From Convolutriloba macropyga (lineage: Eukaryota): a stretch of DNA of 64,000 nt. The notes beneath the pieces were generated by a model. That model had not been told where the DNA came from, did not search any database, and worked only from the letters and a program-made list of their open reading frames with translations. The position numbers and the translations under genes are program-made. The DNA is taken from NCBI RefSeq assembly GCF_964194025.1, contig NC_134468.1, forward strand, positions 6,262,001 to 6,326,000, written 5' to 3'. How positions within the stretch are numbered: position 1 is the stretch's first letter; the number at the start of each line of letters is the position of its first letter. Shown one piece after another: positions 1 through 64,000 of this stretch.

Positions 1-897
1 ACCTTCAATTAGATTATTCTTATTTAAATCATTTTTATCAAAATAGGTAAAAGTTAAATTGTGAGAGATAAATCACAATTAACCAAGAGATAATTCACGT
101 GAATAAAACATAGCAGGACAAGTCCTGACACAATTCAAAGAGTTTTCATTGACTGAACAAAGACTACACCTAGAAAGAATTTTTGTTCAAACATCATTTT
201 CTCACTTTACTTTGAAAGTGCAGTGAAAAATTCAAGTCGCAAAACTACTCGCTTTTTTCGCTAGACTACCTGTTTCGGTGTGACCAAAATCCCCTCTCCA
301 ATTTGACTTCAAAAATCATGAAAATGTGCGATCAGATCTTAAAAACAAGACAGGGTCCTAAGACAATTCAAAAGCTTTGAATTGTATAAATCATTACAAA
401 AGGTGTGAAAAAAGTTGCCAGAAAAAAGCTGCAATAGCTTCGTAGATCTGCAGTCTCAAAAAAAAAACAGTAAAAAGGACAGACCAAAAAAATTCGTCTT
501 TTCATTGAAGGCTGATATGTTATATTTTGATTAAAAATCTGTAAAAGTTTTTGCCTCTATTAACTGCTCTGAAATAACTTCATTTAGAGTGACAAGCACC
601 GATTTGACCTTATCTCTTTGAATTAAAGTAAATAAAAGTCAATTTCAAAGTGAGGAAGTCATTTTTGAGAATGAGGTAAGTCAAGTGTGACCAAAAATTT
701 AATCACGCGAATGAACAAAAAACTCAGAGCGAAAAATGACGTAACGCACGCACTTCAGTTGAAATTGCATGAACGAATGAACAAAAAGCAGATTTGAAGT
801 GGTTGTGACGTCATATGGTCATAACAAAAATCGCCACGACGAAATAAAAAAAAAGAGAAGGCCAATAATAGCCCCAGCTATCGCTGTGCGGCTATCA
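1..897 (-). mobile_element. Composite, partial Helentron/DINE-1-like non-autonomous element (family X)
   Basis: Shares blocks (AAAACATAGCAGGACAAGTCCTGAC, GAGGTAAGTCA, CCTGTTTCGG.GTGACCAAAATC) with the copies at 53.0, 57.2, 58.9 and 63.4 kb. Ends in the ATAGCC...GGCTAT inverted repeat at ~868-895. Confidence 0.65.
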
Positions 898-3892
898 AAC
901 ACAATTACGAAAATTAGGCCAGAAGTCTCCATAAAATTAATGTCCTGAGAAAACTGACAGAAGTTCACAGTCCAATAATAGTAATATTCACTAATCCGAA
1001 GAAGAAAAATGAAACGTTAAGTGGATGCCTCTATAAGAGACATCGGAAATGCTCACATTCTCGTTCTTAAAACGCTAAAAAGCGTACGTCTGCGATATAG
1101 AAGTGGAAATCATCATTACCAAGCCCAAAACATGGGGAAGAACGACCTGCAAAACCAGGCTTATGATTTTGACAAATTTGAAAAGCAGTAAAAAGCCAGA
1201 AAAACTTTGAACCCAAATAATGTAGAGCTTTTACACCTATTACAATCCAAGCCCTTTCATTGCAAAAAAAAGAAATTCAGAAATAACAAATAAAAAACAG
1301 TCAGGAGAGGGAAAAGAAATATAGTTGAAACAGATTTGAACATGAGTTGCAAAACTTATGGCTGAGAATAAAGATAAAAGTGTTCCACGCAAAAACCTCT
1401 GATTATTAATTATATCCATATTTTAGAATAAATATCAAACAATTGTTCTGTGTTTAGAGCCCTATTACTTGTCTTTCATTGGCAGAGCTCTATAAAATTG
1501 TCCTTTCGATTAACTTTCAATATCAATTGAGGTTTATATCACTAATGTAAATTTTAAAGTTGAGTGCAAGAATTCCTTACAATTCGAGTGAGGCCGCAAA
1601 AACAATTGATTGCGAAGAACAACAACGTAGTCGCAAGAAATCTGACAGAATGAACGCTTAACTTCACAAAGTCCACAGCGTGTAGTTCGACAATGATTCA
1701 CTCCGTCAAATTTATATCTAAAAGAGAAGGACAAACAGACTTTCCGCTGCAAATTATCTACAAAAACCAAACGAAAAGATAAAATTAAGAAACCGAACGG
1801 TTAATAAGTCTCATTCATTCACTCATTGATGCGAGTTTTCTGTTTTCGAACAATCGTGTTTTCTGTTTAAGAATTAAATAAGAATAACAGTTGCTACAAA
1901 AAATAACTATAGAAACAGAGCCCTATTACAAAACTTTCAAGAAACAGTACAAATGCGGTTACGTATAGCGTAATCAATGTCATATACATGTTAAATAAAC
2001 AAAAAAGATCTTGAAAGAAAATAAACGTGAAAAAAACTAATGGCAAGCAATTAAAACCAGTTGGAATTTAGTAATTTTGAGGACTACAAACACCACTAAA
2101 AAAGGCGTTTGAAACTACAGAATGTCGATCAGAAGATTAACAATTGTCAACCAATTATTTTCTAAAAACCTATAAAAGCAAACGAACAAAATTTGGCCGC
2201 CGTTTTGTCTTGGTCCATCGGAGAAAGGACAACAGTTAGCAAAGTAGCAATCCCTTTCACTCTCCGATTTTCGCTTTGTTCAACAAAATGCGCAAAAGAT
2301 TTAGTTCATATGCTTCGACTCAAAACAAGATGCGATCAGTAGTTGCCTCAGCTTTAACTTCGCAGCAATTAATCACTGTTCTGGTTCCGTTCAAATGTTC
2401 TCCATGAGCTCATCATTCAAAACTTAATCTAGAAGACTAATGCAACCCTGTGTCATAGAATCTAAGTTCTGAACTTGGAACCAGTATCAATTTAAAAGAA
2501 AAATTAAATTCAGTTCTGAAAGATGGTATCCCAATAGACCTTTTGAACATGCCCAACTGTATTTTCAGTAAAAAAAAAGTGCACATACTTCTCCGATAGG
2601 AATTCTGAGAAGCGTGAATGTATATGTCTTTCACGTGTAAGCGCACATAATCGTATGCAAGAAACCCAATAACTAGTTTATTCAAATTCCCGCTAGCTTT
2701 TAAACAACCTCAAAACCCATTCAAGTTAAAGGTTAGGATTTAATTGATTAATTGATTTAAAACTTATAGGCACTTAACTTCTAATCACTAATAGGTCGTG
2801 TTTGCACCCAACGTGGATGACGCTAGAATGTAAGGTTCAGACTACTGTCACCCCAAAAGCAATGTTTAGTTACTTCTCTGCTCCAGTTTACTCCGAAGCC
2901 AACGTCAACATATTACCTTCATAGTATCATGATAAAAAACTTGTTGCATCAGTTTCCATTGAATTTTTAAATTTTGCTTAATGAAGGTAAAACCTATTTT
3001 ATGGCGTTATGTTTTAATAATGGAGAAGCGCTGATTGCAGATTCAAAAAACAATTAGCGCCCGAGAATTTCAACCGCAACAATTTCTAATATTTTTGGTC
3101 AAATGTGCATTTTCACCTCTCAGTACACTTGCGCTACATCTTCCTGAATATGAATCATTGAGCCATGGAAAAATTTAGATTGGCCTAATTGTTGTGATAA
3201 ACTTATTAAATAGAGATGAGCCAGCGAGGCATGGGAGATCTGATGAAAAAATTGCATGAGAGTGAGGGTCTTGATGAACCATCCAAGGAAATTTTGAAAA
3301 CCCTAATTGAAGAAAATATTGGAAAAAATGCACGAATTGCCGAATTGGAATCTGAGGTGGCACAGATGAAGATCAAAGTTAATCAACTCGAAGATATCAA
3401 TCAAAAGATTGCCTAATTTTTCGCAATCTACCGTTTAGTTCAAATGGAACCAACCTCTCAGATGTGATTGATCTTATTCAAAATGTGTTGAATGTCAACA
3501 TTGAACCGCGCGATTTAAAAGCGTGCCATCCGTTGGGCAGAGGATCGCCATTCAATCCACCACCAGTTATTGCGAAGTTCGTCTATTTCGACCAAAAGGA
3601 AAGAATCTGGACCAGGAACGGTTTGCTACGGAATTATAGGAATCCAAATAATGGAAAACCGGTTTTTTGATTATCGAGCGATTGAGCAAGTACGAAAAGT
3701 CATTGAAAGAGGAGGGTCAAGCAAAACAGTTAAAGGTTACTACTAAGAATTTGGCACCACTTGTTCAGATCGAGTCAGACGGGATGAAGCGATATCTTGA
3801 ACTGAACTCCATTCAAGATATTATTGAATTGCAACCAGTCGCTAGTAAAATTGAAAGGTTCAATTATCCAAAGAATCTACCACAAAAGCAAA

Positions 3893-6800
3893 GCCAAGTA
3901 TACACGACAACAGCGGGTTCGATGGAAGTCAATGAAATTATCTATAACACGCCTGTTCCAAAGCTAACAAACAGCCAACTTTTGCGCCTGGTACACCTTT
4001 ATCGACCAAAATGCCTTTCCTAAAGCGTATGTGTGACAATTTTGAGAACAGCGACTATCCCAATCTAATGGAGGAACTAAAAAGCAGGAGAGCTGATAAA
4101 GACGAATTGCTTGATTTTGTTATGGGTCTCTTAAGTGGTTCGCCGAATGCCAATGAGACTATTCTTGCTAATATTGAGGAACAGCCGTTTCGGAGCGAAG
4201 AGTGCTGAGAAGAGTCTGGAACATAAGAGTTCACCCCTTAGATTTAATAAAGCGACCAAAATTAGATCTGCATCAAATCACTTCATAATTTTACACTTAA
4301 ATACTAGATCCATTAAAAAACATGATGAAGAATTAGAGGCACTGATATCTTAATTTTGAGTCTCCGCCTTTTGTCATATGTTTAACAGAATCTTGTCTAA
4401 CAGTTAATGATGATCCGAATTTATTCAAGGTAGCAAATTACAATAATTGCTTGACAAAATCAAGAAGTGGTAGGGGTGGAGGTATTATGATCCAAATAAG
4501 TGATGAGGTGAACTTGATTGAGGAGCTGAATTGCAAATTAAATGAAAGTCTTTTGGTTCACTTGAAATTCGGAGAGTTAAAGATTGCTCTGTTAGTGGTT
4601 TGTAATCACCCCAAAATTAACAAGCAGAATATCATTTTTGAGCTCGATAAAACAGTGGAAAACATCAATGAAAATTATGACAGAATAATTGTTTGTGGGG
4701 ACTTAAACATCAACGTGCTAGATGAAAATCTGATGACGTCATCATATCTATCGACTATCCAACCAAATGGTTTTCAACTATGTTGTCGTGAGCCAGCTCG
4801 CATCAGCCGAAATACCTCGACTTGTTTGGATCACTTTTTCGTAAAGAATTTAAGGATTCAGAAAACTTTTGTAATGGAGGATAACAATTATTGCGATCAC
4901 TTTCCAATTGTGTTGGAATTTGAGAAGATTAGCAAAAGTTGTTAACCAGAAATTGGTTTTCGTGACACCAGTTTTTTTTAAAATCGTTGAGTAGATTGTC
5001 TTCTTTTCTTGATAACCTTTCTAAATCACTAGCGACAATAAGATACCAGGAAACGGAAAGTATAAACTGTGCTTTTGACAGATTTGAAAATACTTTTAAA
5101 GAAGTATTAGCAATGTTTGCACCATATCGGAAGTCAAGCAGGAATACAATTAAAAAACCTAACTGGTTTGATAAAAATATGAAAAATTTGATTTGCAAAG
5201 AAACCAATAACACAAGTCATGGAAAATGGACCGTCAGAGCAACCAAAAATTAGAGAAGTTTAAAGCACTACGAACTAAAGTGGAGAAAACAATCAAAGCC
5301 AAAAAGAATTCTTACTATGAGCAAAAGTTCTCAAAATGCATCGGAGACTCAAAACAAGTTTATAAATTTTTAAATGAGCTTAAGGGAGTTACTATTAAAA
5401 ATTCTAAAGTTCCTTACCAAATAAAAGATGGTAGAAGAGTTGATGATAATCTAGATGTTGCAAACGAGCTCAACACTTTTTTTGTAGGTATAGGACAGAA
5501 ACTAAAAGCAGACATCCCAAATGATATTTTTGTTAATCCTAAGGCTAATATTTTGCAGAGTATGTGGCTTTATGAATCAAATTGCAACGAAATCTTGCAA
5601 ATAATTGAGGATCTCAAAGAAAAATCATCTTCGGGAGTTGATGAGAGTAGTACGATTTTGATTAAGAAAACGGGTTTCTTAATTTGCAAGCATCTTGTTC
5701 ATCTCGTAAATAAATCTTTTAAAGACGGTAAATTTCCAAGTATTCTGAAACAAGCTACAACTGTCCCTCTGCACAAGGCAGGGGCGAAAGACGAGATAAA
5801 TAACTACCGACCAATTTCGCTTCTCATTGTGTGGAGTAAAGTTTTTGAACGCGTTATGTATAATCGAATTTATACTTACTTTGAAACTTTCGGTTTGTTC
5901 CATCCTAATCAATTTGGTTTTCGAAAAAAACAGCACTATTAATGCCATCGCAAATTAACAGAGACAGTTCGTGAGAGCCGCCATTGTCAGGTAGCCACAT
6001 TTTTTATTGACTTAAGAAAGGCTTTTGACACGATAGACCACCAAATCCTATTACAAAAGCTCGAACTATATGGTAAAAGAGGATTTTGCCTAAGATGGAT
6101 TAGTGATTATTTATTGGAAAGACAGCAATGTGTTTCAGTCAATAATTGCAACTCCAGCTGGCTGAAGTTAACTTGTGGTGTTCCACAAGGCTCGATTCTT
6201 GGCCCACTCCTTTTTTAAATATACATAAATGACCTTCCACACGTGTGCCAAGTCTTCAGAACTTTTCTATTCGCCGATGATACCAACTTAACAGCAGTCA
6301 ATAGAAAATTTTGAATAAATGCAGAAAGATTTGGTCAAAGAGAAATGGCTCAACGCCAAGTATACACGACAACAGCGGGTTCGATGGAAGTCAATGAAAT
6401 TATCTATAACACGCCTGTTCCAAAGCTAACAAACCGCCAACTTTTGCGCCTGGTACAACTTTATCGACCAAAATGCCTTTCCTGAAGCGTATGCGTGACA
6501 ATTTTGAGAACAGCGACTATACCAATCTAATGGAGGAACTAAAAAGCAGGAGAGCTGATAAAGACGAATTGCTTGATTTTGTTATGGGTCTCTTAAGTGG
6601 TTCGCCGAATGCCAATGAGACTATTCTTGCTAATATTGAGGAACAGCCGTTTCGGAGCGAAGAGTGCTGTGAAGAGTCTGGAACATAAGAGTTCACGCCT
6701 TAGATTTAATAAAGCGACCAAAATTAGATCTGCATCAAATCACTTCATAATTTTACACTTAAATACTAGATCCATTAAAAAACATGATCAAGAATTAGAG

Positions 6801-8819
6801 GCACTGATATCTTAATTTGAGTCTCCGCCTTTTGTCATATGTTTAACAGAATCTTGTCTAACAGTTAATGATGATCCGAATTTATTCAAGGTAGCAAATT
6901 ACAATAATTGCTTGACAAAATCAAGAAGTGGTAGGGGTGGAGGTATTATGATCCAAATAAGTGATAAGGTGAACTTGATTGAGGAGCTGAATTGCAAATT
7001 AAATGAAAGTCTTTTGGTTCACTTGAAATTCGGAGAGTTAAAGATTGCTCTGTTAGTGGTTTGTAATCACCCCAGAATTAACAAGCAGAACATCATTTTT
7101 GAGCTCGATAAAACAGTGGAAAACATCAATGAAAATTATGACAGAATAATTGTTTGTGGGGACTTCAACATCAACGTGCTAGATGAAAATCTGATGACGT
7201 CATCATATCTATCGACTATCCAACCAAATGGTTTTCAACTATGTTGTCGTGAGCCAGCTCGCATCAGCCGAAATACCTCGACTTGTTTGGATCACTTTTT
7301 CGTAAAGAATTTAAGGATTCAGAAAACTTTTGTAATGGAGGATAACAATTATTGCGATCACTTTCCAATTGTGTTGGAATTTGAGAAGATTAGCAAAAGT
7401 TGTTAACCAGAAATTGGTTTTCGTGACACCAGTTTTTTTAAAATCGTTGAGTAGATTGTCTTCTTTTCTTGATAACCTTTCTAAATCACTAGCGACAATA
7501 AGATACCAGGAAACGGAAAGTATAAACTGTGCTTTTGACAGATTTGAAAATACTTTTAAAGAAGTATTAGCAATGTTTGCACCATATCGGAAGTCAAGCA
7601 GGAATACAATTAAAAAACCTAACTGGTTTGATAAAAATATGAAAAATTTGATTTGCAAAGAAACCAATAACACAAGTCATGGAAAATGGACCGTCAGAAC
7701 AACCAAAAATTAGAGAAATTTAAAGCACTACGAACTAAAGTGGAGAAAACAATCATAGCCAAAAAGAATTCTTTCTATGAGCAAAAGTTCTCAAAATGCA
7801 TCGGAGACTCGAAACAAGTTTATAAATTTTTAAATGAGCTTAAGGGAGTTACTATTAAAAATTCTAAAGTTCCTTACCAAATAAAAGATGGTAGAAGAGT
7901 TGATGATAATCTAGATGTTGCAAACGAGCTCAACACTTTTTTGTAGGTATAGGACAGAAACTAAAAGCAGACATCCCAAATGATATTTTTGTTAATCCTG
8001 ATGCTAATATTTTGCAGAGTATGTGGCTTTATGAATCAAATTGCAACGAAATCTTGCAAATAATTGAGGATCTCAAAGAAAAATCATCTTCGGGAGTTGA
8101 TGAGAGTAGTACGATTTTGATTAAGAAAACGGGTTTCTTAATTTGCAAGCATCTTGTTCATCTCGTAAATAAATCTTTTAAAGACGGTAAATTTCCAAGT
8201 ATTCTGAAACAAGCTACAACTGTCCCTCTGCACAAGGCAGGGGCGAAAGACGAGATAAATAACTACCGACCAATTTCGCTTCTCATTGTGTGGAGTAAAG
8301 TTTTTGAACGCGTTATGTATAATCAAATTTATACTTACTTTGAAACTTTCGGTTTGTTCCATCCTAATCAATTTGGTTTTCGAAAAAAACAGCACTATTA
8401 ATGCCATCGCAAAAATAACAGAGACAGTTCGTGAGAGCCGCCATTGTCAGGTAGCCACATTCTTTATTGACTTAAGAAAGGCTTTTGACACGATAGACCA
8501 CCAAATCCTATTACAAAAGCTCGAACTATATGGTAAAAGAGGATTTTGCCTAAGATGGATTAGTGATTATTTATTGGAAAGACAGCAATGTGTTTCAGTC
8601 AATAATTGCAACTCCAGCTGGCTGAAGTTAACTTGTGGTGTTCCACAAGGCTCGATTCTTGGCCCACTCCTTTTTTTAATATACATAAATGACCTTCCAC
8701 ACGTGTGCCAAGTCTTCAGAACTTTTCTATTCGCAGATGATACCAACTTAACAGCAGTCAATAGAAAATTTTGAATAAATGCAAAAAAATTTGGTCAAAG
8801 AGAAATGGCTCAACGCCAA
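3893..8819 (+). repeat. Tandem duplication of ~2.46 kb (3893-6354 and 6355-8814) within the LINE
   Basis: Near-identical sequence at an offset of ~2460. GCCAA microhomology at 3893, 6355 and 8815. Confidence 0.95.
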
Positions 8820-9992
8820 CAAGCTGTCTCTTAATCATGAAAACAGTTGTCAAATGAATATTAAAATAGAAAACAGTGCCTCTAATGTCAATAGCTTTTC
8901 CGTATTTAAATTAAATTCTGTTAATATACCTGAGTCAGAAAGCTGCAAGTATCTGGGTGCGTTTGGATAAAAAATTGAAATTCACAGAGCACATTGAGGA
9001 TGTGAAGAAAAAGTTAGCAATGCAGTGCGGAATAGTGTCAAAATTATGGCATTATGTACCAAAACGTCTTTTACTCCAGTTTTATTCATCAAATATCAAA
9101 CCAATCATTCAATATGGTGTGCTGATATATGGATTTGTAAGCTTTACTTCCCTTCAACCTTTAGTTCTATTGCAAAAAAAAATACTCAGGCTCATTTTGT
9201 TCCAGAAATACACACAAAATGTAACACAGTTTTTTGACAAATACAAGGTCTTAACTGCTCACGAATTGCATATTTACTTCTTAAATTTGTAATAAAATCA
9301 GTAAATAAAATGCACACAGATACATATCTTAATGAGTTGATTTCTTTCGCATCCCGATCAAACAATTCCACGAGAAGATCGTTGAAATGGTTTTTGAAAG
9401 TACCAAAGTGTAAACGAAAGTCTGAAATGAATTCATTGAGATACAGAGTTGCCAAATTACTTAATCTTTTTTATTGAAAACAATGTGTTACCATTAAACT
9501 ATAATGAGCTTTCTAGTTTTTCGCTTGTCAATCTGGTGCACAAAATAAGAGACAATTACATTTTATCGAATTATGAATTAACAAAAACAATCTTCTCCTA
9601 GTTGCGACTTTGTGTACACCTTTCGATGAATTTTTTTTTAAGTTATTAAAAAGACAACACAAAATGATCCAATTTGCTGTCGCCGGGGTCTTCTAAAGGG
9701 GTAAAAAAATTGTCAAAAATTGAAAATTCCATCAAATAAATTGAGAATTTCATCTATTATCTTTCAATAGTGAAAGTTTTTTTTCTTTTTGAATAGTCAT
9801 ATCCAATCGTAAAAAAAAAGAATAAAGGGCAGTGCTCAGTGATCCAGTCGGATCCGTAAACTGTCCTCTCTGAGTGTACAATGATTTTATGTATAATGCA
9901 ATGATAACTTTAGGCTTTCTGATCTTGAACTCTATAAGTAGGTAATTTTGTCATGTGTTATATTTTGATGTTTATTTATACTCAGAGGAATT

Positions 9993-9994
<2 letters not shown>

Positions 9995-10030
<36 letters not shown>
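9995..10030 (+). repeat. (CT)n microsatellite forming the LINE 3' tail
   Basis: CT dinucleotide run directly after GAGGAATTAA at the end of the LINE 3' UTR. Confidence 0.9.
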
Positions 10031-10050
<20 letters not shown>

Positions 10051-10868
10051 TGCGAAATCAAAGTTTAATTGAGGCTTAAAGAAGTAAAATTCATTTTTAG
10101 GGATAATTTAGTTGGATACAACATGGTCACATATCTTACGCAAATAGTTTCCAAAAATAGCCCCCTGTTTTCAGAGATTAGGTTTTTTCTCTAGTTTGTT
10201 ATGGTGCATCCGCTTTTTAAACGATCTGATAAATTTTGGCAGCTTCTATAAGAGGGCCGAAATTTGCTATTTTATCAACAATGTCTTATTCGGTTCCGAA
10301 TACCTCTAAAATTTAGTTACGACTTCAATCACATAGATCTAATGAGTTACGGTTGTCACATTAACCACCATCAGAACTTCTTTGGAAAATTGATCCAATT
10401 GATTGAATTGATAATTGTTACAATGGCTTATGGTAAACTGATCAGTTTTGAGGGTTACAGTTTCACATTTAAGCGTAAAATTGACAGTTCGTGATATCTT
10501 CTGACGCTGTTAAGGGACTGCTTGCTTGATTTTCCTTAAACGTGTCTGGTCAGCATTGGATAGAGATCAAACATAGTGCACAAATTGAAAACAATCATTT
10601 GGACATCAATGTTGATGAGAACAGTGATAAAAAACAAGTGAACATAATTTATCAGTAGAGAGGAACGAAACTCATTTTCAGATATTTGCGTTTGGCCAAT
10701 TCATAGATTCTACGAAAATAATAGAAAAACAAAGCAAACTGCTACTTAGAAAAAACTGTCTTACATTCTTACAAGAAAAAATCAATCAATAATTGAATAA
10801 CGTATTAAATTTTTTTTTAAAAAAATAATAAAATTCTCACAAAACTTGTCAATTGAGTGCTGATGCAG

Positions 10869-11074
10869 GCTCATCAGGAGAATGCTACGACTACGTTGAG
10901 CTCTATGACGGTTCATTAATCAACTGGACACTGATTAAGATTGGTGGTAGAAGCAAAGCATGCGGCTTCTCGAACCCAACAAGGAGTAACTATGTCTCTA
11001 ATGGGAGCTGGGTTTTAGTACGATTCGTATCAGATCAGCTCAACAACTTTCGAGGATTTAAAATATCTTTTCAG
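10869..11074 (+). CDS. DEG/ENaC gene A exon: C-terminal half of CUB domain
   Basis: GSSGECYDYVELYDG...ACG...VSNGSWVLVRFVSDQLNNFRGFKISFQ is a typical CUB C-terminal half. Acceptor TGCAG, phase 1. Same 206-nt length as the paralogous exon 43955-44160. Inferred GC donor at 11075. Confidence 0.85.
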
Positions 11075-11659
11075 GCTGGCATCGGTTTCCTATCCTTCTT
11101 AAACTTTATGATTATTTCTGCAAGCCAATTAACGAAAAAGCCATTTCTGTACAATTTAAAGTTTTTCCTTTTGGCTCTTGTTTTCATAAACTTTTCTATG
11201 CGAGGAAAAGTTACTTTTTTAATGAAAAAAATATGGTCAGCTCGACCATTTGATCGAGCTGGCCATTGAAGATAGAATAGTTAAGTATTCCGACGTTCTC
11301 AGTTAGAATTTGATATGAGTTCCAGTTATTTCGAAAATTACATACCAGGTAAAAAAAATCTTTTTGACGCAAACGATACCCTTCCCAAACTAAAATTTTG
11401 CAACATTTAAATACAAAACCAATTTAAGCAAAAAATACTTTAATTGACTATCTAACACTAAAATACTAAAATGTCCCGATTTGTATTAACTCTTATATTA
11501 ATTTATAAAAGCACGAAAAAACTGAAAGTGCTCTGATAACACCACTAACTTGATTCAAAAGTAAAACGTTGACTTTGATCACACGTTTCTTCAATTCACA
11601 ATGTTAATTTCACTTGAACAGATGATAGTATGATCATGTTGATAACCTCTCACAAAACA

Positions 11660-12000
11660 AGTTCATTATTGTACCCACCCACCTTAGTGGAGGAGGAACT
11701 CTATGCTCAACTGGGTTTTTTGTTCAGTCATATTTGGCCGGTCGATATACTCATCGTAGAGAGTGGTATCATTACAAAGCCCGTCCAGCGTAGATTATAG
11801 AACTAAAAAGATTTTTTTTGAATTAGGTTTTTCTAAGGAGTTATCGAGTTTTATGAGCATTTGACTGATTTCAGTTCACATTTTCCGTATTTTTGCTCAA
11901 TTCATTGTCAATTTTGTTTAAAAATATGTTAAAAACTATCTATGGGTGCGAAAAATTGAGCTCAAAGAGGGGTTCGAATTAATTTCTGAATAAGAGCAAT
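11660..12000. repeat. Interspersed repeat (family Y)
   Basis: Similar to 14360-14560 (GGAGGAACT...CTCATCGTAGA...GTCCAGCGTAGA...GGAGTTATCGAG) and to 13885-14040. Confidence 0.7.
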
Positions 12001-12218
12001 TTAGGTCACGCAAAAATCAAGAATTCAAGGGTGAAAGAGTCGCTTGAAAAGTGAAATGTTCTACAAAAAAAAACGGTCAACAAACTTACATTAAAAGACA
12101 ATGACTGTTTCGAACTTCGTTTGAGAGCAATTAATCAGGAACTTTTAGCTTGAGAGAAATCTTTCTAATTGTTGGAAAAACCAAAGGGCATAAAGTAGAA
12201 TAGGAAACCGTTCCTAAG

Positions 12219-13210
12219 GCAATCGCGAAAAATCGCCGCCAGAAGCGAGAAATTACCACTGCCAACCAGAAGAGACCGCAGATTGTGAAGCATGAAAAAA
12301 ATCGACTTCTGAAACAAAGACCCCGCAGCTCAGCAGCAGTTTCCAAAAGAATTAAAAGAGGATCTTTGAAGGGTTTTTACTTTAAAAGAACAAATACAAA
12401 AAACAATTACAAAACTAAACGGGATTTGGACGCCATATATAGTGATACTTATGGGTACGATAATTATAACTATTATGATCACGGCGGTTATGAATACCAA
12501 CCTAACTATAACTACCAACCTAACTATGATTACCAACCTAACTATGATTACCAACCTAACTATGATTACCAACCTAACTATGATTACCAACCTAACTATG
12601 ATTACCAGCCTAGAGATTATTATCCAGCCAAAGACTATTACCAAAATTCTTACGACTACGATACTTACCATCATGATTATTCCGCATACTACGATTACCT
12701 AACTTATGAAGATTATGAAATAAAGCGAGAAGAATTCAACCCATTTGACCAATTTTTTAACATATCGGAGGACGACTACTTCAGTATGTACGACAGATCA
12801 AACCTTCTAGATTATTCCGACTTCAGACTTGCAGCTTTCTTCACCCAGGGTGAAATGAAGTATAACGGCTATCAGAAAGATGATTTCATAGCACAATGTA
12901 CTTTTGACGGCAAAAAATGCGGAGCAACTTGGTTTAAAACGTACCAAGACCCGTATTACGGAAACTGTTTCACTTTCAACTCAATCCGAGATAGAAATTT
13001 GTCACACCCAGTTTTCATTCGGTCAAGTGGCAAAACAGGGCAAGAGTATGGGCTAAAACTCACTCTGTTCTTTGATGTGGAAGAGTATATTGGTCTTCTG
13101 GGGCAGAATGCTGGCGGGAGGGTTCTGGTTTTTGACCCAGAAACACATGGCAACATCAGATCGCAAAGCTCGGCAGTTGGAGCTGGTACCAACACCTTTA
13201 TCTCCGTCAG
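12219..13210 (+). CDS. DEG/ENaC gene A exon: convertase-site linker, Tyr/Asp-rich repeat, and extracellular core (palm/beta-ball region)
   Basis: RRQKR, RIKR and KTKR sites; YDYQPN repeats; FIAQCTFDGKKC...DPYYGNCFTFN...GQEYGLKLTL are DEG/ENaC signatures. GT donor at 13211. Confidence 0.9.
12489..12614 (+). repeat. Coding 18-nt minisatellite, 7 units of Y[D/E/N]YQP[N/R]
   Basis: TATGATTACCAACCTAAC repeated in frame. Confidence 0.95.
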
Positions 13211-14359
13211 GTGATAACATATTCGAAATACATTAACAAGATCAGAAATGAACAACAGGGAACAAAAAACAGATAGAAAACGTCTTTAAAAACTGGTTAG
13301 GTAGACAAGTAGCAATAATCAACTAATGTTGTACAAACTAGCCAGAACAGTAACTTCAGCGCACTTCTTACAAAAAAAATGCGCTGAAACGAAAACAAAA
13401 AAAATGCGCTGAAACGGCGCTGACATCTCGACCCGGGATGCAGGGTCGTTCACAGTAAGGTGAGACGTATTGACAAAACTGAAGAACACTGGAAAACAGT
13501 CTTTGAAATACGCTGCAACATGTAATCTAGAAACTATAGAAAACTATGTTCGAAAAAGTCCGATTCGATCTGAAAGTTATTTTGATAAAAAACCCTAAAA
13601 TGCAAAAAAAAGTTTTTCACTTTCAACTTAGTACGAAAATTAATTTAACAAATAAAAGAAGTAAAATGACAACTAAACCGCGCAAACATCACCACTCGGT
13701 AAAAATCATAGCTTTCAAAAAAATTTAAAAACTGCCTTCCATGAGGATAAGGCATCTTATTTCAGTAGTACAACGCAATATAATAAAAGAAGTGAAACGC
13801 GGGCAAAAGTTAACGCTTAAAAAATTGGCACAATTTAATCTGTCAAAATATTCTCGCCTGTTTAACACTTTTGCTAAATCAATTTGAACATTTGACTGAT
13901 TTTATTTGTTTTAATAAACATTTCCCGCATTTTTGCTCAATTTATTATTGTCAGTTTTGCTTAAAAAATATGTTAAAAAATCAACTATGAGCGCAAAAAT
14001 TCCGACCAAAGAAGAGTTTGAATTAATTTCTGAATAAAAGCACTATCAACGAAATCAAATTGCTCCCCGCTAACGAAAATGAGAGATCAACTAGCTGCAG
14101 AAAAAATATTTTCAAATTTAAACGAAAACGCAACTAAAACTTAACTAATCAAAACTTATATTTCTATTTTCTATTGAAAAAAAAACAAAACTAAATAGAA
14201 ACTCTATCAGCAAATTTCATCTTAAAATTCTCAAAAAATTAAGCGCACTACATCCAGCGAAAGTCCGTTAAAAAGAAGTATATATCTTTTTGTTTTAAGA
14301 ACATTTAGCAACAGCTCCCATTTTGTCATCCAAAAAAGACATACTCTACAGAAATGATA

Positions 14360-17300
14360 ATTGTTCCGACCCCTTTTGTGGGGGGGGGGGGGAGGAACTA
14401 TATACTCAGATGGGTTTTTTTTTGTTCCGTGAATTTTGGCCGACCGATATATTCATCGTAGATAAATGTGCGTGGTATGATTAAAAAGCTCGTCCAGCGT
14501 AGAATTCGAAACTAAAAAAATTTTTTGAATTTCGTTTTTTTCGAGGAGTTATCGAGGTTTAAAGTTCCATGTGAACACTGGATATTTGGTTCACTTTTGT
14601 TCACTTTTACCGTAATTTTCGTTCGAATTAACGTTTTTTCTACGAAAAATTTAATTCAAAACTAGATTTCACGCCAAAAAGTAAATCAATTTTATGTTTT
14701 TAATAGACGAAAAGAGATAATAAAGACTAGTTCTAGTCTTAGAGGGAAGTTTAATATAAAAAAAATCGAATTAGGTTTGGGAGCTCTTTTTTTAGAAAAT
14801 TTTGCAATTTTTTTGTTCTTTCAAGTCACCTAGAGACTACTAGACACTTTTAATATCGAAGTTCCGTTAATGACAAACCTTTTTTACGATCAAATGAAGC
14901 CCAATGAACAAAAAATTTGTTTCGAAGGGATCGCTCATGTTTTTTTTGGATTCGTATCTCAAATTTCGTAATTTCAAATGAAATTTTGATTTATTTTTTG
15001 AGGTTTTACTAAAGTTTCATAATCCTATGGCATAAACTTGTTGACTAAAGGTGCAAACGATTTGCTAATGAGCATTAAGTGAACCTATCTAGTGCTGTGA
15101 GTGGACAGCTAATGGCTGTTAAGACTTTGAAAATAAATTTTCGAATTTTTTTTAAAATTAGTAAGTCATAAACTTATTTTTGTGAACTGTAAGTTCATCT
15201 AAGTAAAAACAGGATTGAACTCCTTAATATCACTGCAACAGAATTTAATCTCATTGGCGGCTTTATCAATTAACTATTGGTTATACGTCTTCAATGCCAC
15301 AAGATTTCAAATTTTTTTTAAAAATTTTTTGGACATTTCGTTTTATTGGTTTATTTTGAAATCTTATCACGTCATCCTAATATTGATGGCTACATCTTCC
15401 TTTAGTAAACACGTCCAATGGATCATAGATAAAACTTTCTGAGAAAGAAATATGGTTTAAATGGCTTCAACACTTTCTTCCATTTTTCAAAAGAAATTTT
15501 GGTTTTTGCCTCTATTTGTTGTTTCTTTTCATAGTCATAAGACATATTGCGATGTCTTATTGATTACCTAGGCATGATAAACATCCTTGTATTCACATCG
15601 TGGCATAGCTGAGCGTATTCATTGATTTCCTATGAAAGAGTTTAATGGCTGTTAAGACTTTTTTTTTGAATTTTTTTGAACATAAATCAATCTTAAGTTT
15701 ATTTTCGTGGATTGTAAGTCAGTCTCGGTAATGACAGAACCACTTTTTTTCTTCATCAACAACAATTTATCTAGTTAGCGGTTTTGTCTTCTAACTATTG
15801 GTTTTTTTCACTTCGGTGCACGAGTTTTCATAATTTTTAAAATTTTTGGATTTTTTTTAGTAATTTTGGTTCCTTTTGAAATCGTATTACATTATCCTAA
15901 TATTGATAGCTCCCATTGGCTTAATGAAGACGTTCAATGGATCGTTGAAAAAGTTTTCAGAGAGAAAAGCTTATGGCTTAAATAGCTTTGACACTTTCTT
16001 CTCTCAATTTTCTACCAAACTTTTGGATTTGCCTGTTTTTGTTGTTGTTCTCATAGTCAATGACTTGTTGTAATGTCTTATTGATAAATTTTGAATAACA
16101 AGCATCCTAGTCGTCACATCATCTAGGCATAATTTAGCGTATTAAATTCCTTCCGTTGAAAGCTGTAGAATTTTATGACTTTGATACTATGGGTTTCCCC
16201 AAAAATTTCGTGGTTTTGATGTATTTTTCTTTGCCATACGACTTATTGTGATGAGCTATTGATGTCACATGAATGAAACCTATGATTGCTATTTCATCGA
16301 GGCAGAATTTAGTGTGCTTAATTAACTCCGTTGAAAATAATTGAATTTAATGTCTTTGATACTAGGGCTTTTCTCAAAAACTTCGTGGATTTAATATCTT
16401 TGTTTATATTTGTTTTTTTTTCAAGTCATTTTGTAACAATAGAAACAATCAGCTTGCTGTTAAAAAATTAATTGAAAATAGAAGAGAGTATACTGAGAAC
16501 TTCATTCTCTAATGGCTTTGAAACTTTTCTCGCTTAATTTTTGTGAGTTTGCTGTTTTTGCTTTCTTTTTATTTTTAGGTAGCCGTAAAATTCTTATCGG
16601 TCTCATAAACCTGTAATGTTGCCTGTAATGTTGACTTTAATGTTGCCCATAAACCTATTATGAATGATTTTACCCGAAGCAGTCAGTTTAAAGCCAATAG
16701 TCTAAAAAATTATGATATTATACATCTTCAAAGATTTTTCAAACTTTTCAGTTTTTTTGTTCTTTTCGTCAACTTATTCTCGTCATTGAGAAGTCCACTC
16801 CAATTCCTTGAATTTGAAAAAACAACTTGTCCACTAATATTATGTCGTAACTGATGTTTTGTTTGGTGGACAGTATGAGTTTTTATGAAAAAATACTGTG
16901 AGTGGTGTATTTGTGTTTCTTTTTTCTCTTCTTTTAGCTTATTCAGGTAATAACAGATCCCAATGATTTTCAAATGTGGCCCAAATGAACGAACTTCTTT
17001 TCTCTTTCAGTATAATTTTAGCTGAATGAGTATAAATGTAAACTGAAATAAAAATAAATAAAATTCAGATAATAGCTAATGATTTTAATGGCTTCAATAA
17101 TTTATGTTATTGTTCTTAATTTTTTGAGATTTTCTGCGTCTTTGTGTAAATTGTTTGTTTTTTGAGATTTCCTGCGTATTTAGTTTATTCCTATGGTTTA
17201 GTCTCAGCAAAGACAGGTCCCATTAGTTTCATATTGACTTTTTAGTAAATTTATCAAGAATTATTTTGTTAAAAAGCTAAAGATTTTTTAGACTTTCGAA

Positions 17301-17940
17301 ATTATTTGGTTTAAGAAATGTTGATTGATCTTTGACTTTAACCTCATTTTTTTCTCTATGTCAACTTTTTACCTAATCTCATTATGAAAAACATACATCG
17401 GCTGTATAGTTAGCAAAAACTAATTTTGTGGAGTTAAGGTTTTATCTGATTGCATTTTGACGTTGTTACTAGGTGCTTTATAAAATTATATTTGGTTTCT
17501 GCCGTGAAAATTTTGTGTTTGCATATTTTGTTGTTTGCTGTTTTTTATCGTAGTATTTTTATTGGTAGATCTCGTGAGCGCTGTAATGAGAAATGGCATT
17601 ATGTAATTCAATTTGTAGTTAGGTTTTGTAACATTTTTTTAAAATTCAAACATCAATTTTTGTTATCTCTTCATTTGGTTGACAATTAAGTCAAAAATGT
17701 AGATGAGCTCGGGTCGGAACATCATGTGCGAACGCACATTAACGAGCCGCCTTGTTCAAATTTTACTTTTGTGGCAACTAATACTGGCTCTCGGCCAGTA
17801 TTTATTAAGACTTTCAAAACGTGTTTTGGACCAAAAATTCGTTTGAAAAGTAAAAAAAATAAAAAATAATAATTGTGGTTCCTGAGTAATCGCGACGGAA
17901 CAGCTTTAGGCCACAGCGGCCTGTTCTCAGCTGTCCTTTT
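14360..17940. repeat. Large decayed repeat or transposon region with diverged internal duplications (~530-bp unit)
   Basis: Begins with family Y sequence. AATGGCTGTTAAGACTTT and the sequence after it recur at ~15110 and ~15643, with further degenerate copies at 16130-16400. No coding homology recognised; boundaries approximate. Confidence 0.45.
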
Positions 17941-19054
17941 TTTATTATTACCAAGTTATTTTTCTTATTAGTCTGTGCGTATCGCAGAATGCTCCAACAT
18001 TCATCTCAAGTTTAAGAAGTTTTCGCATTCAGAGACCAGCTTAAATCGAATTATCCTTTAGCAATTAGAACTAGATCAAATTGACTTCACACACGAAAAC
18101 ACGCCCTAATGTATCAACCCAGCATCTTTTAAATTTTAAACTACAATAAGTTTCAAAAACGAAAGAAAATGAAGTGAGGAATCCAAAAGTATTCGATAGG
18201 TTCGAAAACAATAAGTTTTCCTTAACCCCGTTTTCAGAATAGAAGTAACACATTTTAACCGCATGTTAGGTAGTAAAATATTAAAAATGATTCTCTTTAA
18301 GTGTTTTGGTTTGTTGACAGCATCAAAGTTAGAAAAACGTTATCAAGTTATACGCAGGGGCCGAACGTATTATGGAAACACTGTTCTTGGCATCTTGTGA
18401 AATAAAAGAAACTGGGTTCAAAAAGTGTAGTGATATCCTGTTTTCCTAACCAAAGATATAAATCATTTAATCAGTCAGACACAAGCAAAGCCAAAAAGCA
18501 AAGCCGAGAAAATTTCAAACGTTTTTAAATCCATTCGATAGTAGATTTATTTCTGATATTATTTTGTCAACACTTCTATGTGTCCATTTACGTCCAATTC
18601 CGAACTCAGATGTTAGTTTCGTTATTGCCTATTCAATTTTCAAAGAAATTCGAATACAATAAAAGAACCTAAACTCGGGTTTAAAAATATAGGAGCCAAA
18701 CTTATTTTTTTTAAAAAAAACAAAAATTGTTCTGAAGAGGTTTTAAGAAAAAATATACTCTAAAGAGGCCAGTACACAAAATCATCAATTTGAATTCAAC
18801 ATTTTGGAGATACCAAAGGAAGATGGCATTGAGGGAAACAATTCTTTTTTGTTTCTGAATCTTCAACGTTTTGTCTTTAAATAAATCAAATCGTCTTTTG
18901 TTTAAACAAATTTAAAAATATGCATCTTATATAGCCCCCCCCCCACATGCCTAATTTTGCATATATGAGGTGTATGATATCTTATAATTTGCGATTGGGG
19001 TCATAAACGGCACAGCGTGCCGAGACAGAATAGATCCAAAATGGTTGATGACAG

Positions 19055-19323
19055 GTTCACACAAATTGAGCGTCAGGGTGGCAAATACGGAAACTGTACC
19101 AAGGGCTGGCCGGAATTCCTCCAGCTCAATGACGACTTCCAGGAAAAGTGGCCAAAGTACGACAGAGAGACTTGTCTGTTCTACTGTCTACAAAATGCTA
19201 TGGCTTTGGAGTGTGGTTGTACAGACAGCTACGAAGTACAATTCAGTAATAATTCTGCAATTAACAGGGCATCTCAGAACTACTGTGACGTCACTAATAG
19301 AACGGAGAGTGTATGCAGACAAG
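19055..19323 (+). CDS. DEG/ENaC gene A exon: cysteine-rich thumb domain
   Basis: FTQIERQGGKYGNC...YDRETCLFYCLQNAMALECGC...YCD...VCRQ. CAG acceptor and GTGAG donor. Same 269-nt length as the paralogous exon. Confidence 0.92.
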
Positions 19324-20606
19324 GTGAGATTCAGCCGCAAAACGTTGAAAACACACTTTGCAAACGAAACGTCCAGTTTGAGGCTTTTGCATACAACAAT
19401 AACAAAAGCATGAGTTCGTCAAGTATATATTTCTTGTAATTCATAGTTAATTCAGCAATGCTTCTTTGTTTTTTTAATGCGCAATTAGTAATGCTAGGGC
19501 CTTTTATGCAATTATTTACAAATTAGTCTTTCTTTGATTTAAATCCAATTCACACCTTGCTACGATCAATCACTGACAACATTTAAAAAAAATCAAGTTA
19601 ATTTACTCGAACAAATATACCTTAGCAACATAATTCCTTAATTAAACTAGCTATCAAATATCAGTTATTACAACATCAGCAAAAGTGTCATCCAGATGGA
19701 GTTGGTTATATGGCCTATGGACTGGACATCAGTCCCATGCTATCGATTGCCAACTTAGGCCACCTATATTAATACGTTTCTTTACTTCTTTCCTTTTCTG
19801 AAGATTTAATTTTGTTGTCATTTCCATTTTTCCCGACTGAAGATATCGGTTTTTCATAGGCAATAGCGGGGAAAATGGACGAAAAACTTTACAAGATTCG
19901 ATCAATCTTTGTTTTTCAGTGAAGCCTCGAAAGTTCCGTACAATATTTTAACCTGTAAAATTTTAAAGACGATAGTACTGGCAGAAACAAATATTGTTTG
20001 AGATCAGGCTGCGTTACAAAAACAGGATCTTCGCTATTTATGAAACCAATGGTATTTCGTCAATGACATCCAATTCAATAAATCAATATCACCGCGTCAA
20101 GTTTTACGAACATATAATAATATTTTTCAACCATCCTTTTAAATCACTGACCTTTGTTCATCATTCGACCCTTTCGAATTTCCAAATATTTAAAACAAGA
20201 GTTTGTTCAAACAGCCGTTGTACCCACAATAGTAGGTATCGCTTTTTTCAAGGCAGATTTAGCCCAAAATGCTCGTTGCAACAAAGCCGGCAGCACAGAG
20301 AAAAAAAAGCATACACTTCTCAGCCTTTGTCTTGACTCAATGCCTCACTGAGAAATAACTTCATTTTTCAAAATGATCTGAAATAACCATTGAGAAGTGA
20401 GAAAAATGTGATAATTTTGTGATTAAAATATTAAAAAATTCAAGTATTTTAAGGTAATTTTACCTTAACACAGTTAACGTACTTTATTACCTTAACTCCC
20501 TTAAGTTAAAATTACCTTATCTTTATTTAGTGTGCACAGCACCGGCAAAATCTAAAGTCGACGACATTGCTCATTGTCAATTCACTTTCTAGAACAATTG
20601 AAACCG

Positions 20607-20880
20607 ATCCAGCCAAATTCAAGGACAAAATTTTATTGTCCAGCCAAATTCAAGGAAACTTTTCAATTGTTCATCCAAAATCGAGGACGTTTGTTTTAGT
20701 TCCAGCCAAAATCGAGGAGGTTTGTTTTAGTTCCAGCCAAAGTCGAGGACGGTTGTTTTAAGTCCAGCCTAAGTCTAGGACACCAGTTAAAGTCCAAACA
20801 AATTCTTTTCATACCAAAACTCTGTCGAGGACAGTCTTTCCATAGCTGAAATCGATCGAGGAAGTTCTATTCATAAATCC
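20607..20880 (+). repeat. ~31-bp degenerate minisatellite (TCCAGCCAAA(A)TCRAGGAC...)
   Basis: At least 6 recognisable units, degenerating toward the 3' end. Confidence 0.8.
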
Positions 20881-21448
20881 AGGTTTAGACTAGGGAAGCT
20901 GACAAAGTTCAAAGCAGTCAAATACTTATCGTGAAAAAACACGGATGCTTAAAAAACTAATGCAAAATACTCATAAGACGCGGGTGACTTCAACAATTTC
21001 TACCTAAAAGTCGAATTCCTACCTAAAATTTTATTTAAAAGATATTGTCAATTTCCTCTAATACACATAAAAATAAAATGCAAAGGGTAAAGAAGCAAAG
21101 CAAAATAAAGAATGTATCGTTGTAAAAAATTCAAAAAAAACATTAACAATTTATTTAAAGAACTCGACCTAACAAAAGTAAAATCGAATTCTTGCACTGA
21201 CATCTTGCACATCAATTACTCTTGGGTCCTTCATAAATTCTTTCCAGAAATGATCGTTCAATTCTTTTTTCAAGGAAGCTCTCGTGTTGTTTTAAATGAT
21301 GTTTTAAATCTGATATTAGAAGGCAAACAACTATTATAGTTTCGAATGGCTAGTGCAACATAACAATCAGCTAGAAATTTATTGTTCCTTCCTATATCAC
21401 TATATCGAAGGTAACTTTTTTGAACTGTCATTTTGTTTTCTTTATAGT

Positions 21449-22320
21449 AGAGAGAGAGAGAGACAGAGATATTCATTTTTATATGCTGAATGATCGTTGA
21501 TGAGTAAGCGAAAAAAGTAAATAGCGCAACGATATTTTCAGAGAATAGGAACGGGTAAAATTTTGTTACGAAGTTTGAGAAAAACAATCATATTTGTACA
21601 AATCTTGTTTTTTCCTATTTAAAAAGGTTTTAATTCCCCAATTAAATTGCTTTTCCAAAGTTTTGATCAACGTTTTTGCAACCCCGCCAAAATTGAAGCT
21701 GAATGCAGTATGTGACTTAACCCAATTTCATTGAGTAACATAAATTTTGTGTTCTCCCGTAAGATTTAACTTAGTGTACTAAAAACCTTTATTCCAAAAA
21801 CCATTCTGTGTAGCATGTTTCTCAGTTCATAAAACTTTAGTTTGCTATCAATAACAACGCCAAAATACTTCACACTAGTTGACTCTGCTATTTTCTTGTT
21901 GTCGACAGTCATAATGGCATTTCTTAAACTCTTCCTGCTGCTATATACTATATACAACCCTTGAAGCTGTTTGTTCACCACTAACTGGGACTTTGTAAAA
22001 TAATCGATAATTTTGTAGATGTTATGTTGTTTTATTTTCGACAAAAATTCTTTAATCATAGATGCGAAAACAAAAGCGTCGTCTGCATGCTGCACGACTG
22101 CACAATCTTCTATAATCTTCGCTAAATCGTTCAAGTAAATGTAAAAAAATTGAGGAACTATAATATTACCTTGTTGAACTCTTCGTTTCAAAGTTATCCA
22201 ATCGGATTCACGTCCGTTCAGGACAACTGTTTGCGTTATTTTACATAAACGATTCTCTATTATATTGGTGGCGTATTTGTCAAAACCTGTATTTTCAAGT
22301 TTCCGCAACAGTATTGCGTA
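21449..22320 (-). mobile_element. 5'-truncated decayed LINE (RT C-terminal part, 3' UTR and (TC)n tail)
   Basis: VQQGNIIVPQFFYIYLNDL...HADDA...VKYFGVVIDSKL are degenerate RT motifs. (GA)n run on the + strand at 21449-21468. Confidence 0.85.
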
Positions 22321-22478
22321 AAAGTTTTATATTTTCAAGTCTCATTAACTGTAGGTTAAGTGAGTCTGACGAAAACACTGAAAAATCTGGCACTAATAGA
22401 GAAGCCTTTAAAGATCAGAATTTTACTTCCATCTTCTCTGAAGTGGTTTCGTGATTTCTGATGTATTTCCGGAATTTT

Positions 22479-22562
22479 TTCTTAGTATGGGTCAACATTT
22501 CAGCATACATCTCAGTTACATTTCTTAGTATGGGTCAACATTTCAGCATACATTTCAGTTAT
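22479..22562 (+). repeat. 42-bp tandem duplication
   Basis: TTCTTAGTATGGGTCAACATTTCAGCATACATYTCAGTTA occurs twice. Confidence 0.9.
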
Positions 22563-22838
22563 ATTGATCACTATGTTTGTAATTAATTTCCAGACATCAA
22601 TTAAGCAGATCAAGAACAAAATGATTAATGCAATTGTAAAAAAGCTCTGCTGCAGCGTACACCTTAGGCCAATGTAAAGGACAATAATGTTTTTTCTAAA
22701 ATCAAGTTTGAACAAACATCCCGTCTTTAAAAGATTATAGAATAGAGGGCTTTCACTTTAATCTGAAAAACCAGTTTCCTAAAAATCTATGCGGCTATGA
22801 AGAGCAGGCACTGTCTAAACAATATTGTTTGTTAACAG

Positions 22839-23281
22839 ATATATACAACAAATACAAGAACAGCACTCTTGACTGTGGAAGGTGTCCTCAAGGTTGCAAA
22901 ACAACCCACTTCAGTCAGCGACAGTCGACATCTCCTTGGCCATCTGAAGCGTTTGCTGCATTTTTCGCAACAAACATGCTCAAATCCAAATCTCAAAGAG
23001 TTCTAAACTACATTTCTGACACATTGAACCACGATAACTTGACTGCAACTTCGCTTATGGACAGCTTTCGGCGTAATTTTGCGCGTGTCGAGGTATTCTA
23101 CGAGTCTTTGAATTTTGAAAAGATGTCCGAAAGTCCCGCATACGAGTTGGTCAATTTAATCAGCGATTTTGGGGGTAATATTGGACTTTGGCTAGGTTGG
23201 AGCGTTTTGGCAATTTTCGAAATTGTACAGTTCTTCTACGAAGTAGGCGAGACACTGATATTGAGCAGGAACAAAAAATGA
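22839..23281 (+). CDS. DEG/ENaC gene A last exon: end of thumb, knuckle region, TM2, short C-tail
   Basis: CGRCPQGC...SPWPS...NFARVEVFYESLNFEKMSESPAYELVNLISDFGGNIGLWLGWSVLAIFE; stop TGA at 23279-23281. Confidence 0.93.
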
Positions 23282-26200
23282 ATACTGCAAATGCAAAAAG
23301 ACCAAAAAATTTAAAACGAAGCAAACTTAATTCATGCAGCTTTTCAAAATGCATTGCACTAAATATACTCCTTTTATAATAATTTAATGAAATTGACTGA
23401 CAATTGGGAGCACAGTCGAACAAGAAGGCTCAAATGAGGTGAAACCCAACCATTGGGGGATGGGTACAAAACCTTAAAGCACTAACAGTATTTACAGCAT
23501 CAACAAAACTTATTTTAACTTGCAGTGTGCTTCATTTGAAGATGTAGATGCGGTCACTTAGATGAAATTTAAATTGCAAAGACCTACAGGATCTTTTTCG
23601 AATGGTTTTGGTGAGCAACAGCCTTTCCTCCGTCAGACGATGTTCGTTTCAAATAAATTGATAACTACAAAAAGCGAGAATCTACGTATTTTGAAATACC
23701 AAAGTATATTCTTTCAACGTGGAAAAAATAAAACAAGTATGAGAATCTATGAGAATGTGTATGCTGGTGATTAGATAATCTTTGAATTTTCGATTAGATA
23801 AATCAACTAATCATACATGGGCACAAAAACCCTTTTGAATAGAACTTAATTTCGGTTCTCTCCGTTGACCTTCAACTAGTAATTCGGCCCAAGTGCGGTT
23901 ATTTATTGCAGCTTGTACAAAATAACATCTTGTAGATTTGTAGTTAGGAAAACTGAAGACCAACAATATTTTCATTTTTGGGTACCTCTGTATGAGCAAA
24001 TAATCATAAAACTTTCATTTTAAGTAATATCTCATCAAATGAGCCACATGTAGCCCCAATAAGAGCAGTCAACGTATTTAGAAAGTGAGGCCGTCCATCT
24101 GTTATGTGAGTGACATTCATTGTTATTCAGAAAAATGAACCAAAAGAAGCAGAAATTAAGAACTCATTTAGAGCTCCAGAAGTATTTCAAAAAACACAGT
24201 TTCTGAGGACGTGGAAGTAATTCGTTAGAAAACAAAAACAGAAAAATCACATGTACAAATGAATAGAATTTCTCTGTTCTCGGATAAACTTCATAGCATT
24301 ACGAAACAATAATGACATCGGTTTAGAAAAAACTAACGCAAACTGATAATGAAAATTAATAGAATAATTAATGGCTTACTGGCGGCTTTAAGGGAGCAAC
24401 TGGAAAACAATAACAAATAATTTAATGATTAAATGGATAATCGAAAATGGATTATCATTTTTATCGCCATTCGGTATAATCTCAACGCATCTATTTACTT
24501 TTTACGCATCACTTTAATTATGAAACTGCAACGAATTCACGGCAACGAATGCCTCCTTAAGCTGAAATTCAGTTGAAATCTATCAGCACTCGGATGGTAT
24601 AAAAATATGATTGAGAGCAAGTAAAAATCAAGTAGGTCCACAGAATACAGCTCCAGAATTGATTAATTTTTTCTTTCCCTAGCTTTCGCAACCACATTTG
24701 TTAAACAAAACCAGTATTTGAGGATCGCTTCAAAAGTTGTGAACAAATTTTTAATACCCTTGCTATCCAGTCATGTTTTATTGTCCCCAAATTTCTGGTT
24801 TGAAAACTATTTGCTATTAAAGCGCTTTGAAATTGAGTACTAGAAACTCAATAGGTATACATGATAACACAAACAATTAAGCAGATAAAAAACAGTTCAA
24901 GTTTTTCAATAGCTTACTTGTATTCTACTTACTTGCTTCAAAAAGAAACCTTATTATGATGCTTAGCCGCTTTTTCTATGGCGTGCATGTCCATTTATAG
25001 TTCGCTCCTGCAAGCCGCTTTTAGTTACCATAATTAAAAGCTCAAGATGCCATGTGCCACAAACCGATTTCAAACTCATCTCCAAATTATCTGGCCACAT
25101 ATTAGCTTACCTATTCTTGCTCAAATTGACAAAGCTTGTTTAAGACACATTTATAACGGGGCAAATAATTAGGGTTGCAGTTTGTGCATATGCATACTGT
25201 CGATCATATGTACTATATAATATAGAAAACTACACAGACAAATTGATTATTCCCAAATTCCACAAAATTTGTTAAGTAGTCGATTACTTAATTACTTTGA
25301 ATTCCTGAAAATTTCAACAGGTATTTAATGGTTTACAATTTGAAGTCGTAAACCGCGTCGTACAGTAGGACAATTTATCTGATTTACAGAATCATTTTTT
25401 GGATGGCATTGGAAATGAAGATCTTAAGAAGCTGTATTTAGTTGTAAAGGCTACAGAAAACTACATCCAGAAACTCATCAGAAAAAGGTCATAGAACAGC
25501 AGGTAAGTTCAATATTTGTCTAGATAAATTGGAAATGCGTTGCTGAAATCGATAAAAACAATATAGCTGACATGATAAAACAATATAGCCATAAGGGGAC
25601 AAAAACTGACCGACGATTATCGGACTATTTTGTCTCAGGCAAATGACAGGAGAGGAAGCTAGCTTAAACTTAGGGCAGTTGGCTTCCCTGGGTGAGGAGG
25701 CACATAAATTGAACGGGGTATAGAGGTAGGTAATCAAAAACAACAAAAGTTGCTCTAAAACAATGAAATTATACCTACAACTGTTTTTGAGCAGCGTAAA
25801 CTTAGAGACTATTGAAGCTCTATCCGGTCGGCGCAGCAACTTAATTACTGCACCTTTACCAGTATAGCAAGTTTCCGCACTAAGATATGATAAGTCAATT
25901 ACAAAAACCTTTCAGGCAAAAAATTCAGACGTGAAACAAACGCAGAATGTCGATAAATTAACGAAAGTAATTATCAGACAATGAGGCTCGATAGTTTCAG
26001 TTTACAAAATGTTCTCACTCCTTTCGTCTGTAAATATCTCATACCAGAAAGTTTTTTCAACCTTTGAATAATAAAGATTAAAACTCAATTTAAAGAATAA
26101 AAATGGAATTGTCTCTTTCGTAGATTCAAGAGTTATTTTAGGATACTTGGTTTGGCAAGCAAGGATATCTAAGATGGATTGCACAAACAATTAAATGTAT

Positions 26201-28956
26201 CCTTTCCTTATTTATCGTTTGGACACTAAGAATGTAAAGGCATTAAAAATGCTGCCGAACTTTAATTAAAGATACTGGTATGATATCAAGTTTTTGCTGA
26301 TATTTGTTGTCCTTGTTGATTAATCATTAATGCTGATTGATCCTGATTGTAAAATATACGGTCTGTAAAAATTGTCTCATGAATTCGCGATCTATCGCCT
26401 GGGTCAGCTGAACGAAGTTCGCAGTGGCTCGTTGTTTGTCCTTTCCATCTTTAAATAATGTTGTTTTGCCAATGTATCCAGTTTAGTAAGTATCAGATTA
26501 AGAAAAATTTCTTCCCGGACAAGTGATCACTATCATGCCCAAGAATCTAAGTATTGAACGTACAATACGTATATTGGTGTTGCAAGAAGTTATATTTGAC
26601 CAAAAAACTGAAAATGATATGGCAAAGATTTTTAAAAGTTGTTTTTATTGAAAGGCTGTTAATGAACTATTTATGGAGCACAAATGAAACAGGAGCACAA
26701 TTCTATAAGGAAAATTGACTTAAATCAGACATAACTGTAAATGCATACCACTCTGCTAAAATAACTAGTCCATTCTGACGCACAAATATCGCTCTCGTTA
26801 GTTTAATTCTGCCGGCAGCTAAGGGCAGCGCGTTTACAACAAAAGCACAAAATGATCTGAAAATCATCGGTTTACCAACTTTTTCTAAACAGATTTCTAA
26901 ATTATTAAAAACTTGGCTGAATTTTAGCCTGAACAGTCAAACGAAACAGCTCAGCAAACCTTTATAATTGCAAAAACAAAAAACCACGTCATGAATAACA
27001 AAAACATTTTTAGAAAAATATTAATATCTATATATTGGTCGCCCGAACAAGCAGCATAGGTACAAGTTCATTGTAAAGACAGTTGGTACAAAAACTTAAA
27101 AACCGTAATCAATTCGAGATTACATGATCAAACTTTGTTAAACTCCAAACTGATTAAATAATGACAAAAAACAATGAACCCAAAAAATCATGTTAAGTCC
27201 AAAAAAAAAACACTTGACGCAAAAATTATTTCATACAAAAAATATCCACCATGAATAGCAACCAAAATTCACAACAAGAAAAATCGCGTATCAGCAAAAT
27301 CAAGGCAGATCATCAAAAACGCGGCTCGTCAGTCAAAAATCAATGAGAGCATTTACCAATTAAAACCCATAATAAATAGAAATTTATCCAAAAAACGAAA
27401 ATAAAAATGATAGATTTTTTGTGAACAGTCGCGCTTTCTAACCTAATTTTGATGCATATGGAAACAGAAATATATTTATATCACCTGACGAAAGTAGATT
27501 TAGATCAGAATAAATTGAATTTTGCCTTATGTCTAAATCAACACACGCAGTGACTAGTGCAATTTATTTGGACATATCTGATGAAATATTTTCGTTTAGT
27601 CAAAAAGTATGCAAGCATATAATCAAGACGTTCTTTTAATCAAGAGCCACACAAAACATTCTTCCGTTGCATGAGCTGAGTTATGCATAATTTATCAACG
27701 AGTAGTACCGTAGAAATTTTGAACTAGTAGCGTTCTCTAAGACTTTCGAGTTCACTTTTAAATTTTGCTTTCCTTATTTTTTTCCTTGTTTAATGTTAAA
27801 CCTTTTGTGAAAAATTTGCTAAACAACTGTTCTTAAAATTAAGAACCGCATCCATTGAACTGTTGCTACTATACATGTTTGTTTGTCTCAAAATTAGTAT
27901 TAGTTGCCAAACAATATATAATTAATTTTTGTAAACCGTGTAACGTTCAAATTTGTTTAATTTTATCGCAAAGACTAAAGTGTGACAATGATCAACGAGG
28001 TTGTCCAATAACACCACAAACTAAACGTTGATTGTGTGGTCTGTTTGTTATATTACATTCTATTTACGTTGCACGTCTTTCATGCATAAAATTCAAGTTT
28101 TTACATAAAATAACCAAAAATATATACGAAGAAAACACGTATACAAATTTAAAATGAACAATTACAGCTTCAAACAAAAAACGCAAGAATCATACAAACA
28201 TTTTGTTGGACATTGCGAACCAGAATGTATTATAATTGTGATCGGAGTACTACAAGACAACGTTCAAAACAGAATGGTCAATCTACAGACCTGAAAAAAA
28301 AACAAAATAGAGACACCATTACAGTCTGCTAATCATCAGTTACCCTCGACTCTGACACCCAGCCAAGAATTTGTCGTTTAAATTTTCAATTATATATCGT
28401 TACACGTTCGAATTACCTCTAACTTTTGATTATGATTATCTTTATCTATCACTGTCAGAAGGTCATTTTAACAGAAGACCAGCCCAGCACCGACTAGTTG
28501 ATATATTACACGCAGGATCGGTTATGTACGTGTGCATATAATGTTCTGATCCCTCTAATCTATCAGTTTATACAAACGGATTATTTTGCAGTCAAAATTT
28601 GAATGTTTAAGGTTCCCAAATAACTCTAAACGAAAGTGAGAAATCTTCAAATCTTAATAGCAATATTCGGCTCAAAAAATTTAAAAAGATTCAAAAACAT
28701 TTCTATCAAAAATCCCAGAAAAATTGGAAAGCATAAGCAATTTGTAAAAAGAATACAACTTCATTTGACTCAATCAAAGTATATTTTCAATACTTGTTGC
28801 GACTCTAGTATTGCAACGGAACTTCTTTCGAAATTACTTACTATGTAAAATTACTTAAGTGTGCAAAACTATTTAATTCGTTATGGATTTTTTTCCAAAT
28901 TTTTGATATGAAAAAGGTCGGATAACCTCCAATTTTTTGTACAATATGGATTGACA

Positions 28957-31900
28957 TTCATTTATCATGCTGATGAAGATTTGGTAAGTAATAAATCAGA
29001 AGCGCCTCAGCTTTTACGTTGTCACTTCGCTTTCTAATTATTTCGACGATTCCTTAATCATTTAGAAATTCTGGCATTGATACGAAAAACACCTATTTTC
29101 ACCTGCTTTTTCAGCCAGCTCATCAAAAATTTTTCTTTTCTCAAGAAACATTTCGATAGTTTGTTTGATTCATTGGGCACGAGCGGTTTGACATCAATAA
29201 CTGAGTATAATGTTGAAAGCTGTAATTCTGTAAATTTATGTTATTATTTTTTGACGAGGCAAACAGTGGTTTTAAACTTTCCCACGCCACTGAGCCTCAA
29301 TTACAATTCTAAATTGAAAAAACTTGATTTGTGTTCGATAAAAATTGACCTGCTGAAAGTTTTCGGCATCGTATGTTTTTCCTCATCTGGGCTCTTTTTC
29401 CTTCTATATGTTCATTTACTTATGTTAATTCACGGGGATATTGAAAGAAACCCGGGGCCTTTGGAAACCTTAAGCAGTATACACACAAAATGTAAAAAAT
29501 GGCCCATGCAACTGAAAATTGTGCATGCTAACTGTCAAAGTATCCAGAGAAAACATCTACAGTTGAAAAGTTTACTCAATGACATTGGTCCAAATTGTAT
29601 TTATGGTTTAACAGAAACCTGGTTGACCAGTACTGATAGTAATAGTTTTCATAACCCTAATCCCTATCAGTTTGATATCCACAGATGTGATCGACAGGAT
29701 AAAAAAGGAGGAGGATTGTTATTATTAGAACCAAAATTTTGCAATTCGAAAATCAGGAATGACCTTAGCAACATGTCCAAAACTTTTGAAAGTCTATGGG
29801 TTGAATGCAAATTATCCTCTCACAAAAGTATCTTGATTAATATTTCTTACAATCCAAATAAGCAATTTTGTTCACAGTTTTTGGATGAATTGGCTTTATG
29901 CATTGATAAGGCTTCCACTGAAAATAAATCAATATGCCTAATAGGAGAAGTTAAAGCTTGAGAAGTTAAAGCTTGTTATTTTCAACGATTTAACAGTTCA
30001 TCACTTAGTATCAAACTAGATAAATATATACTGCCAATTAAACAATTGCTTGAACACAGAACAGCACTGTATGTCAATCAACTCTTGACATTTAAGAAGC
30101 CTGCCTTCCGGAGAATAACCGGACTTAGCTTGCCAACCTATAAGTTTTACAGACATTCCAGAACGAAAACTATTTTTCTTGGAGAGGTCAAAAACATCAT
30201 GGCTGGACAAAAGTATCATCCGAAGAGGCTTATCATTTAAAAATTGTCTTGAAAAAGCTTAAAAGGGATTGAGTCAAACAGGCGGGTTAAAAAAGTTTTT
30301 AAAAACTTTTTCCAACAATTTCAGAAGGACCCAATGGGAAACATTGTCGGCAATTTTTCTTGGAAAGCTTTTAAAATTAACTAACGCTTCATTTTTGAGT
30401 TTGTATTCTCACATGTGAGCTTAGAATTTGTTTCTTCTACCTAGAGAAGAAAATCTTTTATCTGTTACTTATAATTTATGTTATGTCTTAACACTGCCAT
30501 TTGTGTTAATTTTAGGCTCCTTGACCTATTTGTACTCATTTGGAAATTCAGTGTTTTTTTAAGAGTAAACCATTTTTGTTCTCACGTTTCCGAAAAACTT
30601 TCCTTACCCGGATTCCAGTCAATTAAATTTTTCTTTACTTAAAATTTAGTTTTAATTGAGTTTATAAGAGCTTTTCCTGCTGAGTTAGCATATAAAGATT
30701 TTGCTTCTGATTTTGTACTTGCTATATGATTGTAAAATTGTAAATTTTCTACTGTATTTTTGGGCTAAGTCTTGTGTTTTTCTAACATTGAAGTGTGTAC
30801 GCTATCCACGCCTGTGGGAATTCTCAGATCTCTTTTCTCAGATTATCAATTCCAAAAAATTTAGTTCTCGTTGTATAGTTATACTGTTTTTAGTTAAAAT
30901 ATTGCTAAAATGTGTCACCTTTGAAGCTGTAAAATTTTTGCTGAAAACAATTTTGAACGTTTTTTTCTGATCTGTCGAGACGTTGACCACAGATTTTAAA
31001 AATTCAGCTAAGTGTCGTCAATTAGCATGGCAAAATTCAAGTCAGGAGTTCTTCGTTGAACGGCTTATATTGTTTTGAACGATTTAAAAAAACTCTTTCG
31101 ACGAACACTCATCTTCTAAGTTGAAGAACACGGCAATTATTAGAATTAAAACAAAAAAGGCAAAAAATACAGTTGTCTGTTGACACCAGGTGAAAAATTT
31201 CCGCCATATACATGGCAAATGTTATCTTTTTATCAAGCTTTTTGGGGAGCATATCGCATTCCAACTTTAGTCAACAGATTTCTGAAAATCATAACGATTT
31301 CATATTTCGGATCGTTACAACGATCGTAAACATTTAATAAGATTTCATTTATCATGCTGATGAATATTTGGTAAGTAATAAATCAGAAGCGCATCAGCTT
31401 TTACGTTGTCACTTCGCTTTATAATTGTTTCGACGACTCCTTAATCAATTAGAAATTCTGGCATAGTTTCCGAAAACACCTATTTTCACCTGCTTTTTCA
31501 GCCAGCTCAACAAAGATTTTCTTTTCTCAAGAGTAAAACATTTTTTTTCTCACGTTTCCGAATAACTTTCCTGACCCGGATTCCAGTCAATTAAATTTTT
31601 CTTTACTTAAAATTTAGTTTTATTTGAGATTATAAGAGCTTTTCCTGCTGAGTTAGCCTATAAAGATTTTGCTTCTGATTTTGTACTTGCTATATGATTG
31701 TAAAATTGTAAATTTTCTACTGTATTTTTGGGCTAAGTCTTGTGTTTTTCTAACATTGAAGTGTGTACGCTCTCCACGCCTATGGGAATTCTCAGATCTC
31801 TTTTCTCAGATTATCAATTCCAAAAAATTTAGTTCTCGTTGTATAGTTATACTGTTTTTAGTTAAAATAATGCTAAAATGTGTCACCTTTGAAGCTGTAA

Positions 31901-32317
31901 AATTTTTGCTAAAAACAATTTTGAACGTTTTTTTCTGATCTGTCGAGACGTTGACCACAGTTTTTAAAAATTCAGCTAAGTGTCGTCAATTAGCATGGCA
32001 AAATTCAAGTCAGGAGTTCTTCGTTGAACGGCTTTTATTGTTTTGAACGATTTAAAAAAACTCTTTCGACGAACACTCATCTTCTAAGTTGAAGAACACG
32101 GCGATTATTAGAAGTAAAACAAAAAAGGCAAAAAATACAGTTGTCTGTTGACACCAAGTGAAAAATTTCCGCCATATACATGGCAAATGTTATCTTTTTA
32201 TCAAACTTTTTGTGGAGCATCTCGCATTCCAACTTTAGGCAACAGATTTCTGAAAATCATACAACGATTTTATATTTCGGATCACTATAACGATCATAAA
32301 TATTTAATAAGATTTCA
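28957..32317 (+). repeat. Tandem duplication of a ~970-bp unit; the first copy contains an extra 1.4-kb segment
   Basis: 28957-29146 plus 30565-31346 match 31347-32317. TTCA microhomology at the junction. The duplicated ORFs 30701 and 31669 come from this repeat. Confidence 0.9.
29147..30564 (+). mobile_element. Segment containing a LINE ORF2 5' fragment (2A-like motif and APE endonuclease)
   Basis: LLMLIHGDIERNPGP followed by IVHANCQSI...GLTETWL...RCDRQDKKGGG...FESLWVE...SICLIG (APE), which breaks off at ~29945 with a 15-bp tandem duplication. AAGA is present at both ends. Confidence 0.85.
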
Positions 32318-32916
32318 AAAAGATTTCGGTGATTTTTGGATGAATTTGAAAACCAATTCAAATTTGAACTTTCCACGAAAAATACTGTATATATTATTCC
32401 AAAAATAGATATTGAAAGAGTCTGCTCTAGTAAGCTAATATTTAAATAAATCATTTGGAACGCCAACTCTTATGAGAAAAAGTTTGAGCCGAAATTCATA
32501 TCGCTTTTAATATATGGTCAACGTTAGCGAGTAGAGGATATAAAAGAAATAGAAGTAAATTAAAAACACCTCCTCAACGCTGCGAGAAAATAGACAGGGC
32601 CTTGGTGCGCCTCTACTACAGAAAGATTTTGTATCTTAAACATTTATCAGTAAAATAAAATAACATGAAGAGAAATGAACAATAATGAAAAACGGAAAAT
32701 TGAGAGCAAAAATGAAAACAAAATAATAAACCAAATAATGCCGGAAGAATTGCTCGCTAAAAAGCAAATGAATATGAATTCGGCTTACAGCCTCCCTTCT
32801 TAGACAGCCACTCTTATTGAAGTTTCAACAACTTTCTGCCACCTTAGTGTCCTAGAGCCTCGGATGAGACGAGTCAGGAGCTCCTAAGAAGCGCAGAGCT
32901 CATTATTGTTCTCAGA

Positions 32917-33050
32917 NNNNNNNNNNNNNNNNNNNNNNNNNNNNNNNNNNNNNNNNNNNNNNNNNNNNNNNNNNNNNNNNNNNNNNNNNNNNNNNNNNNN
33001 NNNNNNNNNNNNNNNNNNNNNNNNNNNNNNNNNNNNNNNNNNNNNNNNNN
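32917..33050. other. Assembly gap (N run)
   Basis: 134 N bases. Confidence 1.
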
Positions 33051-34019
33051 AGAGCAGCTCGCGCTCAAAATGGATAAAAAAGATTCCACAATGTTCACAG
33101 AGGCAAAAAAAGCTGAAAACTAATCCACAACAGATCAAAACTTGATTCATTTTGATTCGAAAAATTTAAAATCTATGCTTCTATGAGTAAATTTGCAGAA
33201 AATTGAATTGCCCTTTAAATTTCAATTACCTTTTGCCAACTTAGCTAATTTCGCTGAGTCAGTAAAAAATTAAAAATTGAGTAATCTCAAACACTTTTGC
33301 AACCCGCTATGACTAAGAAAACAAACTATTAACTTGCTTTGAGCATGTAGTAAGAAAACATTTCTTGAGTATGCAGCCAGCCCCATAAGATGGATCGGAA
33401 TAACATTCACTCGACAGGATCAAACTTACTGCATTACGACAGAAAGGCGCGGATCTGTTTTCTTCGCCGATTTGCGCAACTTATATTTGAGAAATTATCT
33501 TTAACATTGATGGAATGTATAGCCTGTCACGCAGTGCTAGAGGTGCTGCAACTCATAACTAAAATCTATATAACCGTATTGAAAAATCAATAACTTTTGC
33601 ACCCAATGAAGTGAGTAAATTAGTTCCATTATTATAAGGTCTCTGATTAAGTAGAAATAGTCATTATCATTGTCAATTATTTGGTTTTAAGAGTGTCTGT
33701 GTAGCAATCAATTAAATAAGGACGCAGACGATCAAATAAAGACGGTCATTTTGTGCAGCTGAAAAGGAAACAGTTCAGATATCTCTAAGAGCAGTTAAAT
33801 ACTCAGTTTAGCAATTGACGGAATTGTTCACTTCCTTCGACAAGGTATAACTGACACTTTACACCATTTTATGCTTTATGCAAGTTTCAATTGCTATCCA
33901 CACCTCTTACTAAGGCTATACAAACCATCATTAAAGTTTAAAAAGCTCCCATTAGTTTGTTCACATTATTGAATAAAAAATTTTTGCGGGCGAAAGAGAA
34001 CAGATCCAAAGTAAAAGAT

Positions 34020-34230
34020 ATGGAAAGTGAAAATGACCCGGAAGATGTCCAGAATCGGCCCAGGCCCCTGCCCCCAATCAGCCAGAACTCCCTTTACTCA
34101 AACAAGCCCTACCCTCCCACACCCAGCACTATTCTGCCCAAACAGGTAGACCCGGATGCATTGCGACAAATCAACAAAGAACATTCAACCCGAATCAAGT
34201 CGGACCAAGACGATTCAGATGGCAATAAAG
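34020..34230 (+). CDS. DEG/ENaC gene B exon 1: Pro-rich cytoplasmic N-terminus
   Basis: ATG at 34020, MESENDPEDVQNRPRPLPPI...DGNK. AG|GTACGA donor is phase 1 and fits exon 2. GC-richer than the flanks. Confidence 0.7.
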
Positions 34231-35027
34231 GTACGATTTCATTCAGTTCTCATAATCCTAACAACAGGGAAAAACAAAAGGCAAAGACTCAATTGCGTGG
34301 GTACCATGGTGATTTGTGGGTACATGCCTGATCGTAATAAAACTTTCTGAGAATCAACTAAACTTAGAACTGATCTCAAACATCAGTTCCCCAACCAAGA
34401 TTTTTGTCAAAATCAGGTTTTACATTAAAAAAATAAACAAAAAGATAAGTGATATTTTGGATATGCCATGGAAATCGTAATAACTTATTTTCTGCCAACA
34501 AATCTTCCAAAAAATTGCACAATTTGCTCCCAAAATAAAAGTTAAATAGTTAAGCAGAGGGTTTACAACATCGTCAGCAGGCTTAAAGTTAAAAAAACAC
34601 AGCAACTGATGGCATTTAGAATTTATCCTACCAAGTTGCTGAGCAGCAAAAATGAGGAATTGAAGCGTTTTTTGCACGAAGATGGTCATTTAGTAAGCAC
34701 AACTAAGTTCAGATGTTTCAACTTTCTGAATGCACAAGAATCTTATATTTATATAAAACATTTTGATACATTTTTGCACAAATTTATCAAGTAAAATTGA
34801 ATGCAAGTAGAAAAATATTCAGTCCAATTTATCCACAAAAATTTTAAATATCATTAGCAAAAAAATTAAATAACGTTCTGGGATTATATACAAAGTGAAT
34901 CTGATTTTGAAATTTTTGAAGGTCTATCCCAACAGCCTCGACACTTAAAACAACATCTGGTGAAAACATTAGCTCACCATAAATTTTTTCTTTAGAAAAT
35001 TTGTTCCAGATTTTATGCATTTCGCAC

Positions 35028-35681
35028 GGGGGGGGGGGTATATTAGGCGAAAATTCAATTAGTAGGAGAAAGGTATTTTGGCAGCCAATAGGCAAAAATC
35101 CTGAACTAAAGTTTTGTGGAAACTAGGCGAACAGCAATTAAAACACTTGAAAGAGGTACTTCAAAATCCACTTGATGTTATAAAGTTGTCAAGTGTCCCT
35201 AGCAGTCAACTTTACAGACCAAAGAGTTGTTGAAATTATATGCAAAATGTATAATTGTTTTTAATGTTTTGCATCTCTTTTACTGTACTACTCAATGTCA
35301 TCGCGGCCAATGATCGTGTTTTTAAAAAAGTAAAAAAAAGGGAAGAAATGTTTAAAAAACCTATAAATAGCTTTAATATAAACAATTTAGAAATACTGGT
35401 TGAAAAACGCACGAAAAATGCTCTAAACTACATCTTGAAAACAATCAAAATTCGAAAACTAAATCCATTATTGATTACTTTCAATACTATTTTTCCGCTA
35501 AGTCTATAGTCACTTAATTACATTATATTAGCTAACGGATATTGCAGCACCTGCTTTAAACGTATCAATTGGTATTCGCCTAATTTCCATTAAACTATAT
35601 TTCAAAATTTTCGCCTAATGGCTACAAAAAGCCTTTCGCCTAATCGAGTTTTCGCCTAATATCATTTACACCCTACACCCT
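35028..35681. mobile_element. Mutator-like MITE with 9-bp target-site duplication
   Basis: ATTTCGCAC at 35019-35027 and 35682-35690; G-rich and C-rich ends; subterminal TTAGGCGAA / TTCGCCTAA repeats in inverted orientation. Confidence 0.8.
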
Positions 35682-36492
35682 ATTTCGCACAGCTTGTCAA
35701 TATTTTGTTTCAAATTGCAGACTATTTTTCAGTTCATGTTAGTTTCAGTTGTTGCAACTTGTGATGAAAGCCCTTTGTTAAGGAATATTTGATAAAGGGT
35801 TGCTCTTTATTTCTGTCTACAATTTTTCATTATTACTGAAACTGTTCAATTAGGAAAAATATACGCTTAACTAAACTTTTTTATCTAAACACTTTTGGAA
35901 ATTAAAAATGCGCTCTAAAACTTTTTGTTGGAAAATACAGTCTTTTCAAACGATCTATTCCAAACAACACTTTGGTCTCTATTTGTGTTTTAATCAACTT
36001 GTATTTAATAAACAATGGAATTTTCGTCAATCAACGTCAAACCAAATATACAGAAATGCGAATCATTTTTCCTCATTTGGGAGTTATCATATTTTTTTGA
36101 AATTTTGCTTGTTATAGGCTCATGCAATTTGGTTTACTTAATTGACAAGAAAACTAAATCAGCCAATTTCTACCTTATAAGGAATGAACAGATATTTAAA
36201 GTAGAGTACTGAAGAAAGAAAGATTTCTGAGGTCTAACACTTTCAAAGAGTAAAAAACAACCATTTTCATGTTTTCCAGTTATTCCAAGGTTTTGGAAGG
36301 TTGACTCATTTTTTAGACTATGACCCTGATTCTGATTTTTAGCCACAGGTTCCTGAAAGAAATTGAAAGGAAACAAATAAAACTTTTTGAAAGAATTTAG
36401 TCAAGGAGTCACTAAGTCTAAGATTTTTCACTTAATATTTCGCCGTCTTCAAAACCTAATGCCTGCTCAACACAAAAAATAGAGTTTTACAC

Positions 36493-36752
36493 CAGCTGAT
36501 GATCAGGACTTCCAGTAAACAATTCGCAAACATTTTTAGTGTAAAAAAATCAACATCTATTACAATTTTTTAGTCTTTTTTTACCCAAATTGTCCCAGTT
36601 GATACATTTAATGCTTCGATAACATTTTTCGTGACTGATTTTGCAGACACGACTGATTGAAATAAAAAGTAATTTCAGTCATAGAAATGAAAACGTTTCG
36701 TCTCGTTAAACATTTGTTCCGACAGACTTCGCAAAGTCCTGATCATCAGTTG
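36493..36752. mobile_element. Small MITE-like element with 19-bp terminal inverted repeats
   Basis: CAGCTGATGATCAGGACTT ... AAGTCCTGATCATCAGTTG (18/19 complementary). No clear TSD. Confidence 0.6.
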
Positions 36753-36873
36753 AGCGAAAATTTGCTTCAGAAAACTTTCATAAACGTCATTTCTTGAAAG
36801 TGATTTCCAAAATTTTATTTCTTAAATGCTGATTTCAGAAAATTCTACCGAAACGTACGATAGTAAAAATTTC

Positions 36874-37271
36874 GGTGTCCCGCTTTTTCACTCCTATCCA
36901 TTTAACCCCGATTTATTCACCCCTGTATCATTTAACCCCTCTGTCTTTTAACCCCTCTATCATTTCACCCCGATTTTAATCTTTCTATAAAGTAAGGATT
37001 ATTAAATTATAGCAATATAATCATTTGGACATGCCTCGCAGACCATGGCCATGCCTCAGCGGCCCGTGAGACTTGATATGAAACTATCACAACCGAACGT
37101 GGGATTAATTTATCCACTTAATTATGACAAAACATGCCTTTAATGCCGACTGCTAATTGGTGGAAATGATATAGGGGTTAAATGATAGGGGGTGAAATGA
37201 TAGAGGGGTTAAATGATGTGGTGTTAAAATATGCGGGGTTAAATGAATCGGGGTGAAAAGAAGTAGAACCC
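36874..37271. mobile_element. Foldback/MULE-like element whose TIRs are built from ~17-bp subrepeats (TATCATTTAACCCCTC)
   Basis: Arrays of TTTAACCCC on the left and GGGGTTAAA on the right; flanking direct repeat AAATTTC(G) at 36867 and 37272. Confidence 0.8.
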
Positions 37272-37705
37272 AAATTTCGTATACATGAGAGAAATGTGTG
37301 TGTTTTGAAGTTTCACAGTTACTACTTAATGCTTTAGTCTTAGATCAAATCAACTGTAACACTTCTTTTGATTGAAGCAAAATTCAACTTCCCAAATCAA
37401 TTGTTCCTCGTAATCACTTGGAAATAACACAGTTAGATGTAAAATCAGATAACAGAATGCTAGAAAATTGCAAAAAAAAGTCATTGCATTGAGTAGTAGT
37501 AATCTTATTTGCTCCGGGTAATGTTAACAACAGAATTTAACGTTTTCATACTCGCGGACATTTTTCATTTCAAATTGAAAAGTTCAATTGAAAAGGTTCA
37601 ATTGAAAAGGTCAAAGAAAATGCCAATATATCACTCTTACTCTTAGTACACACTTTGCAACCTTTAGTAACAAAAAATTATGAAATTATGCGTCAAGTGG
37701 TTTAG

Positions 37706-37853
37706 GTGGGGAAATAACGCCTTCAATAAAGGATTCGGCTGTGAGGCTGCAAGGAGCCACGATGCCTCAGACAGCCATGGAGCATCGAGTTCTTCAGATG
37801 ATTTGGATTCTGGCATACCTAGGACTCGCAGGACTCTTTTTATATCAGTTCAG
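37706..37853 (+). CDS. DEG/ENaC gene B exon 2: pre-TM1 and TM1
   Basis: In a frame not shown in the ORF track: GEITPSIKDSAVRLQGATMPQTAMEHRVLQMIWILAYLGLAGLFLYQF. Phases 1/2 fit both neighbours; TAG acceptor, GTTAGT donor. Confidence 0.88.
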
Positions 37854-38069
37854 GTTAGTTAGTTCTGACTATCAAACAACAGAGCAAAACGAGAAGAGTA
37901 GCAATACTTAATTTTAACGTTAAAATGTAACAATATAATTCTGTAACATTGGTGCCAAAATCGACCCTCAATCAATAATAGATAGGTTCTATATATATTT
38001 TTTACATAAGTTGAACAGAGGCGAATGCTACTGTGGAAAGTACAATTTTGGCCAGTATTATGCTGAGGA

Positions 38070-38375
38070 AATTGAATGTCTTCAAGTTCAAAGAACTATT
38101 TCTTCCCTTTCTAGGATTTTGATGTAGTTAATACTAATTTGTTACATTAAATATCGAAAAATTGATTGCTGCTATCGTTTTACTCTCTTACAGTTTGATA
38201 TAGGTAGTCGAATGAACTTAAGTAAAGTTCATTCGACTACCTATATCAAACTATAAGAGAGTAAAACAAGAGCAGCAATCAATTTTTCGAAATTTAATGT
38301 AACAAATTAGTATAAACTACATCAAAATCCTAGAAAGGGTAGAAATAGTTCCTTGAATTTGAAGAAATTTAATTT
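38070..38375. repeat. Long imperfect palindrome (~150-bp arms, 5-nt loop)
   Basis: ...GATATAGGTAGTCGAATGAACTT-aagta-AAGTTCATTCGACTACCTATATC..., with complementarity extending ~150 bp each side. Confidence 0.92.
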
Positions 38376-38548
38376 AAAATATAAGAAAATAAACAAAACC
38401 ACCATTTCAAAAAAGCATTATTCGAAAATTCTATTCTTTTACACTTCTATGGAAAAACAGATGGCTTTGGGGGCTTCCTAAATTGATCTTGACACGCACT
38501 TCAAATGAAACAATTAAAAATTAAAATCCTCATTGTTTTCCGTTTCAG

Positions 38549-38813
38549 CATTTTGGTGAAAAACTATCTGAAATACAACGTTGATATCAGTATCGAAATT
38601 CAAACGGCACAATCACTGAAATTCCCAGCTGTGACAGTTTGTAACGAGAACCCTCTTAGAAGATCTCTGATTGAAAGAATCAACAAATTCAACGACTTAG
38701 TGCTGCTCGATGACTATGTATTGAGTTATGTGTACTCGGTGGCAGAAAACTCAGACAGCAGTTTGGACTTTCCCGACTGTGCTGATGGTTATGATACTTG
38801 TAACAACACTAAG
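38549..38813 (+). CDS. DEG/ENaC gene B exon 3: post-TM1 FPAVTVCN motif and start of LDLa
   Basis: ILVKNYLKYNVDISIEIQTAQSLKFPAVTVCNENPLRRS...DCADGYDTCNNTK; GTATGT donor. Confidence 0.92.
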
Positions 38814-41528
38814 GTATGTTCTCTTGAATATCTGATCTATTCTGTTTTGCCCCCTTCTCTACTACAATATTACTTGGCCTACAGTTTAGATAGCCGGTTT
38901 GAGTTAATTGCAGATCAGTAATCGCGGCCATGCCTTTCATGCCCGGGGGGATGTAATCCGGAAATCGCGTGTCGGTTATCGCGGCTAAGCGCGCCCACAG
39001 ACCCGCCAGTCGGAAATTCTTTTCGCTTTGGATTCCAATTCGGCTAATTGTCATAGCATGACGTATTTTGTTCATTTGAGTTTCATATGGTATGCGCATA
39101 CGTGGAAAGTTAATAGTAGTCTTGGATCGGTTAATAAATTGCTTGCTTGAATTCTAATCAAGAATAGCCCCCCCCCCCCTGCAAAGGGGGATAATAGTTG
39201 AAAAGATCCTTATTTTCTGTAAGTTCAAACGTTCAACCGTTTGATTACCAATCAGTTGCCACTGGGTTATTGTTTTGATCATTTCTCAGGTCACTAGACT
39301 ATGTGTCCATTGGGGTCAGTAAATGAGGCCGAAAAATTAAAAAAAATCACATCCTGATAATTATGCTTTTTTCTGAAAATAGACAATTTGGTAAGAAGAG
39401 CGCTTATCTTGTTGGCTATACATACCCTGACGCGCATTGATACCCACCCCCAATTATACATGTTGTAGCCGGCACTTATTATGCACAATCTGCATTTACA
39501 AAATAATGATGCATCGAACTTTTAAAGTTAAGACATATACGGTAATTTAAATTTGCTTCTAATGTAAGCAAACAAAGAAAAATGCACGTTTTTACTATTT
39601 CTGCGATTATCTTTCATAGTTTTATGGCACAAATTTTTAAGACAACCGGAAACAATTCCGTCCAATCGTCTACAGGTGCCGGCAATATATCATGACTAAA
39701 ATAATGGATCTCTAAGTACCAAAACGTACATTTTGAGGGCCGCAAGCAGACTGGTTAAATCGTTAGAAACGATCCTTGCTATCTTAGAAATGGGAAACTT
39801 GATAGTGATCGGTTAGTATCTCATTTAATCGCAATCTGGGGGATCATCATGCGTATTGTAATTCTTCAGACACAGATACAAACTCTGAACACCGCTTCAA
39901 CAAATGTCTCGGCAATTTTTTTTATATAGAACTGCTAAGGCTTGGAAACGACAAATATATACAAGACTTTTGTGCACCATCAAAAAAGAAATTTTTGGTA
40001 CTTATTGACTCTATTTTTATAACCATAGTCCGTAGAGAATGAACGGAATTCGCTATCAATCAAATGTAAAAAAGATTCAAATCCTATTGTAGAAAAAATT
40101 AAAATAAGTATTACTCAATTGGCACCAACTTTATATGCCAAGAAATAAGAAATATTATATATGCACTAAGTCAAAACTACCCATTATCTTACATATTAAA
40201 TTCTAAGCCAGTCAATCATAAAAAAAAGATAACTCCTATGCATAACCAACTCTCCATGCGGTCTACTTGAAGTCAAGGTAGCAGCAAGAACAATTGACCT
40301 CCTCAACGAGCACCAGAAGTAAAAAAAGTCTCGTAAAAATCAGAATAACGTATCTACTACTTCTACGATCAGATAGAGTCTTTGTTAAAATGTATATGTA
40401 AATTGCGCATAAACAGAAAAAGCGTGTATGAAATGCAAACAAAAGCGATTCAAAAGCAATTTATTTTAAATTAATCTAGTACTTAGCAGCTTTGACTAAA
40501 TTCAAAGAAAAAAAAATAAAAACAATGTTGATTTGCGTATAAATCTTTCTAACTACCCTAGAAGCAAAAATTGTCGATTATTCTGATGAACAAGGAAAAA
40601 ATAAAAAATCACAATAAATACTTATATTACATGTTAAAAATTATAAAAACACCCAAAAAGTAAAATCAACGTCACAGCCTACTCTAATAAGACGCGTTCT
40701 GCGAAAAAAGTGACAAAACCCAGACATTTGATGAATTGAGCTCAAAAAACAAGTGACGGCTGGTTCTTTGCTGCGTGCTTCGCTGTTGATGGGCTCGCTT
40801 ATAACTTGTACTAATTTTGCTCTCAATATTACTATTAGCAGTGAACTGCCGCGTATTTCCTTCAGTCAATTAAAATTCCGAAAGATCAATTTCAATCAAG
40901 CAAAACGTAAAGATTCAGGCGCCAAAGAGTTGAAGTGGTCAGAGGAAAAACACCAGCCGAACTGGAAAAATTGAGATACCAGCCAGTCTTGAGAGCAACT
41001 AATTGCAAGATCAATTAAAAAATAAGCGTTTGCTTTCTATTATCGTAGCTGAGAAAGACAGAACATCAAAGAGAAATTGCAAAAAGACAAACCTATATCA
41101 ATTAAAGCTGCCGGATATTTTTTTCCTCCTAGGAAAAACAAACTTCAATCGGTCACTGCAACCTCTATGTTTGACAAAGTACTCTTGAAATCTAAGAATT
41201 AAATATATATCGTCTGAAAACAATCACATTTTGAAGAACCAACAAGTGAAAGTATCTTAAATGTGACGAGCACCATTTTTCAAATCAACGAGAGGGGAAA
41301 ACCACTTGGACAGCCAAAAAAACGTTAATTAAAAAACTGTCTGCAATTATTAGAGAAATCTGAACTAACCCATGAAAATGATTAGGGGAACTATTTAACT
41401 TTTGCTTAAAATGGTTGCTACGAACTCTGTCATAATAATCAGATGCCCCGCGGCTTGAACACTTTCTGAATTCCAAAAATTAACTAACTTTTGTAGCATG
41501 TATTGGCTAAACCTATCAAATTTTTTAG

Positions 41529-41655
41529 GTTTGTATTCCTGAAGAATGGATCTGTAATGACATTGACAACTGTGGTGATAACAGTGATGAAGAGTTACCC
41601 TACAATTGCGCTGAAATACAGGAGGAAAGGGAAGCTAACAGAACCGAAGAACAAG
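41529..41655 (+). CDS. DEG/ENaC gene B exon 4: LDL-receptor class A repeat
   Basis: VCIPEEWICNDIDNCGDNSDEELPYNC completes a 6-Cys LDLa repeat with the acidic DxSDE Ca2+ motif. Canonical AG/GT; phases fit. Confidence 0.9.
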
Positions 41656-42050
41656 GTTAATATTATTTCCGTACGTCTGCAATCAAAAGTAACCGACCAA
41701 TAACGCAAAATTTTGATCAGGAAAGAGACTGTGCATTTAGCCTGCTTTGACAGTTGAGAGGCCGCTAGTTGACTAATTGTACTTTCAAACCATAACCATT
41801 CATTTTTAATGTTAATTGATTTACATTGAGAAAAAGACAACAAAATTTGTGTTCAATTTTGATTTGAGGAGTAGCAAGGTAAGTCAGTAAATTGATAACT
41901 TTTAAATTTTCAGTTATTTGATAATACTCAATTTTATTATTTGCAAAAACAATTATGTTAAAAAACACCTCACTGGTAATTGCGACTAGAGCCATAGACA
42001 AATCTAGGGGAGAAACAAAAAGATCCGAAATATTCTGTTGTATTTTGCAG

Positions 42051-42199
42051 GAATTTGCAACTGGCCCTACATCCAGTGCCCAGAGGAGGAGTACTGTGCT
42101 GAGAAGTGTGACGGGGATTCAGAGTGTACAGTAGACAAAGGATACGATGAGAGTCTAGAAATCGGATGCCCCGAGAGCTCATGCTCCACAACACTAGTG
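42051..42199 (+). CDS. DEG/ENaC gene B exon 5: second, divergent LDLa-like repeat and CUB start
   Basis: ICNWPYIQCPEEEYCAEKCDGDSECTVDKGYDESLEIGC (6 Cys, CDG and DE motifs), then SCSTTLV. Donor is either GC (42200) or a weak GT (42197). Confidence 0.82.
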
Positions 42200-43459
42200 G
42201 CACGTTTAGTGCATTATCTCTCTTGCTTGGTATCAAAACCAAATTGAACAGAAGAACAATATTAATAAGATTTCTTCACCTAATGAAGAAATAGTTCGTA
42301 GTAATGGTCAATAATAAAAAGAAAATTTGTGAATGATTCCTTCCGTGCGCATAATTTCCCCACCGCATAAAGAGTTATCATCTCACGCTGCTCTGTAAGC
42401 TATTGCAGAAACGTTTGCCTTCATACAAAAATCGTCATCAAAGCATCATACAAATGCCACAATTCAAAGCAAAAAGACGGAAAGGGGAAAACATGAGTTT
42501 TCAGATCAATGTTACAAAATGAAGAACCTTCCGGAGTAATTGCAACTCACTCCGAGAAAGATGAAAACATGCACGAAAATATTTTCAACTCACAGTACAT
42601 ATGCTTAGTCGTTAAAATAACTTTAATTGGTCCATATTCAAGAAAAATGACGAAAGTACTTATTTTTTTAAAATATATAATGGATTAATACAAATCTTTG
42701 TTATCAAACTTTGATTCGGAATCAAAAGTTTTTGCTCATTAAAAGTTCAAATAAGGAAGTGTTTGTTTTGTTGAAGAATTCTTCATTCTTCTCAATCGCT
42801 CTCTATAACATCAGTCTTGTTCTTCTTAAATTTCAGAATTCTTCTCTTTTCAATCTTCATTGAACTCTTGAAAATCCAGATAGAAGTACTTATGGAGAAA
42901 ATTCAGATAGAAGTTGGCCAATTTCCTAAAAGAGCAAGAAATTAAGATCCACGTGAAATCAGTACAACTTGATTATAACTAAATATTTTGTTCAAGTTTT
43001 TGCGAAATTTAAAAGATTTATGATCAAGGTAAACAGATTTCACTAACTGCTTTCAAGGAAAACAGGCAAACTTCTGTCTGGATTTTGTCCGTAAGTACTT
43101 TTGTCATTTTTTAAGAACGTAGACAAATTAAAATTATATTGATTTTCATTCGACTCACGTAAAACTCAAGGAAAACGTAAATCGGAATGTTACTGAAAAA
43201 CTTCTTCTAAAACGGGTACTTTACTAGGTAATTTTTTCATTTGATCGCTTAATTTTGCTAACAAAACTAGTTGGCTAAATTCTTTCAAATTGCACAAAAA
43301 GTACGTTCTTAAGAATATTTAATCCCAAAAAACTCTGATTTGATATGAAAATACACTTGAGTCAAGCCAAGTCATAATTGAGCAAAAGATTCGCAAACTT
43401 ACGAAAAGATCAGCCTGGTAACGAAAGGCAATAAAAACAGTTGATTTGATTTCTTTCAG

Positions 43460-43598
43460 GCAACGACAACTGAACAAGATGTGACCTCTCAAAATTGGCC
43501 AAACCACTATGCATCTAACACAGACTGTGTCTGGATCATAGACGCAACCGGCAACGGTGATCAAGTCAGCTTGACATTCAAAGAACTCAGCACTGAAG
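43460..43598 (+). CDS. DEG/ENaC gene B exon 6: N-terminal half of CUB domain
   Basis: ATTTEQDVTSQNWPNHYASNTDCVWIIDATGNGDQVSLTFKELSTE matches the CUB pattern (SPNYP..Y..N..C.W.I...V.L.F..F.LE). The 3' end is inferred from a GA donor. Confidence 0.85.
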
Positions 43599-43954
43599 GA
43601 ATGCAGCAATTGGCATACATTTAAAAACAAAACTTAAATTAAGGAGGCCACAATTGATAATTTTGTTTAAGCGAAGAATAGAAATTGCTGTCTCACAAAT
43701 TACTACAGTCCTGATCACAATGTTGATCAATGTATAAACAAAAAACAAATAGAACAGCTATTCTTCATTTTTAAGAACTCAAGGGGCAAAAATGGTTAAT
43801 GCGTTCTTAACTAATCATAATTTTTATGGGTTGAAAAGAGGTGGTATTATCAATTGCAAATCAAGGCACAAAAATTAAAAATTACAAACCAAGGCACAAA
43901 GGAACAATCTAATTCGACATTGTTCCTTAATTACTTTTTCAATTGCTTGCCAAG

Positions 43955-44160
43955 GCGAGCCTGGTGACTGCAATGATTACGTTGAACTTTACGATGGAGA
44001 ATTTGTCAACGCAACGGTTATCAAAATTGACGGACGCAAACGAATATGTGGATTTTCGAACCCATCAACTACAAATTACATTTCTACTGGTAGTGTTATG
44101 CTCATTCGGTTCGTATCGGATGAATTGAACAACTTTGAGGGATTCCAATTGGGATATCAG
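43955..44160 (+). CDS. DEG/ENaC gene B exon 7: C-terminal half of CUB domain
   Basis: GEPGDCNDYVELYDG...RICG...STGSVMLIRFVSDELNNFEGFQLGYQ, collinear with gene A exon 10869-11074. Inferred GC donor. Confidence 0.87.
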
Positions 44161-45126
44161 GCTAGGATCGGTTTCCTTTCATTAAATGTTTCACCCAATA
44201 TTCCAATACTCACTCCATTTTAAACCCAATATTCAAAATCTTAACAATATTCTCCGTTCTTGACCTATAAAAAAATGTCTCATAGCACAGCAAAGTATTC
44301 AAAAAATGAATATTTGTTAAGACACGGGAGCGTGAAGGCTGCTACTAACGAGTACCCTCCAAAATGGGGGCACAAATGGTAAGAACCTAACAATCTTCTA
44401 GCAAAATCCACTCGCCCTTTAATTATTTACGTCTTTTTAGCTCTTGAACAACTAATACTTTTAGCCCATAGGAATAAAATACGACGGGAGACTTAGCATT
44501 TCTTTCGCACGCACGTGACATTGTCTCAATAAAGAGTTAAAGTACAGTCTGATTGTAGCTGAAATCATGCAGGCTCACATGTACTGAAAAAATCAGTCGC
44601 GTTAAATTTTGAAACTAAACATTGACATATTTGGAAAGCGTTAAACTCTGCTCAAACAAATTCCTTCACGGCATATACATGCCACTGATCAACAGTCTGG
44701 CTCATTATGCAATGATGATCATCAACGAAACAGAACCCAAAAAATAAAAGAACGATATCTGAAAACAATGCAAACGCCAAACTATTGACAAACTATTGAC
44801 TCGAGAAATAATTGTCGGTCAAATATTTGAACTGATGAAATTGCATATAATCAGTACTGCTCTGAACAAAAACTGTTATCGTATCTGCTTTAACATTCAA
44901 CTCATACAGCTTAAGAAATCAAGATAAACTCTACTTTCCAATAACTTGCATTAAATTGCCGCTAAAAAATTAGAGAGCAGTGAAATTTAATATGGAGCAC
45001 ATTTGATTTCATATACGTCAGCAGCAATTGATGTCCATGTCGTATTCTAATTCGAAAAACGCCGTTCGCGGGCTGCTGGTATAATTCGATTTGCTGCAAA
45101 AAGTAAAAGCAGCAAACCGAAGAAAA

Positions 45127-45254
45127 TGGGGACAAAACGTTGATGAGTTTTCGATTCCCGGGAACTTAGTACGATGGACTCTGATAGATTAGTCTATCAG
45201 AGTCCATCGTACTAAGTTCCCGGGAATCGAAAACTCATCAACGTTTTGTCCCCA
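45127..45254. repeat. Perfect palindrome (62-bp arms, TTAG loop)
   Basis: TGGGGACAAAACG...CTGATAGA-ttag-TCTATCAG...CGTTTTGTCCCCA. Confidence 0.95.
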
Positions 45255-45475
45255 GTTTAGGTCGATAACAATTCTGCCGTTAAAGAAGTATCCATTGAAA
45301 CATAAAAAGTTAATTCAAGCTGCGCCAGCGGGCGCTTAGACGGGTAAACTATGTCAATTTTTCTTTCGCCTCATTAATGACGAATTTAACCGCCTTTTGT
45401 AAATGCATTTTTTAAAATTAGTTGTGCTAAATTGCTTTATGACTTTACGGTACAAAGCAAAGTGACACCAGCTTT

Positions 45476-48400
45476 AGAGAGAGAGAGAGAGAGTCAATTT
45501 ATCCTCGCCCAGTTAATACGACGAAAATTATATAAACACATTTTAAACATCAATCAACCATTATTTGAGACAACGGAATTAATCATCAAACGAAATTATC
45601 AACAATTTAACATCTTTAACATCAATTGCCTGAAAAATAGGCCAGGGAAGGACAAGCAACGAGGAGGTCGTTAGACCTGCTTTCCGGCGCGCCCTACATT
45701 TTTCAAACTGATAAAATTATTAGACAAAAACTCAAAAGACAGCAAAAATGTGAAAACATACTTTTGCCATCAAAAAATTCTTAGGAAAAAAACTTATCAC
45801 AATAAAGCATAGAATCCAACATTAGCATCCTCCTGCTGCCACGAACACTTAGCACTGTACTTATTCTATTGCCCCATTTGACCGTAAAAGTTCATGTTGC
45901 TACTTGTTCTATAGTGTCAGTTTCGGAAAGAATAAATGTCAAAAACTATATTTAGACATGAAAAATTTGAACTTTTGAGTGCAAAAAAGAGCCCGCGGTG
46001 CCTTCCAGGAAGGCACCGGCCAAATTTTGGCGTAGAATTCAGCAAAATATTAAGTGATTTAGTATGAGCTTTGGTTCACCTGTAATCCTTGCAAAAGATT
46101 TTTCGAACAAGCTCATCGTTCGCAAGTATGAAAGAATCTCTTAATAGATGGTAAAAACCGGAAACTTGCCACATGCTTGCCTTAATCTCCCCTTCTGGGA
46201 GAAGACTTTGCATTTTCAGCAGATTAAACAGAAGAGAAGAAGAGAGGTACGGTGACAAATGGAGTTTCTCTCCATTTTGATTTCGAGTTTGGGATTTTAA
46301 GTAACCTTAAGAGATGCACGTCTAGTGGACACACCTGATCTTTCCAATTGAAACATATCGTTCAAATACTTTTCTGTATGAAGCCCGTTTAATGATTCAA
46401 TCTATTGAATCATTAAATGCATTTTAAGTATTTCAATTAAAGTATTTTTTCTGTAGCTGATACACAACTAAAGAACAAAAGGTGCAGCATCCGTAAACCA
46501 GTACGCCGTACTGCATAACTGGATTCATTACGCTTTTATAGTTTTCAAGTAACTGGTACGCGTGGAACAAAGTGCCTTAGCTTCGAGATTACACCGCATT
46601 GCCCGCTCAGTCTTGTAAAAACTAATTTTATGTGCGAACGGTAGGAAAACTTTGAATCAACTGTTATACCAAGATATTTCCATTCATTTTTCATAACAAC
46701 ATAATGATATTCAATTTTAAACTGATGACTGGAAGCACTTGTTTTATTATTCAATTGAAAGGTTTTTGAGATGTTAAGCTTTACTTTATTTGCATTTAGC
46801 CACTTCGTTATCTTTAGAAGGTCGGCTTGAATTTCTTCACTCGAACAGTTCAATCCACATATATTAGTGTCGTCGGCAAAGAGATAAATATCATTTTGAG
46901 AGCAAACATTTGGCAGATCATTAATGTAAATCAAAAATAAGAGTGGCCCAAGGATGGATCCCTGAGGAACGCCACAGTTTACATTTAACCAATTTGATGA
47001 CACACCCATTTTTGTATTTTTTTGTGATCTTTCAGATAAATCGCTTTTAAACCATTTTAAGGCAGTATGACGAATACCATGTAGTTGCATTTTGTAGAGT
47101 AAAATTTGGTGATCAAATGTGTCAAAAGCCTTCTTCAGTTCAAGAAGAAAGTTTACGGTTTCTACTTTAATTCTCCTTATTTTTTCAGTTAATTCTGCCA
47201 ATGCATCAATTGTTGAATGGGTTTTCCGGAATCCCAATTGCTTAGAATATAGTAGATTAAAATTCTCCGTGTACTCACATATTCTGGCGAACATTGCTCC
47301 CTCATATTTTGCTCCAAACCATTAGAAGATATTGGTCTATAACTATTTTCACCCAACCGAGAACCATCTTTGAATAGAGGAATTACCTTAGCTTTTCTGA
47401 GTTCTTTTGAGAAGCAACCTTCATTGAAGGATTGATTTATTAGTGAAGCTAGATAGCAAGTGATCACAGATCCTGCAGTTTTCACAATTATGTTATTAAT
47501 TTCATCTTCACGCGATGATGTTTTCTCCGGAAGAGATTCTATGATTCCTTTTATTTCATATTCGGATACCGAACTCAATCTAAATGACATTTCAATGTCT
47601 CTAGGATAAATTATTGGTTCAGCGGGAATACTTTGCTGTATGTTTTTGCCAACATTAAAAAAAACTCATTCAATTTTTCCGCAACTTCAAAAGCGGATGG
47701 ATTGGAATCAGAACTCAAAAAACAGAATTTCAATTTAGGAATCATAGTATTGATAAGAGTCTTTCCATTGAGCTCATTTAGAAGATTGAATGTTTGTCTT
47801 GAGTCTCCGATACAATTTTTGAACTGCTTCTTATAATACGCTTTTTGCTTGCTTCATGCTCTTTTCGAGTCGTAACCGAATGTCTTTAAATTTCTTTAGC
47901 AAAGTCAAATTTGATTTATATTTTTCCATTTCTTGTGCGTCAAATTACGTTGAGTACGTAGATTTACGAGATTGTTATCATACCATTTTGGTAGAAAACT
48001 TTTTCTAGGATGAATTTGCTTTAAAGGTGCATATCGATCAGTAATCGAAACAAAAACCTTATGAAACTCGTCGAAAGCCCTGCTTCTACAGCAGTAAGTT
48101 GTTTTGAGCGGATTAGTTAATTCGTGATTCAAAACGATATTGTATTCCTCAACCTTATCGCGGTGATGGAGAAAAGAAGTATCTCTTATAAACTTACTAT
48201 TGGTTTCAGTTTTTCCTTGAATATTCCATTTGAACAACACAAGATAGTGATCAGAAAAACTTTGATGCTCAAGAATAATGCAATCAGAGAGCAAGTTTTG
48301 ATAAATTAAATGGTCAATGCACGACACTGAACGATCGGTGACTCGAGTTGGTTCGTTCGGTAGAAGCCGGAAACAATTGGAGTTGATTGTATTTACTTAA

Positions 48401-49800
48401 TTTTATGTGAGTAAATTATCCTTTAAGGTATCAATATTGAAATCCCCACAAATAACTGGAGAAAAATTCGAAATGAAATTGCTCAGCATTTCATCCAAAA
48501 GTTCTACAAACTCCAAATTGTTTGCCCTTGGTTTATTGTAAATTACTACTAAACGAAAAAGATAACCTGTCTCACTTTTAACAGCCAATGACTTCTAGCA
48601 TGTTTTCGTAGGCAGTTTGGAACGCGCATTAATCATTAATTTGTATCATTACACATCCTCCTTTTGAATCACGATTCTTCGATATTATACTTTTATAGCC
48701 CTTTACAGGAAAAGAATGTGGATTATCATTTTCCATCAGCCACGCTTCGGTTAAACAAAGGATGTCTGGCGAAGACTCAAGACTACTTACAAGTGCTTCC
48801 AGATGTTCGAAGTGTTTTTTTAGTGAGCGAATATTTAGGCTTAGAACATAAAGCAAAGAACAACAAGCTATTGCTTTAGGTGAATTCAGTACACGGTGAG
48901 GAGGGGGAAAATATTACTCCGAGAATGATTGAAGCATTTACTGAATTCATGGAAGTCATAATTCAGATTCAGCTCATACAGCTCGATTATCTTGTACACT
49001 CTCTCATTTTCTCTCCAAACATAGAAAATTGTGCCTTCTCGCGTCCAAACGGACTCAATTCTTTGATCCTTTTTGATCTTAGAGAAGAATTCGGCACGTG
49101 CTGGTGATATGTCTTCAAAAACCCTGACGTTCGATGACAAGTTTTCTTGTTCCGCAACATTTCTGTCTTCATGACTCTTCGTGCAAAACGCACAATAATA
49201 GGACGCTCTCCTGTTTTGCCACCAGGAAGTCTATGAGCAGTGGAAATATCTCTCGTAGAGAGTGACACCCATACATGACGCAACATCGATGACCTTCTCT
49301 ATCGTTTCAGAATCTTTCTCTCCCACAAGAATCCCTTCATCGTTCTGTCTGGCACTTTCTTTTACACCAAGTAGTCTGATATTATCCCTTCTATTATAAT
49401 TCTCCACAGTTTCAGCTGGAGCCATTGCTACAAGCCTGCATAGTTCTTCTTGGTGAAAAAGATAGTCTTCAATTTTCTGCATGATTTCTGCCTTTAGGTC
49501 TTCTTTGATTGCCTCGATGGCCTCTTGAAAAGCGTTTGGCAGCTTGAATTTCATTTTTTATTATAGGGATAAGATCGTTTCGCATATGCCCAATGCACGT
49601 TGGGATGCTAATACTGATGCGATCTTGTCTATTTTTGACAGGAAAACATCTAAGCTATCTGTACTAGGGCTGGAATCAGGTTTAGCCCTCTTTGCATCAT
49701 GCTTTGAATTGATAGGTATTTGGCCAAGAAACCGCAAGTTGGGTAGCTCAGTGTCTTCGCTTTCATTTGACATCTCTGAAACTATTTAATAAGTTTATCA
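45476..49800 (-). mobile_element. Decayed full-length LINE (ORF1 + APE-RT; CR1/L2-like) in a gene B intron
   Basis: ORF1 (NYNRRDNIRLLGV; ISTAHRLPG...PIIVRF), APE (SLNIRSL, LCLTEAWL, ICGDFNID, SCIDH) and RT (KKAFDT, GVPQGSILGPLLFLIYINDL, FADDT). The (TC)n tail reads as (GA)n at 45476-45493. Frameshifted; 5' end approximate. Confidence 0.93.
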
Positions 49801-49994
49801 CAACAATTGGGCTAAAATTAGAGGGCTCTTGGCTTGCCCTTTTTTGAGTATATCGTTGACTTAATTTTAAGATATATTAAATCATCATAACCATTAAACT
49901 ATAAGAATTTTGGTATCTAAGTAGGTACTGAAATCAACTTTGTGGAAAATGCACAAATGATTTCAAGTAACTTGATGAGGAAACCGTTCATTAG

Positions 49995-50698
49995 GCTATA
50001 ACGAGCTTCTCTCGGCAAAAACGAGACATCGCTATATCTAAATCTGACCTATCAGAGATACATACAAGCGAAGCTTCGCAGAAAGTGAAACGAGGAACTT
50101 TAAGCAAATTCCACTTTCGGACAAGAAGGACAACAGGTGGAGATTCAAACTCGTTTCCTGACTACGATAGAGATTACGATTCTTATCAGACTTATGAAGA
50201 TTATCAGAGAGAAAATTCTAACTTCAATCAATTTGATCAATTCTTCAACATATCCGATAACGACTATTTCACTTTGTATGAAAAATCGGACCTACCAGAT
50301 TATTCTGATTTCAGATTGGCGGCTATTTTTACCCAAAATGAAATGAAGTATAACGGATACCAGAAAGACGACTTCATTGTTCAGTGTACTTTTGACGGCA
50401 AAAAATGCGGTTCGAGTTGGTTCAAGACTTACCAAGACCCATTTTACGGCAACTGTTTCAGTTTCAACTCAATTCGAGATCGCAACTTGTCACAGCCCAT
50501 TTTCATTCGCTCCAGCGGCAAAACTGGACAGGAATATGGACTTAAATTGACGCTGTTTTTTGACGTTGAGGAGTACATTGGTATTTTGGGACAAAATGCT
50601 GGAGGAAGGGTTCTGGCTTACGACCCGGAAATAGTCGGCAACATCAGAGCCCAAAGCTCTGCAGTGGGAGCTGGTATGAACACATTCATCTCTGTCAG
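49995..50698 (+). CDS. DEG/ENaC gene B exon 8: convertase-site linker and extracellular core
   Basis: AITSFSRQKR...KVKRGTLSKFHFRTRR...FIVQCTFDGKKC...DPFYGNCFSFN...GLKLTL...FISVR; GTAAG donor. Confidence 0.9.
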
Positions 50699-51031
50699 GT
50701 AAGATCCACAATCGTTCATACATTGATCAATTGTTGATAAATCCAGTTCTATCTTTTTTCAAGACTGCCCAACTTTTATCACAAAATTTAAATTCTAATC
50801 TTTTACCACAAAATTATCAACTATATTTATAGATCAAGATCAGGCAAAAAAACGAGAATTAGGTTGAATTTGGGCAAAATGAGCACACAGGTAAATTGTT
50901 TCTTTACCTGTGAGATTTTCTCGTGCAACGAATAATGAGATTTATGCCAAAATTCAAAAGCAAATCTAAAAATGCACCAGTTGACAATTAAAACAGTTAA
51001 GAAAACAATTAACCAGACTTTCCTTACATAG

Positions 51032-51300
51032 GTACACAGAAATTAACCGCAAGGGTGGCAAATACGGAAACTGCACAAATGGCTGGCCCGATTTTCTCAG
51101 TCTCAATTCTGACTTCAAGAAAAAGTGGCCAAAGTACGACAGAGAGACTTGTCTATTCTACTGTCTACAGAATGCTATGGCTTTGGAGTGTGGTTGCACT
51201 GATAGCTACGAGGCTGAATTCAGCACAAATGCCGTGATCAATAGTGCTTCTGAATACTACTGCGACCCAACCAACAGAACTCAAAGCCTTTGCAGAGAGG
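51032..51300 (+). CDS. DEG/ENaC gene B exon 9: thumb domain
   Basis: YTEINRKGGKYGNC...YDRETCLFYCLQNAMALECGC...; 269 nt as in gene A. Confidence 0.92.
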
Positions 51301-51809
51301 GTAAACTTTTTCTTTCTACTTAATGAACGGAAACCGTTATCAGATTCAAATCTTCGACTGAAAAAAGTTAATCAGGTACAGTTGATGAAGAAACAGTAAA
51401 AATTGGAAACTTAAAGACAAACTTGCTCCATTAACAGCAAATTTCACATACTTTCAAAGTGTGAGGCCGTACTTTTGAAACCAAACTTTCAAAAGTTGAG
51501 ACCGCTAATCTCTATTTCATCAAACTATCCAGCCCGCACGAAGATGCCAGTAATGGTTGTTTTTCGAAGAAACTGATTTCAAATGTAAAGACTACCCTCC
51601 CCTTGATCTTTTGCAGGATCTTCAACAATTATCTCAAGCCTCCTCTTATTATCGTAAGACTTTTTTATTCGTTAATGTTTTTTTATTCTTAGTTATAACA
51701 TATAAAAATTCCGAATTACTCTTCAATAAATGGAAGAAAAGATTGCAAACTGCTCCAGGGATATTTCAGGTATGAAATTTCTGCTATCGAATAATTTTTT
51801 TGTTATCAG

Positions 51810-52252
51810 ATATCTACGACAAATTCAAAAATAGCTCACTGGACTGCTCAAAATGTCCTCAAGGATGCAAAACAATAGACTTCAACAGACGGCAATCGGT
51901 ATCTCCCTGGCCTTCCGAATCTTATGCCCCATTTTTTGCCTCCAAAATGCTCAAATCGAAATCAGCTCGAGTTCTCGCTTACATGGCCAATGTCGTCAAA
52001 CAAGATAATCTGAGCGCAATTTCACTCATGCAAAGTTTTCGCCGCAATTTTGCGCGCGTGGAAGTGTTCTACGAAACTTTGAATTTTGAAAAGATGTCAG
52101 AAAGTCCAGCATATGAATTGGTTAATCTCATAAGCGACTTTGGGGGTAATATTGGACTCTGGCTGGGCTGGAGTGTACTAGCTATTTTCGAAATTGTACA
52201 ATTCTTCTACGAAGTGGCGGAAGCCATCATTGTGAATAAATGCAAAAACTAA
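51810..52252 (+). CDS. DEG/ENaC gene B exon 10: TM2 and short C-tail
   Basis: CSKCPQGC...SPWPS...ISDFGGNIGLWLGWSVLAIFE; 443 nt as in gene A; stop TAA. Confidence 0.93.
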
Positions 52253-53006
52253 CCTCGCAATTAATTTCATCTAAAACCAGCTGCTTTCGATTTATTGATA
52301 TCCTAAAAAGTGTGCTAAAATTCCCTTATATAATTTATATTTTTATTTACCAATGAAAATTCTATTCTAGCAACATAAGCTAAGTATTGAAAATTCAGCA
52401 GTCATATCCTGTACACATTACTCCAACTTCCCGCACAAAATGACCAACAGGTCAATCTACCCCCAACTTTATTCAGGAAAAAGTTCAATGGAAAAGAAAT
52501 GATGAATACAAGATGAATGAAAACACTGCGCTAAAAAATAAAATACGAAGGTGGAGTTTGCCTCGCATTTACCAGGAAATGGACCTGAAGTTTAGATCTG
52601 AAGTTAACAGCGGCAATTGAGAACCAATGCAAAAAAGTAACACAAACAAGTCGAAAAATTTACTATATCAAAAGAGAGCTATGCAAAACTTGATTTGATT
52701 AGGGTTGAGGCAATTGAGCTTCAGGCATAGATTGCTGACTCGGCCAGAATTTGGCAATGCAGCGCAAAACTGCTGTTAAGTGATTCAAAGTTGCGCATGA
52801 TTGACATTATTCAAATCGAACGATAACGCCGAAGAAAACAGAAAATAACGTCACGCTCACATTTAAATTCCAGGTCAGCAAAAAAAAATGGCCTCGAGGT
52901 TTCGAGCTGTGCAGAAAGTCTCCTATTGGATTCTTAAGTCAATGAACAAAACTACTGATTATTCACAGCTTATTAGCAGGCAGGCAATTGTTTAGCGACT
53001 GATGAA

Positions 53007-53524
53007 AACAAAGCTGGCAGATTGCCAGAAAATATCCGCAATAGTTTCCTAGTTCTGCAGTTTCAAAAAGATAGCCAAAGAAACACCAAAAAATTCTTTT
53101 TATTAACAGCTCAGATGTTATATTTTGACTTAATCTGTTTTACTTATTGCTGTTTCTACAGGCTCCCCTCAAATACCCTTCAATGAGTGACACACACTCA
53201 TTTGAGCTTATCTCTTTTGAATTAAAGTAAAGAAAAGTCACTTTCGGAATCAGGCGTCATTTTTGAGAGTGAGGTAAGTCACACGTGCGACCAAAAAGTT
53301 GCGAATGAACAAAAAAAGCGAAGTGAACAAAGTCAGGCGAATGAACAAAAAACACTCTCTACTGTGAGTGAAAAATGACGCCACGAACGCAATTCGGTTG
53401 AAATTGCATGAATGAAAAGTGATTGAAGTGATTGTGACGTCATATGGTCGTAACAAAAATCTTGACGAAATAAAAAAAACATGAAGGCATATAATAGCCT
53501 CAGCTATCGCTTTGCGGCTATTAA
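53007..53524 (-). mobile_element. Helentron/DINE-1-like non-autonomous element (family X)
   Basis: CTGGCAGATTGCCAG hairpin plus subterminal repeat at the left end; ATAGCC...GCGGCTATT at the right end; body similar to 410-897. Confidence 0.7.
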
Positions 53525-55577
53525 ACATTAAATTTTTTTTATTTTGTTCCAAACACCTACCATTGAGAACACGTGAACACATAACTCGCACTCCAAAAAT
53601 AACAGAAAAGTTTGTCACACAAAAATAACAGAAATAATCAACTATAATATACTAACAAACACCTCAAATTTGCAGCTAAATTTCCGAAACAAGAAACGTT
53701 ATTTGATGAAAGCAGTAAAATATAGGAATACGCATTCCTTCTTACATACAACTGCCTGTCACATATGACCTCAATTTGTAGAACCAGTGCAAAGAATCAA
53801 GTACACATTAAAGAATCAAGCTACTTCAAAAGCAGGAAAACTTAATACAAAAATTTTCGCCGACATGGAAGTCAGCACCATTTTGAACTCAAACTTTGTG
53901 TGCGCATTATATTCTCAAAAATCGGAGGAATTGCTCTCGAACAACACACGGGGTGTCAATTTAATTTAGAGGGGGTGTAGATTCGAAATTTTATGGCAAC
54001 AAAACTTACTGATGGTTTGCAACTTGTCACAAAAAATTTTTAACAGCCAAAAATTCTTTCTAGAGAACGCAACCTACTAAAGTCAGGTGAATTAATTGGT
54101 TGAGTGACAAAAATTTTGGATAAACAATACACAATACCGCAACAAAGGAAGACTGCTTCATCGTTGCGTCATCCAAAAACAATTGATTATGTCAACCCAA
54201 AATAATTTTGCTTAAAAACACAAGACAGCATTAATTGCCTCACGCTTCGTTCGAAATCAACTGGACAAGTAAAAATAGCAACCAACAAAACGGTTTTCTT
54301 CCTTTGCTCTCATGTAATCACTTTTCGCATCGTCCGTGAAGAGGATTTCTAATATTGTAAAGGAACGGTTCAAAAACACCCCTCCAGTTAATATTTACTC
54401 GTTAGTAAAACGGAAATGGAGAGCTAATTTAACAAAATTTGCCTCAGCAAATGATTCAATACACATCATTGTTCAGAATATTGAGAAGTGCTAACAAAAC
54501 ATTCATGTAGGTAACAACAACTTTTAAGTGTCACGAGCGTTGCGGGATAAAAATTTGATGTGTAAATTTTGAGTATCGGCTGAACATGGCAAGATGGACG
54601 TCAAATGCACCAACAATCTGTCATTATCACATTTCGACAGCACGTAAAATCTCAGACATCAAGGGTGTAAATTCGCTCATGTCACTATCTCGTCGAACTT
54701 CAAATGATCAAATCAGATAAAGGCAGAATAACACTAGTAAGCTGTATAATAAAATTGAACTCGTCGCCTTGGAGATTTAATTGCCTGAAAATTATAGCAC
54801 ACATTAAAGTGCTTTGTTAATGCTTGCAATTAAAAATCAGGCGTTGAATTACGTGACAATATTAAAGTAAGGAGGGATCCTAGAAAAAGTCTGAAAACGA
54901 TGAACTGCGTGAAACCATCAGTACTCATGTAATAGCTTAGCTGTTTGAGCTGAATCAATAAATTACAATAGTCAAAATTTTGTGAAGTTCCAGTATCTGA
55001 TACCGTAGTAAGCACTGTATCAATGTGTCTGTTTCTCTTCTGTACCAAACAATTAACAGGCACGACTATTGCCGAGGCTACATAATAATCCTAACACTAA
55101 AATCCACTAATTTATTAAAGAAGATTATAAATAACCTACCTTCTGGATGAAAATTTCCGACAATTCATAATTATCAACCAAAGCCTGAAAATTTGGCAAA
55201 TTGTCTATTGAAAAATAGACGCTTAATCATCGAGGGTTTTCAAAATTTTTGTTCACGTGTTCAGATTAAGAACGATCTTAAGAAATTCGTTTTAAGAAGA
55301 TTAAGAACGATCTTTAGAAATTCCTTTTGCAAGGGCGAAAAAACCCAATTGCGACACGGAATCGATTCCCAGAAAAATACTCTCCAGGAAAATTAAGCTA
55401 ATCGCAGGATGAGTTACCACATTAACACTTGTTTGAATTTACTCTCGCGTAACGTCAGCATTTCATTCATGAGAACTTTCTAAGAATCGTAAAAAAAACT
55501 AAAGCTAAAAACTAGAATTAAAACTTTACAGGTAAAGATATACATCGAACTGAAAGGAAATGTGAATGGATACTTAA

Positions 55578-56265
55578 TCAACAAACGGAATTGGGAGAGT
55601 TTGAGGTAATTCCAGTGAGGCGATTCGAAATTTTGGACGTCACAAAACTCGTTTTGCATTTCGGACACGTAACTCCTGACTTTCTATTATCAGCGCACTT
55701 TTTGTGAAGTAAATGCTGACAATTTTCACAAGAAACAACATAGTCAATGTTCCAAGGATACACTAAACTCGCATCTTTGCACAGAAGACACGGTCGATAT
55801 TTCCTTCTACACTGTGCCTCACACCTTTCACAGTGGTATTTGGTCTGGGCTAGAATTTGCTTCAAATAATGCTCCATATTATCAACTCGAGTAGATGAAA
55901 TCTCCACAAAATCCTGCAACGAGTAATTTCCAGTAGCGTGGAATAAGTGAGTTCTTGTTCTGTGAAAATGAGATCTGATTTTCGCTTTATATTTGACCGC
56001 ATCATGTTCTGAGCAGGCGTCGATGCATTCCATAACGTGTGATATCTTCAACCTGAGTTCTTCGATTTTAGACATGCAGCCCATTTTGCCTGACTCAAGA
56101 AATCGTGGACAGAGAACTCTAGGGTTGTATATTGGCTTGAACTCTGTCTTCTCAATGAACTCTTTGGCCATGTTTGACACTGGGAATGTGCGGAAATCCC
56201 ACTGGAATATGATTCTGGCTGGAATAATGTTCGATTTGCCCGTCACACAAGTGTTACAGCCATAT
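55578..56265 (-). CDS. Last exon of a Rubicon-homology (RH / zf-RING_9) domain protein (PLEKHM/DEF8/Rubicon family)
   Basis: YGCNTC...IPARIIFQWDF..FPVS...YSLQDF...CLLC...VYPW...CENCQHLLHKKC...CPKC is the RH-domain signature. TCTAG acceptor, phase 2. Confidence 0.88.
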
Positions 56266-56325
56266 CTAGACAGAACAGCGAATAGAAAATTGACGTAGTA
56301 ACATCAAAGTTGAAATAAAAAATGA

Positions 56326-57522
56326 AATATACCCGGCAGATTGCCGGAAAATAGCCGCCGTTGATTCCCATAAACAAGATTTGGATTGAAAGAAGAGAAA
56401 AAAACTTGTGAAAAATGATTTTTGTACCAACTACTCATCAAACAAAACTGCCTCCACTTGAAACAAAACAGTAAAACAAAAGTAAAAACAAGAAAATCAA
56501 ATCAAAAGCATGATTAAAAATCCGATCAAATTTTATCATAAATTGGGACCCCGAAATAACAATCTTTTCAAAAATTACTTCATAAAAACAACTAGTACTC
56601 ACTAAAACCACTCTTGAGAATTTTTTAAAAAATACTTGAAGCCAAATCGAGAAAAAATAACCTCTTACAAACATTTTGGACTAAAAAAACTGGAAAAAGT
56701 TAATAATTTTTTTATTACAAAAGCACATAAATCAAAAGAAAAATTGATTTCAGCCAATAGGGTATCCAGATGCTCGGAAAACAATAGGCAAGTCATAATA
56801 GGCTAAAACTTGTCTACAGAACAAAAAAAACGAAAAATGCAAAAATTAAGAAAAATAGTTCCAATTTTTGTCATTTTTTTTGTCAGATTTCTCAACAAAA
56901 AATGTTTCATATCCACAAAATTGTAACCAATTGTTATCTTAAAATTGCTCAAGTAACATGGGTCTTTTCAATACCCACTTGAAGCAGTAAAACTAAACAA
57001 TCGTCAAAAAATCGCTAAAATTAGCCCAAAAATCAGCAAAATACATTGAAAACCTCCGAATTAGCATAAAATTCATATGAACTTCCAGAAACCTTCAAAC
57101 CACTACCAAAACCAGCCTAAAATCAAAACAAAATTATAACCACTCCTCAACCAAAAAAAAAAATGAAAAAAAACCTGCTTTAAAATGCCGCATGTGAACA
57201 AAAAATTTTGCTCGCTTACAGATTTTTTTTTTCACGCCTCAATTTCTCGTTCTCTAGAAAACAGCGCTATGAACAAAAAAACCACTCTCTTTTCGCTCCA
57301 ATCTTCATTTTTTTTCAGCAACAAAATCACTCCAATTTTTTTTCACGTGTTTCATTTCCTGCTTCAAAATTCACTCCAATAAAATTTAAAAATGGGACTT
57401 CTCCAATACTCCTCTTCAGGTCGTAAAAAAAGACAGCGCCCCCATACAATTCAAACTCTTTGAATTGTAAAAAATATAGGGGCGCTATAATAGCCTGCTG
57501 AGAAGCTGAGGTGGCTATTAAA
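56326..57522 (-). mobile_element. Helentron/DINE-1-like non-autonomous element (family X)
   Basis: CCGGCA-gat-TGCCGG stem-loop next to AATAGCCGCC; opposite end AATAGCC...GGTGGCTATT. Confidence 0.7.
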
Positions 57523-58209
57523 CAATGATACGAATAAAAATTCTCATTTCAGACCAATGCGAGGTGACAATTTTTTAAACTTTTCACATCCGAATGCAAA
57601 CTCAGAAAATTATAGTCTTTTCTCTTTTGTGTTATACAAATGAATTTCTATGTAGCACAATTCTTATGCCTAATAACCTGGTGGGCTATAAAAATTTAGT
57701 TAACTAGAAATCTAAACTATCAAAAAAAGCTTAAACTTATCTTTGCTTTCGAGATCACGCCAATCTAGTTATTTCAATCTCTTATTAACAGGCCGTCATC
57801 TAGAATGATTTGAAAGCTTCCAGTTCAATTTAAGAACGAAAGCACGAATCGCGAACTGGAAACTTGCTTCTTATGCCAAAATAAACCATATTCTGATTTC
57901 ACACACAAAAGAACGCCTAAAAGGTTTGCTATTCAACAATACAAAATAAAATTTAGATATCTCCGCAGCAAATATCTTTAAAATACTCTTGCTTCAGTTA
58001 TAGACAGCCGAATTGCAAAAAGCTCCCCGGCGGTTCCTTCAACGAGATACGAAAAAAAAACTCGTGGCCATCTTATATTCATTTTTTTCAAATTATCAAT
58101 AAAAAATTTCAAATAAAATTGGTTTTGTTATCAATGAATTATGGCCATCGCTTTGGCTGATTACATATTATTGTTCAACTTGAGCATAATATTATATTGC
58201 AATTTTTAC

Positions 58210-58406
58210 CTTCCGTAATAAAAGCAGAATTGGAATGCGACAAATCGAATGCCATCTGTTTTGAGTCCACAGAATGCACACCTGAAGCCTTGCTTGTCCT
58301 TGATAAACTTGAATGCATTCGAGGGTTTATCACACACCTCCACCACTCTCTCATTTCCCACAATTGGATTCCAACTGATCCTGTCTTTGATATCCTCGAG
58401 AGTTTG
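58210..58406 (-). CDS. RH-domain gene exon: first zinc-binding motif
   Basis: QTLEDIKD...KQGFRCAFCGLKTDGIRFVAFQFCFYYGR splices in phase to YGCNTC, giving the family motif Q..RC..CG...C.Y.G.Y.C..C. Canonical AG/GT. Confidence 0.85.
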
Positions 58407-58547
58407 CTGAAATTTATTTATTGTCCTTAAATATATAATTCGTACGTTCTACTTTCGACAGTCGTTAGAAATAACATCCGAGAAAGCTAAATAACAAACT
58501 TCGGAAAAAGGACATCGAACAAAAAGTGGGGCTCGATATTACTTTAC

Positions 58548-58589
58548 CTGGCATAGACAGAGGAGTAGGTGCATAAATTTAAGAAGGTG
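58548..58589 (-). CDS. Probable small exon of the RH-domain gene (HLLKFMHLLLCLCQ)
   Basis: CAG|GTAAAG donor, TTTTAAG acceptor, phase 0/0 and open. No homology recognised. Confidence 0.5.
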
Positions 58590-58644
58590 CTTAAAATGAT
58601 GTTATGCGCATATTTACATCACTGCAATGAATTAAAAATTACAA

Positions 58645-59730
58645 ACATAGCCGGCAGACTGCCGGAATAGCTGCGAAAGAAAAGACCTGCGTGCCATATA
58701 ATAGAGATAGAAACAGATACAGATCTAAATTGAAAAAAAAATCGACGCCGCTCAAAAAAACTAGGTAAAAAACATTCAGCGATAAATTAATGAAGCTTGC
58801 TAAAATTCATTCCGCAGAAGCCTCTTATTAGGGAGCTTTACTGCACAAATGAGTTCCTTTGACCTTAAACAAATTCAAATTAAACTTAAGCTTTAAAGTG
58901 CAAAAGTCATTTTATTGAGTGAGGTAAGTCACGTATGATCAAAATCTAATCACGCAAATAACCTAAAAACTTTTGCTAAAGCGAATGAGAAATGACGTCA
59001 CGCGCGCAAATGCCGTTAGTGAGAGGAAGAAGTCATTCAGAAAATTTGACTTTTTCAGCTTTGCTGTGTGAACAAATGTATAACGAAAAAAGAGTGTCAG
59101 ACGACGAAACAAAAAAAACATAGCAGGACAAGTCCTGACGTACAATTCAAAGAATTTTCATTGACGAAACAGAAAAACTAGACCTAAAATGGACTATGAG
59201 TGAATTGAGAAAACCATTTCAAAAAAAATCAGATCAAAAAATAAGAAAAAAACAAAAAAATCAATGTCAATATGCCGCATGTGAACAAAAAACCACTAGC
59301 GAGTAATGAAAATTTAATTCAAACAAAAAAACTAGGCCTAAAATGAGCTGTGAATGGATTGGGAAAACCATTAAGAAAAAAATCCGATCCAAAAAATCGA
59401 AAAAACAGTAAAAATCAGAGTGAAATTGCCGCATGTGAACAAAAAACCACTACCGAGAAACCGAATTTTTGTTCAAACACCACTTTCGCACTCTACTTTA
59501 AAATTAGAGCGAAAAAAATTCACGCCGCAAAACCACTAGCTTTTTCGCTCCATTTCCTGTTTCGGCGTGACCAAAATCACTACTCCAATTTGACTTCAAA
59601 AATCATGAAAATGTGTGAACAGATCTTAAAAAAAAAGACAGCGCCCCAATACAATTCAAATTCTTTGAATTGTAAAAAACCAAGAGCACCGCAATATAGC
59701 TTCGCTCAGCTTACAGCTTCGCAGCTATAA
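58645..59730 (-). mobile_element. Helentron/DINE-1-like non-autonomous element (family X)
   Basis: CCGGCA-gac-TGCCGG hairpin plus ATAGCTGCGAA; opposite end TTCGCAGCTAT (11-bp subterminal inverted repeat) with a second internal IR; internal ~160-bp duplication. Confidence 0.75.
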
Positions 59731-60051
59731 AAAACAATTTTGGTACTCTTTTCACTCATTTGAATTGCGTACGAACAAAATGCCGCTAAATAAGTTTGGC
59801 TGATCGAAATTCTGATTACCACTTCTTCAAACTATGTGCAATAAACAAATTCGGATATAATCATTTGCAAAATAAATTCTCAAAATGCAATTTCATATGA
59901 TGAAATGATTTTTTTTTAATTTTTGGCTGTATTAGCTTTTATAACAATCGACGCATAGTTAGAAGTTAAAAGGACTACATTTAGAAAAACTCACAAATCT
60001 GCACGAAAAGAGCTATTTTGATACGCACGTTGAAATTGTTCAACTTAATAC

Positions 60052-60208
60052 CTCAATCAGTTCAACAGAAACTTTATTGGAAAGGATGCTGATCAAGTTG
60101 AACAGATTTTGTGTGTGTCTTAATCTAGAGCTTCTCAGGCAACACTGTAAAGGTTCAATCTTGATTTTCTCCAAACATAGACCTCTCAATTTTTCTGAAT
60201 TTTCTTCT
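60052..60208 (-). CDS. Probable exon of the RH-domain gene (EENSEKLRGLCLEK...VSVELIE)
   Basis: Open frame, TCTAG acceptor, GAG|GTATTA donor; phases compatible with the neighbours. Confidence 0.5.
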
Positions 60209-60282
60209 CTAGATATTATGAATATAAAAAACCAGTTGGATGTAGTTGACAGGCAGTTTGCCACACAAAATTGCATTTTGAC

Positions 60283-60362
60283 CGTTCATCTTTATCAGTG
60301 AGTGCAGTCATATCGCACATGAAAACTAAAACAAATGAGCAAATCTCGAAAGAACCAGCAAT
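60283..60362 (-). CDS. Possible exon of the RH-domain gene (IAGSFEIC...DKDER)
   Basis: GACAG acceptor and CG|GTCAAA donor, phases 0/2 compatible; the donor is weak. Confidence 0.4.
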
Positions 60363-60744
60363 CTGTCCAAAAATGTTGAGCATCCACATCAGCAAAACAA
60401 CCAAGCAACATTGAAAAAATTTAGGAAAACTTGTCGAGGATTTTTATCAACAACAGGACAGGTCGTCTTATGAGCTATATCTCATCATCCAGTGCTTCCC
60501 TCTCTATACCAGTGCCATTAATATTTCACAGTGGTAACGATAAAAACAATTTTTGTAAAAGAGGAAAGATTATCAATAGAGCTATGCACTGTCGATTAGT
60601 AAAACTTGACTAAACTTGAGCAGTAAAATTTGAGCTTACGACATTTGATAAATTTATTAAAGTGTGTTTTCATGTTTGAAATGATGATAATCTATGGTCC
60701 CAGCCAGGACTCGAGAAATATTGATGAGATTTCACACCTACAAG

Positions 60745-61020
60745 ACAACCTCTACAAGGCTGACTCACAAGCGAAAGAGCTGACTTGTGGAAATTTCAGT
60801 ATTCTCTCTCCATGGGGCTCACGTCAAAGATCTCTACAATTTTCTGCCTCCCAAAGATAAGTTTGATTTGATTGTTAATTTTATTGATGGAAACAACCTC
60901 TATAACGGAGTTGAGCCATCTCACGAAAGTATCAAATCAGTTGCCGACCAAATTGATAGACTTGCCACACACTTAACTACTTTGGCAAAGAAAGTATTTG
61001 TACTGGTAATGACCCAAGAC
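60745..61020 (+). pseudogene. Frameshifted SGNH/GDSL esterase-like remnant, probably transposon-derived
   Basis: ADSQAKELTCGNFSILS/L-HGAHVKDL...DLIVNFIDGNNL...KKVFVL resembles SGNH blocks I-III (GDS, G, GxND), with a frameshift and degenerate motifs. Confidence 0.55.
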
Positions 61021-61802
61021 CCGAAGAAAAACTCTTGCAGGAACAAATAGACAAAAACTGGAAGTTTCGAAGTAATCGTTTTTAAAGACTAATGACAAAA
61101 ATTCAATATATTTGCAAAGTAAATGTCTTTATAATTTTTTTCCATTTAAATTAAAATATCTTTTGTTTTTGTCTGTTTTGATGTTAAGGGTGAATAAATA
61201 TTTTTCGCTAGCTCACAAAATTGCCAATTCGGTTTTTTTCTGAGCGAAGTTTGTTTTCAGGGAATTGGCAAACTTTTTTTTTAAAAAAAATGTTAAAAGC
61301 GGATCTCAGTTGGCTCACAGAATTTCCAATTCATTGTTTCGAAGAAGGAATTGGCTTCAAAGATATTAACGACAAAAATACAATATTTTTTTCGTTCGTT
61401 TTAAAATTTCCTTCTTTGCTACTGTTTTGATTTGAGGGATGGATCCTAATGCAACTACTATTATTCCAATCAAATCAATGCCATTCATTGTACAGTCTAA
61501 CCACAAAAATTGTTCTTTTACTTTGTGATTTCTTAAAGACTCGCGATAAAAGGGTTTATGTCTGAATTTGTGGTCTTTGTTCTTTTATTGAGACAAAATT
61601 CTCTTGTTTTCAACACTTGCTTCACATTCTGTCTTCGTCACAATTTGGAGAAAAAGTTGGTGAATGCGTGTAATTTTCCGTCACTATATATACGCTTTTT
61701 TATATGTTAATGCGGGTGTTGGAACTTTCAGTGCCTGCGCACCGAATCAAGCGAGCCCCTCTTGTTACTTTCTATTATTAAATTAACCGTAAATATAGTT
61801 AC

Positions 61803-62020
61803 CTCGTTTTGTCTGAAAATGATATTGAGATCTCGAAGAGTAGTGCCAAGTGATGAGTCGTCTACACATTTAAGAGCTCCAAGAGTTAACTCAGATGGGC
61901 AAATATGCGGATAGACCAACATCACTTCTTTCGACACTGGTGCCCTATGGTTTGACGAATGCGATGACCTAAAAACCAAAACACCCTGCCTTTCGTAGGA
62001 GTCGATGCTTCTCAATAATG
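61803..62020 (-). CDS. Probable upstream exon of the RH-domain gene (LLRSIDSYERQGVLVF...IIFRQNE)
   Basis: Open frame, TTTAACAG acceptor, GAG|GTAACT phase-0 donor compatible with the exon starting at 60362; coding-like composition. Confidence 0.5.
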
Positions 62021-62299
62021 CTGTTAAACAATTCGAGCTAAAACAATGTGACAGGTGAAACTTGCTCCGTGTGATTTCATGTCTTGCGCATTAAAAATAG
62101 CACAACGAAATCTACAAATTGTCGGAAAACAACTGATACTAGACTTTATAAAATAATAGTATCAGAACTCAACATTGCCACGTCAAAATCCTCTTTAAAT
62201 GAGCCTTGAAAATAAAGTTCTTATTGGCTACTTAATTGATATAATTTAATTACTTAGCGGGGAGTACTATGTTAAACAGGTTTACAGCAAAATTGAAAA

Positions 62300-62560
62300 A
62301 AAACACTGACAAGAGAGGATCGAAAGAAACAGCATTGAAGATTCCGATTTGAATCGAGACTTTTAATCAATCTAATCATCCTAAATTGCAGAGAGGCGAA
62401 TTCAAAAATGATTTAAAAAACGCCAAAGTCATGAACTTTTGCTCCATTTGATTATTAATACATAAGGCTCACTTTTAAGCTGAAGCTTTCATTGACTATT
62501 TTGAGGCCATTTAATGCGCAAAAGTATTCATCTACAATTGAGGTCAAGCAGATCTAAAAA
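62300..62560 (+). mobile_element. Ancient LINE RT relic
   Basis: LQRGEFKNDLKNAKV resembles the 'G.FP..LK.AKV' RT motif; the rest is heavily decayed. Confidence 0.35.
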
Positions 62561-63419
62561 AGTCATGCGTGAAATACAGAAATGAAGTAAAGAAAAACTC
62601 GTTCGAAACAAAAACCGCACGCAGATAAAAAGAAATCTAGTAAGTATATTAATCAATATGATTGCCGACCTGGTACCTGACAATAGCCGCGAAATAGATC
62701 ACGCCATGCAAATCAAGAAACCAATAATTCTATAAGAATTTTGTTTCAGTGACATACAGTGAAGGAATCTATACAGTGAAACGACACACATGACCCCAAA
62801 ATGAACAAGTGAAAAAAGCTTTGAGTCTGGACGACTATTATATAGAATGCTGGACAAATTTTTTCAAATACGATAGGCACAAATTATGCAGAAGACGCTC
62901 AAAAGTTGCGGCAGCAACTGCACTTTTGGTAATTGCGGGGACAGAACCAGAGGTTGTAGCACATCTTTGTTTTGTCTCAACGACAAGGATACACAAACTG
63001 AATGCCCTTACTTGCAGCCAATAACGAAAAAGATAAAACAAAAAACAGTCGACGAATTTCTGGAAAAAACCACCGTTGACCCCACTGACCGACGATGAGA
63101 TCGAAGTGACAAAAAGTGTTTCAATTTGGTTCGCCGTCTCATTCGATGCATAAAAAATCATCCTCTAACTTGCAGGACAATGAGCTCAATAATAAAACCA
63201 AATAGCAATTTACGCTAAGGAAATCTGATGCCTTAATACACTAAGTCTGAATTGTCTTAGTGGCAGGGCTCCATTGGATAATCCAGTTTATTTTGATTCT
63301 GCAAGTTGACCTTGAACGCAATTTATCCGGTTTCTTTATATTTTCCTCTTTTGATTTTGACTGTTTTCACTACACAGCGTAATTCAATGCGTGGAAGAAA
63401 TTAAAAACTATTCAGTTGA

Positions 63420-64000
63420 AAAAGCGAGTGAGGTAAGTCAGAAATCAAAATTGGAAGCCGTAATTTAAGTAAAACGAAAAACGTGAACGAAAAATAACGA
63501 ACTAAAAAACATAACAGGACAAGTCCTGAATAAAATTCAAAGAAATTTCATTGACTAAACAAGAAACTAGACCTAGAACGGACTATGGGTGATTTGGAAA
63601 ACCCATTTCCAAAAAAAAAAAACAGATCAAAAAAATTTTTAAAAAAACAATGTAAAAATGCCGCATCCGAACAAAAAACCACTAGAACAAAAGGGAAATT
63701 TGGTTCAAACAAAAAACTAGGCCTAGAATGAACTATCAATGGATAGTGAAAACGCTTTAGAAAAAAAATCGATCCAAAAAACCGAAAAAACAGTAAAAAT
63801 CAGAGTGAAAATGCCGTATACGAACAAAAAACAACTAGAGAGAAAGCAAATTTTTGTTCAAACAGCGTTTTTTCACTCTACTTTAAATTTAGAGCAAAAA
63901 AAATTTCACGCCACAAAACCATTCGCTCTTTAGCTCCACTTCCTGTTTCGGCGTGACCAAAATCACTACTCCAATTTTACTTAAAAAATCATGAAAATGT
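63420..64000 (-). mobile_element. Family X element, partial (runs off the window)
   Basis: GAGTGAGGTAAGTCA, CAGGACAAGTCCTGA and CCTGTTTCGGCGTGACCAAAATC blocks shared with 58860-59640. Confidence 0.7.

What the first reader, a model, noticed from the sequence alone, without database searches (positions are those of the whole stretch)
11075..12218. GC-AG intron whose two ends base-pair, with the pairing kept between paralogs by different sequence
Seen: the CUB exon must join the next exon in phase 0. In gene B an in-frame TAG sits directly before A-I, and A-I / R-Q-K-R differ between paralogs only at synonymous positions, so they are coding. The fitting donors are CAG|GCTGGC (A) and CAG|GCTAGG (B); the acceptors (..GTTCCTAAG, ..GTTCATTAG) have no polypyrimidine tract. 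The intron ends are complementary. Gene A: CGGTTTCCTAT (11083-93) pairs with ATAGGAAACCG (12200-10), and ACTTTATG (11103-10) with CATAAAGT (12189-96). Gene B (intron 44161-49994, 5.8 kb including a whole LINE): CGGTTTCCT (44169-77) pairs with AGGAAACCG (49978-86), and CATTAA with TTGATG. The core is conserved although the rest of the introns is unalignable, and the stem extensions differ yet still pair. AGGC is repeated at both junctions. Inference: an RNA stem brings weak, non-canonical splice sites together across a TE-expanded intron. Alternatively this is an old introner-like element (TIR + TSD) whose pairing has been retained.
Basis: partly seen in the sequence, partly recalled or inferred. 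Interest (0 to 1): 0.85.

Follow-up and report, generated by a model that had tools for sequence, protein, structure and literature searches.

The report
Hairpin-ended GC-AG intron in an acoel
In a channel gene of the acoel worm Convolutriloba macropyga, an intron that starts with GC instead of GT has two ends that base-pair, and this pairing has been kept in three old gene copies, so the hairpin probably helps the cell cut the intron out.

Summary
The window is Convolutriloba macropyga chromosome 1. It carries tandem DEG/ENaC channel genes with an LDLa-LDLa-CUB insert.

- **Junction:** Fifteen intronless homologs read straight across the site, so there is no hidden micro-exon.
- **Pairing:** the intron ends pair strongly (-26, -21 and -17.5 kcal/mol).
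- **Conservation:** only the first ~17 and last ~17 nt are conserved. Synonymous sites are saturated (dS 1.5-2.5).
- **Same pattern elsewhere:** the neighbouring GA/GC-AG intron shows it too. So does a GG-AG intron in an unrelated LANCL1-like gene. None of 23 GT-AG introns does.
- **Earlier notes:** the scan had already flagged such introns elsewhere in this genome.

Best reading: a spliceosomal intron whose conserved terminal helix bridges poor splice sites. It was probably born from a hairpin-ended insertion into a formerly intronless gene.

- The conserved core has the same sequence in all copies, with one CpG-type compensatory pair.
- The "different" stem extensions are not significant.
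- The donor fits a variant U1 found in this genome.
- No repeat family shares the termini.

No RNA run could be laid, so splicing and the role of the stem remain untested.

The parts
10845..10854 (+). 3' arm (CTTGTCAATT) of the preceding non-canonical intron 6 of gene A. That intron is GC-AG, 11.25 kb, and ends at 10868. Its 5' partner AATTGACAAG lies just upstream of the window.
   Evidence: dG -17.6 kcal/mol; 10-bp perfect helix at +13..+22 / -24..-15.
10869..11074 (+). Gene A exon encoding the second half of the CUB domain; ends ...GFKISFQ.
   Evidence: tblastn of the RefSeq protein P0151; ORF reading; CUB Pfam hits on homologs.
11075..12218 (+). Intron 7 of gene A: GC-AG, phase 0, 1144 nt.
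   Evidence: same junction in the RefSeq models of paralogs B and C; continuous peptide in intronless homologs.
11075..11080 (+). Donor CAG|GCTGGC.
   Evidence: It pairs at -3..+1, +3 and +5 with the U1 variant ATACTAACCTG.
11083..11093 (+). 5' arm of the core helix, CGGTTTCCTAT (intron +9..+19).
   Evidence: Pairing probability is 0.9 or more in the fold of the whole intron.
11103..11110 (+). 5' arm of the gene-A-specific extension, ACTTTATG.
   Evidence: Not significant on its own.
11662..11935 (+). Dispersed repeat of about 270 bp inside the intron. It has many copies in the genome and is unrelated to the intron ends.
   Evidence: 40 hits at 74-81% identity to intron positions 588-861; depth spikes.
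12189..12196 (+). 3' arm of the extension, CATAAAGT.
12200..12210 (+). 3' arm of the core helix, ATAGGAAACCG (intron -19..-9).
12211..12218 (+). Acceptor region TTCCTAAG, poor in pyrimidines.
   Evidence: Y = 0.40 over -22..-3.
12219..13210 (+). Gene A next exon. It begins AIAKNRRQKRE, runs through a basic and Tyr-rich linker, then the ENaC extracellular domain.
43599..43954 (+). Gene B intron 6: GA-AG, 356 nt. Its arms are AGCAATTGG at 43605-43613 and TCAATTGCT at 43939-43947, with two further G-C pairs outside them.
   Evidence: Junction ...LSTEG|EPGDC in RefSeq P0160; (dG -14.0).
43955..44160 (+). Gene B exon for the second half of the CUB domain.
44161..49994 (+). Gene B intron 7: GC-AG, 5834 nt.
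   Evidence: RefSeq P0160 reads ...GFQLGYQ|AITSFSRQKRD.
44169..44177 (+). Gene B 5' arm, CGGTTTCCT.
   Evidence: dG -21.4.
46545..48327 (-). Degraded reverse-transcriptase (LINE-like) element inside gene B's intron 7.
   Evidence: RVT_1, E = 3.9e-26; the ORF is broken into pieces.
49978..49986 (+). Gene B 3' arm, AGGAAACCG.
49995..50698 (+). Gene B next exon, beginning AITSFSRQKRD.

Best explanation
**What it is**
This is intron 7 of a DEG/ENaC channel gene that carries an LDLa-LDLa-CUB insert, in the acoel Convolutriloba macropyga. It is a phase-0 GC-AG intron.

**Structure**
Its first ~19 and last ~19 nucleotides form an RNA helix. The core is GGUUUCC / GGAAACC, at +10..+16 against -16..-10. 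The helix loops out the repeat-filled interior (1.1 to 5.8 kb). This places the 5' and 3' splice sites about 8 nt from the foot of the helix.

**How it most likely works**
The major spliceosome removes the intron. G+1 and the terminal AG are kept. The donor also matches U1, especially a U1 variant of this genome, everywhere except +2. The helix probably acts as a bridge. It would compensate for the +2 mismatch and the pyrimidine-poor acceptor by pairing the right two sites across a long intron.

**Wider class and origin**
The intron belongs to a class of G[A/C/G]-AG introns with paired ends in this genome. It most likely arose when a hairpin-ended (TIR-like) element inserted at CAG^GCN in a previously intronless gene, before the gene triplicated.

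**Shown:** the junction, the helix, its conservation, and its restriction to non-canonical introns.
**Inferred:** that the helix forms in vivo, that splicing needs it, that the spliceosome does the cutting, and the transposon origin.
For: **Junction**
- RefSeq models XP_075238780.1 (gene C) and LOC142334552 X2 (gene B) map onto the genome only with CAG|GC...AG|GC at this site.
- Fifteen homologs encoded as uninterrupted ORFs read GF.ISF[KQIS]-A... with no extra residues.

**Helix**
- Duplex energies are -26.1, -21.4 and -17.5 kcal/mol against a null of -9.1 +/- 3.7.
- In whole-intron partition-function folds the terminal helix has P >= 0.9.

**Constraint**
- dS between paralogs is 1.5-2.5, and four-fold sites are 42-53% identical.
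- Only intron positions 1-17/23 and the last 12-17 nt stay colinear, at 82-88% identity.
- Gene C shows C-G to T-A at +9/-9 and gains T-A at +8/-8.
- Under simulated neutral decay, 5-14% of lineages keep dG <= -17.5.

**Specificity**
- Across the three genes, all six non-canonical introns (positions 6 and 7) score -14 to -26. All 19 GT-AG introns score -3 to -12.
- In an unrelated LANCL1-like gene the single GG-AG intron has a 14-bp perfect helix across its 5' splice site (-20, or -26.8 with exon flank). Its four GT-AG introns score -8 to -10.

**Origin**
- The intron-bearing clade A/B/C is nested among intronless lineages.

**Assembly**
- DNA contigs of four runs cover both junctions, with no variant in the arms.
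Against: - No RNA reads could be laid. Splicing rests on RefSeq models, whose evidence I could not inspect, and on protein continuity.
- The only clean compensatory change involves two CpG transitions, which are the commonest mutations. It is weak proof of selection for pairing rather than for sequence.
- The stem extensions are not significant.
- In genes B and C the outer pairs (+2..+5 with -4..-1) would bury the acceptor AG and must open before catalysis.
- The terminal helix of gene B's intron 6 is not favoured in a whole-intron fold.
- One GC-AG intron (gene B, intron 5) has no stem, so a stem is not needed for every non-GT donor.
- No repeat family shares the termini. The 'target-site duplication' is only one letter beyond what any intron shows.
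Confidence: 0.6

Rival explanations
1. The paired ends are only the decayed terminal inverted repeats of an old DNA transposon that became an intron. They have no present role in splicing.
For: The ends look like TIRs, and AGGC flanks both. The intron position is specific to the A/B/C clade. Similar TIR/TSD introns are described in Fritillaria, Amoebophrya and euglenids (PMC11282704).
Against: Paralogs are saturated at silent sites (dS 1.5-2.5) and the intron interiors are unalignable. Yet both arms stay 82-88% identical and still pair in all three copies. Neutral decay would rarely leave that. Two further intron positions show the same thing with other sequences.
Confidence: 0.15
2. The intron is removed by a helix-guided, non-spliceosomal or modified pathway like the nonconventional introns of euglenids. 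In that case the G...AG ends are incidental.
For: The features match the euglenid description (PMC4770533; PMC11282704): a helix bringing the intron ends together, non-canonical donors, a poor pyrimidine tract, and short direct repeats at the junctions.
Against: All seven instances keep G at +1 and AG at the end. Only +2 varies, which is the pattern of tolerated spliceosomal variants. The donors retain good U1 complementarity. The pairing register (+9..+16 / -9..-16, or across the 5' splice site in LANCL) is not the euglenid +4..+6 / -8..-6.
Confidence: 0.08
3. The conserved blocks are sequence-specific signals, such as binding sites for a splicing factor or for a variant U1, and their complementarity is a by-product.
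For: The core sequence itself is conserved, not just its pairing. The 5' block overlaps the donor region, and this genome has several U1 5'-end variants.
Against: The 3' block is the reverse complement of the 5' block. Intron 6 and the LANCL intron have quite different sequences that are again self-complementary. A shared protein site would not predict that.
Confidence: 0.07
4. The junction is mis-modelled. The real donor is the GT at ATCG|GTTTCC, or there is a hidden micro-exon, or the conserved 5' block is coding read-through (Q-A-x-I-G-F-L).
For: The read-through frame gives I-G-F-L in all three copies, with a synonymous ATC/ATT difference. GTTTCC could fit a U1 variant ending in AAAACCUG.
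Against: No AG acceptor exists in the phase that the GT donor needs (read). The read-through frames stop after 8, 20 and 64 codons with no similarity beyond IGFL. The conserved 3' block contains stops. Intronless homologs align without a gap across the junction. The RefSeq models use the GC donor.
Confidence: 0.03

Closest known systems
(AC)m-(GT)n structure-bridged introns of teleost fish (Lin et al. 2016, Genome Res 26:12, PMC4691745)
   Same: Complementary sequences at opposite ends of a spliceosomal intron form a bridge that enforces correct pairing of the 5' and 3' splice sites. In those introns the bridge replaces the need for U2AF2. Here too the acceptor is pyrimidine-poor and the predicted helix spans a long intron.
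   Different: The fish arms are simple dinucleotide repeats, and the introns are GT-AG. Here the arms are unique sequences conserved between paralogs, and the donors are GC, GA or GG. U2AF2 independence is untested here.
Intermediate and nonconventional introns of euglenids (PMC4770533; PMC11282704)
   Same: A stable helix brings the intron ends together. Donors are non-canonical. The pyrimidine tract is weak or absent. TSD-like repeats sit at the junctions. A MITE-like origin has been proposed. A GC-AG example is described.
   Different: The euglenid core pairs are +4..+6 with -8..-6 (CAG/CTG). Their borders vary freely, and excision yields circles by an unknown mechanism. Here G+1 and AG are invariant, the helix sits at +9..+16 / -9..-16, and the host is a bilaterian animal.
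Transposon-derived non-canonical introns of Fritillaria borealis and of Amoebophrya and other dinoflagellates; introners (Henriet 2019, as summarised in PMC11282704; PMC9860276; PMC12130899)
   Same: TIR-like ends plus short direct repeats at the junctions. The intron positions are lineage-specific in genes that lack them elsewhere. Spliceosome tolerance of non-GT donors accompanies the gains.
   Different: Those introns belong to multi-copy families with recognisable sequence similarity, and in Fritillaria they use AG-AC or AG-AT borders. Here no family shares the termini. The intron is old (it predates a triplication with dS > 1.5), and its helix has been conserved.
Ordinary GC-AG U2-type introns; GA-AG donors common in Eurytemora and Oikopleura (Frey & Pucker 2020, PMC7072748)
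   Same: Only +2 departs from GT, the acceptor is AG, and the remaining donor positions pair well with U1.
   Different: Ordinary GC-AG introns have no end-to-end helix and have normal pyrimidine tracts. One such intron exists in gene B (intron 5) and has no stem.

Membership tests
U2-type GC-AG spliceosomal intron | Borders G-C ... A-G that restore the reading frame. | tested here: met
   Exact mapping of the RefSeq proteins allows only GC-AG among AG-ended solutions. Gene B's model gives the same junction. Intronless homologs are colinear.
U2-type GC-AG spliceosomal intron | Near-consensus donor at the other positions (pairing to the U1 5' end). | tested here: inconclusive
   CAG|GCTAGC pairs at 6 of 9 positions with canonical U1, and at 7 of 9 with the variant ATACTAACCTG present in the genome. 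Whether that variant is expressed is unknown.
U2-type GC-AG spliceosomal intron | Polypyrimidine tract before the acceptor. | tested here: not met
   Pyrimidine fraction over -22..-3 is 0.40-0.45, against a mean of 0.60 in 23 GT-AG introns.
U2-type GC-AG spliceosomal intron | Lariat formation and removal by the major spliceosome. | not testable with these tools
   No RNA run was available.
Introner / MITE-derived intron | Many similar copies of the element in the same genome. | tested here: not met
   BLAST of the whole intron finds only an interior ~270-bp repeat. A 20-nt terminus pattern with up to 2 mismatches finds the three paralogs and no element with a matching 3' arm.
Introner / MITE-derived intron | Terminal inverted repeats. 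| tested here: met
Introner / MITE-derived intron | Target-site duplication flanking the element. | tested here: inconclusive
   AGGC is found at both junctions (AGGCTA in gene B). But AGG is expected at any intron, and the C belongs to a conserved Ala codon GCN, also present in intronless homologs.
Introner / MITE-derived intron | Lineage-specific intron position. | tested here: met
   The position is uninterrupted in all 15 homologs seen, including two paralogs in the same genome. A/B/C is nested among them.
Euglenid nonconventional / intermediate intron | Helix that brings the intron ends together. | tested here: met
   (predicted only).
Euglenid nonconventional / intermediate intron | Conserved pairs +4,+5,+6 with -8,-7,-6, and variable borders. 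| tested here: not met
   The core is at +9..+16 / -9..-16. G+1 and AG are invariant in all seven instances.
Structure-bridged (AC)m-(GT)n introns | Complementary simple repeats at opposite intron ends. | tested here: not met
   The arms are unique sequence.
Structure-bridged (AC)m-(GT)n introns | Splicing depends on the bridge and not on U2AF2. | not testable with these tools
   Needs minigenes or knock-down.
U12-type intron | Donor /RTATCCTT, and branch site TCCTTAAC 10-26 nt before the acceptor. | tested here: not met
   The donors are GCTGGC, GCTAGG and GCTAGC. TTCCTAAG in gene A abuts the acceptor and is not conserved in B or C.

The most novel reading that the evidence does not exclude
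Convolutriloba macropyga, and perhaps acoels at large, has a distinct and numerous class of structure-dependent G[A/C/G]-AG introns. On this reading they were created by hairpin-ended elements inserting into formerly intronless genes. Their recognition would rely on the terminal helix rather than on full U1 and U2AF contacts. They would have evolved together with a diversified set of U1 5' ends. This would be the first such system in a bilaterian outside the tunicates, and it is old enough to show long-term selection on the helix.
Probability: 0.3. Interest if true: 0.85.

Novelty: new variant of a known kind. Interest (0 to 1): 0.6.

Why it matters
How new introns arise, and how the spliceosome copes with them, is an open question. 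Known cases of hairpin-ended non-canonical introns are young multi-copy elements in tunicates and protists. Their stems could therefore be mere relics.

This case is different in three ways:
- The stem has survived a gene triplication with saturated silent sites, so it is under selection.
- It occurs only in the introns that lack GT.
- The gene family is otherwise intronless, so the introns look gained.

That makes an animal system in which 'RNA structure substitutes for splice-site strength' can be tested directly, with three natural paralog variants as a start. It also matters for annotation. Gene finders that insist on GT-AG will break such genes in acoel genomes.

Tried and rejected
- **RNA evidence.** Two searches for RNA runs listed none. 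The four runs that hold the stretch are genomic contigs. I used them only to confirm the assembly and look for variants.
- **Transposon family.**
  - The whole intron matches only an interior dispersed repeat.
  - A degenerate 20-mer of the 5' terminus gave 38 hits against 5 for the control. These resolve into the three paralogs plus unrelated repeats with no matching 3' arm.
  - One apparent relative (AGGCTAnnATTGGTyTC) is a ~50-nt dispersed motif with unique flanks. It is not an element terminus, and I judged its 15/20 similarity to be chance.
- **Known RNA families.** Rfam finds nothing in 10800-12700 beyond a chance hit far below threshold.
- **U12-type intron:** rejected on the donor and branch-site motifs.
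- **Coding read-through of the 5' block:** rejected, because the frames stop early and the 3' block has stops.
- **Stem extensions as independent evidence:** not significant.
- **Pyrimidine tract as a class difference:** not significant (p = 0.13).
- **U1 change facing +2:** none in the 20 copies read.
- **Literature.** Searches for acoel non-canonical, hairpin or gained introns found no description. The library is incomplete.

Full report
**Where we are.** The window is Convolutriloba macropyga (Acoela) chromosome 1, positions 6262001-6326000, in a 1.176-Gb assembly.
- A protein cluster that matches the next gene upstream carries the name XP_075238780.1. It sits on a contig of 89,262,563 bases, which is the length of this contig.
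- Three tandem paralogs encode DEG/ENaC channels with an LDLa-LDLa-CUB module. Gene C lies upstream of the window, gene A straddles its start, and gene B lies inside it.

**The observation.**
- The inverted repeat 11083-11100 / 12193-12210 is the longest in the region.
- The third paralog has the same arrangement...TATCAG|GCTAGCATTGGTTTCC ... GAAACCAATCACTAG|GCATCC.

**Is the junction real?**
- No RNA run could be listed, so I used two indirect tests.
- First, RefSeq models exist for gene C (P0151) and gene B (P0160). Mapping them exactly onto the DNA leaves GC-AG as the only AG-ended solution at this site.
  - The peptides read ...ISYQ|ASSNAEGRKKRQ and ...LGYQ|AITSFSRQKRD.
  - The data note for the assembly says poly(A) RNA-seq of the species is public. 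The models may therefore rest on reads, but I could not inspect that.
- Second, the family has many members encoded as uninterrupted ORFs, in other assemblies and twice in this same genome.
  - All of them read straight through, for example GYRISFK-AMVKNSRTRRQ against gene A's GFKISFQ-AIAKNRRQKRE, with no inserted residues.
  - This excludes a hidden micro-exon and the GT donor at 11085, which in any case has no acceptor in the right phase.

**Is the pairing more than chance, and is it special?** I compared the first 40 nt of each intron with its last 40 nt by RNAduplex.

| Introns | dG (kcal/mol) |
|---|---|
| Intron 7, genes A / B / C | -26.1 / -21.4 / -17.5 |
| Intron 6, genes C / A / B (GA-AG in B and C, GC-AG in A) | -22.8 / -17.6 / -14.0 |
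| The 19 GT-AG introns of the three genes | -3 to -12 |
| Random window pairs | -9.1 +/- 3.7 |

- Intron 6 is the other flank of the same exon. It is non-canonical by the same RefSeq mapping.
- When the whole intron is folded, the terminal helix forms with probability >= 0.9 in A7, C7 and C6. It does not form in B6.
- One GC-AG intron (B5, per RefSeq) has a normal pyrimidine tract and no stem.

**Conservation.**
- Synonymous divergence between the paralogs is 1.5-2.5, and four-fold sites are 42-53% identical.
- BLAST between the three copies of intron 7 finds only positions 1-17/23 and the last 12-17 nt in colinear order. Everything else is noise. Both arms are therefore under constraint.
- The pairs are set out.
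  - The core, +10..+15 against -10..-15, is invariant.
  - +9/-9 is C-G in A and B, and T-A in C.
  - +8/-8 is T.T in A and B, and T-A in C.
  - +16/-16 is lost in C.
  - In B and C, +2..+5 also pair with the last four letters, including the AG.
- The double change at +9/-9 consists of two CpG transitions, so it is weak evidence by itself.
- Intron 6 shows more turnover.
  - ATTGACAT/ATGTCAAT in C becomes AATTGACAAG/CTTGTCAATT in A, a T-A to A-T swap plus a new G-C pair.
  - B has shifted to a continuous helix GCAGCAATTG/CAATTGCT(T)GC.

**An independent gene.**
- Four of its introns are GT-AG, at -8 to -10 kcal/mol.
- Intron 3 can only be GG-AG, and is 5309 nt long.
  - It has a 14-bp perfect helix, AAAAG|GGAATTGAT with ATCAATTCCCTTTT.
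  - The helix spans the 5' splice site and ends 7 nt before the acceptor (-20.0, or -26.8 with the exon flank).
- This gene was not chosen blindly. Its sequence is, however, unrelated to the channel introns.
- Several other first-stage notes, and one follow-up in this genome, describe the same pattern elsewhere. I did not test those.

**Origin.**
- No repeat family shares the termini.
- The direct repeat AGGC is one letter more than any intron shows, and that letter belongs to a conserved Ala codon.
- On the other hand, the tree of the family places A/B/C inside a clade whose other lineages are all uninterrupted across these positions. The two outgroup lineages are uninterrupted as well.
- Either the A/B/C stem lineage gained nine introns, or four or more lineages lost all of theirs.
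- If the target was CAG^GCN and four letters were duplicated, both the GC donor and the AG acceptor would come from the duplicated target. That would explain why the donor is GC. This is inference.

**The donor is not simply weak.**
- The genome has at least 25 U1 genes.
- Of the 20 I read, 8 have the canonical 5' end. Most of the others keep a body 88-99% identical to the canonical copy but carry a different single-stranded 5' end.
- One variant, ATACTAACCTG, would pair with CAG|GTTAGT. Intron 7's CAG|GCTAG fits it everywhere except +2 and +6.
- None of the copies changes the base that faces +2.
- T at +3 is frequent in the GT-AG donors seen here: 6 of 23.

**Mechanism proposed.**
- The helix loops out the interior and brings a +2-mismatched donor next to a pyrimidine-poor acceptor. 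The fish (AC)m-(GT)n introns work this way, and their bridge makes U2AF2 dispensable.
- The outer pairs must open for catalysis.
- The retained G+1 and AG point to the spliceosome rather than a euglenid-like route.

**Other checks.**
- DNA contigs from four runs cover both junctions at single-copy depth. Variants lie beside the arms but not within them. About 0.8 were expected in the arms, so this says little.
- Rfam finds no known RNA in the region.
- Gene B's intron contains a broken reverse-transcriptase element, not an intact LINE.

**Verdict.** This is a real GC-AG intron with a conserved terminal helix. It belongs to a class of paired-end G[A/C/G]-AG introns in this acoel. A bridging role in splicing is the best-supported reading (about 0.6). 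A transposon birth is plausible but unproven. I found no description of such introns in acoels in the held literature.

Noticed in passing
G000 C1:4045322-4045481, C15:12297861-12298022, C7:54712531-54712688, C7:49259914-49260077, C10:13481482-13481642 and others (L083-L102): U1 snRNA genes come in several 5'-end variants: ATACTAACCTG, TTGATTACCTG, ATTTATACCTG, (ATATTT)AAAACCTG and ATATTCAGAACCTG. Their bodies are 88-99% identical to the canonical copy. The change is confined to the part that reads the donor site. T at donor +3 is common in this genome's GT-AG introns (6 of 23).
   Followed up: partly
G000, at least 128 places, e.g. C4:41266612-41266634, C3:10453743-10453765 (L052-L081): A dispersed ~50-nt motif, TTAATAGCCGCGAAGCGATAGCG-AGGCTATTATTGGTCTCATCGTGGTTTTT, with unique flanks on both sides. 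It gave 128 hits against 3 for the reversed control. It holds a hairpin TAATAGCC/GGCTATTA and an ATTGG box. Its function is unknown. It could be a promoter element, a small RNA or a very short mobile element.
   Followed up: partly
L014 (C2:65776335-65779532), L021 (C2:8537047-8540244), L025, L026: The ENaC-LDLa-CUB family is otherwise encoded by uninterrupted ORFs of 850-950 codons, including two paralogs in this genome. The intron-bearing A/B/C clade is nested among them. This suggests nine introns gained on one branch, or else repeated retroposition.
   Followed up: partly
window 42200-43459 (gene B intron 5): The RefSeq model of gene B uses a GC donor (CTAGTG|GCACGT), although a GT lies 3 nt upstream. 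This GC-AG intron has a normal pyrimidine tract and no terminal helix.
   Followed up: partly
L082:1400-6400 (C10:7466400-7471400): The GG-AG intron of the LANCL1-like gene is filled with about 5 kb of a 24-nt minisatellite. It reads as VENVDCLK repeats in one frame.
   Followed up: no
window 3200-9600: Two tandem, nearly identical copies of a non-LTR retrotransposon (endonuclease plus reverse transcriptase) lie in gene A's 11-kb intron 6. Both have broken frames.
   Followed up: no
window 12480-12640: Gene A's linker exon has a run of YQPNYD hexapeptide repeats from an 18-nt tandem repeat. It is absent in genes B and C.
   Followed up: no
G000 C11:42856988-42880642: Three same-strand near-matches to the intron-7 donor motif (CAGGCT.GAATC.GTTTCC) lie within 24 kb. 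They are not next to a CUB exon, and their nature was not examined.
   Followed up: no

Follow-up and report, generated by a model that had tools for sequence, protein, structure and literature searches.

The linker behind the CUB domain in three tandem acoel DEG/ENaC genes: a predicted convertase-processed tract and its shared octapeptide

Within the DEG/ENaC superfamily, ENaC has been described as unique in being activated through the release of embedded inhibitory peptides, with active cores consisting of an 8-mer from the α and an 11-mer from the γ subunit, and its GRIP domain, which is sensitive to proteases, is situated between finger helices α1 and α2 (PMC6197857). The inhibitory tracts of the α and γ GRIP domains are freed by furin/prostasin double cleavage (PMC6197857, PMC8791634), and the paired cleavage sites that permit this arose within vertebrates (PMC8791634). 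Peptide-gated DEG/ENaCs also exist, such as FaNaC, which is gated by FMRFamide, and HyNaC, which is gated by Hydra RFamides, the ligands being amidated and derived from separate precursors (PMC9234716, PMC9949801). A literature search returned nothing relevant on DEG/ENaC channels that carry CUB or LDLa modules. Outside the superfamily, PDGF-C and PDGF-D are latent growth factors that lose their N-terminal CUB domain when cut at a basic hinge site, and PARs and the adhesion-GPCR Stachel are tethered-ligand receptors.

The window analysed here is a 64,000-nucleotide stretch of the Convolutriloba macropyga genome, to which all coordinates below refer. It belongs to a locus with three complete tandem genes in the order C, A and B, which were delineated by tblastn with intronless relatives from the same genome as queries and share an identical exon plan, running from TM1/α1 through two LDLa exons, a CUB domain spread over two exons and exon 6 to two more core exons. 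The main features are as follows.

17-32 kb upstream of the window: paralog C (tblastn)
From 6.3 kb upstream of the window to 23257, plus strand: paralog A (tblastn)
38493-52231, plus strand: paralog B (tblastn)
10868-11074, plus strand: last CUB exon of A, ending ...GFKISFQ (Pfam CUB match, tblastn)
11075-12218, plus strand: GC-AG intron of A before exon 6 (GC donor and AG acceptor read)
12219-13211, plus strand: exon 6 of A, 331 amino acids, holding the basic tract, the Tyr-rich acidic linker and the beginning of the channel core (translation)
43954-44160, plus strand: last CUB exon of B, ending ...GFQLGYQ, with GC donor (Pfam CUB, tblastn)
49995-50699, plus strand: exon 6 of B, 235 amino acids (translation, Pfam)

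The Pfam profile ASC (PF00858) matches exon 6 of both A (residues 162-330, E = 1.9e-16) and B (E = 1.5e-16), the core part comprising finger helices α2/α3 and the β-ball. In a full-length relative (L011) the match extends across residues 76-848 (E = 2.8e-66), with the LDLa and CUB domains nested inside it, and a PDB search with a family member returns ENaC, ASIC and FaNaC; judged by these profile matches, the A/B/C family is a DEG/ENaC family. The cores of the three paralogs share 83-87% identity and have dN/dS of 0.05-0.10, so that all three are under purifying selection. The family tree, in which rows L010, L024 and L026 were mis-extracted, served for two points only, the A/B/C clade (support 92/95) and a separate single-site clade. 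Sequence runs over the window form contigs that span introns and exons alike with zero splice joints and therefore represent DNA; no variant was found within 12360-12383 in these DNA runs.

Exon 6 of A and of B begins with the linker under study, whose elements, all read by translation, are listed here.

12237-12248, plus strand: site 1 of A, RQKR, canonical furin-type
12249-12422, plus strand: basic tract of A between first and last polybasic sites, 58 amino acids, net charge about +17 (61 amino acids and +19 when counted from the overlapping KNRR motif)
12348-12359, plus strand: site 2 of A, RIKR, immediately ahead of the cassette
12360-12383, plus strand: cassette of A, GSLKGFYF
12384-12389, plus strand: dibasic KR of A behind the cassette
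12411-12422, plus strand: distal site of A, KTKR
12423-12740, plus strand: acidic Tyr-rich linker of A, net charge about -19, with 33 Tyr
50013-50024, plus strand: site 1 of B, RQKR
50025-50129, plus strand: tract of B between first and last sites, 35 amino acids, net charge +4
50082-50093, plus strand: site 2 of B, KVKR, with Lys at P4
50094-50117, plus strand: cassette of B, GTLSKFHF
50118-50129, plus strand: distal site of B, RTRR, canonical furin-type

In A, AIAKNR leads into RQKR, which lies 10 residues into exon 6 and about 12 residues past the last CUB strand, and is followed by a 37-residue basic stretch closing with RIKR, the octapeptide GSLKGFYF, KR, an 11-residue stretch closing with KTKR and a long acidic Tyr-rich segment. 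Exon 6 of B has AITSFS, RQKR, 23 residues closing with KVKR, the octapeptide GTLSKFHF and then RTRR, behind which a short Tyr-rich acidic segment follows; the basic residues of its tract cluster in three discrete motifs, and the octapeptide is its sole hydrophobic/aromatic cluster. The corresponding region of C reads RIKK-GKLKGFYS-RYTR, within a tract (RKKR...RYTR) of 50 amino acids. The descriptive claims of an earlier note on this DNA are thereby confirmed: the motifs RIKR-GSLKGFYF-KR (12348-12389) and KVKR-GTLSKFHF-RTRR (50082-50129), the three basic sites per paralog (RQKR, RIKR and KTKR in A; RQKR, KVKR and RTRR in B), the 96-amino-acid difference in length between the two exons (331 versus 235), and the lack of an amidation donor, no Gly standing behind the final Phe. 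About 41 of the 96 extra residues are supplied by an A-specific 18-bp tandem repeat at 12489-12612 (6.9 copies, 95% matches), which encodes (YDYQPN)n in the acidic linker. The reading of the cassette flanks as furin sites holds for RIKR in A and RTRR in B, which are canonical, but fails for F-K-R in A and KVKR in B, and neither RIKK nor RYTR in C is canonical; the KR at 12384-12389 is not furin-type because P4 is Tyr. Site 1 is canonical furin-type in all three paralogs and stands, in A and B, about 10 residues past the CUB domain.

It is this first site that stands out across the family. In an alignment of 66 relatives, 45 of which have residues at the CUB position, a strict R-x-[KR]-R motif occurs within 30 residues past the CUB end in 24 of the 45, against 0.55 expected from 1000 composition-matched shuffles (maximum 4), an enrichment of about 40-fold. 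Its distance to the CUB end is fixed while the linkers are otherwise unalignable, and the site is present in about 20 paralogs of the C. macropyga genome. The P1'/P2' positions behind it hold D/E/Q/N and then I/V/L/A, a pattern that resembles real convertase substrates. A second polybasic site follows site 1 by 58 amino acids in A, 35 in B and 50 in C, and by 31-66 in at least 11 further relatives (L004, L005, L006, L008, L029, P0008, P0153, P0002, P0006, P0028 and P0071); behind the distal site, the members with paired sites carry an acidic Tyr-rich segment with a net charge of -3 to -26. P-domain (PF01483) matches in the C. macropyga genome mark, as far as domain content tells, genes for kexin/furin-type convertases. 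With its motif, its position in a luminal segment modelled as disordered, and convertases encoded in the same genome, site 1 is a predicted furin/proprotein-convertase substrate.

The place of the insert within the channel can be read from structural comparison. Searched against the PDB, a full-length family member matches human ENaC γ best, with its residues 76-166 aligned to γ 51-132 and residues 510-852 to γ 247-555, so that the insert takes the place of γ residues 133-246; the linker, lying within the ASC domain between TM1 and TM2, is luminal/extracellular. An AlphaFold2 model of full-length P0153 (mean pLDDT 81.7, pTM 0.70) has helix α1 at residues 104-128, LDLa, LDLa and CUB at 137-362 and the next finger helix from 473, with pLDDT <50 for residues 367-469, a range that takes in the tract with its two sites as well as the acidic linker; in the AlphaFold2 models about 100 residues behind the CUB domain are without secondary structure. 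When exon 6 of B was modelled alone, residues 1-63, cassette included, had pLDDT 35-41 and no secondary structure, the absence of docking in this partial-domain model weighing little. Since the P0153 model and the γ alignment both put the insert between α1 and α2, its position is that of GRIP. By Pfam and AlphaFold2, it is not the GRIP β-sheet (strands P1-P4, disulfide) but consists of LDLa, LDLa and CUB followed by disordered residues.

The likeness to ENaC α and γ thus extends to the superfamily, to an insert between α1 and α2, to paired polybasic sites around a poorly conserved tract some tens of residues long, and to the fact that the ENaC active core is also a short peptide (8-mer in α, 11-mer in γ). 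The differences are equally clear: the acoel insert is an LDLa-LDLa-CUB module plus disordered tract whereas that of ENaC is a GRIP β-sheet, the acoel tract leads into an acidic Tyr-rich segment and has no similarity to LPHPLQRL or RFLNLIPLLVF, and its cleavage is predicted and any inhibition by it hypothetical. Because position and site pairing are common to both but GRIP fold and tract sequence are not, the family is not an ENaC-type GRIP channel by membership; by analogy, it may nevertheless work like one. Any likeness between the two would be convergent, given that ENaC cleavage is described as unique in the superfamily and as a vertebrate innovation.

The octapeptide itself fares less well than the sites around it. 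The earlier note had described it as conserved in a poorly alignable linker; that it is shared by A and B stands, but conservation beyond residual homology does not. A and B agree in 4 of 8 residues, and in the comparison of A, B and C, which with three sequences has low statistical power, 3 of 8 columns (G, L, F) are invariant, the 8-column cassette window comes 14th among the 69 windows of the alignable part of the linker, and cassette pN (0.21-0.41) is on the level of the whole linker (0.37-0.43) and exceeds that of the core (0.064-0.085) four- to fivefold. Linker comparisons were made by pN and by an allele pair of C, synonymous sites being saturated between the paralogs (pS about 0.8). 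The second allele of C, 97-98% identical and found in another public assembly, carries GTLKGFYS where C has GKLKGFYS; between the two alleles the linker (108 aa) differs at 5 amino acids, including one within the cassette, and the core (159 aa) at 0, and the probability of all five changes landing in the linker is about 0.011.

Wider searches agree with this picture. A DNA pattern for KR-G[ST]LxxFxF gave 51 matches in the 1.18-Gb genome versus 62 for the reversed control, and the nine matches outside A and B that were inspected all lie in ORFs of 14-38 amino acids; the genome-wide pattern search found no further octapeptide copy and no multi-copy or repeat-type precursor. The conservation in further paralogs that the earlier note had proposed as a check was not borne out, the octapeptide being degenerate in C, missing from about 80 other family matches in the C. 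macropyga genome and, as G[STK]LxxFx[FS], present in 0 of 56 channel-type relatives besides the C allele (best 150 matches from a 1.8-billion-protein library). Among these best 150 matches the closest relative outside A/B/C is P0008, 62% identical to the B core, in which RVKR is followed by a 48-residue tract, KVKRKRR and a DY repeat, the octapeptide being absent; together with P0153, L004 and P0002 it belongs to the paired-site relatives in which no such patch was found at the distal end of the tract. A word-indexed search of other assemblies with the B exon returned three matches, namely the C allele and two more distant relatives, and no A or B orthologs. As far as these sequence comparisons reach, the octapeptide similarity is residual likeness among three tandem duplicates, and the cassette is not a conserved island in any strong sense. 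Some constraint on the patch is possible, since A, B and C all retain G-x-L-x-x-F-[YH] with basic flanks despite pS of about 0.8.

We therefore lean towards regarding the octapeptide as a hydrophobic patch that is restricted to this lineage, under weak constraint and placed close to the distal end of a processed, disordered basic tract, in a family in which selection would act on the protease-site architecture rather than on the octapeptide. The channel would run from TM1, β1-β2 and α1 through LDLa, LDLa and CUB to site 1, the tract, the distal polybasic site, the acidic Tyr-rich segment, α2, the core and TM2. Being extracellular/luminal and disordered, with convertase motifs at both ends, the tract should meet furin-like enzymes of the secretory pathway, which would nick the subunit at site 1; cutting at the distal site, where present, would excise the tract, as in ENaC α and γ. 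Both halves of the subunit would be held together through their shared fold, as in ENaC, and GSLKGFYF or GTLSKFHF would depart within the tract or as a small tract fragment. The luminal linker, the conserved site 1, the convertases in the genome and the GRIP-equivalent position make the ENaC analogy reasonable as far as processing is concerned, which upholds one half of the earlier proposal that processing frees a gating or blocking peptide; its other half, the octapeptide as the functional unit, is not upheld for a sequence that varies and is absent elsewhere. A specific role for the octapeptide alone is unsupported. The further suggestion that cleavage separates the LDLa-CUB part from the core does not hold either, as the LDLa-CUB module would remain joined to TM1, β1-β2 and α1 after cleavage.

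PDGF-C and PDGF-D likewise have a basic protease site straight after a CUB domain, cleavage at which alters activity, but they are soluble growth factors from which the CUB domain is released, whereas the acoel CUB part would stay on TM1, β1-β2 and α1. By analogy with PARs and Stachel receptors, a cut at a basic site could free a new N-terminal end (G-[ST]-L...) to act in cis; those receptors belong to another protein family, however, and the second basic site right behind the acoel octapeptide would detach it. A role as tethered ligand is unsupported.

The main alternative, a closer parallel to ENaC in which G-x-L-x-x-F-[YH]-[FS] docks in the finger/thumb region to keep the channel closed for as long as double cleavage has not released it, the patch playing the part of the α-ENaC 8-mer LPHPLQRL, appears unlikely to us, although several observations speak for it. 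The tract is placed topologically as the ENaC GRIP tract is (PMC6197857), is bounded by paired polybasic sites and is comparable in length to the 20-40 aa tracts of ENaC, while the patch is the lone hydrophobic/aromatic cluster of the B tract and has basic sites directly at either end in all three paralogs; its poor conservation is shared by the ENaC inhibitory tracts (PMC8791634). Against it stand the disorder of the region in both AlphaFold2 models, the divergence of the cassette at linker speed and its difference between alleles, the paired-site relatives P0008, P0153, L004 and P0002 without such a distal patch, and the insert's lack of a GRIP fold. Disorder in AlphaFold2 is compatible with docking, ENaC tracts also being partly disordered in cryo-EM (PMC6197857). 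A complex prediction of the 35-aa B tract against the α1 piece, the exon-6 core and the exon-7 thumb as separate chains gave a score of 0.02 (mark 0.34), which, for a prediction made on protein pieces and without the supplied alignments, speaks neither for nor against binding. It is rather improbable, too, that the paired sites are cut and the excised tract keeps the channel closed until its removal, with G-x-L-x-x-F-[YH]-[FS] as docking core in the A/B/C clade; we give a similarly low weight to the associated view that such a system was built beside an LDLa-LDLa-CUB receptor module in place of the GRIP domain.

At the other extreme, the linker would have no processing role and would be a flexible charged spacer, the cassette being leftover similarity between tandem duplicates, which we consider doubtful; we are equally sceptical that the basic motifs merely follow from Lys/Arg-rich composition or serve polyanion binding, whether to the acidic Tyr-rich segment or to glycosaminoglycans. 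Dibasic motifs do arise easily in a tract that is, in A, 36% Lys/Arg (21 of 58), and the divergence of the cassette at linker rate, the predicted disorder and the constant presence of an acidic segment behind the basic tract fit a spacer as well. Yet the roughly 40-fold excess of site 1 over shuffles, at a fixed distance from the CUB domain in linkers that are otherwise unalignable, is hard to square with a pure spacer, and so are the confinement of the basic residues of B to three discrete motifs and the convertase-like P1'/P2' residues of site 1.

Least likely, to the point of being very improbable, is the release of GSLKGFYF or GTLSKFHF as a diffusible, neuropeptide-like agonist or modulator of the same or other DEG/ENaC channels: basic residues do stand on both sides of the octapeptide in A and B, and FaNaC and HyNaC, of the same superfamily, are gated by short peptides with an aromatic C-terminal residue, but those ligands are C-terminally amidated and come from separate secreted precursors, whereas the acoel octapeptide has no amidation donor, is encoded in single copy within a membrane protein and not in a secreted multi-copy precursor, so that one peptide per subunit would be released once, occurs genome-wide at the chance level of the control, has the flanks RIKK and RYTR and a last Phe changed to Ser in C, and is conserved in no other relative (56 database relatives, about 80 own-genome matches), to which it may be added that F-K-R is no furin site and that channels use the constitutive pathway. 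The octapeptide as self-encoded ligand or inhibitor, as the earlier note had put it, is unsupported for a peptide that is found only in three tandem paralogs, degenerate in C, variable between alleles, absent from P0008 and predicted to be disordered.

Returning to the processed tract, paired convertase sites with an excisable tract at the ENaC finger position, next to a CUB/LDLa module, would, if true, mean that this principle of regulation has originated independently, and the acoel channel family would offer a tractable system for what makes a tract inhibitory. What the analysis adds is a quantitative test of the cassette, a count of site 1 across the family and a place for the insert in the channel structure. 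The result for the octapeptide is mostly negative, and it should not be regarded as a conserved ligand; the initial proposal is thus partly supported, the octapeptide sequence being real and the processing idea reasonable on family-wide evidence, with the self-encoded ligand idea unsupported.

Several observations on the surrounding linker deserve mention. A short hydrophobic motif lies just past site 1 in several relatives, as TFSDLKLM in P0008 (residues ~100-125), SFTDLVLV in P0153 (370-385), DLTDQILAI in L008 and SKSDLSEI in B (window 50025-50060), and the P2' residue of site 1 is an invariant Ile among A, B and C; this proximal element, more widespread than the octapeptide, may on sequence grounds have the stronger claim to being a conserved part of the tract. 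Behind the distal site, Tyr stands beside Asp/Glu (DYDYDY...) in nearly every family member, a classic tyrosine sulfation context, with examples of the acidic Tyr-rich segment at window positions 12423-12740 and 50130-50210 and in L004, L010, L012, L029, P0008 and P0017. The basic tract and this oppositely charged segment might mask each other until cleavage.

As regards the sources of the relatives, the ENA assembly ERZ25071359 (L071, contig ctg21750) holds a 97-98% identical copy of C and, in addition, P0008/P0151, the closest relative of the A/B/C clade, which has no close counterpart in the C. macropyga genome, its best match there being L004 at 54%; either a related species or a mixed sample is the source of that assembly, or the gene is absent from the C. 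macropyga genome or unassembled in it.

At the locus itself, the intron before exon 6 opens with GC instead of GT in both A (11075-11076) and B (44161-44162), and one run of 134 N between genes A and B (32917-33050) represents an assembly gap or a masked stretch. Pfam matches to AP-endonuclease and reverse transcriptase reveal fragments of non-LTR retrotransposons in the introns of A and B, at 3652-8800 (plus strand), 21769-22326 (minus strand) and 46400-48900 (minus strand), the first of which represents a tandem duplication (about 2.46 kb, 93-100% protein identity) and sits in the 11-kb intron that splits the CUB domain of A.

What the first reader, a model, noticed from the sequence alone, without database searches (positions are those of the whole stretch)
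34020..52252. DEG/ENaC channel with an LDLa-LDLa-CUB receptor module inserted in the extracellular finger region
Seen: a continuous 886-aa frame reads TM1 - FPAVTVCN - LDLa (complete DxSDE) - divergent LDLa - CUB - basic linker - Y/D tract - DEG/ENaC core - TM2. The paralog has the same CUB exon and core, with many synonymous and few amino-acid differences, indicating purifying selection. Established: the finger region is the variable gating region of this family (protons in ASIC, proteases in ENaC, peptides in FaNaC/HyNaC); LDLa and CUB are Ca2+-binding protein-interaction modules, and CUB-LDLa proteins (NETO, SOL-2, LEV-10) act as separate auxiliary subunits of other ligand-gated channels. 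Inference: a channel with its own built-in protein-ligand sensor, matrix tether or auxiliary subunit. The characterised members I know lack this architecture, but uncharacterised invertebrate examples may exist.
Basis: partly seen in the sequence, partly recalled or inferred. Interest (0 to 1): 0.85.

Follow-up and report, generated by a model that had tools for sequence, protein, structure and literature searches.

The report
Sodium channel with built-in receptor modules
This acoel worm gene encodes a sodium-channel subunit of the ENaC type whose outer "finger" carries three protein-binding modules and a conserved protease-cutting site, an undescribed channel design that may be switched by cutting or by a bound protein.

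Summary
Confirmed. Window 34020-52252 (+) holds a 10-exon gene. Its 886-aa product is identical to RefSeq "uncharacterized protein LOC142334552 isoform X2" of the acoel Convolutriloba macropyga.

Pfam finds an ASC channel domain (238 bits) interrupted by LDLa (23 bits here, stronger in relatives), an LDLa-like six-cysteine module and CUB (71 bits).

It is not a gene-fusion artefact:
- Exon 3 encodes both FPAVTVCN and the first half of LDLa1.
- Three tandem paralogs share the exon plan (cassette dN 0.23, dS saturated).
- Intronless relatives encode the whole architecture in one ORF.

No RNA data could be found.

The core is closest to vertebrate ENaC subunits. The insert lies between finger helices a1 and a2, where ENaC has its protease-sensitive GRIP domain.

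New here:
- An R-x-K/R-R convertase site directly after CUB is kept in 15 of 18 relatives. All 18 have one somewhere in the linker; this gene has two.
- A disordered acidic Tyr-rich tract follows.
- The HG gating motif is absent.

All named members of the family are acoels. Hemichordates, echinoderms and amphioxus have related channels with other module mosaics. I found no paper describing any of them.

The scan met this family before, in neighbouring gene A (s1-244463) and in a mucin variant (s1-220341). Function is inferred only.

The parts
34020..34230 (+). Exon 1 (aa 1-70): start codon and disordered cytosolic N-terminus
   Evidence: Exact spliced mapping of P0166; pLDDT <50 for residues 1-95
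37706..37853 (+). Exon 2 (aa 71-119): pre-TM1 segment (no HG motif; A-T-x-P-Q instead) and the start of TM1
   Evidence: helix 98-127 in the model
38549..38813 (+). Exon 3 (aa 120-208): end of TM1, beta1-beta2 with FPAVTVCN (38622-38645), finger helix a1, and the first three Cys of LDLa1, all in one exon
   Evidence: Pfam ASC profile 43-123 on this exon; LDLa1 spans 38778-41612; donor AAG|GTATG
41529..41655 (+). Exon 4 (aa 209-250): second half of LDLa1 (W215, DNCGDNSDE)
   Evidence: Pfam Ldl_recept_a 27.2 bits on this piece alone; W215, D228 and E229 invariant in 18/18
42051..42199 (+). Exon 5 (aa 251-300): LDLa-like six-Cys module (C253...C290, YDES); GC donor
   Evidence: Invariant Cys columns; hhalign versus LDLa1 columns 83%; no Pfam hit
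43460..43598 (+). Exon 6 (aa 301-346): N-terminal half of CUB; non-canonical GA donor
   Evidence: Pfam CUB profile 5-53; GA donor also in paralog A
43955..44160 (+). Exon 7 (aa 347-415): C-terminal half of CUB; GC donor
   Evidence: Pfam CUB profile 54-110; Ca-type CUB signature Y317, E346, D354, D402, N405/406
46545..49554 (-). Non-LTR retrotransposon remnants (RT and endonuclease-like ORFs) inside intron 7; not part of the gene product
   Evidence: ORFs with reverse-transcriptase-like text; read by eye only, no family search run
49995..50698 (+). Exon 8 (aa 416-649): disordered linker with RQKR (50013-50024), KVKR (50082-50093), octapeptide GTLSKFHF (50094-50117) and RTRR (50118-50129); acidic Tyr tract (50154-50210); finger helices a2/a3 and beta-ball
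   Evidence: pLDDT <35 for residues 419-492; Pfam ASC profile 84-259; motif conservation
51032..51300 (+). Exon 9 (aa 650-739): palm/thumb part of the ASC domain with conserved Cys
   Evidence: Pfam ASC profile 270-341; invariant Cys
51810..52252 (+). Exon 10 (aa 740-886 plus stop): thumb/palm, TM2 with GLWLGWS (52154-52174), very short C-terminus
   Evidence: Pfam ASC profile 349-455, 94 bits; G859 and S861 in 18/18, W860 in 16/18
10868..23281 (+). Paralog B, exons 7-10 (about 10868-11077, 12237-13211, 19053-19322, 22838-23281). Its exons 1-6 lie upstream of the window. No in-frame stops. RQKR and RIKR sites in the linker and an expanded Y/D repeat
   Evidence: tblastn mapping; translation

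Best explanation
Shown. The locus is an intact gene (RefSeq LOC142334552) for one subunit of a subfamily of ENaC-like DEG/ENaC channels whose named members are all acoels. The loop between finger helices a1 and a2 is the position where vertebrate ENaC carries its protease-sensitive GRIP domain. Here it holds a cassette of LDLa, an LDLa-like module and a CUB domain with the Ca2+-binding signature. A disordered linker follows. It carries a family-conserved proprotein-convertase motif (two such motifs in this gene, RQKR and RTRR, 35 residues apart) and an acidic tyrosine-rich tract. The channel core keeps the 14 extracellular cysteines, FPAVTxCN and a G-W-S pore motif, but lacks the HG motif.

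Inferred.
- The protein assembles as a trimeric cation (probably Na+) channel.
- In the secretory pathway a furin-type convertase cuts after the CUB domain. The subunit then becomes two chains held together by the interleaved extracellular fold, as in ENaC alpha and gamma.
- In this gene the basic 35-residue stretch between the two sites is released.
- The membrane-anchored LDLa/CUB cassette, sitting on the gating-sensitive finger, binds an extracellular protein partner through Ca2+-dependent recognition of basic side chains.
- Cutting and/or partner binding changes finger-thumb packing and hence open probability.
For: Gene and architecture:
- Exact identity to an independent RefSeq model.
- ASC and LDLa sequence share exon 3.
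- The same exon sizes and phases occur in exons 2-7, 9 and 10 of paralog A, with the GA and GC donors conserved. Paralog B shows ten matching exon segments without in-frame stops.
- The whole architecture sits in single ORFs at L011 (866 aa), L012 (821 aa), L001, L013, L019 and L020.
- Omega is about 0.05-0.15 on the cassette.
- The cassette folds confidently: CUB pLDDT 70-82, cassette alone about 80.

ENaC likeness and insert position:
- Best solved relatives are ENaC gamma, alpha and beta (2e-36 to 4e-31), against ASIC at about 1e-24.
- The family profile scores 195-206 bits on ENaC alpha/beta/gamma, against 168 for ASIC1 and 163 for FaNaC.
- Query residues 97-163 align to gamma 49-112, and residues 533-875 to gamma 246-556.
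- The model has helix 168-186, then the cassette, then helices 482-535.
- GRIP is defined as the stretch between a1 and a2 (PMC6197857).

Cleavage:
- R-x-K/R-R lies 9-15 residues after the CUB end in 15/18 relatives, and somewhere in the linker in 18/18. The linker is otherwise unalignable, 59-198 residues long.
- Per-sequence shuffle probability is at most 0.03; 7/18 have two sites.
- Only 10/50 non-acoel long-insert relatives have the motif there.
- The linker is predicted disordered.
- The genome has P-domain convertase genes.

Binding competence:
- CUB: Y317 and D354 in 18/18, E346 and D402 in 14/18.
- LDLa1: W215, D228 and E229 in 18/18.

Pore: G859 and S861 in 18/18, W860 in 16/18.
Against: - No transcript, protein or current data exist. 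Two searches for RNA runs found only DNA runs.
- The HG pre-TM1 motif, important for gating in ENaC and ASIC, is absent from all 18 relatives (17 with readable pre-TM1 sequence). C. elegans EGAS channels, which also carry extra modules, gave no currents in oocytes (PMC10424705). Conduction as a homomer is therefore uncertain.
- Cleavage is inferred from a motif only.
- Three relatives lack the proximal site, and 11/18 have a single site, which in ENaC would not release a tract.
- Published work places the origin of ENaC polybasic tracts within vertebrates (PMC8791634). Any similarity is therefore probably convergent.
- The ENaC-like placement rests on best-hit scores, not on a rooted tree with named references.
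- LDLa1 is below the Pfam cut-off in this copy, and two of its canonical Asp are Asn.
Confidence: 0.5

Rival explanations
1. Mechanical tether. The LDLa/CUB cassette anchors the finger to extracellular matrix, so that tissue deformation pulls on the gating domain. This would be a one-polypeptide version of the MEC-4 channel with its matrix partners.
For: The modules are matrix- and protein-binding types. Related channels in hemichordates, echinoderms and amphioxus carry other adhesive modules at the same place (LDLa x9-11, TSP1, Kringle, PAN, SRCR, F5/8-C, Xlink). The insert sits on the finger.
Against: A conserved convertase site directly after CUB would cut the covalent path from the cassette to helices a2/a3. 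Force would then have to pass through a1 and the TM1 fragment only. No matrix partner is known, and there are no expression data.
Confidence: 0.2
2. Built-in auxiliary subunit. The cassette serves assembly, trafficking or clustering, as the separate CUB/LDLa proteins NETO, SOL-2 and LEV-10 do for other ligand-gated channels. It would not itself gate the channel.
For: The CUB region matches NETO2 and neuropilin CUB domains. The cassette evolves faster than the core but under constraint. It is conserved across an expanded family, with at least 12 loci in this genome.
Against: Nothing distinguishes this from a gating role. The position on the gating-sensitive finger and the conserved cleavage site fit regulation at least as well.
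Confidence: 0.15
3. Non-conducting receptor or adhesion protein that merely uses the DEG/ENaC scaffold.
For: The HG motif is absent from all relatives. There is an unusual Trp in the G-x-S filter position. EGAS relatives were silent in oocytes.
Against: TM2 and the pore motif are among the most conserved columns (G855, L856, G859 and S861 in 18/18). All 14 extracellular Cys are kept. Core dN is the lowest of all regions.
Confidence: 0.08
4. Annotation artefact: a separate LDLa-CUB gene nested in an intron of a channel gene.
For: No RNA evidence could be obtained. Three of nine introns have non-GT donors.
Against: Exon 3 encodes both channel and LDLa sequence. Reading-frame phases fit across all exons. 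The non-GT donors are conserved in paralog A. Six intronless relatives encode everything in one ORF.
Confidence: 0.02

Closest known systems
Vertebrate ENaC alpha/gamma subunits (GRIP domain, furin activation)
   Same: Best sequence match of the core. Both have an extra element between finger helices a1 and a2. Both have polybasic R-x-K/R-R motifs in that element, two of them in this gene. Both share the GLW...S TM2 context.
   Different: The insert is an LDLa/LDLa-like/CUB cassette plus a disordered linker, not a GRIP beta-sheet. There is no HG motif and no PY motif, and the C-terminus is very short. G-W-S replaces G/S-x-S variants. The family's named members are acoels. ENaC polybasic tracts are reported to have arisen within vertebrates (PMC8791634).
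C. elegans EGAS-1 to -4 (EGF plus ASC domain channels)
   Same: DEG/ENaC subunits fused to extracellular protein-interaction modules. They are uncharacterised functionally (PMC10424705). EGAS-1 (Q9U1T9) appears among structural neighbours.
   Different: Different modules (EGF). The ASC part lies at the C-terminal end of EGAS-1 (residues 608-912 of 922), so the modules appear to precede the channel domain rather than sit in the a1-a2 loop. I did not test this further.
Uncharacterised mosaic ENaC-like proteins of hemichordates, echinoderms and amphioxus
   Same: Nearest non-acoel relatives by core sequence. They carry large Cys-rich module arrays ahead of ASC profile position about 100-130.
   Different: Other module sets: LDLa x7-11, TSP1+CUBx2, PAN+Kringle, SRCR, F5/8-C+Kringle, Xlink. 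They form separate clades in the core tree. Most lack the polybasic motif before the core.
NETO1/2, SOL-2, LEV-10 (CUB/LDLa auxiliary subunits)
   Same: The same module types are used next to a ligand-gated channel. The CUB region matches NETO2.
   Different: Those are separate single-pass proteins that serve glutamate or acetylcholine receptors. Here the modules are part of the channel polypeptide.
ASIC and FaNaC/HyNaC
   Same: The same fold (Foldseek E about 1e-22). In those channels the finger is also the ligand-sensitive region.
   Different: Lower sequence similarity than to ENaC. They carry no inserted modules.

Membership tests
DEG/ENaC superfamily | Pfam ASC (PF00858) domain above the curated cut-off | tested here: met
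   238.3 bits against a cut-off of 23.6, in two stretches that flank the insert
DEG/ENaC superfamily | Two TM helices flanking a large extracellular domain with the ASIC/ENaC fold | tested here: met
   Model helices 98-127 and 843-884; Foldseek hits to FaNaC, ASIC and ENaC at E about 1e-22
DEG/ENaC superfamily | Post-TM1 FPAVTxCN motif and 14 conserved extracellular Cys (7 disulfides) | tested here: met
   FPAVTVCN at residues 145-152. C151 (near-invariant) plus 13 invariant core Cys (546, 553, 569, 664, 690, 694, 703, 705, 727, 737, 752, 755, 759). The count of 7 family-wide disulfides is from PMC6197857.
DEG/ENaC superfamily | Pre-TM1 His-Gly (HG) gating motif | tested here: not met
   No HG dipeptide in the 45 residues before TM1 in any of 18 family members (one has almost no sequence there); A-T-x-P-Q is conserved instead
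DEG/ENaC superfamily | G/S-x-S selectivity-filter motif in TM2 | tested here: met
   G859-W860-S861; G and S in 18/18, W in 16/18
DEG/ENaC superfamily | Trimeric assembly and amiloride-sensitive cation current | not testable with these tools
   Needs expression and recording
ENaC proper (SCNN1 subunits) | GRIP beta-sheet domain between finger helices a1 and a2 | tested here: not met
   The a1-a2 loop holds LDLa, an LDLa-like module and CUB plus a disordered linker instead
ENaC proper (SCNN1 subunits) | Polybasic convertase sites in the a1-a2 insert | tested here: met
   RQKR 422-425 and RTRR 457-460, conserved in the family. This is at the sequence level only; cleavage was not tested.
ENaC proper (SCNN1 subunits) | C-terminal PY motif | tested here: not met
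   The C-terminus ends a few residues after TM2 (…AIIVNKCKN). No PPxY seen by eye in the sequence printed.
ENaC proper (SCNN1 subunits) | Phylogenetic placement inside the SCNN1 clade | tested here: inconclusive
   ENaC subunits are the best solved matches. No rooted tree with named references could be built.
LDLa module (PF00057) | Six Cys, an aromatic residue, and the D-x-S-D-E calcium cage | tested here: met
   LDLa1 (197-236) has six Cys, W215 and D225-N-S-D228-E229. Its Pfam score is 23.3 bits, just under 24.1, in this copy, and 25.7-41 in most relatives. Two canonical Asp are Asn (N218, N222).
LDLa module (PF00057) | Second module recognisable as LDLa | tested here: inconclusive
   No Pfam hit. 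Profile-profile comparison to LDLa1 gives 83% probability, with a 3-residue shorter C3-C4 loop.
Ca2+-binding CUB (PF00431) | CUB fold plus the Tyr/Glu/Asp/Asp/Asn calcium-site signature | tested here: met
   Pfam 71 bits. Y317 18/18, E346 14/18, D354 18/18, D402 14/18, N406 11/18. The signature was mapped from my memory of C1s numbering (Y17, E45, D53, D98, N101), not from a tool.

The most novel reading that the evidence does not exclude
Acoels have an ENaC-like channel family that is both protease-processed and protein-ligand (or matrix) gated through a receptor cassette built into the GRIP position of the finger. Control of the finger by proteolytic cutting would then not be a vertebrate ENaC invention. 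It would be either ancient in the ENaC-like lineage or evolved repeatedly at the same structural hot spot. That hot spot also accepted many other module mosaics in hemichordates, echinoderms and amphioxus.
Probability: 0.3. Interest if true: 0.8.

Novelty: new variant of a known kind. Interest (0 to 1): 0.62.

Why it matters
DEG/ENaC channels are studied as proton-, peptide-, protease- and force-gated channels. In every characterised case the finger is the regulatory region, and the ligand or partner is a separate molecule.

A conserved family with protein-binding modules and a convertase site built into that same loop would be a natural experiment in how the finger couples outside events to the pore. 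It gives a direct handle: express the subunit, cut it, delete the cassette, and fish for partners.

It also shows that a large, unnamed part of the superfamily in acoels and invertebrate deuterostomes has been overlooked. Automatic annotation calls these proteins 'uncharacterized'. The phylogenies I could search do not mention their extra domains.

Finally, it bears on when proteolytic control of ENaC-type channels arose.

Tried and rejected
- RNA evidence. Two searches for sequencing runs (genomic 38500-44499, and the exon-rich 49995-52252) returned only DNA-type holders from one study. I therefore did not use read laying. An exact look-up of P0166 in assemblies found nothing. The supplement of the acoel ASIC paper holds no sequence of this family.
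- Complex prediction. I tested the cassette (residues 190-420) against the linker peptide (426-460) with Ca2+. Result: no verdict (score 0.00). This is not evidence either way.
- ESM Atlas. A feature search gave no usable hit.
- Retrogene test. The 3' flanks of the intronless paralogs L011, L012 and L001 show no poly(A) tail, and neither does L019. I cannot call them natural cDNAs.
- Xenambulacraria idea. I considered that the module-bearing clade marks a link between acoels and ambulacrarians, and dropped it. Amphioxus has related mosaics. AFDB clusters show other module-bearing DEG/ENaC proteins (CUB, EGF, EGAS-1) whose organisms the tool hides. The acoel clade is also not nested in the ambulacrarian LDLa clade.
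- Word-indexed protein searches with whole-length queries found few relatives. Restricting the search to the core region worked better.
- Literature. Ten full-text searches found no description of ASC with LDLa, CUB or Kringle. Absence from this library is not proof of absence.

Full report
WHAT IS THERE

The window is AT-rich animal DNA (GC 0.31-0.38). Pfam on the separate pieces gives:
- ASC profile positions 43-123 on the exon with FPAVTVCN
- Ldl_recept_a on the next exon
- CUB positions 5-53 and 54-110 on two further exons
- ASC positions 84-455 on the last three exons

A search of 1.84 billion representative proteins with the core exon led to full-length relatives. From these I reached protein P0166, 886 aa, RefSeq [quoted passage not shown]. 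P0166 maps to the window at 100% identity.

An exact spliced mapping gives ten coding exons: 34020-34230, 37706-37853, 38549-38813, 41529-41655, 42051-42199, 43460-43598, 43955-44160, 49995-50698, 51032-51300 and 51810-52252. The organism is the acoel C. macropyga.

Pfam on the whole protein gives ASC 238 bits, CUB 71 bits and LDLa 23.3 bits. The LDLa score is just under the 24.1-bit cut-off.

ONE GENE, NOT TWO

No RNA run holding this locus could be found, so the case rests on DNA. Five lines of evidence agree.

1. Exon 3 is one open frame. It encodes the end of TM1, FPAVTVCN, finger helix a1 and the first three cysteines of LDLa1. The module is completed by exon 4 after a canonical GT-AG intron.
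2. There are three tandem paralogs: gene A (P0154, upstream of the window), gene B (exons 7-10 in the window at about 10868-23281, exons 1-6 upstream) and the focal gene C. Exact mapping of gene A gives identical sizes and phases for exons 2-7, 9 and 10. Gene B shows ten matching exon segments by tblastn, with no in-frame stops.
3. The unusual donors of intron 6 (GA) and intron 7 (GC) are the same in genes A and C, although synonymous sites between them are saturated.
4. Nei-Gojobori estimates between C and A or B are as follows:

| Region | dN |
|---|---|
| Cassette | 0.23-0.24 |
| Core | 0.12-0.16 |
| Linker | 0.49-0.56 |

dS is above 1.3 or not computable. The cassette is therefore under purifying selection, looser than on the core.

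5. The same genome has intronless paralogs in which ASC, LDLa, CUB and ASC lie in one uninterrupted ORF (L011 866 aa, L012 821 aa; L001 748 aa lacks the first part). Other assemblies hold single-ORF versions too (L013, L019, L020).

At least 12 loci in this genome match both the cassette and the core.

THE FAMILY

Eighteen full-length relatives (30-71% identical) align over the whole length. The following are invariant:
- the six Cys of LDLa1, with W215, D228 and E229
- six Cys and E263 of the second module, with D283 in 17/18
- CUB residues Y317 and D354
- thirteen core cysteines, plus C151 near-invariant (fourteen in all)
- the TM2 residues G855, L856, G859 and S861

The second module gets no Pfam hit. 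It aligns to the LDLa1 columns by profile-profile comparison (83%, E 9e-6) with a shorter C3-C4 loop. "LDLa-like" is the fair term.

The CUB keeps the residues that I recall as the calcium-site signature of Ca2+-binding CUB domains (C1s Y17/E45/D53/D98/N101, from memory). Counts are Y317 18/18, E346 14/18, D354 18/18, D402 14/18 and N406 11/18.

All named members are from two acoels, C. macropyga and Symsagittifera roscoffensis. The rest are unnamed ENA or JGI assemblies.

In a FastTree of 111 core regions the cassette family is one clade of 28 rows (local support 99). An S. roscoffensis protein with two LDLa and no CUB is its sister.

POSITION OF THE INSERT AND NEAREST KNOWN CHANNELS

Against all solved structures, the best sequence matches of P0166 are as follows:

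| Solved channel | E-value |
|---|---|
| Human ENaC gamma, alpha, beta, delta | 2e-36 to 9e-30 |
| ASIC2 | 8e-24 |
| ASIC1 (best entry) | about 3e-21 |
| FaNaC | about 1e-20 |

The family profile gives the same order: ENaC beta/gamma/alpha 195-206 bits, ASIC1 168, FaNaC 163.

Residues 97-163 align to ENaC gamma 49-112 (TM1 to FPAVTICN). Residues 533-875 align to gamma 246-556. Residues 164-532 therefore stand where gamma has its finger and GRIP segment.

The AlphaFold model was built on the 18-sequence alignment and has mean pLDDT 63. Confidence by region:

| Region | pLDDT |
|---|---|
| Core | 75-90 |
| CUB | 70-82 |
| LDLa1 | 50-62 |
| Second module | below 50 |
| Linker 419-492 | below 35 |

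The model shows helix 168-186, then the cassette, then helices 482-535. Noreng et al. 2018 define GRIP as the stretch between a1 and a2 and call it unique to ENaC (PMC6197857). The cassette thus occupies the topological GRIP site. Foldseek confirms the common fold (FaNaC, ASIC, ENaC, E about 1e-22).

THE LINKER

Directly after CUB, a motif R-x-K/R-R is present 9-15 residues downstream in 15 of 18 relatives. All 18 have at least one such motif in the linker, and 7 have two. The linker is otherwise unalignable, varies from 59 to 198 residues and is predicted disordered. Shuffling each linker gives the motif in the proximal 16 residues with probability at most 0.03.

The sequences are related, so these are not 18 independent events. 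Even so, a motif kept in place while everything around it changes points to selection.

As a control, only 10 of 50 non-acoel relatives with long inserts have the motif in the 140 residues before the core.

The focal gene has RQKR (422-425) and RTRR (457-460), with KVKR (445-448) between them. Paralog B has RQKR and RIKR. The genome encodes P-domain proprotein convertases.

After the basic part comes an acidic Tyr-rich tract (residues 469-487; family consensus DY...DYDY). Its composition suggests tyrosine sulfation. That is inference only.

DEPARTURES FROM THE CANON

- None of the 18 relatives has the HG dipeptide before TM1 (one has almost no sequence there). A conserved A-T-x-P-Q stands in that region.
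- The pore motif is G-W-S.
- The C-terminus ends a few residues after TM2, and I saw no PY motif.
- In LDLa1 two canonical Asp are Asn.

HOW IT MOST LIKELY WORKS

Shown: an intact, constrained ENaC-like subunit with a folded LDLa/LDLa-like/CUB cassette and a convertase motif in the a1-a2 finger loop.

Inferred:
- The subunit forms trimeric cation channels.
- A furin-type convertase cuts after CUB. This leaves an N-terminal chain (N-terminus, TM1, beta1-2, a1, cassette) and a C-terminal chain (Tyr/Asp tract, a2-a3, beta-ball, palm, thumb, TM2) held together non-covalently, as in cleaved ENaC alpha and gamma.
- In this gene a basic 35-residue piece is released.
- The cassette binds a protein partner through Ca2+-dependent recognition of basic residues, the usual mode of LDLa and Ca2+-binding CUB modules (established knowledge).
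- Because the finger packs against the thumb and controls gating in ASIC, ENaC and FaNaC, either event should change open probability.

I put about 0.95 on the architecture, about 0.6 on cleavage and about 0.4 on ligand-dependent gating. The combined mechanism is at 0.5.

Rivals are a matrix tether for mechanosensation (0.2), a built-in auxiliary module for assembly or clustering (0.15), a non-conducting receptor (0.08) and an annotation artefact (0.02).

COMPARISON AND NOVELTY

C. elegans EGAS proteins (EGF plus ASC) are a named precedent for module-bearing DEG/ENaC subunits. They gave no currents in oocytes (PMC10424705).

The nearest non-acoel relatives of the focal core are uncharacterised proteins:

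| Organism | Modules ahead of the core |
|---|---|
| Saccoglossus, Ptychodera | LDLa x9-11; LDLa+TSP1+CUBx2; LDLa+PAN+Kringle; LDLa+F5/8-C+PAN |
| Patiria | LDLa x7 + SRCR |
| Branchiostoma | F5/8-C + Kringle; Xlink |

AlphaFold DB clusters show further module-bearing members.

Three DEG/ENaC reviews and phylogenies that I could search do not mention such domains. Ten full-text searches found no description.

ENaC polybasic tracts are reported to have appeared within vertebrates (PMC8791634). The acoel motif is therefore most simply convergent use of the same loop.

I rate this a new variant of a known kind. The scan had already met the family in neighbouring gene A (s1-244463, followed up, with the same reading) and in a mucin-bearing variant elsewhere in this genome (s1-220341).

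LIMITS

- There are no transcript, protein or functional data.
- The ENaC-like placement rests on best hits.
- The tree is a quick unrooted FastTree.
- The calcium-site mapping relies on recalled numbering.
- The complex prediction gave no verdict.

Noticed in passing
window 43599-43954 (intron 6), 44161-49994 (intron 7), 42200-43459 (intron 5): Three of the nine introns have non-GT donors: GA (GAATGC) for intron 6 and GC for introns 5 and 7. In paralog A the homologous introns 6 and 7 also start GA and GC, although synonymous sites are saturated. These donors are therefore real features, not errors.
   Followed up: partly
window 50094-50117: The octapeptide GTLSKFHF lies exactly between KVKR and RTRR. 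Paralog B has GSLKGFYF between RIKR and KR, and paralog A has GKLKGFYS. It is conserved only within the tandem trio, not in the deeper family. This layout recalls ENaC's excised inhibitory tract or a propeptide.
   Followed up: partly
window about 12500-12700 (paralog B exon 8): The acidic Tyr tract of paralog B is expanded by about seven tandem copies of a six-residue unit (YQPNYD). This region therefore evolves by repeat expansion.
   Followed up: no
proteins P0034, P0082, P0057, P0078, P0039, P0055 (echinoderm and hemichordate 'ENaC alpha/gamma-like'): A clade of ambulacrarian ENaC-like proteins has long, cysteine-free finger inserts. These often carry one or two R-x-K/R-R motifs 11-49 residues apart just before the core, like ENaC's paired polybasic tracts. 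Published work dates those tracts to vertebrates.
   Followed up: partly
window 4451-9292 (+) and 46545-49554 (-): Non-LTR retrotransposon remnants lie inside introns of the channel genes. Two near-identical partial copies in tandem sit in intron 6 of paralog B (4451-5942 and 6912-9292). One copy on the opposite strand sits in intron 7 of the focal gene. I read these by eye only.
   Followed up: no
window 55578-56246 (-): A 222-aa ORF has a Cys/His-rich C-terminal part, apparently an exon of an unrelated downstream gene. I did not check this.
   Followed up: no
window 30701-30970 and 31669-31938: Two almost identical 89-aa ORFs lie 968 bases apart, which indicates a local tandem duplication between the two channel genes. 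An assembly gap follows at 32917-33050.
   Followed up: no
G000 C10:41.58-49.28 Mb (outside the window): More than ten further matches to the channel core cluster on one contig, so the DEG/ENaC family is strongly expanded in this genome.
   Followed up: no

What the first reader, a model, noticed from the sequence alone, without database searches (positions are those of the whole stretch)
43599..43954. Probable GA-AG intron splitting the CUB domain, again with complementary ends
Seen: exon 6 keeps the CUB pattern up to ...LTFKELSTE and the frame hits a stop a few codons later. Exon 7 needs a phase-1 donor (acceptor CAAG|GC, homologous to gene A's GCAG|GC). The only phase-1 site that keeps the core CUB strand is AAG|GAATGC, i.e. 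GTATGC with T changed to A. AGCAATTG (43605-12) pairs with CAATTGCT (43940-47), with weaker pairing beyond, and gene A's acceptor also carries CAATTG. Established: GA donors are very rare in animals but are reported as common in a few lineages such as the copepod Eurytemora affinis. Prediction: gene A's upstream exon, outside the window, has a donor followed by sequence complementary to GTCAATTGAGTGCTGA.
Basis: partly seen in the sequence, partly recalled or inferred. Interest (0 to 1): 0.72.

Follow-up and report, generated by a model that had tools for sequence, protein, structure and literature searches.

The report
Hairpin-closed GA-AG intron in acoel
In a channel gene of the acoel worm Convolutriloba macropyga, an intron begins with GA instead of the near-universal GT and its two ends base-pair; three old gene copies keep both features, so it is very probably a working intron of an unusual class, although no RNA data could be laid on it.

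Summary
Exon 6 (43460-43598) and exon 7 (43955-44160) of a DEG/ENaC gene join into one continuous CUB domain only if 43599-43954 is removed. That stretch starts with GA and ends with AG.

- **The A at 43600 is real.** Four DNA read sets and a second haplotype all carry it.
- **Paralogs agree.** Two tandem paralogs have an intron at the same codon position, with GC (gene A) and GA (gene C) donors. Silent sites between them are saturated (dS 1.5 or more). All three genes give intact 814-913 aa reading frames only with these junctions.
- **End pairing tracks the non-GT donors.** All six non-GT introns (introns 6 and 7 in three paralogs) have pairing ends (z -2.0 to -4.4). None of 41 GT-AG introns does.
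- **Gene A prediction partly fulfilled.** A 10-base complement follows the donor, which lies 385 bases before the window.

Weak points:
- No RNA run was available, so splicing is inferred.
- Gene B's helix is the weakest of the six: 11 bp, p about 0.02. It has about 2% probability in a fold of the whole intron.

The scan had already noted hairpin-closed GA/GG/GC-AG introns at other loci of this genome. I found no report of them in acoels in the held paper library. The closest analogues are euglenid intermediate introns and the GA-AG introns of Eurytemora and Oikopleura.

The parts
43460..43598 (+). Exon 6 of gene B (first half of the CUB domain). It starts in phase 0 after TTTCAG and ends with the first base (G) of a split Gly codon.
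   Evidence: Pfam CUB profile 6-49, E 2e-9. Homologous exons of paralogs A and C. Two allelic differences, both synonymous.
43599..43954 (+). Intron 6 of gene B, 356 nt, GA...AG, phase 1.
   Evidence: Only junction that keeps the CUB profile continuous and the gene's frame open. Single-copy by read depth. 21 substitutions and 32 indel columns against the second haplotype.
43599..43600 (+). GA donor dinucleotide (context AAG|GAATGC).
   Evidence: Present in four DNA run assemblies and in the second haplotype L047. Paralogs have GC (A) and GA (C) at the same position.
43603..43613 (+). 5' arm of the terminal helix (intron +5..+15, GCAGCAATTGG).
   Evidence: RNAduplex. Identical in both haplotypes.
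43939..43950 (+). 3' arm of the terminal helix (intron -16..-5, TCAATTGCTTGC, one bulged T).
   Evidence: RNAduplex. Of the two allelic changes at this end, C>T at 43950 lies in the arm and turns G-C into G-U. T>G at 43938 lies one base outside the arm and adds a C-G pair, giving 13 bp and -15.7 kcal/mol in the other haplotype.
43651..43661 (+). Inner inverted repeat, 5' copy (CAATTGATAAT). It pairs with 43846-43856.
   Evidence: Present in the minimum-energy and centroid folds. Coordinates. CAATTG occurs four times in this intron.
43846..43856 (+). Inner inverted repeat, 3' copy (ATTATCAATTG).
43925..43931 (+). Candidate branch-point region (CCTTAAT, A at 43929/43930, about 25 nt before the acceptor). 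Inferred only.
   Evidence: Read from the sequence. The other haplotype has CCTTACT, which still fits yUnAy. Not tested.
43953..43954 (+). AG acceptor (CCAAG|GC).
   Evidence: Phase-1 acceptor homologous to GATGCAG|GC of gene A and GATCAG|GA of gene C.
43955..44160 (+). Exon 7 of gene B (second half of the CUB domain). It is followed by a GC donor (CAG|GCTAGG).
   Evidence: Pfam CUB profile 54-110. Paralog alignment. Allelic changes: two synonymous and one Ala>Ser.
43557..43558 (+). Cryptic in-frame GT (AACG|GTGATC), the only GT alternative. Its use would delete 14 residues (DQVSLTFKELSTE plus the split Gly).
   Evidence: It removes CUB profile positions 35-49. It is not conserved in paralogs A or C.
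44161..49994 (+). Intron 7 of gene B, GC...AG, also closed by a helix (GATCGGTTTCC with GGAAACCG...).
   Evidence: Duplex -21.4 kcal/mol, z -3.6. Paralog C has the compensated pair ATTGGTTTC / GAAACCAAT.
10845..10868 (+). 3' end of gene A's intron 6. CTTGTCAATT (10845-10854) pairs with AATTGACAAG just after the GC donor, which lies 385 bases before the window. The acceptor AG is at 10867-10868.
   Evidence: The intron is 11,251 nt long and holds two LINE-like insertions.

Best explanation
43599-43954 is a genuine intron of a functional DEG/ENaC channel gene (LDLa-LDLa-CUB insert) of Convolutriloba macropyga. It is removed exactly between 43598 and 43955, although it starts with GA.

It belongs to a minority class of introns in this genome. 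These keep G at +1, AG at the 3' end and an exonic AG before the donor, but lack T at +2. In them, a helix between the first and last 5-25 intron bases brings the two splice sites together.

**Most likely mechanism (inferred).** The ordinary U2-type spliceosome does the chemistry. The terminal helix takes over part of the splice-site pairing that U1 binding to a GT donor normally provides.

**Shown:**
- the DNA sequence;
- the reading-frame and domain requirement;
- conservation of a non-GT donor and of complementarity in three anciently diverged paralogs;
- restriction of end pairing to the non-GT introns.

**Inferred:**
- the excision itself;
- the role of the helix;
- the involvement of the spliceosome.
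For: **Domain and frame**
- CUB profile continuity holds only with this junction.
- The ORFs are intact at 814/913/847 aa in B/A/C only with GA/GC/GA-AG at intron 6 and GC-AG at intron 7.
- dN is 0.16-0.20 against dS 1.5-2.5, including in the CUB exons.
- Allelic exon changes are four synonymous to one conservative.

**Real base**
- The A at 43600 is present in four read sets and two haplotypes.

**Paralogs**
- The phase-1 position is the same in all three, with donors GAAG|GCAAGC (A) and GAAG|GAGAGA (C). There is no usable GT before the first in-frame stop.

**End pairing**
- Over 40-nt ends, the six non-GT introns give -14.0 to -26.1 kcal/mol (z -2.0 to -4.4).
- The 21 GT-AG introns of the same genes give -3.1 to -11.9 (z -0.6 to +1.7).
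- Twenty GT-AG introns of five CCT chaperonin genes give z -1.2 to +1.65.

**Covariation**
- In intron 6, GACAA:TTGTC in A becomes GACAT:ATGTC in C.
- In intron 7, CGGTTTCC:GGAAACCG in A and B becomes TGGTTTC:GAAACCA in C.
- Both allelic changes at B's 3' end are helix-compatible.

**Other**
- Apart from these arms the introns share no similarity.
- The intron is single-copy.
- Intronless relatives read straight across the junction with equal spacing.
- The donor context AG|GAA matches RNA-supported GA-AG introns of Eurytemora and Oikopleura (PMC7072748).
Against: - **No RNA evidence.** No RNA run holds the stretch, and no transcript-derived protein was found.
- **Gene B's helix is the weakest of the six.** In a fold of the whole intron it has about 2% probability and lies 3.1 kcal/mol above the minimum. 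The whole intron is no more stable than shuffles (z -0.47). The minimum-energy fold uses a different end-to-end pairing, 43594-43600 with 43935-43941.
- **Non-independence.** The six non-GT introns represent only two independent intron positions.
- **Allelic polymorphism gives no extra support.** Two differences in the 43 terminal bases, against about 6-7% in the interior, do not show added constraint.
- **The 5' arm overlaps intron positions +5 and +6.** These normally pair with U1 and U6, so the helix would have to open during catalysis.
- **Rarity in the samples I defined myself.** Non-GT introns were 0 of about 20 in the CCT genes. The crotonase-family sample was uninformative.
Confidence: 0.72

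Rival explanations
1. The intron really is GA-AG and is removed by the spliceosome, but the end complementarity in gene B does nothing. It is a decaying relic of an ancestral inverted repeat, or a by-product of the fourfold CAATTG motif.
For: - B's helix has only 11 bp, with p about 0.02.
- It has about 2% probability in the whole-intron ensemble.
- The palindrome CAATTG occurs four times in the intron, so several alternative pairings exist.
- GA-AG introns of Eurytemora and Oikopleura are described without any hairpin, with the same AG|GAA context.
Against: - With silent sites saturated, a neutral repeat should have vanished. Yet all three paralogs keep complementary arms, with compensated changes, at introns of 356, 1,708 and 11,251 nt.
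- None of 41 GT-AG introns shows such pairing.
- The other allele of B has a longer helix.
Confidence: 0.15
2. The intron is cut out by a non-spliceosomal, structure-guided pathway (endonuclease plus ligase, or the unknown machinery proposed for euglenid nonconventional introns). The helix is then the recognition element itself.
For: - The helix starts 1-5 nt from both junctions in all six introns.
- No U1 gene has a base other than A opposite donor position +2: 0 copies against 22.
- Euglenid nonconventional introns have the same general anatomy (PMC4770533).
Against: - G at +1, AG at the 3' end and exonic AG before the donor are kept in 6 of 6 introns. These are spliceosomal signatures, and euglenid nonconventional introns lack them.
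- A yUnAy candidate branch site sits about 25 nt before the acceptor.
- No bulge-helix-bulge motif was seen by eye.
Confidence: 0.07
3. The GA site is not used. The spliceosome uses the GT at 43557 and makes a protein lacking 14 residues of the CUB core, or gene B's CUB exon pair is no longer functional.
For: - AACG|GTGATC is an in-frame (phase 1) GT donor 42 nt upstream.
- No RNA evidence contradicts its use.
Against: - The 42 nt encode the conserved strand (I/V)x(L/I)TF(E/K)(D/E)L.., kept in A, C and distant relatives. The two alleles do not differ there.
- The GT is absent from A and C.
- Its use would remove CUB profile positions 35-49.
- The whole gene is intact and constrained.
Confidence: 0.05

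Closest known systems
GA-AG (and GG-AG) U2-type introns of the copepod Eurytemora affinis and the tunicate Oikopleura dioica; GA-AG intron of human FGFR genes
   Same: - GA at the donor with a normal AG acceptor.
- Exonic AG before the donor and A at +3 (AG|GAA), exactly as in gene B (PMC7072748).
- They are a minority of introns in otherwise GT-AG genomes.
   Different: - Those introns are supported by RNA-seq; this one is not.
- No terminal helix is described for them.
- A U1 variant was proposed there. Here 22 U1 copies all carry the normal A opposite +2 and none carries another base.
Nonconventional and 'intermediate' introns of euglenids (and diplonemids)
   Same: - A stable helix brings the two intron ends together.
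- Complementarity rather than sequence is conserved, with compensatory changes between homologues.
- There is a purine at +1.
- Some have GT/GC 5' ends (PMC4770533, PMC3935182).
   Different: - Euglenid introns pair at +4..+6 with -8..-6 (usually CAG/CTG), end in a pyrimidine, and lack spliceosomal borders.
- The acoel introns keep AG|G...AG, and the register of the helix varies (+1..+5 to -1..-5).
- The host is an animal, not a euglenozoan.
Transposon-derived non-canonical introns (MITE-derived introns of Fritillaria and other tunicates; introner-like elements of Amoebophrya)
   Same: Non-GT borders combined with inverted repeats at the intron ends (PMC13326754, PMC7789003).
   Different: - Those are multi-copy element families, often with target-site duplications.
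- This intron is single-copy by read depth.
- It sits at one position in three ancient paralogs, with unrelated interiors of 356 to 11,251 nt.
Conserved long-range RNA pairings that assist splicing of ordinary GT-AG introns (yeast RP51B-type stems, conserved complementary regions in human pre-mRNAs)
   Same: Intramolecular pairing shortens the effective distance between splice signals (PMC8052449; the yeast case is from my own knowledge).
   Different: Those act on canonical introns and usually link the donor to the branch-point region. Here pairing is confined to non-GT introns and abuts both junctions.

Membership tests
U2-type spliceosomal intron with GA donor (Eurytemora/Oikopleura type) | G at +1, AG at the 3' end, exonic AG before the donor, and A at +3 (AG|GAA). 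| tested here: met
   AAG|GAATGC ... CCAAG|. The consensus is taken from PMC7072748.
U2-type spliceosomal intron with GA donor (Eurytemora/Oikopleura type) | Junction seen in RNA (spliced reads, cDNA). | not testable with these tools
   Only four DNA runs hold the stretch and no RNA run was offered. No transcript-derived protein was found in three protein searches. Poly(A) RNA-seq of this species exists publicly (PMC13650328).
U2-type spliceosomal intron with GA donor (Eurytemora/Oikopleura type) | Branch point and lariat formation. | not tested
   Only a candidate yUnAy at 43925-43931 was read from the sequence.
Hairpin-closed non-GT introns of this genome (class proposed by this scan) | Non-T at +2 together with a helix between the first and last ~25 intron bases, absent from GT-AG introns. 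| tested here: met
   B6 gives -12.7 kcal/mol over the first and last 20 nt, against a minimum of -8.1 in 40 GT-AG introns. The six non-GT introns are all at z -2.0 or below. The 41 GT introns are all above z -1.3.
Hairpin-closed non-GT introns of this genome (class proposed by this scan) | Complementarity conserved through compensatory change in homologous introns. | tested here: met
   A-T against T-A at the fifth pair of GACAA/GACAT in paralogs A and C. G-C to G-U, plus a gained C-G pair, between the alleles of B. In intron 7, C-G to T-A.
Hairpin-closed non-GT introns of this genome (class proposed by this scan) | The helix is predicted to form in the context of the whole intron. | tested here: not met
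   Pair probabilities are about 0.01-0.02. The constrained fold lies 3.1 kcal/mol above the minimum, and the whole-intron z-score is -0.47. The minimum-energy fold still pairs the 5' junction with -20..-14.
Euglenid nonconventional intron | Pairing of +4,+5,+6 with -8,-7,-6. Pyrimidine at the intron's 3' end and at the end of the upstream exon. No spliceosomal borders. | tested here: not met
   The intron ends in AG, the upstream exon ends in G, and the pairing register is +5..+15 / -16..-5. The definition is from PMC4770533.
MITE / introner-derived intron | Many near-identical copies in the genome, with terminal inverted repeats at the very ends and a target-site duplication. | tested here: not met
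   Read depth across 43599-43954 equals that of the flanking exons, while a true repeat at 42612-42914 reaches several hundred times that depth. No similarity exists between paralogous intron interiors.
U12-type (minor spliceosome) intron | Donor /RTATCCTT. | tested here: not met
   The donors are GAATGC, GAGAGA and GCAAGC.
CUB domain (PF00431) of the encoded protein | Match to the Pfam profile over its length, above the gathering score. | tested here: met
   Exon 6 scores 38.1 bits (profile 6-49) and exon 7 scores 27.6 bits (profile 54-110), against a cut-off of 21.4.

The most novel reading that the evidence does not exclude
Acoels, or at least Convolutriloba, have a second class of introns defined by structure. 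These are GN...AG introns (N = A, C or G) whose splice sites are paired by a terminal RNA helix rather than by U1 recognition of GU. The class is old enough to be kept through gene duplications whose silent sites are now saturated. It would be the first animal counterpart of the euglenid intermediate or nonconventional introns. It would also mean that standard GT-AG-based gene prediction mis-annotates part of every acoel genome.
Probability: 0.4. Interest if true: 0.85.

Novelty: new variant of a known kind. Interest (0 to 1): 0.66.

Why it matters
**For splicing biology.** GT at the intron start is one of the most invariant signals in eukaryotic genes. If an early-branching bilaterian regularly tolerates GA, GC or GG there, but only when the intron ends are held together by a helix, that bears on how the spliceosome pairs its splice sites. 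It also shows how an RNA structure can stand in for U1 recognition, and it offers an animal system for a question so far studied mainly in euglenids.

**For annotation.** The C. macropyga genome note mentions no gene annotation. Predictors that demand GT/GC-AG would break genes such as this channel family, for example by dropping half of a CUB domain.

**For this gene.** The receptor-like LDLa-LDLa-CUB insert in the channel's extracellular loop comes out as intact and expressed-competent rather than decayed.

Tried and rejected
**RNA evidence**
- The look-up of sequencing runs returned only four DNA-like runs of one study, so read laying could confirm only the DNA.
- I looked for transcript-derived proteins spanning the junction.
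  - The word-index search with exon 7 found nothing.
  - The search with exon 8 returned only ORF calls on genomic ENA contigs.
  - The exhaustive representative search gave one near-identical hit, P0010. It proved to be a genomic ORF of the other haplotype that reads through the intron.

**Other ideas tested**
- **Sequencing error at 43600:** rejected.
- **Dedicated U1 variant for non-GT donors:** rejected within the limits of an exact pattern. No U1-like gene has a non-A opposite +2, against 22 with A. The variant 5' end GAUUACCUG in some copies does not match these donors either.
- **MITE origin with living copies:** rejected on read depth.
- **Known RNA family inside the intron (snoRNA, miRNA):** none. 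There was only a chance-level hit at E 0.35.
- **Polypyrimidine-tract loss as a class feature:** not upheld for intron 6. B6 has 70% pyrimidines against a mean of 59% in GT introns. Only intron 7 is lower.

**Wider sampling of introns**
- Five CCT chaperonin genes gave about 20 clean GT-AG introns and no non-GT intron. This served as a control, and it shows that the class is a minority.
- The crotonase family (PF00378) gave ambiguous junctions and no usable result.

**Literature**
- Searches for acoel with non-canonical splicing found nothing relevant.

Full report
**Identity of the sequence**

The window is chromosome 1, 6,262,001-6,326,000, of a 1,175,981,408-base assembly. That size matches the published chromosomal assembly of the acoel Convolutriloba macropyga (1,175.98 Mb; PMC13650328). 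The genome note reports 3.65% heterozygosity, mentions no gene annotation, and describes a poly(A) RNA-seq data set that the tools here did not serve.

**The observation**

- Exon 6 of gene B begins after TTTCAG at 43460 and reads ATTTEQDV...DQVSLTFKELSTE, followed by one G at 43598. Read on, the frame stops at 43622.
- Exon 7 begins at 43955 (GC GAG CCT GGT GAC TGC...) after CCAAG.
- The Pfam CUB profile matches exon 6 over positions 6-49, and exon 7 over 54-110 from its fifth residue. Joining 43598 to 43955 therefore restores a continuous domain to within one residue.
- Truncating exon 6 at the GT of 43557 loses positions 35-49.
- The intron is GAATGC...CCAAG.
- AGCAATTG at 43605-43612 and CAATTGCT at 43940-43947 are exact complements. 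The best duplex extends them to 11 pairs with one bulge, from +5 to +15 and from -16 to -5.

**Is the A real?**

- Contigs of four DNA runs (one study, two samples) cover 43588-43617 and 43729-43980 with no alternative letter at the donor or acceptor.
- A second haplotype is visible in those runs. I recovered it as a 541-kb ENA contig (L047), 93% identical over 3 kb. It has the same GAATGCAGCAATTGGCATA.
- Depth across the intron equals that of the exons. A true repeat at 42612-42914 reaches several hundred times that depth. The intron is therefore single-copy.

**Paralogs**

The gene is one of three tandem copies on the same strand: C, A and B. Each has ten coding exons recognisable by homology.

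- Gene A's exon 6 lies 385 bases before the window, at C1:6261479-6261617. Its intron 6 is 11,251 nt long and contains two LINE-like insertions.
- Gene C's intron 6 is 1,708 nt.
- At the same phase-1 position after GAA G, the donors are GCAAGC (A), GAGAGA (C) and GAATGC (B). The acceptors are GATGCAG|GC, GATCAG|GA and GCCAAG|GC.
- Neither A nor C has an in-frame GT between the conserved strand and the first stop. The GT at 43557 of B is not conserved.
- Seven of the nine intron positions are plain GT-AG in all three genes.
- Intron 7, directly after the second CUB exon, is GC-AG in all three.
- With this intron table, exons 2-10 translate without a stop into 814 (B), 913 (A) and 847 (C) residues, ending just after the second transmembrane helix.
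- Pairwise dS is 1.5-2.5 (saturated) and dN is 0.16-0.20. In the CUB exons dN is 0.23-0.31.
- The two alleles of B differ in the CUB exons by four synonymous changes and one Ala/Ser change.

These are functional genes, and each needs a non-GT donor at this point.

**Relatives without the intron**

- Other members of the family read straight across the junction with identical spacing between the LTF strand and the first cysteine of the second half. These include ORFs on other ENA assemblies and more distant paralogs in this genome.
- Examples are ...ELTFKEVFVEG-EPGACIDF...VEVEG-ESGKCSDY and ...DELDIEG-DPKKWCPDY.
- One homologue on another assembly (L051) has a canonical GT-AG intron 7 nt upstream, with a pyrimidine-rich acceptor. 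Another (L050) has a canonical acceptor 16 nt upstream.
- Intron positions in this small region therefore differ between family members.

**End pairing**

I folded the first 40 against the last 40 intron bases for all 27 introns of the three genes.

| Intron set | n | Duplex energy (kcal/mol) | z against shuffles |
|---|---|---|---|
| GT-AG introns of A, B, C | 21 | -3.1 to -11.9 | -0.6 to +1.7 |
| Non-GT introns (6 and 7 of A, B, C) | 6 | -14.0 to -26.1 | -2.0 to -4.4 |
| GT-AG introns of five CCT chaperonin genes | 20 | not tabulated | -1.2 to +1.65 |

- There is no overlap between the first two sets.
- The CCT junctions were defined by continuity of the Pfam profile.
- Restricted to the first and last 20 bases, the strongest of 40 canonical introns reaches -8.1 kcal/mol, against -12.7 for B6.
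- The helices start 1-5 bases from both junctions.
- Outside the arms, the paralogous introns share no similarity. That is expected at this divergence, so the arms are under selection.
- Complementarity is kept by different sequence.
  - In intron 6, A pairs AATTGACAAG with CTTGTCAATT. C pairs ATTGACAT with ATGTCAAT plus a second helix, CAGCAGC with GTTGCTG. B pairs GCAGCAATTGG with TCAATTGCTTGC.
  - In intron 7, A and B pair CGGTTTCC with GGAAACCG, while C pairs TGGTTTC with GAAACCA.
- Between the alleles of B, two changes fall at the 3' end. One turns G-C into G-U. The other, one base outside the arm, adds a C-G pair. The other allele thus has 13 pairs and -15.7 kcal/mol.

**Weak points**

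- Gene B's helix is the weakest of the six. By itself it is only modestly improbable: p 0.027 against shuffles and 0.019 against mismatched ends.
- In a thermodynamic fold of the whole 356-nt intron it has a probability of about 2%. It costs 3.1 kcal/mol relative to the minimum-energy structure.
- That minimum-energy structure instead pairs the junction itself (43594-43600) with 43935-43941.
- The intron as a whole is no more stable than shuffled sequence.
- CAATTG, a palindrome, occurs four times in the intron. It also builds an inner 11-bp inverted repeat (43651-43661 with 43846-43856), so several registers compete.
- The six non-GT introns represent two independent positions.
- Allelic polymorphism in the terminal bases is not measurably lower than in the interior.
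- Above all, no RNA data could be brought to bear.

**Mechanism**

- All six introns keep exonic AG, G at +1 and AG at the 3' end. Gene B's donor is the local consensus AAG|GTATGC with A for T. It also has the AG|GAA context of the RNA-supported GA-AG introns of Eurytemora and Oikopleura.
- A yUnAy candidate sits about 25 nt before the acceptor in both alleles.
- This points to the ordinary spliceosome. I take the helix to compensate for the poor donor by holding the two sites together.
- The genome has no U1 copy with a changed base opposite +2: 0 against 22 with the normal A. A dedicated U1 is therefore unlikely.
- A non-spliceosomal, helix-guided excision, as discussed for euglenid nonconventional introns, is not excluded. 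It fits the conserved borders less well.

**Comparison and novelty**

The intron is not a member of any of these known kinds:
- the euglenid class, which has a different register and a pyrimidine 3' end;
- MITE-derived introns, because it is single-copy;
- U12 introns.

It works most like a euglenid intermediate intron and looks at its donor like a Eurytemora GA-AG intron.

The held literature has no report of non-canonical or hairpin-closed introns in acoels. This scan had already noted the same kind of intron at other loci of this genome: SDR paralogs, ECI2, another channel gene, and intron 7 of gene A. None of those notes had RNA proof. I treated them as leads only.

This locus adds several things:
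- a contrast within one gene family between GT and non-GT introns;
- a fulfilled prediction for gene A;
- allele data;
- U1 and CCT controls.

**Verdict**

A real, conserved GA-AG intron is very likely (about 0.9). The terminal helix is probably functional in the family (about 0.7), less certainly in gene B's reference allele. The mechanism is inferred.

Noticed in passing
G000 C15:12297861-12298022, C15:12374585-12374746, C15:12406686-12406847, C7:54719635-54719795 (loci L038-L041): Four of the twelve best U1 snRNA copies have a different 5' end (..TTTTGATTACCTGG instead of ..CATACTTACCTGG) and share the same upstream sequence. The bases that pair with donor positions +5 and +6 are changed, but not the A opposite +2. 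This could be a variant U1 for GTAAUC-like donors, or a set of pseudogenes.
   Followed up: partly
window 42612-42914: A short element inside intron 5 of gene B has read depth several hundred times that of its flanks (16,000-38,000 against about 45). Many contigs break at its edges, so it is a very high-copy repeat, possibly a MITE or SINE.
   Followed up: no
window 3200-9500: Two tandem, nearly identical LINE-like copies lie inside gene A's intron 6. Their ORFs look like an endonuclease and a reverse transcriptase (my reading of the translations; no family search was run). They expand the intron to 11.2 kb without disturbing the pairing arms at its ends.
   Followed up: partly
window 43607, 43651, 43851, 43940: The palindrome CAATTG occurs four times in the 356-nt intron, where about 0.1 is expected from composition (my estimate). 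It forms two nested inverted repeats, an outer and an inner one. It could be a zipper of helices or a protein-binding motif.
   Followed up: partly
L051:6340-8125 and L050:7990-8010 (ENA assembly ERZ25074608): Homologous CUB-bearing channel genes on another assembly have canonical GT-AG introns with T-rich acceptors 7 nt and 16 nt upstream of the position used in genes A, B and C. This looks like intron sliding, or replacement between a canonical and a hairpin-closed form. The source organism is not known to me.
   Followed up: partly
G000 C1:47529060-47531486 (874-aa open frame), C2:8537260-8539521 (826-aa frame); P0084 on ERZ26859043: Full-length members of the same channel family are encoded without any intron, beside the ten-exon copies. 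They are either retrocopies or the ancestral state. The family has at least 60 matching loci in this genome.
   Followed up: no
window 42190-42200: The donor of gene B's intron 5 is ambiguous: CTA|GTGGCA (GT) or, one codon later, GTG|GCACGT (GC). I counted it as GT.
   Followed up: no
window 12400-12700: Gene A's exon 8 carries a run of NYDYQP repeats in the acidic linker between the CUB domain and the channel core. Genes B and C lack it.
   Followed up: no
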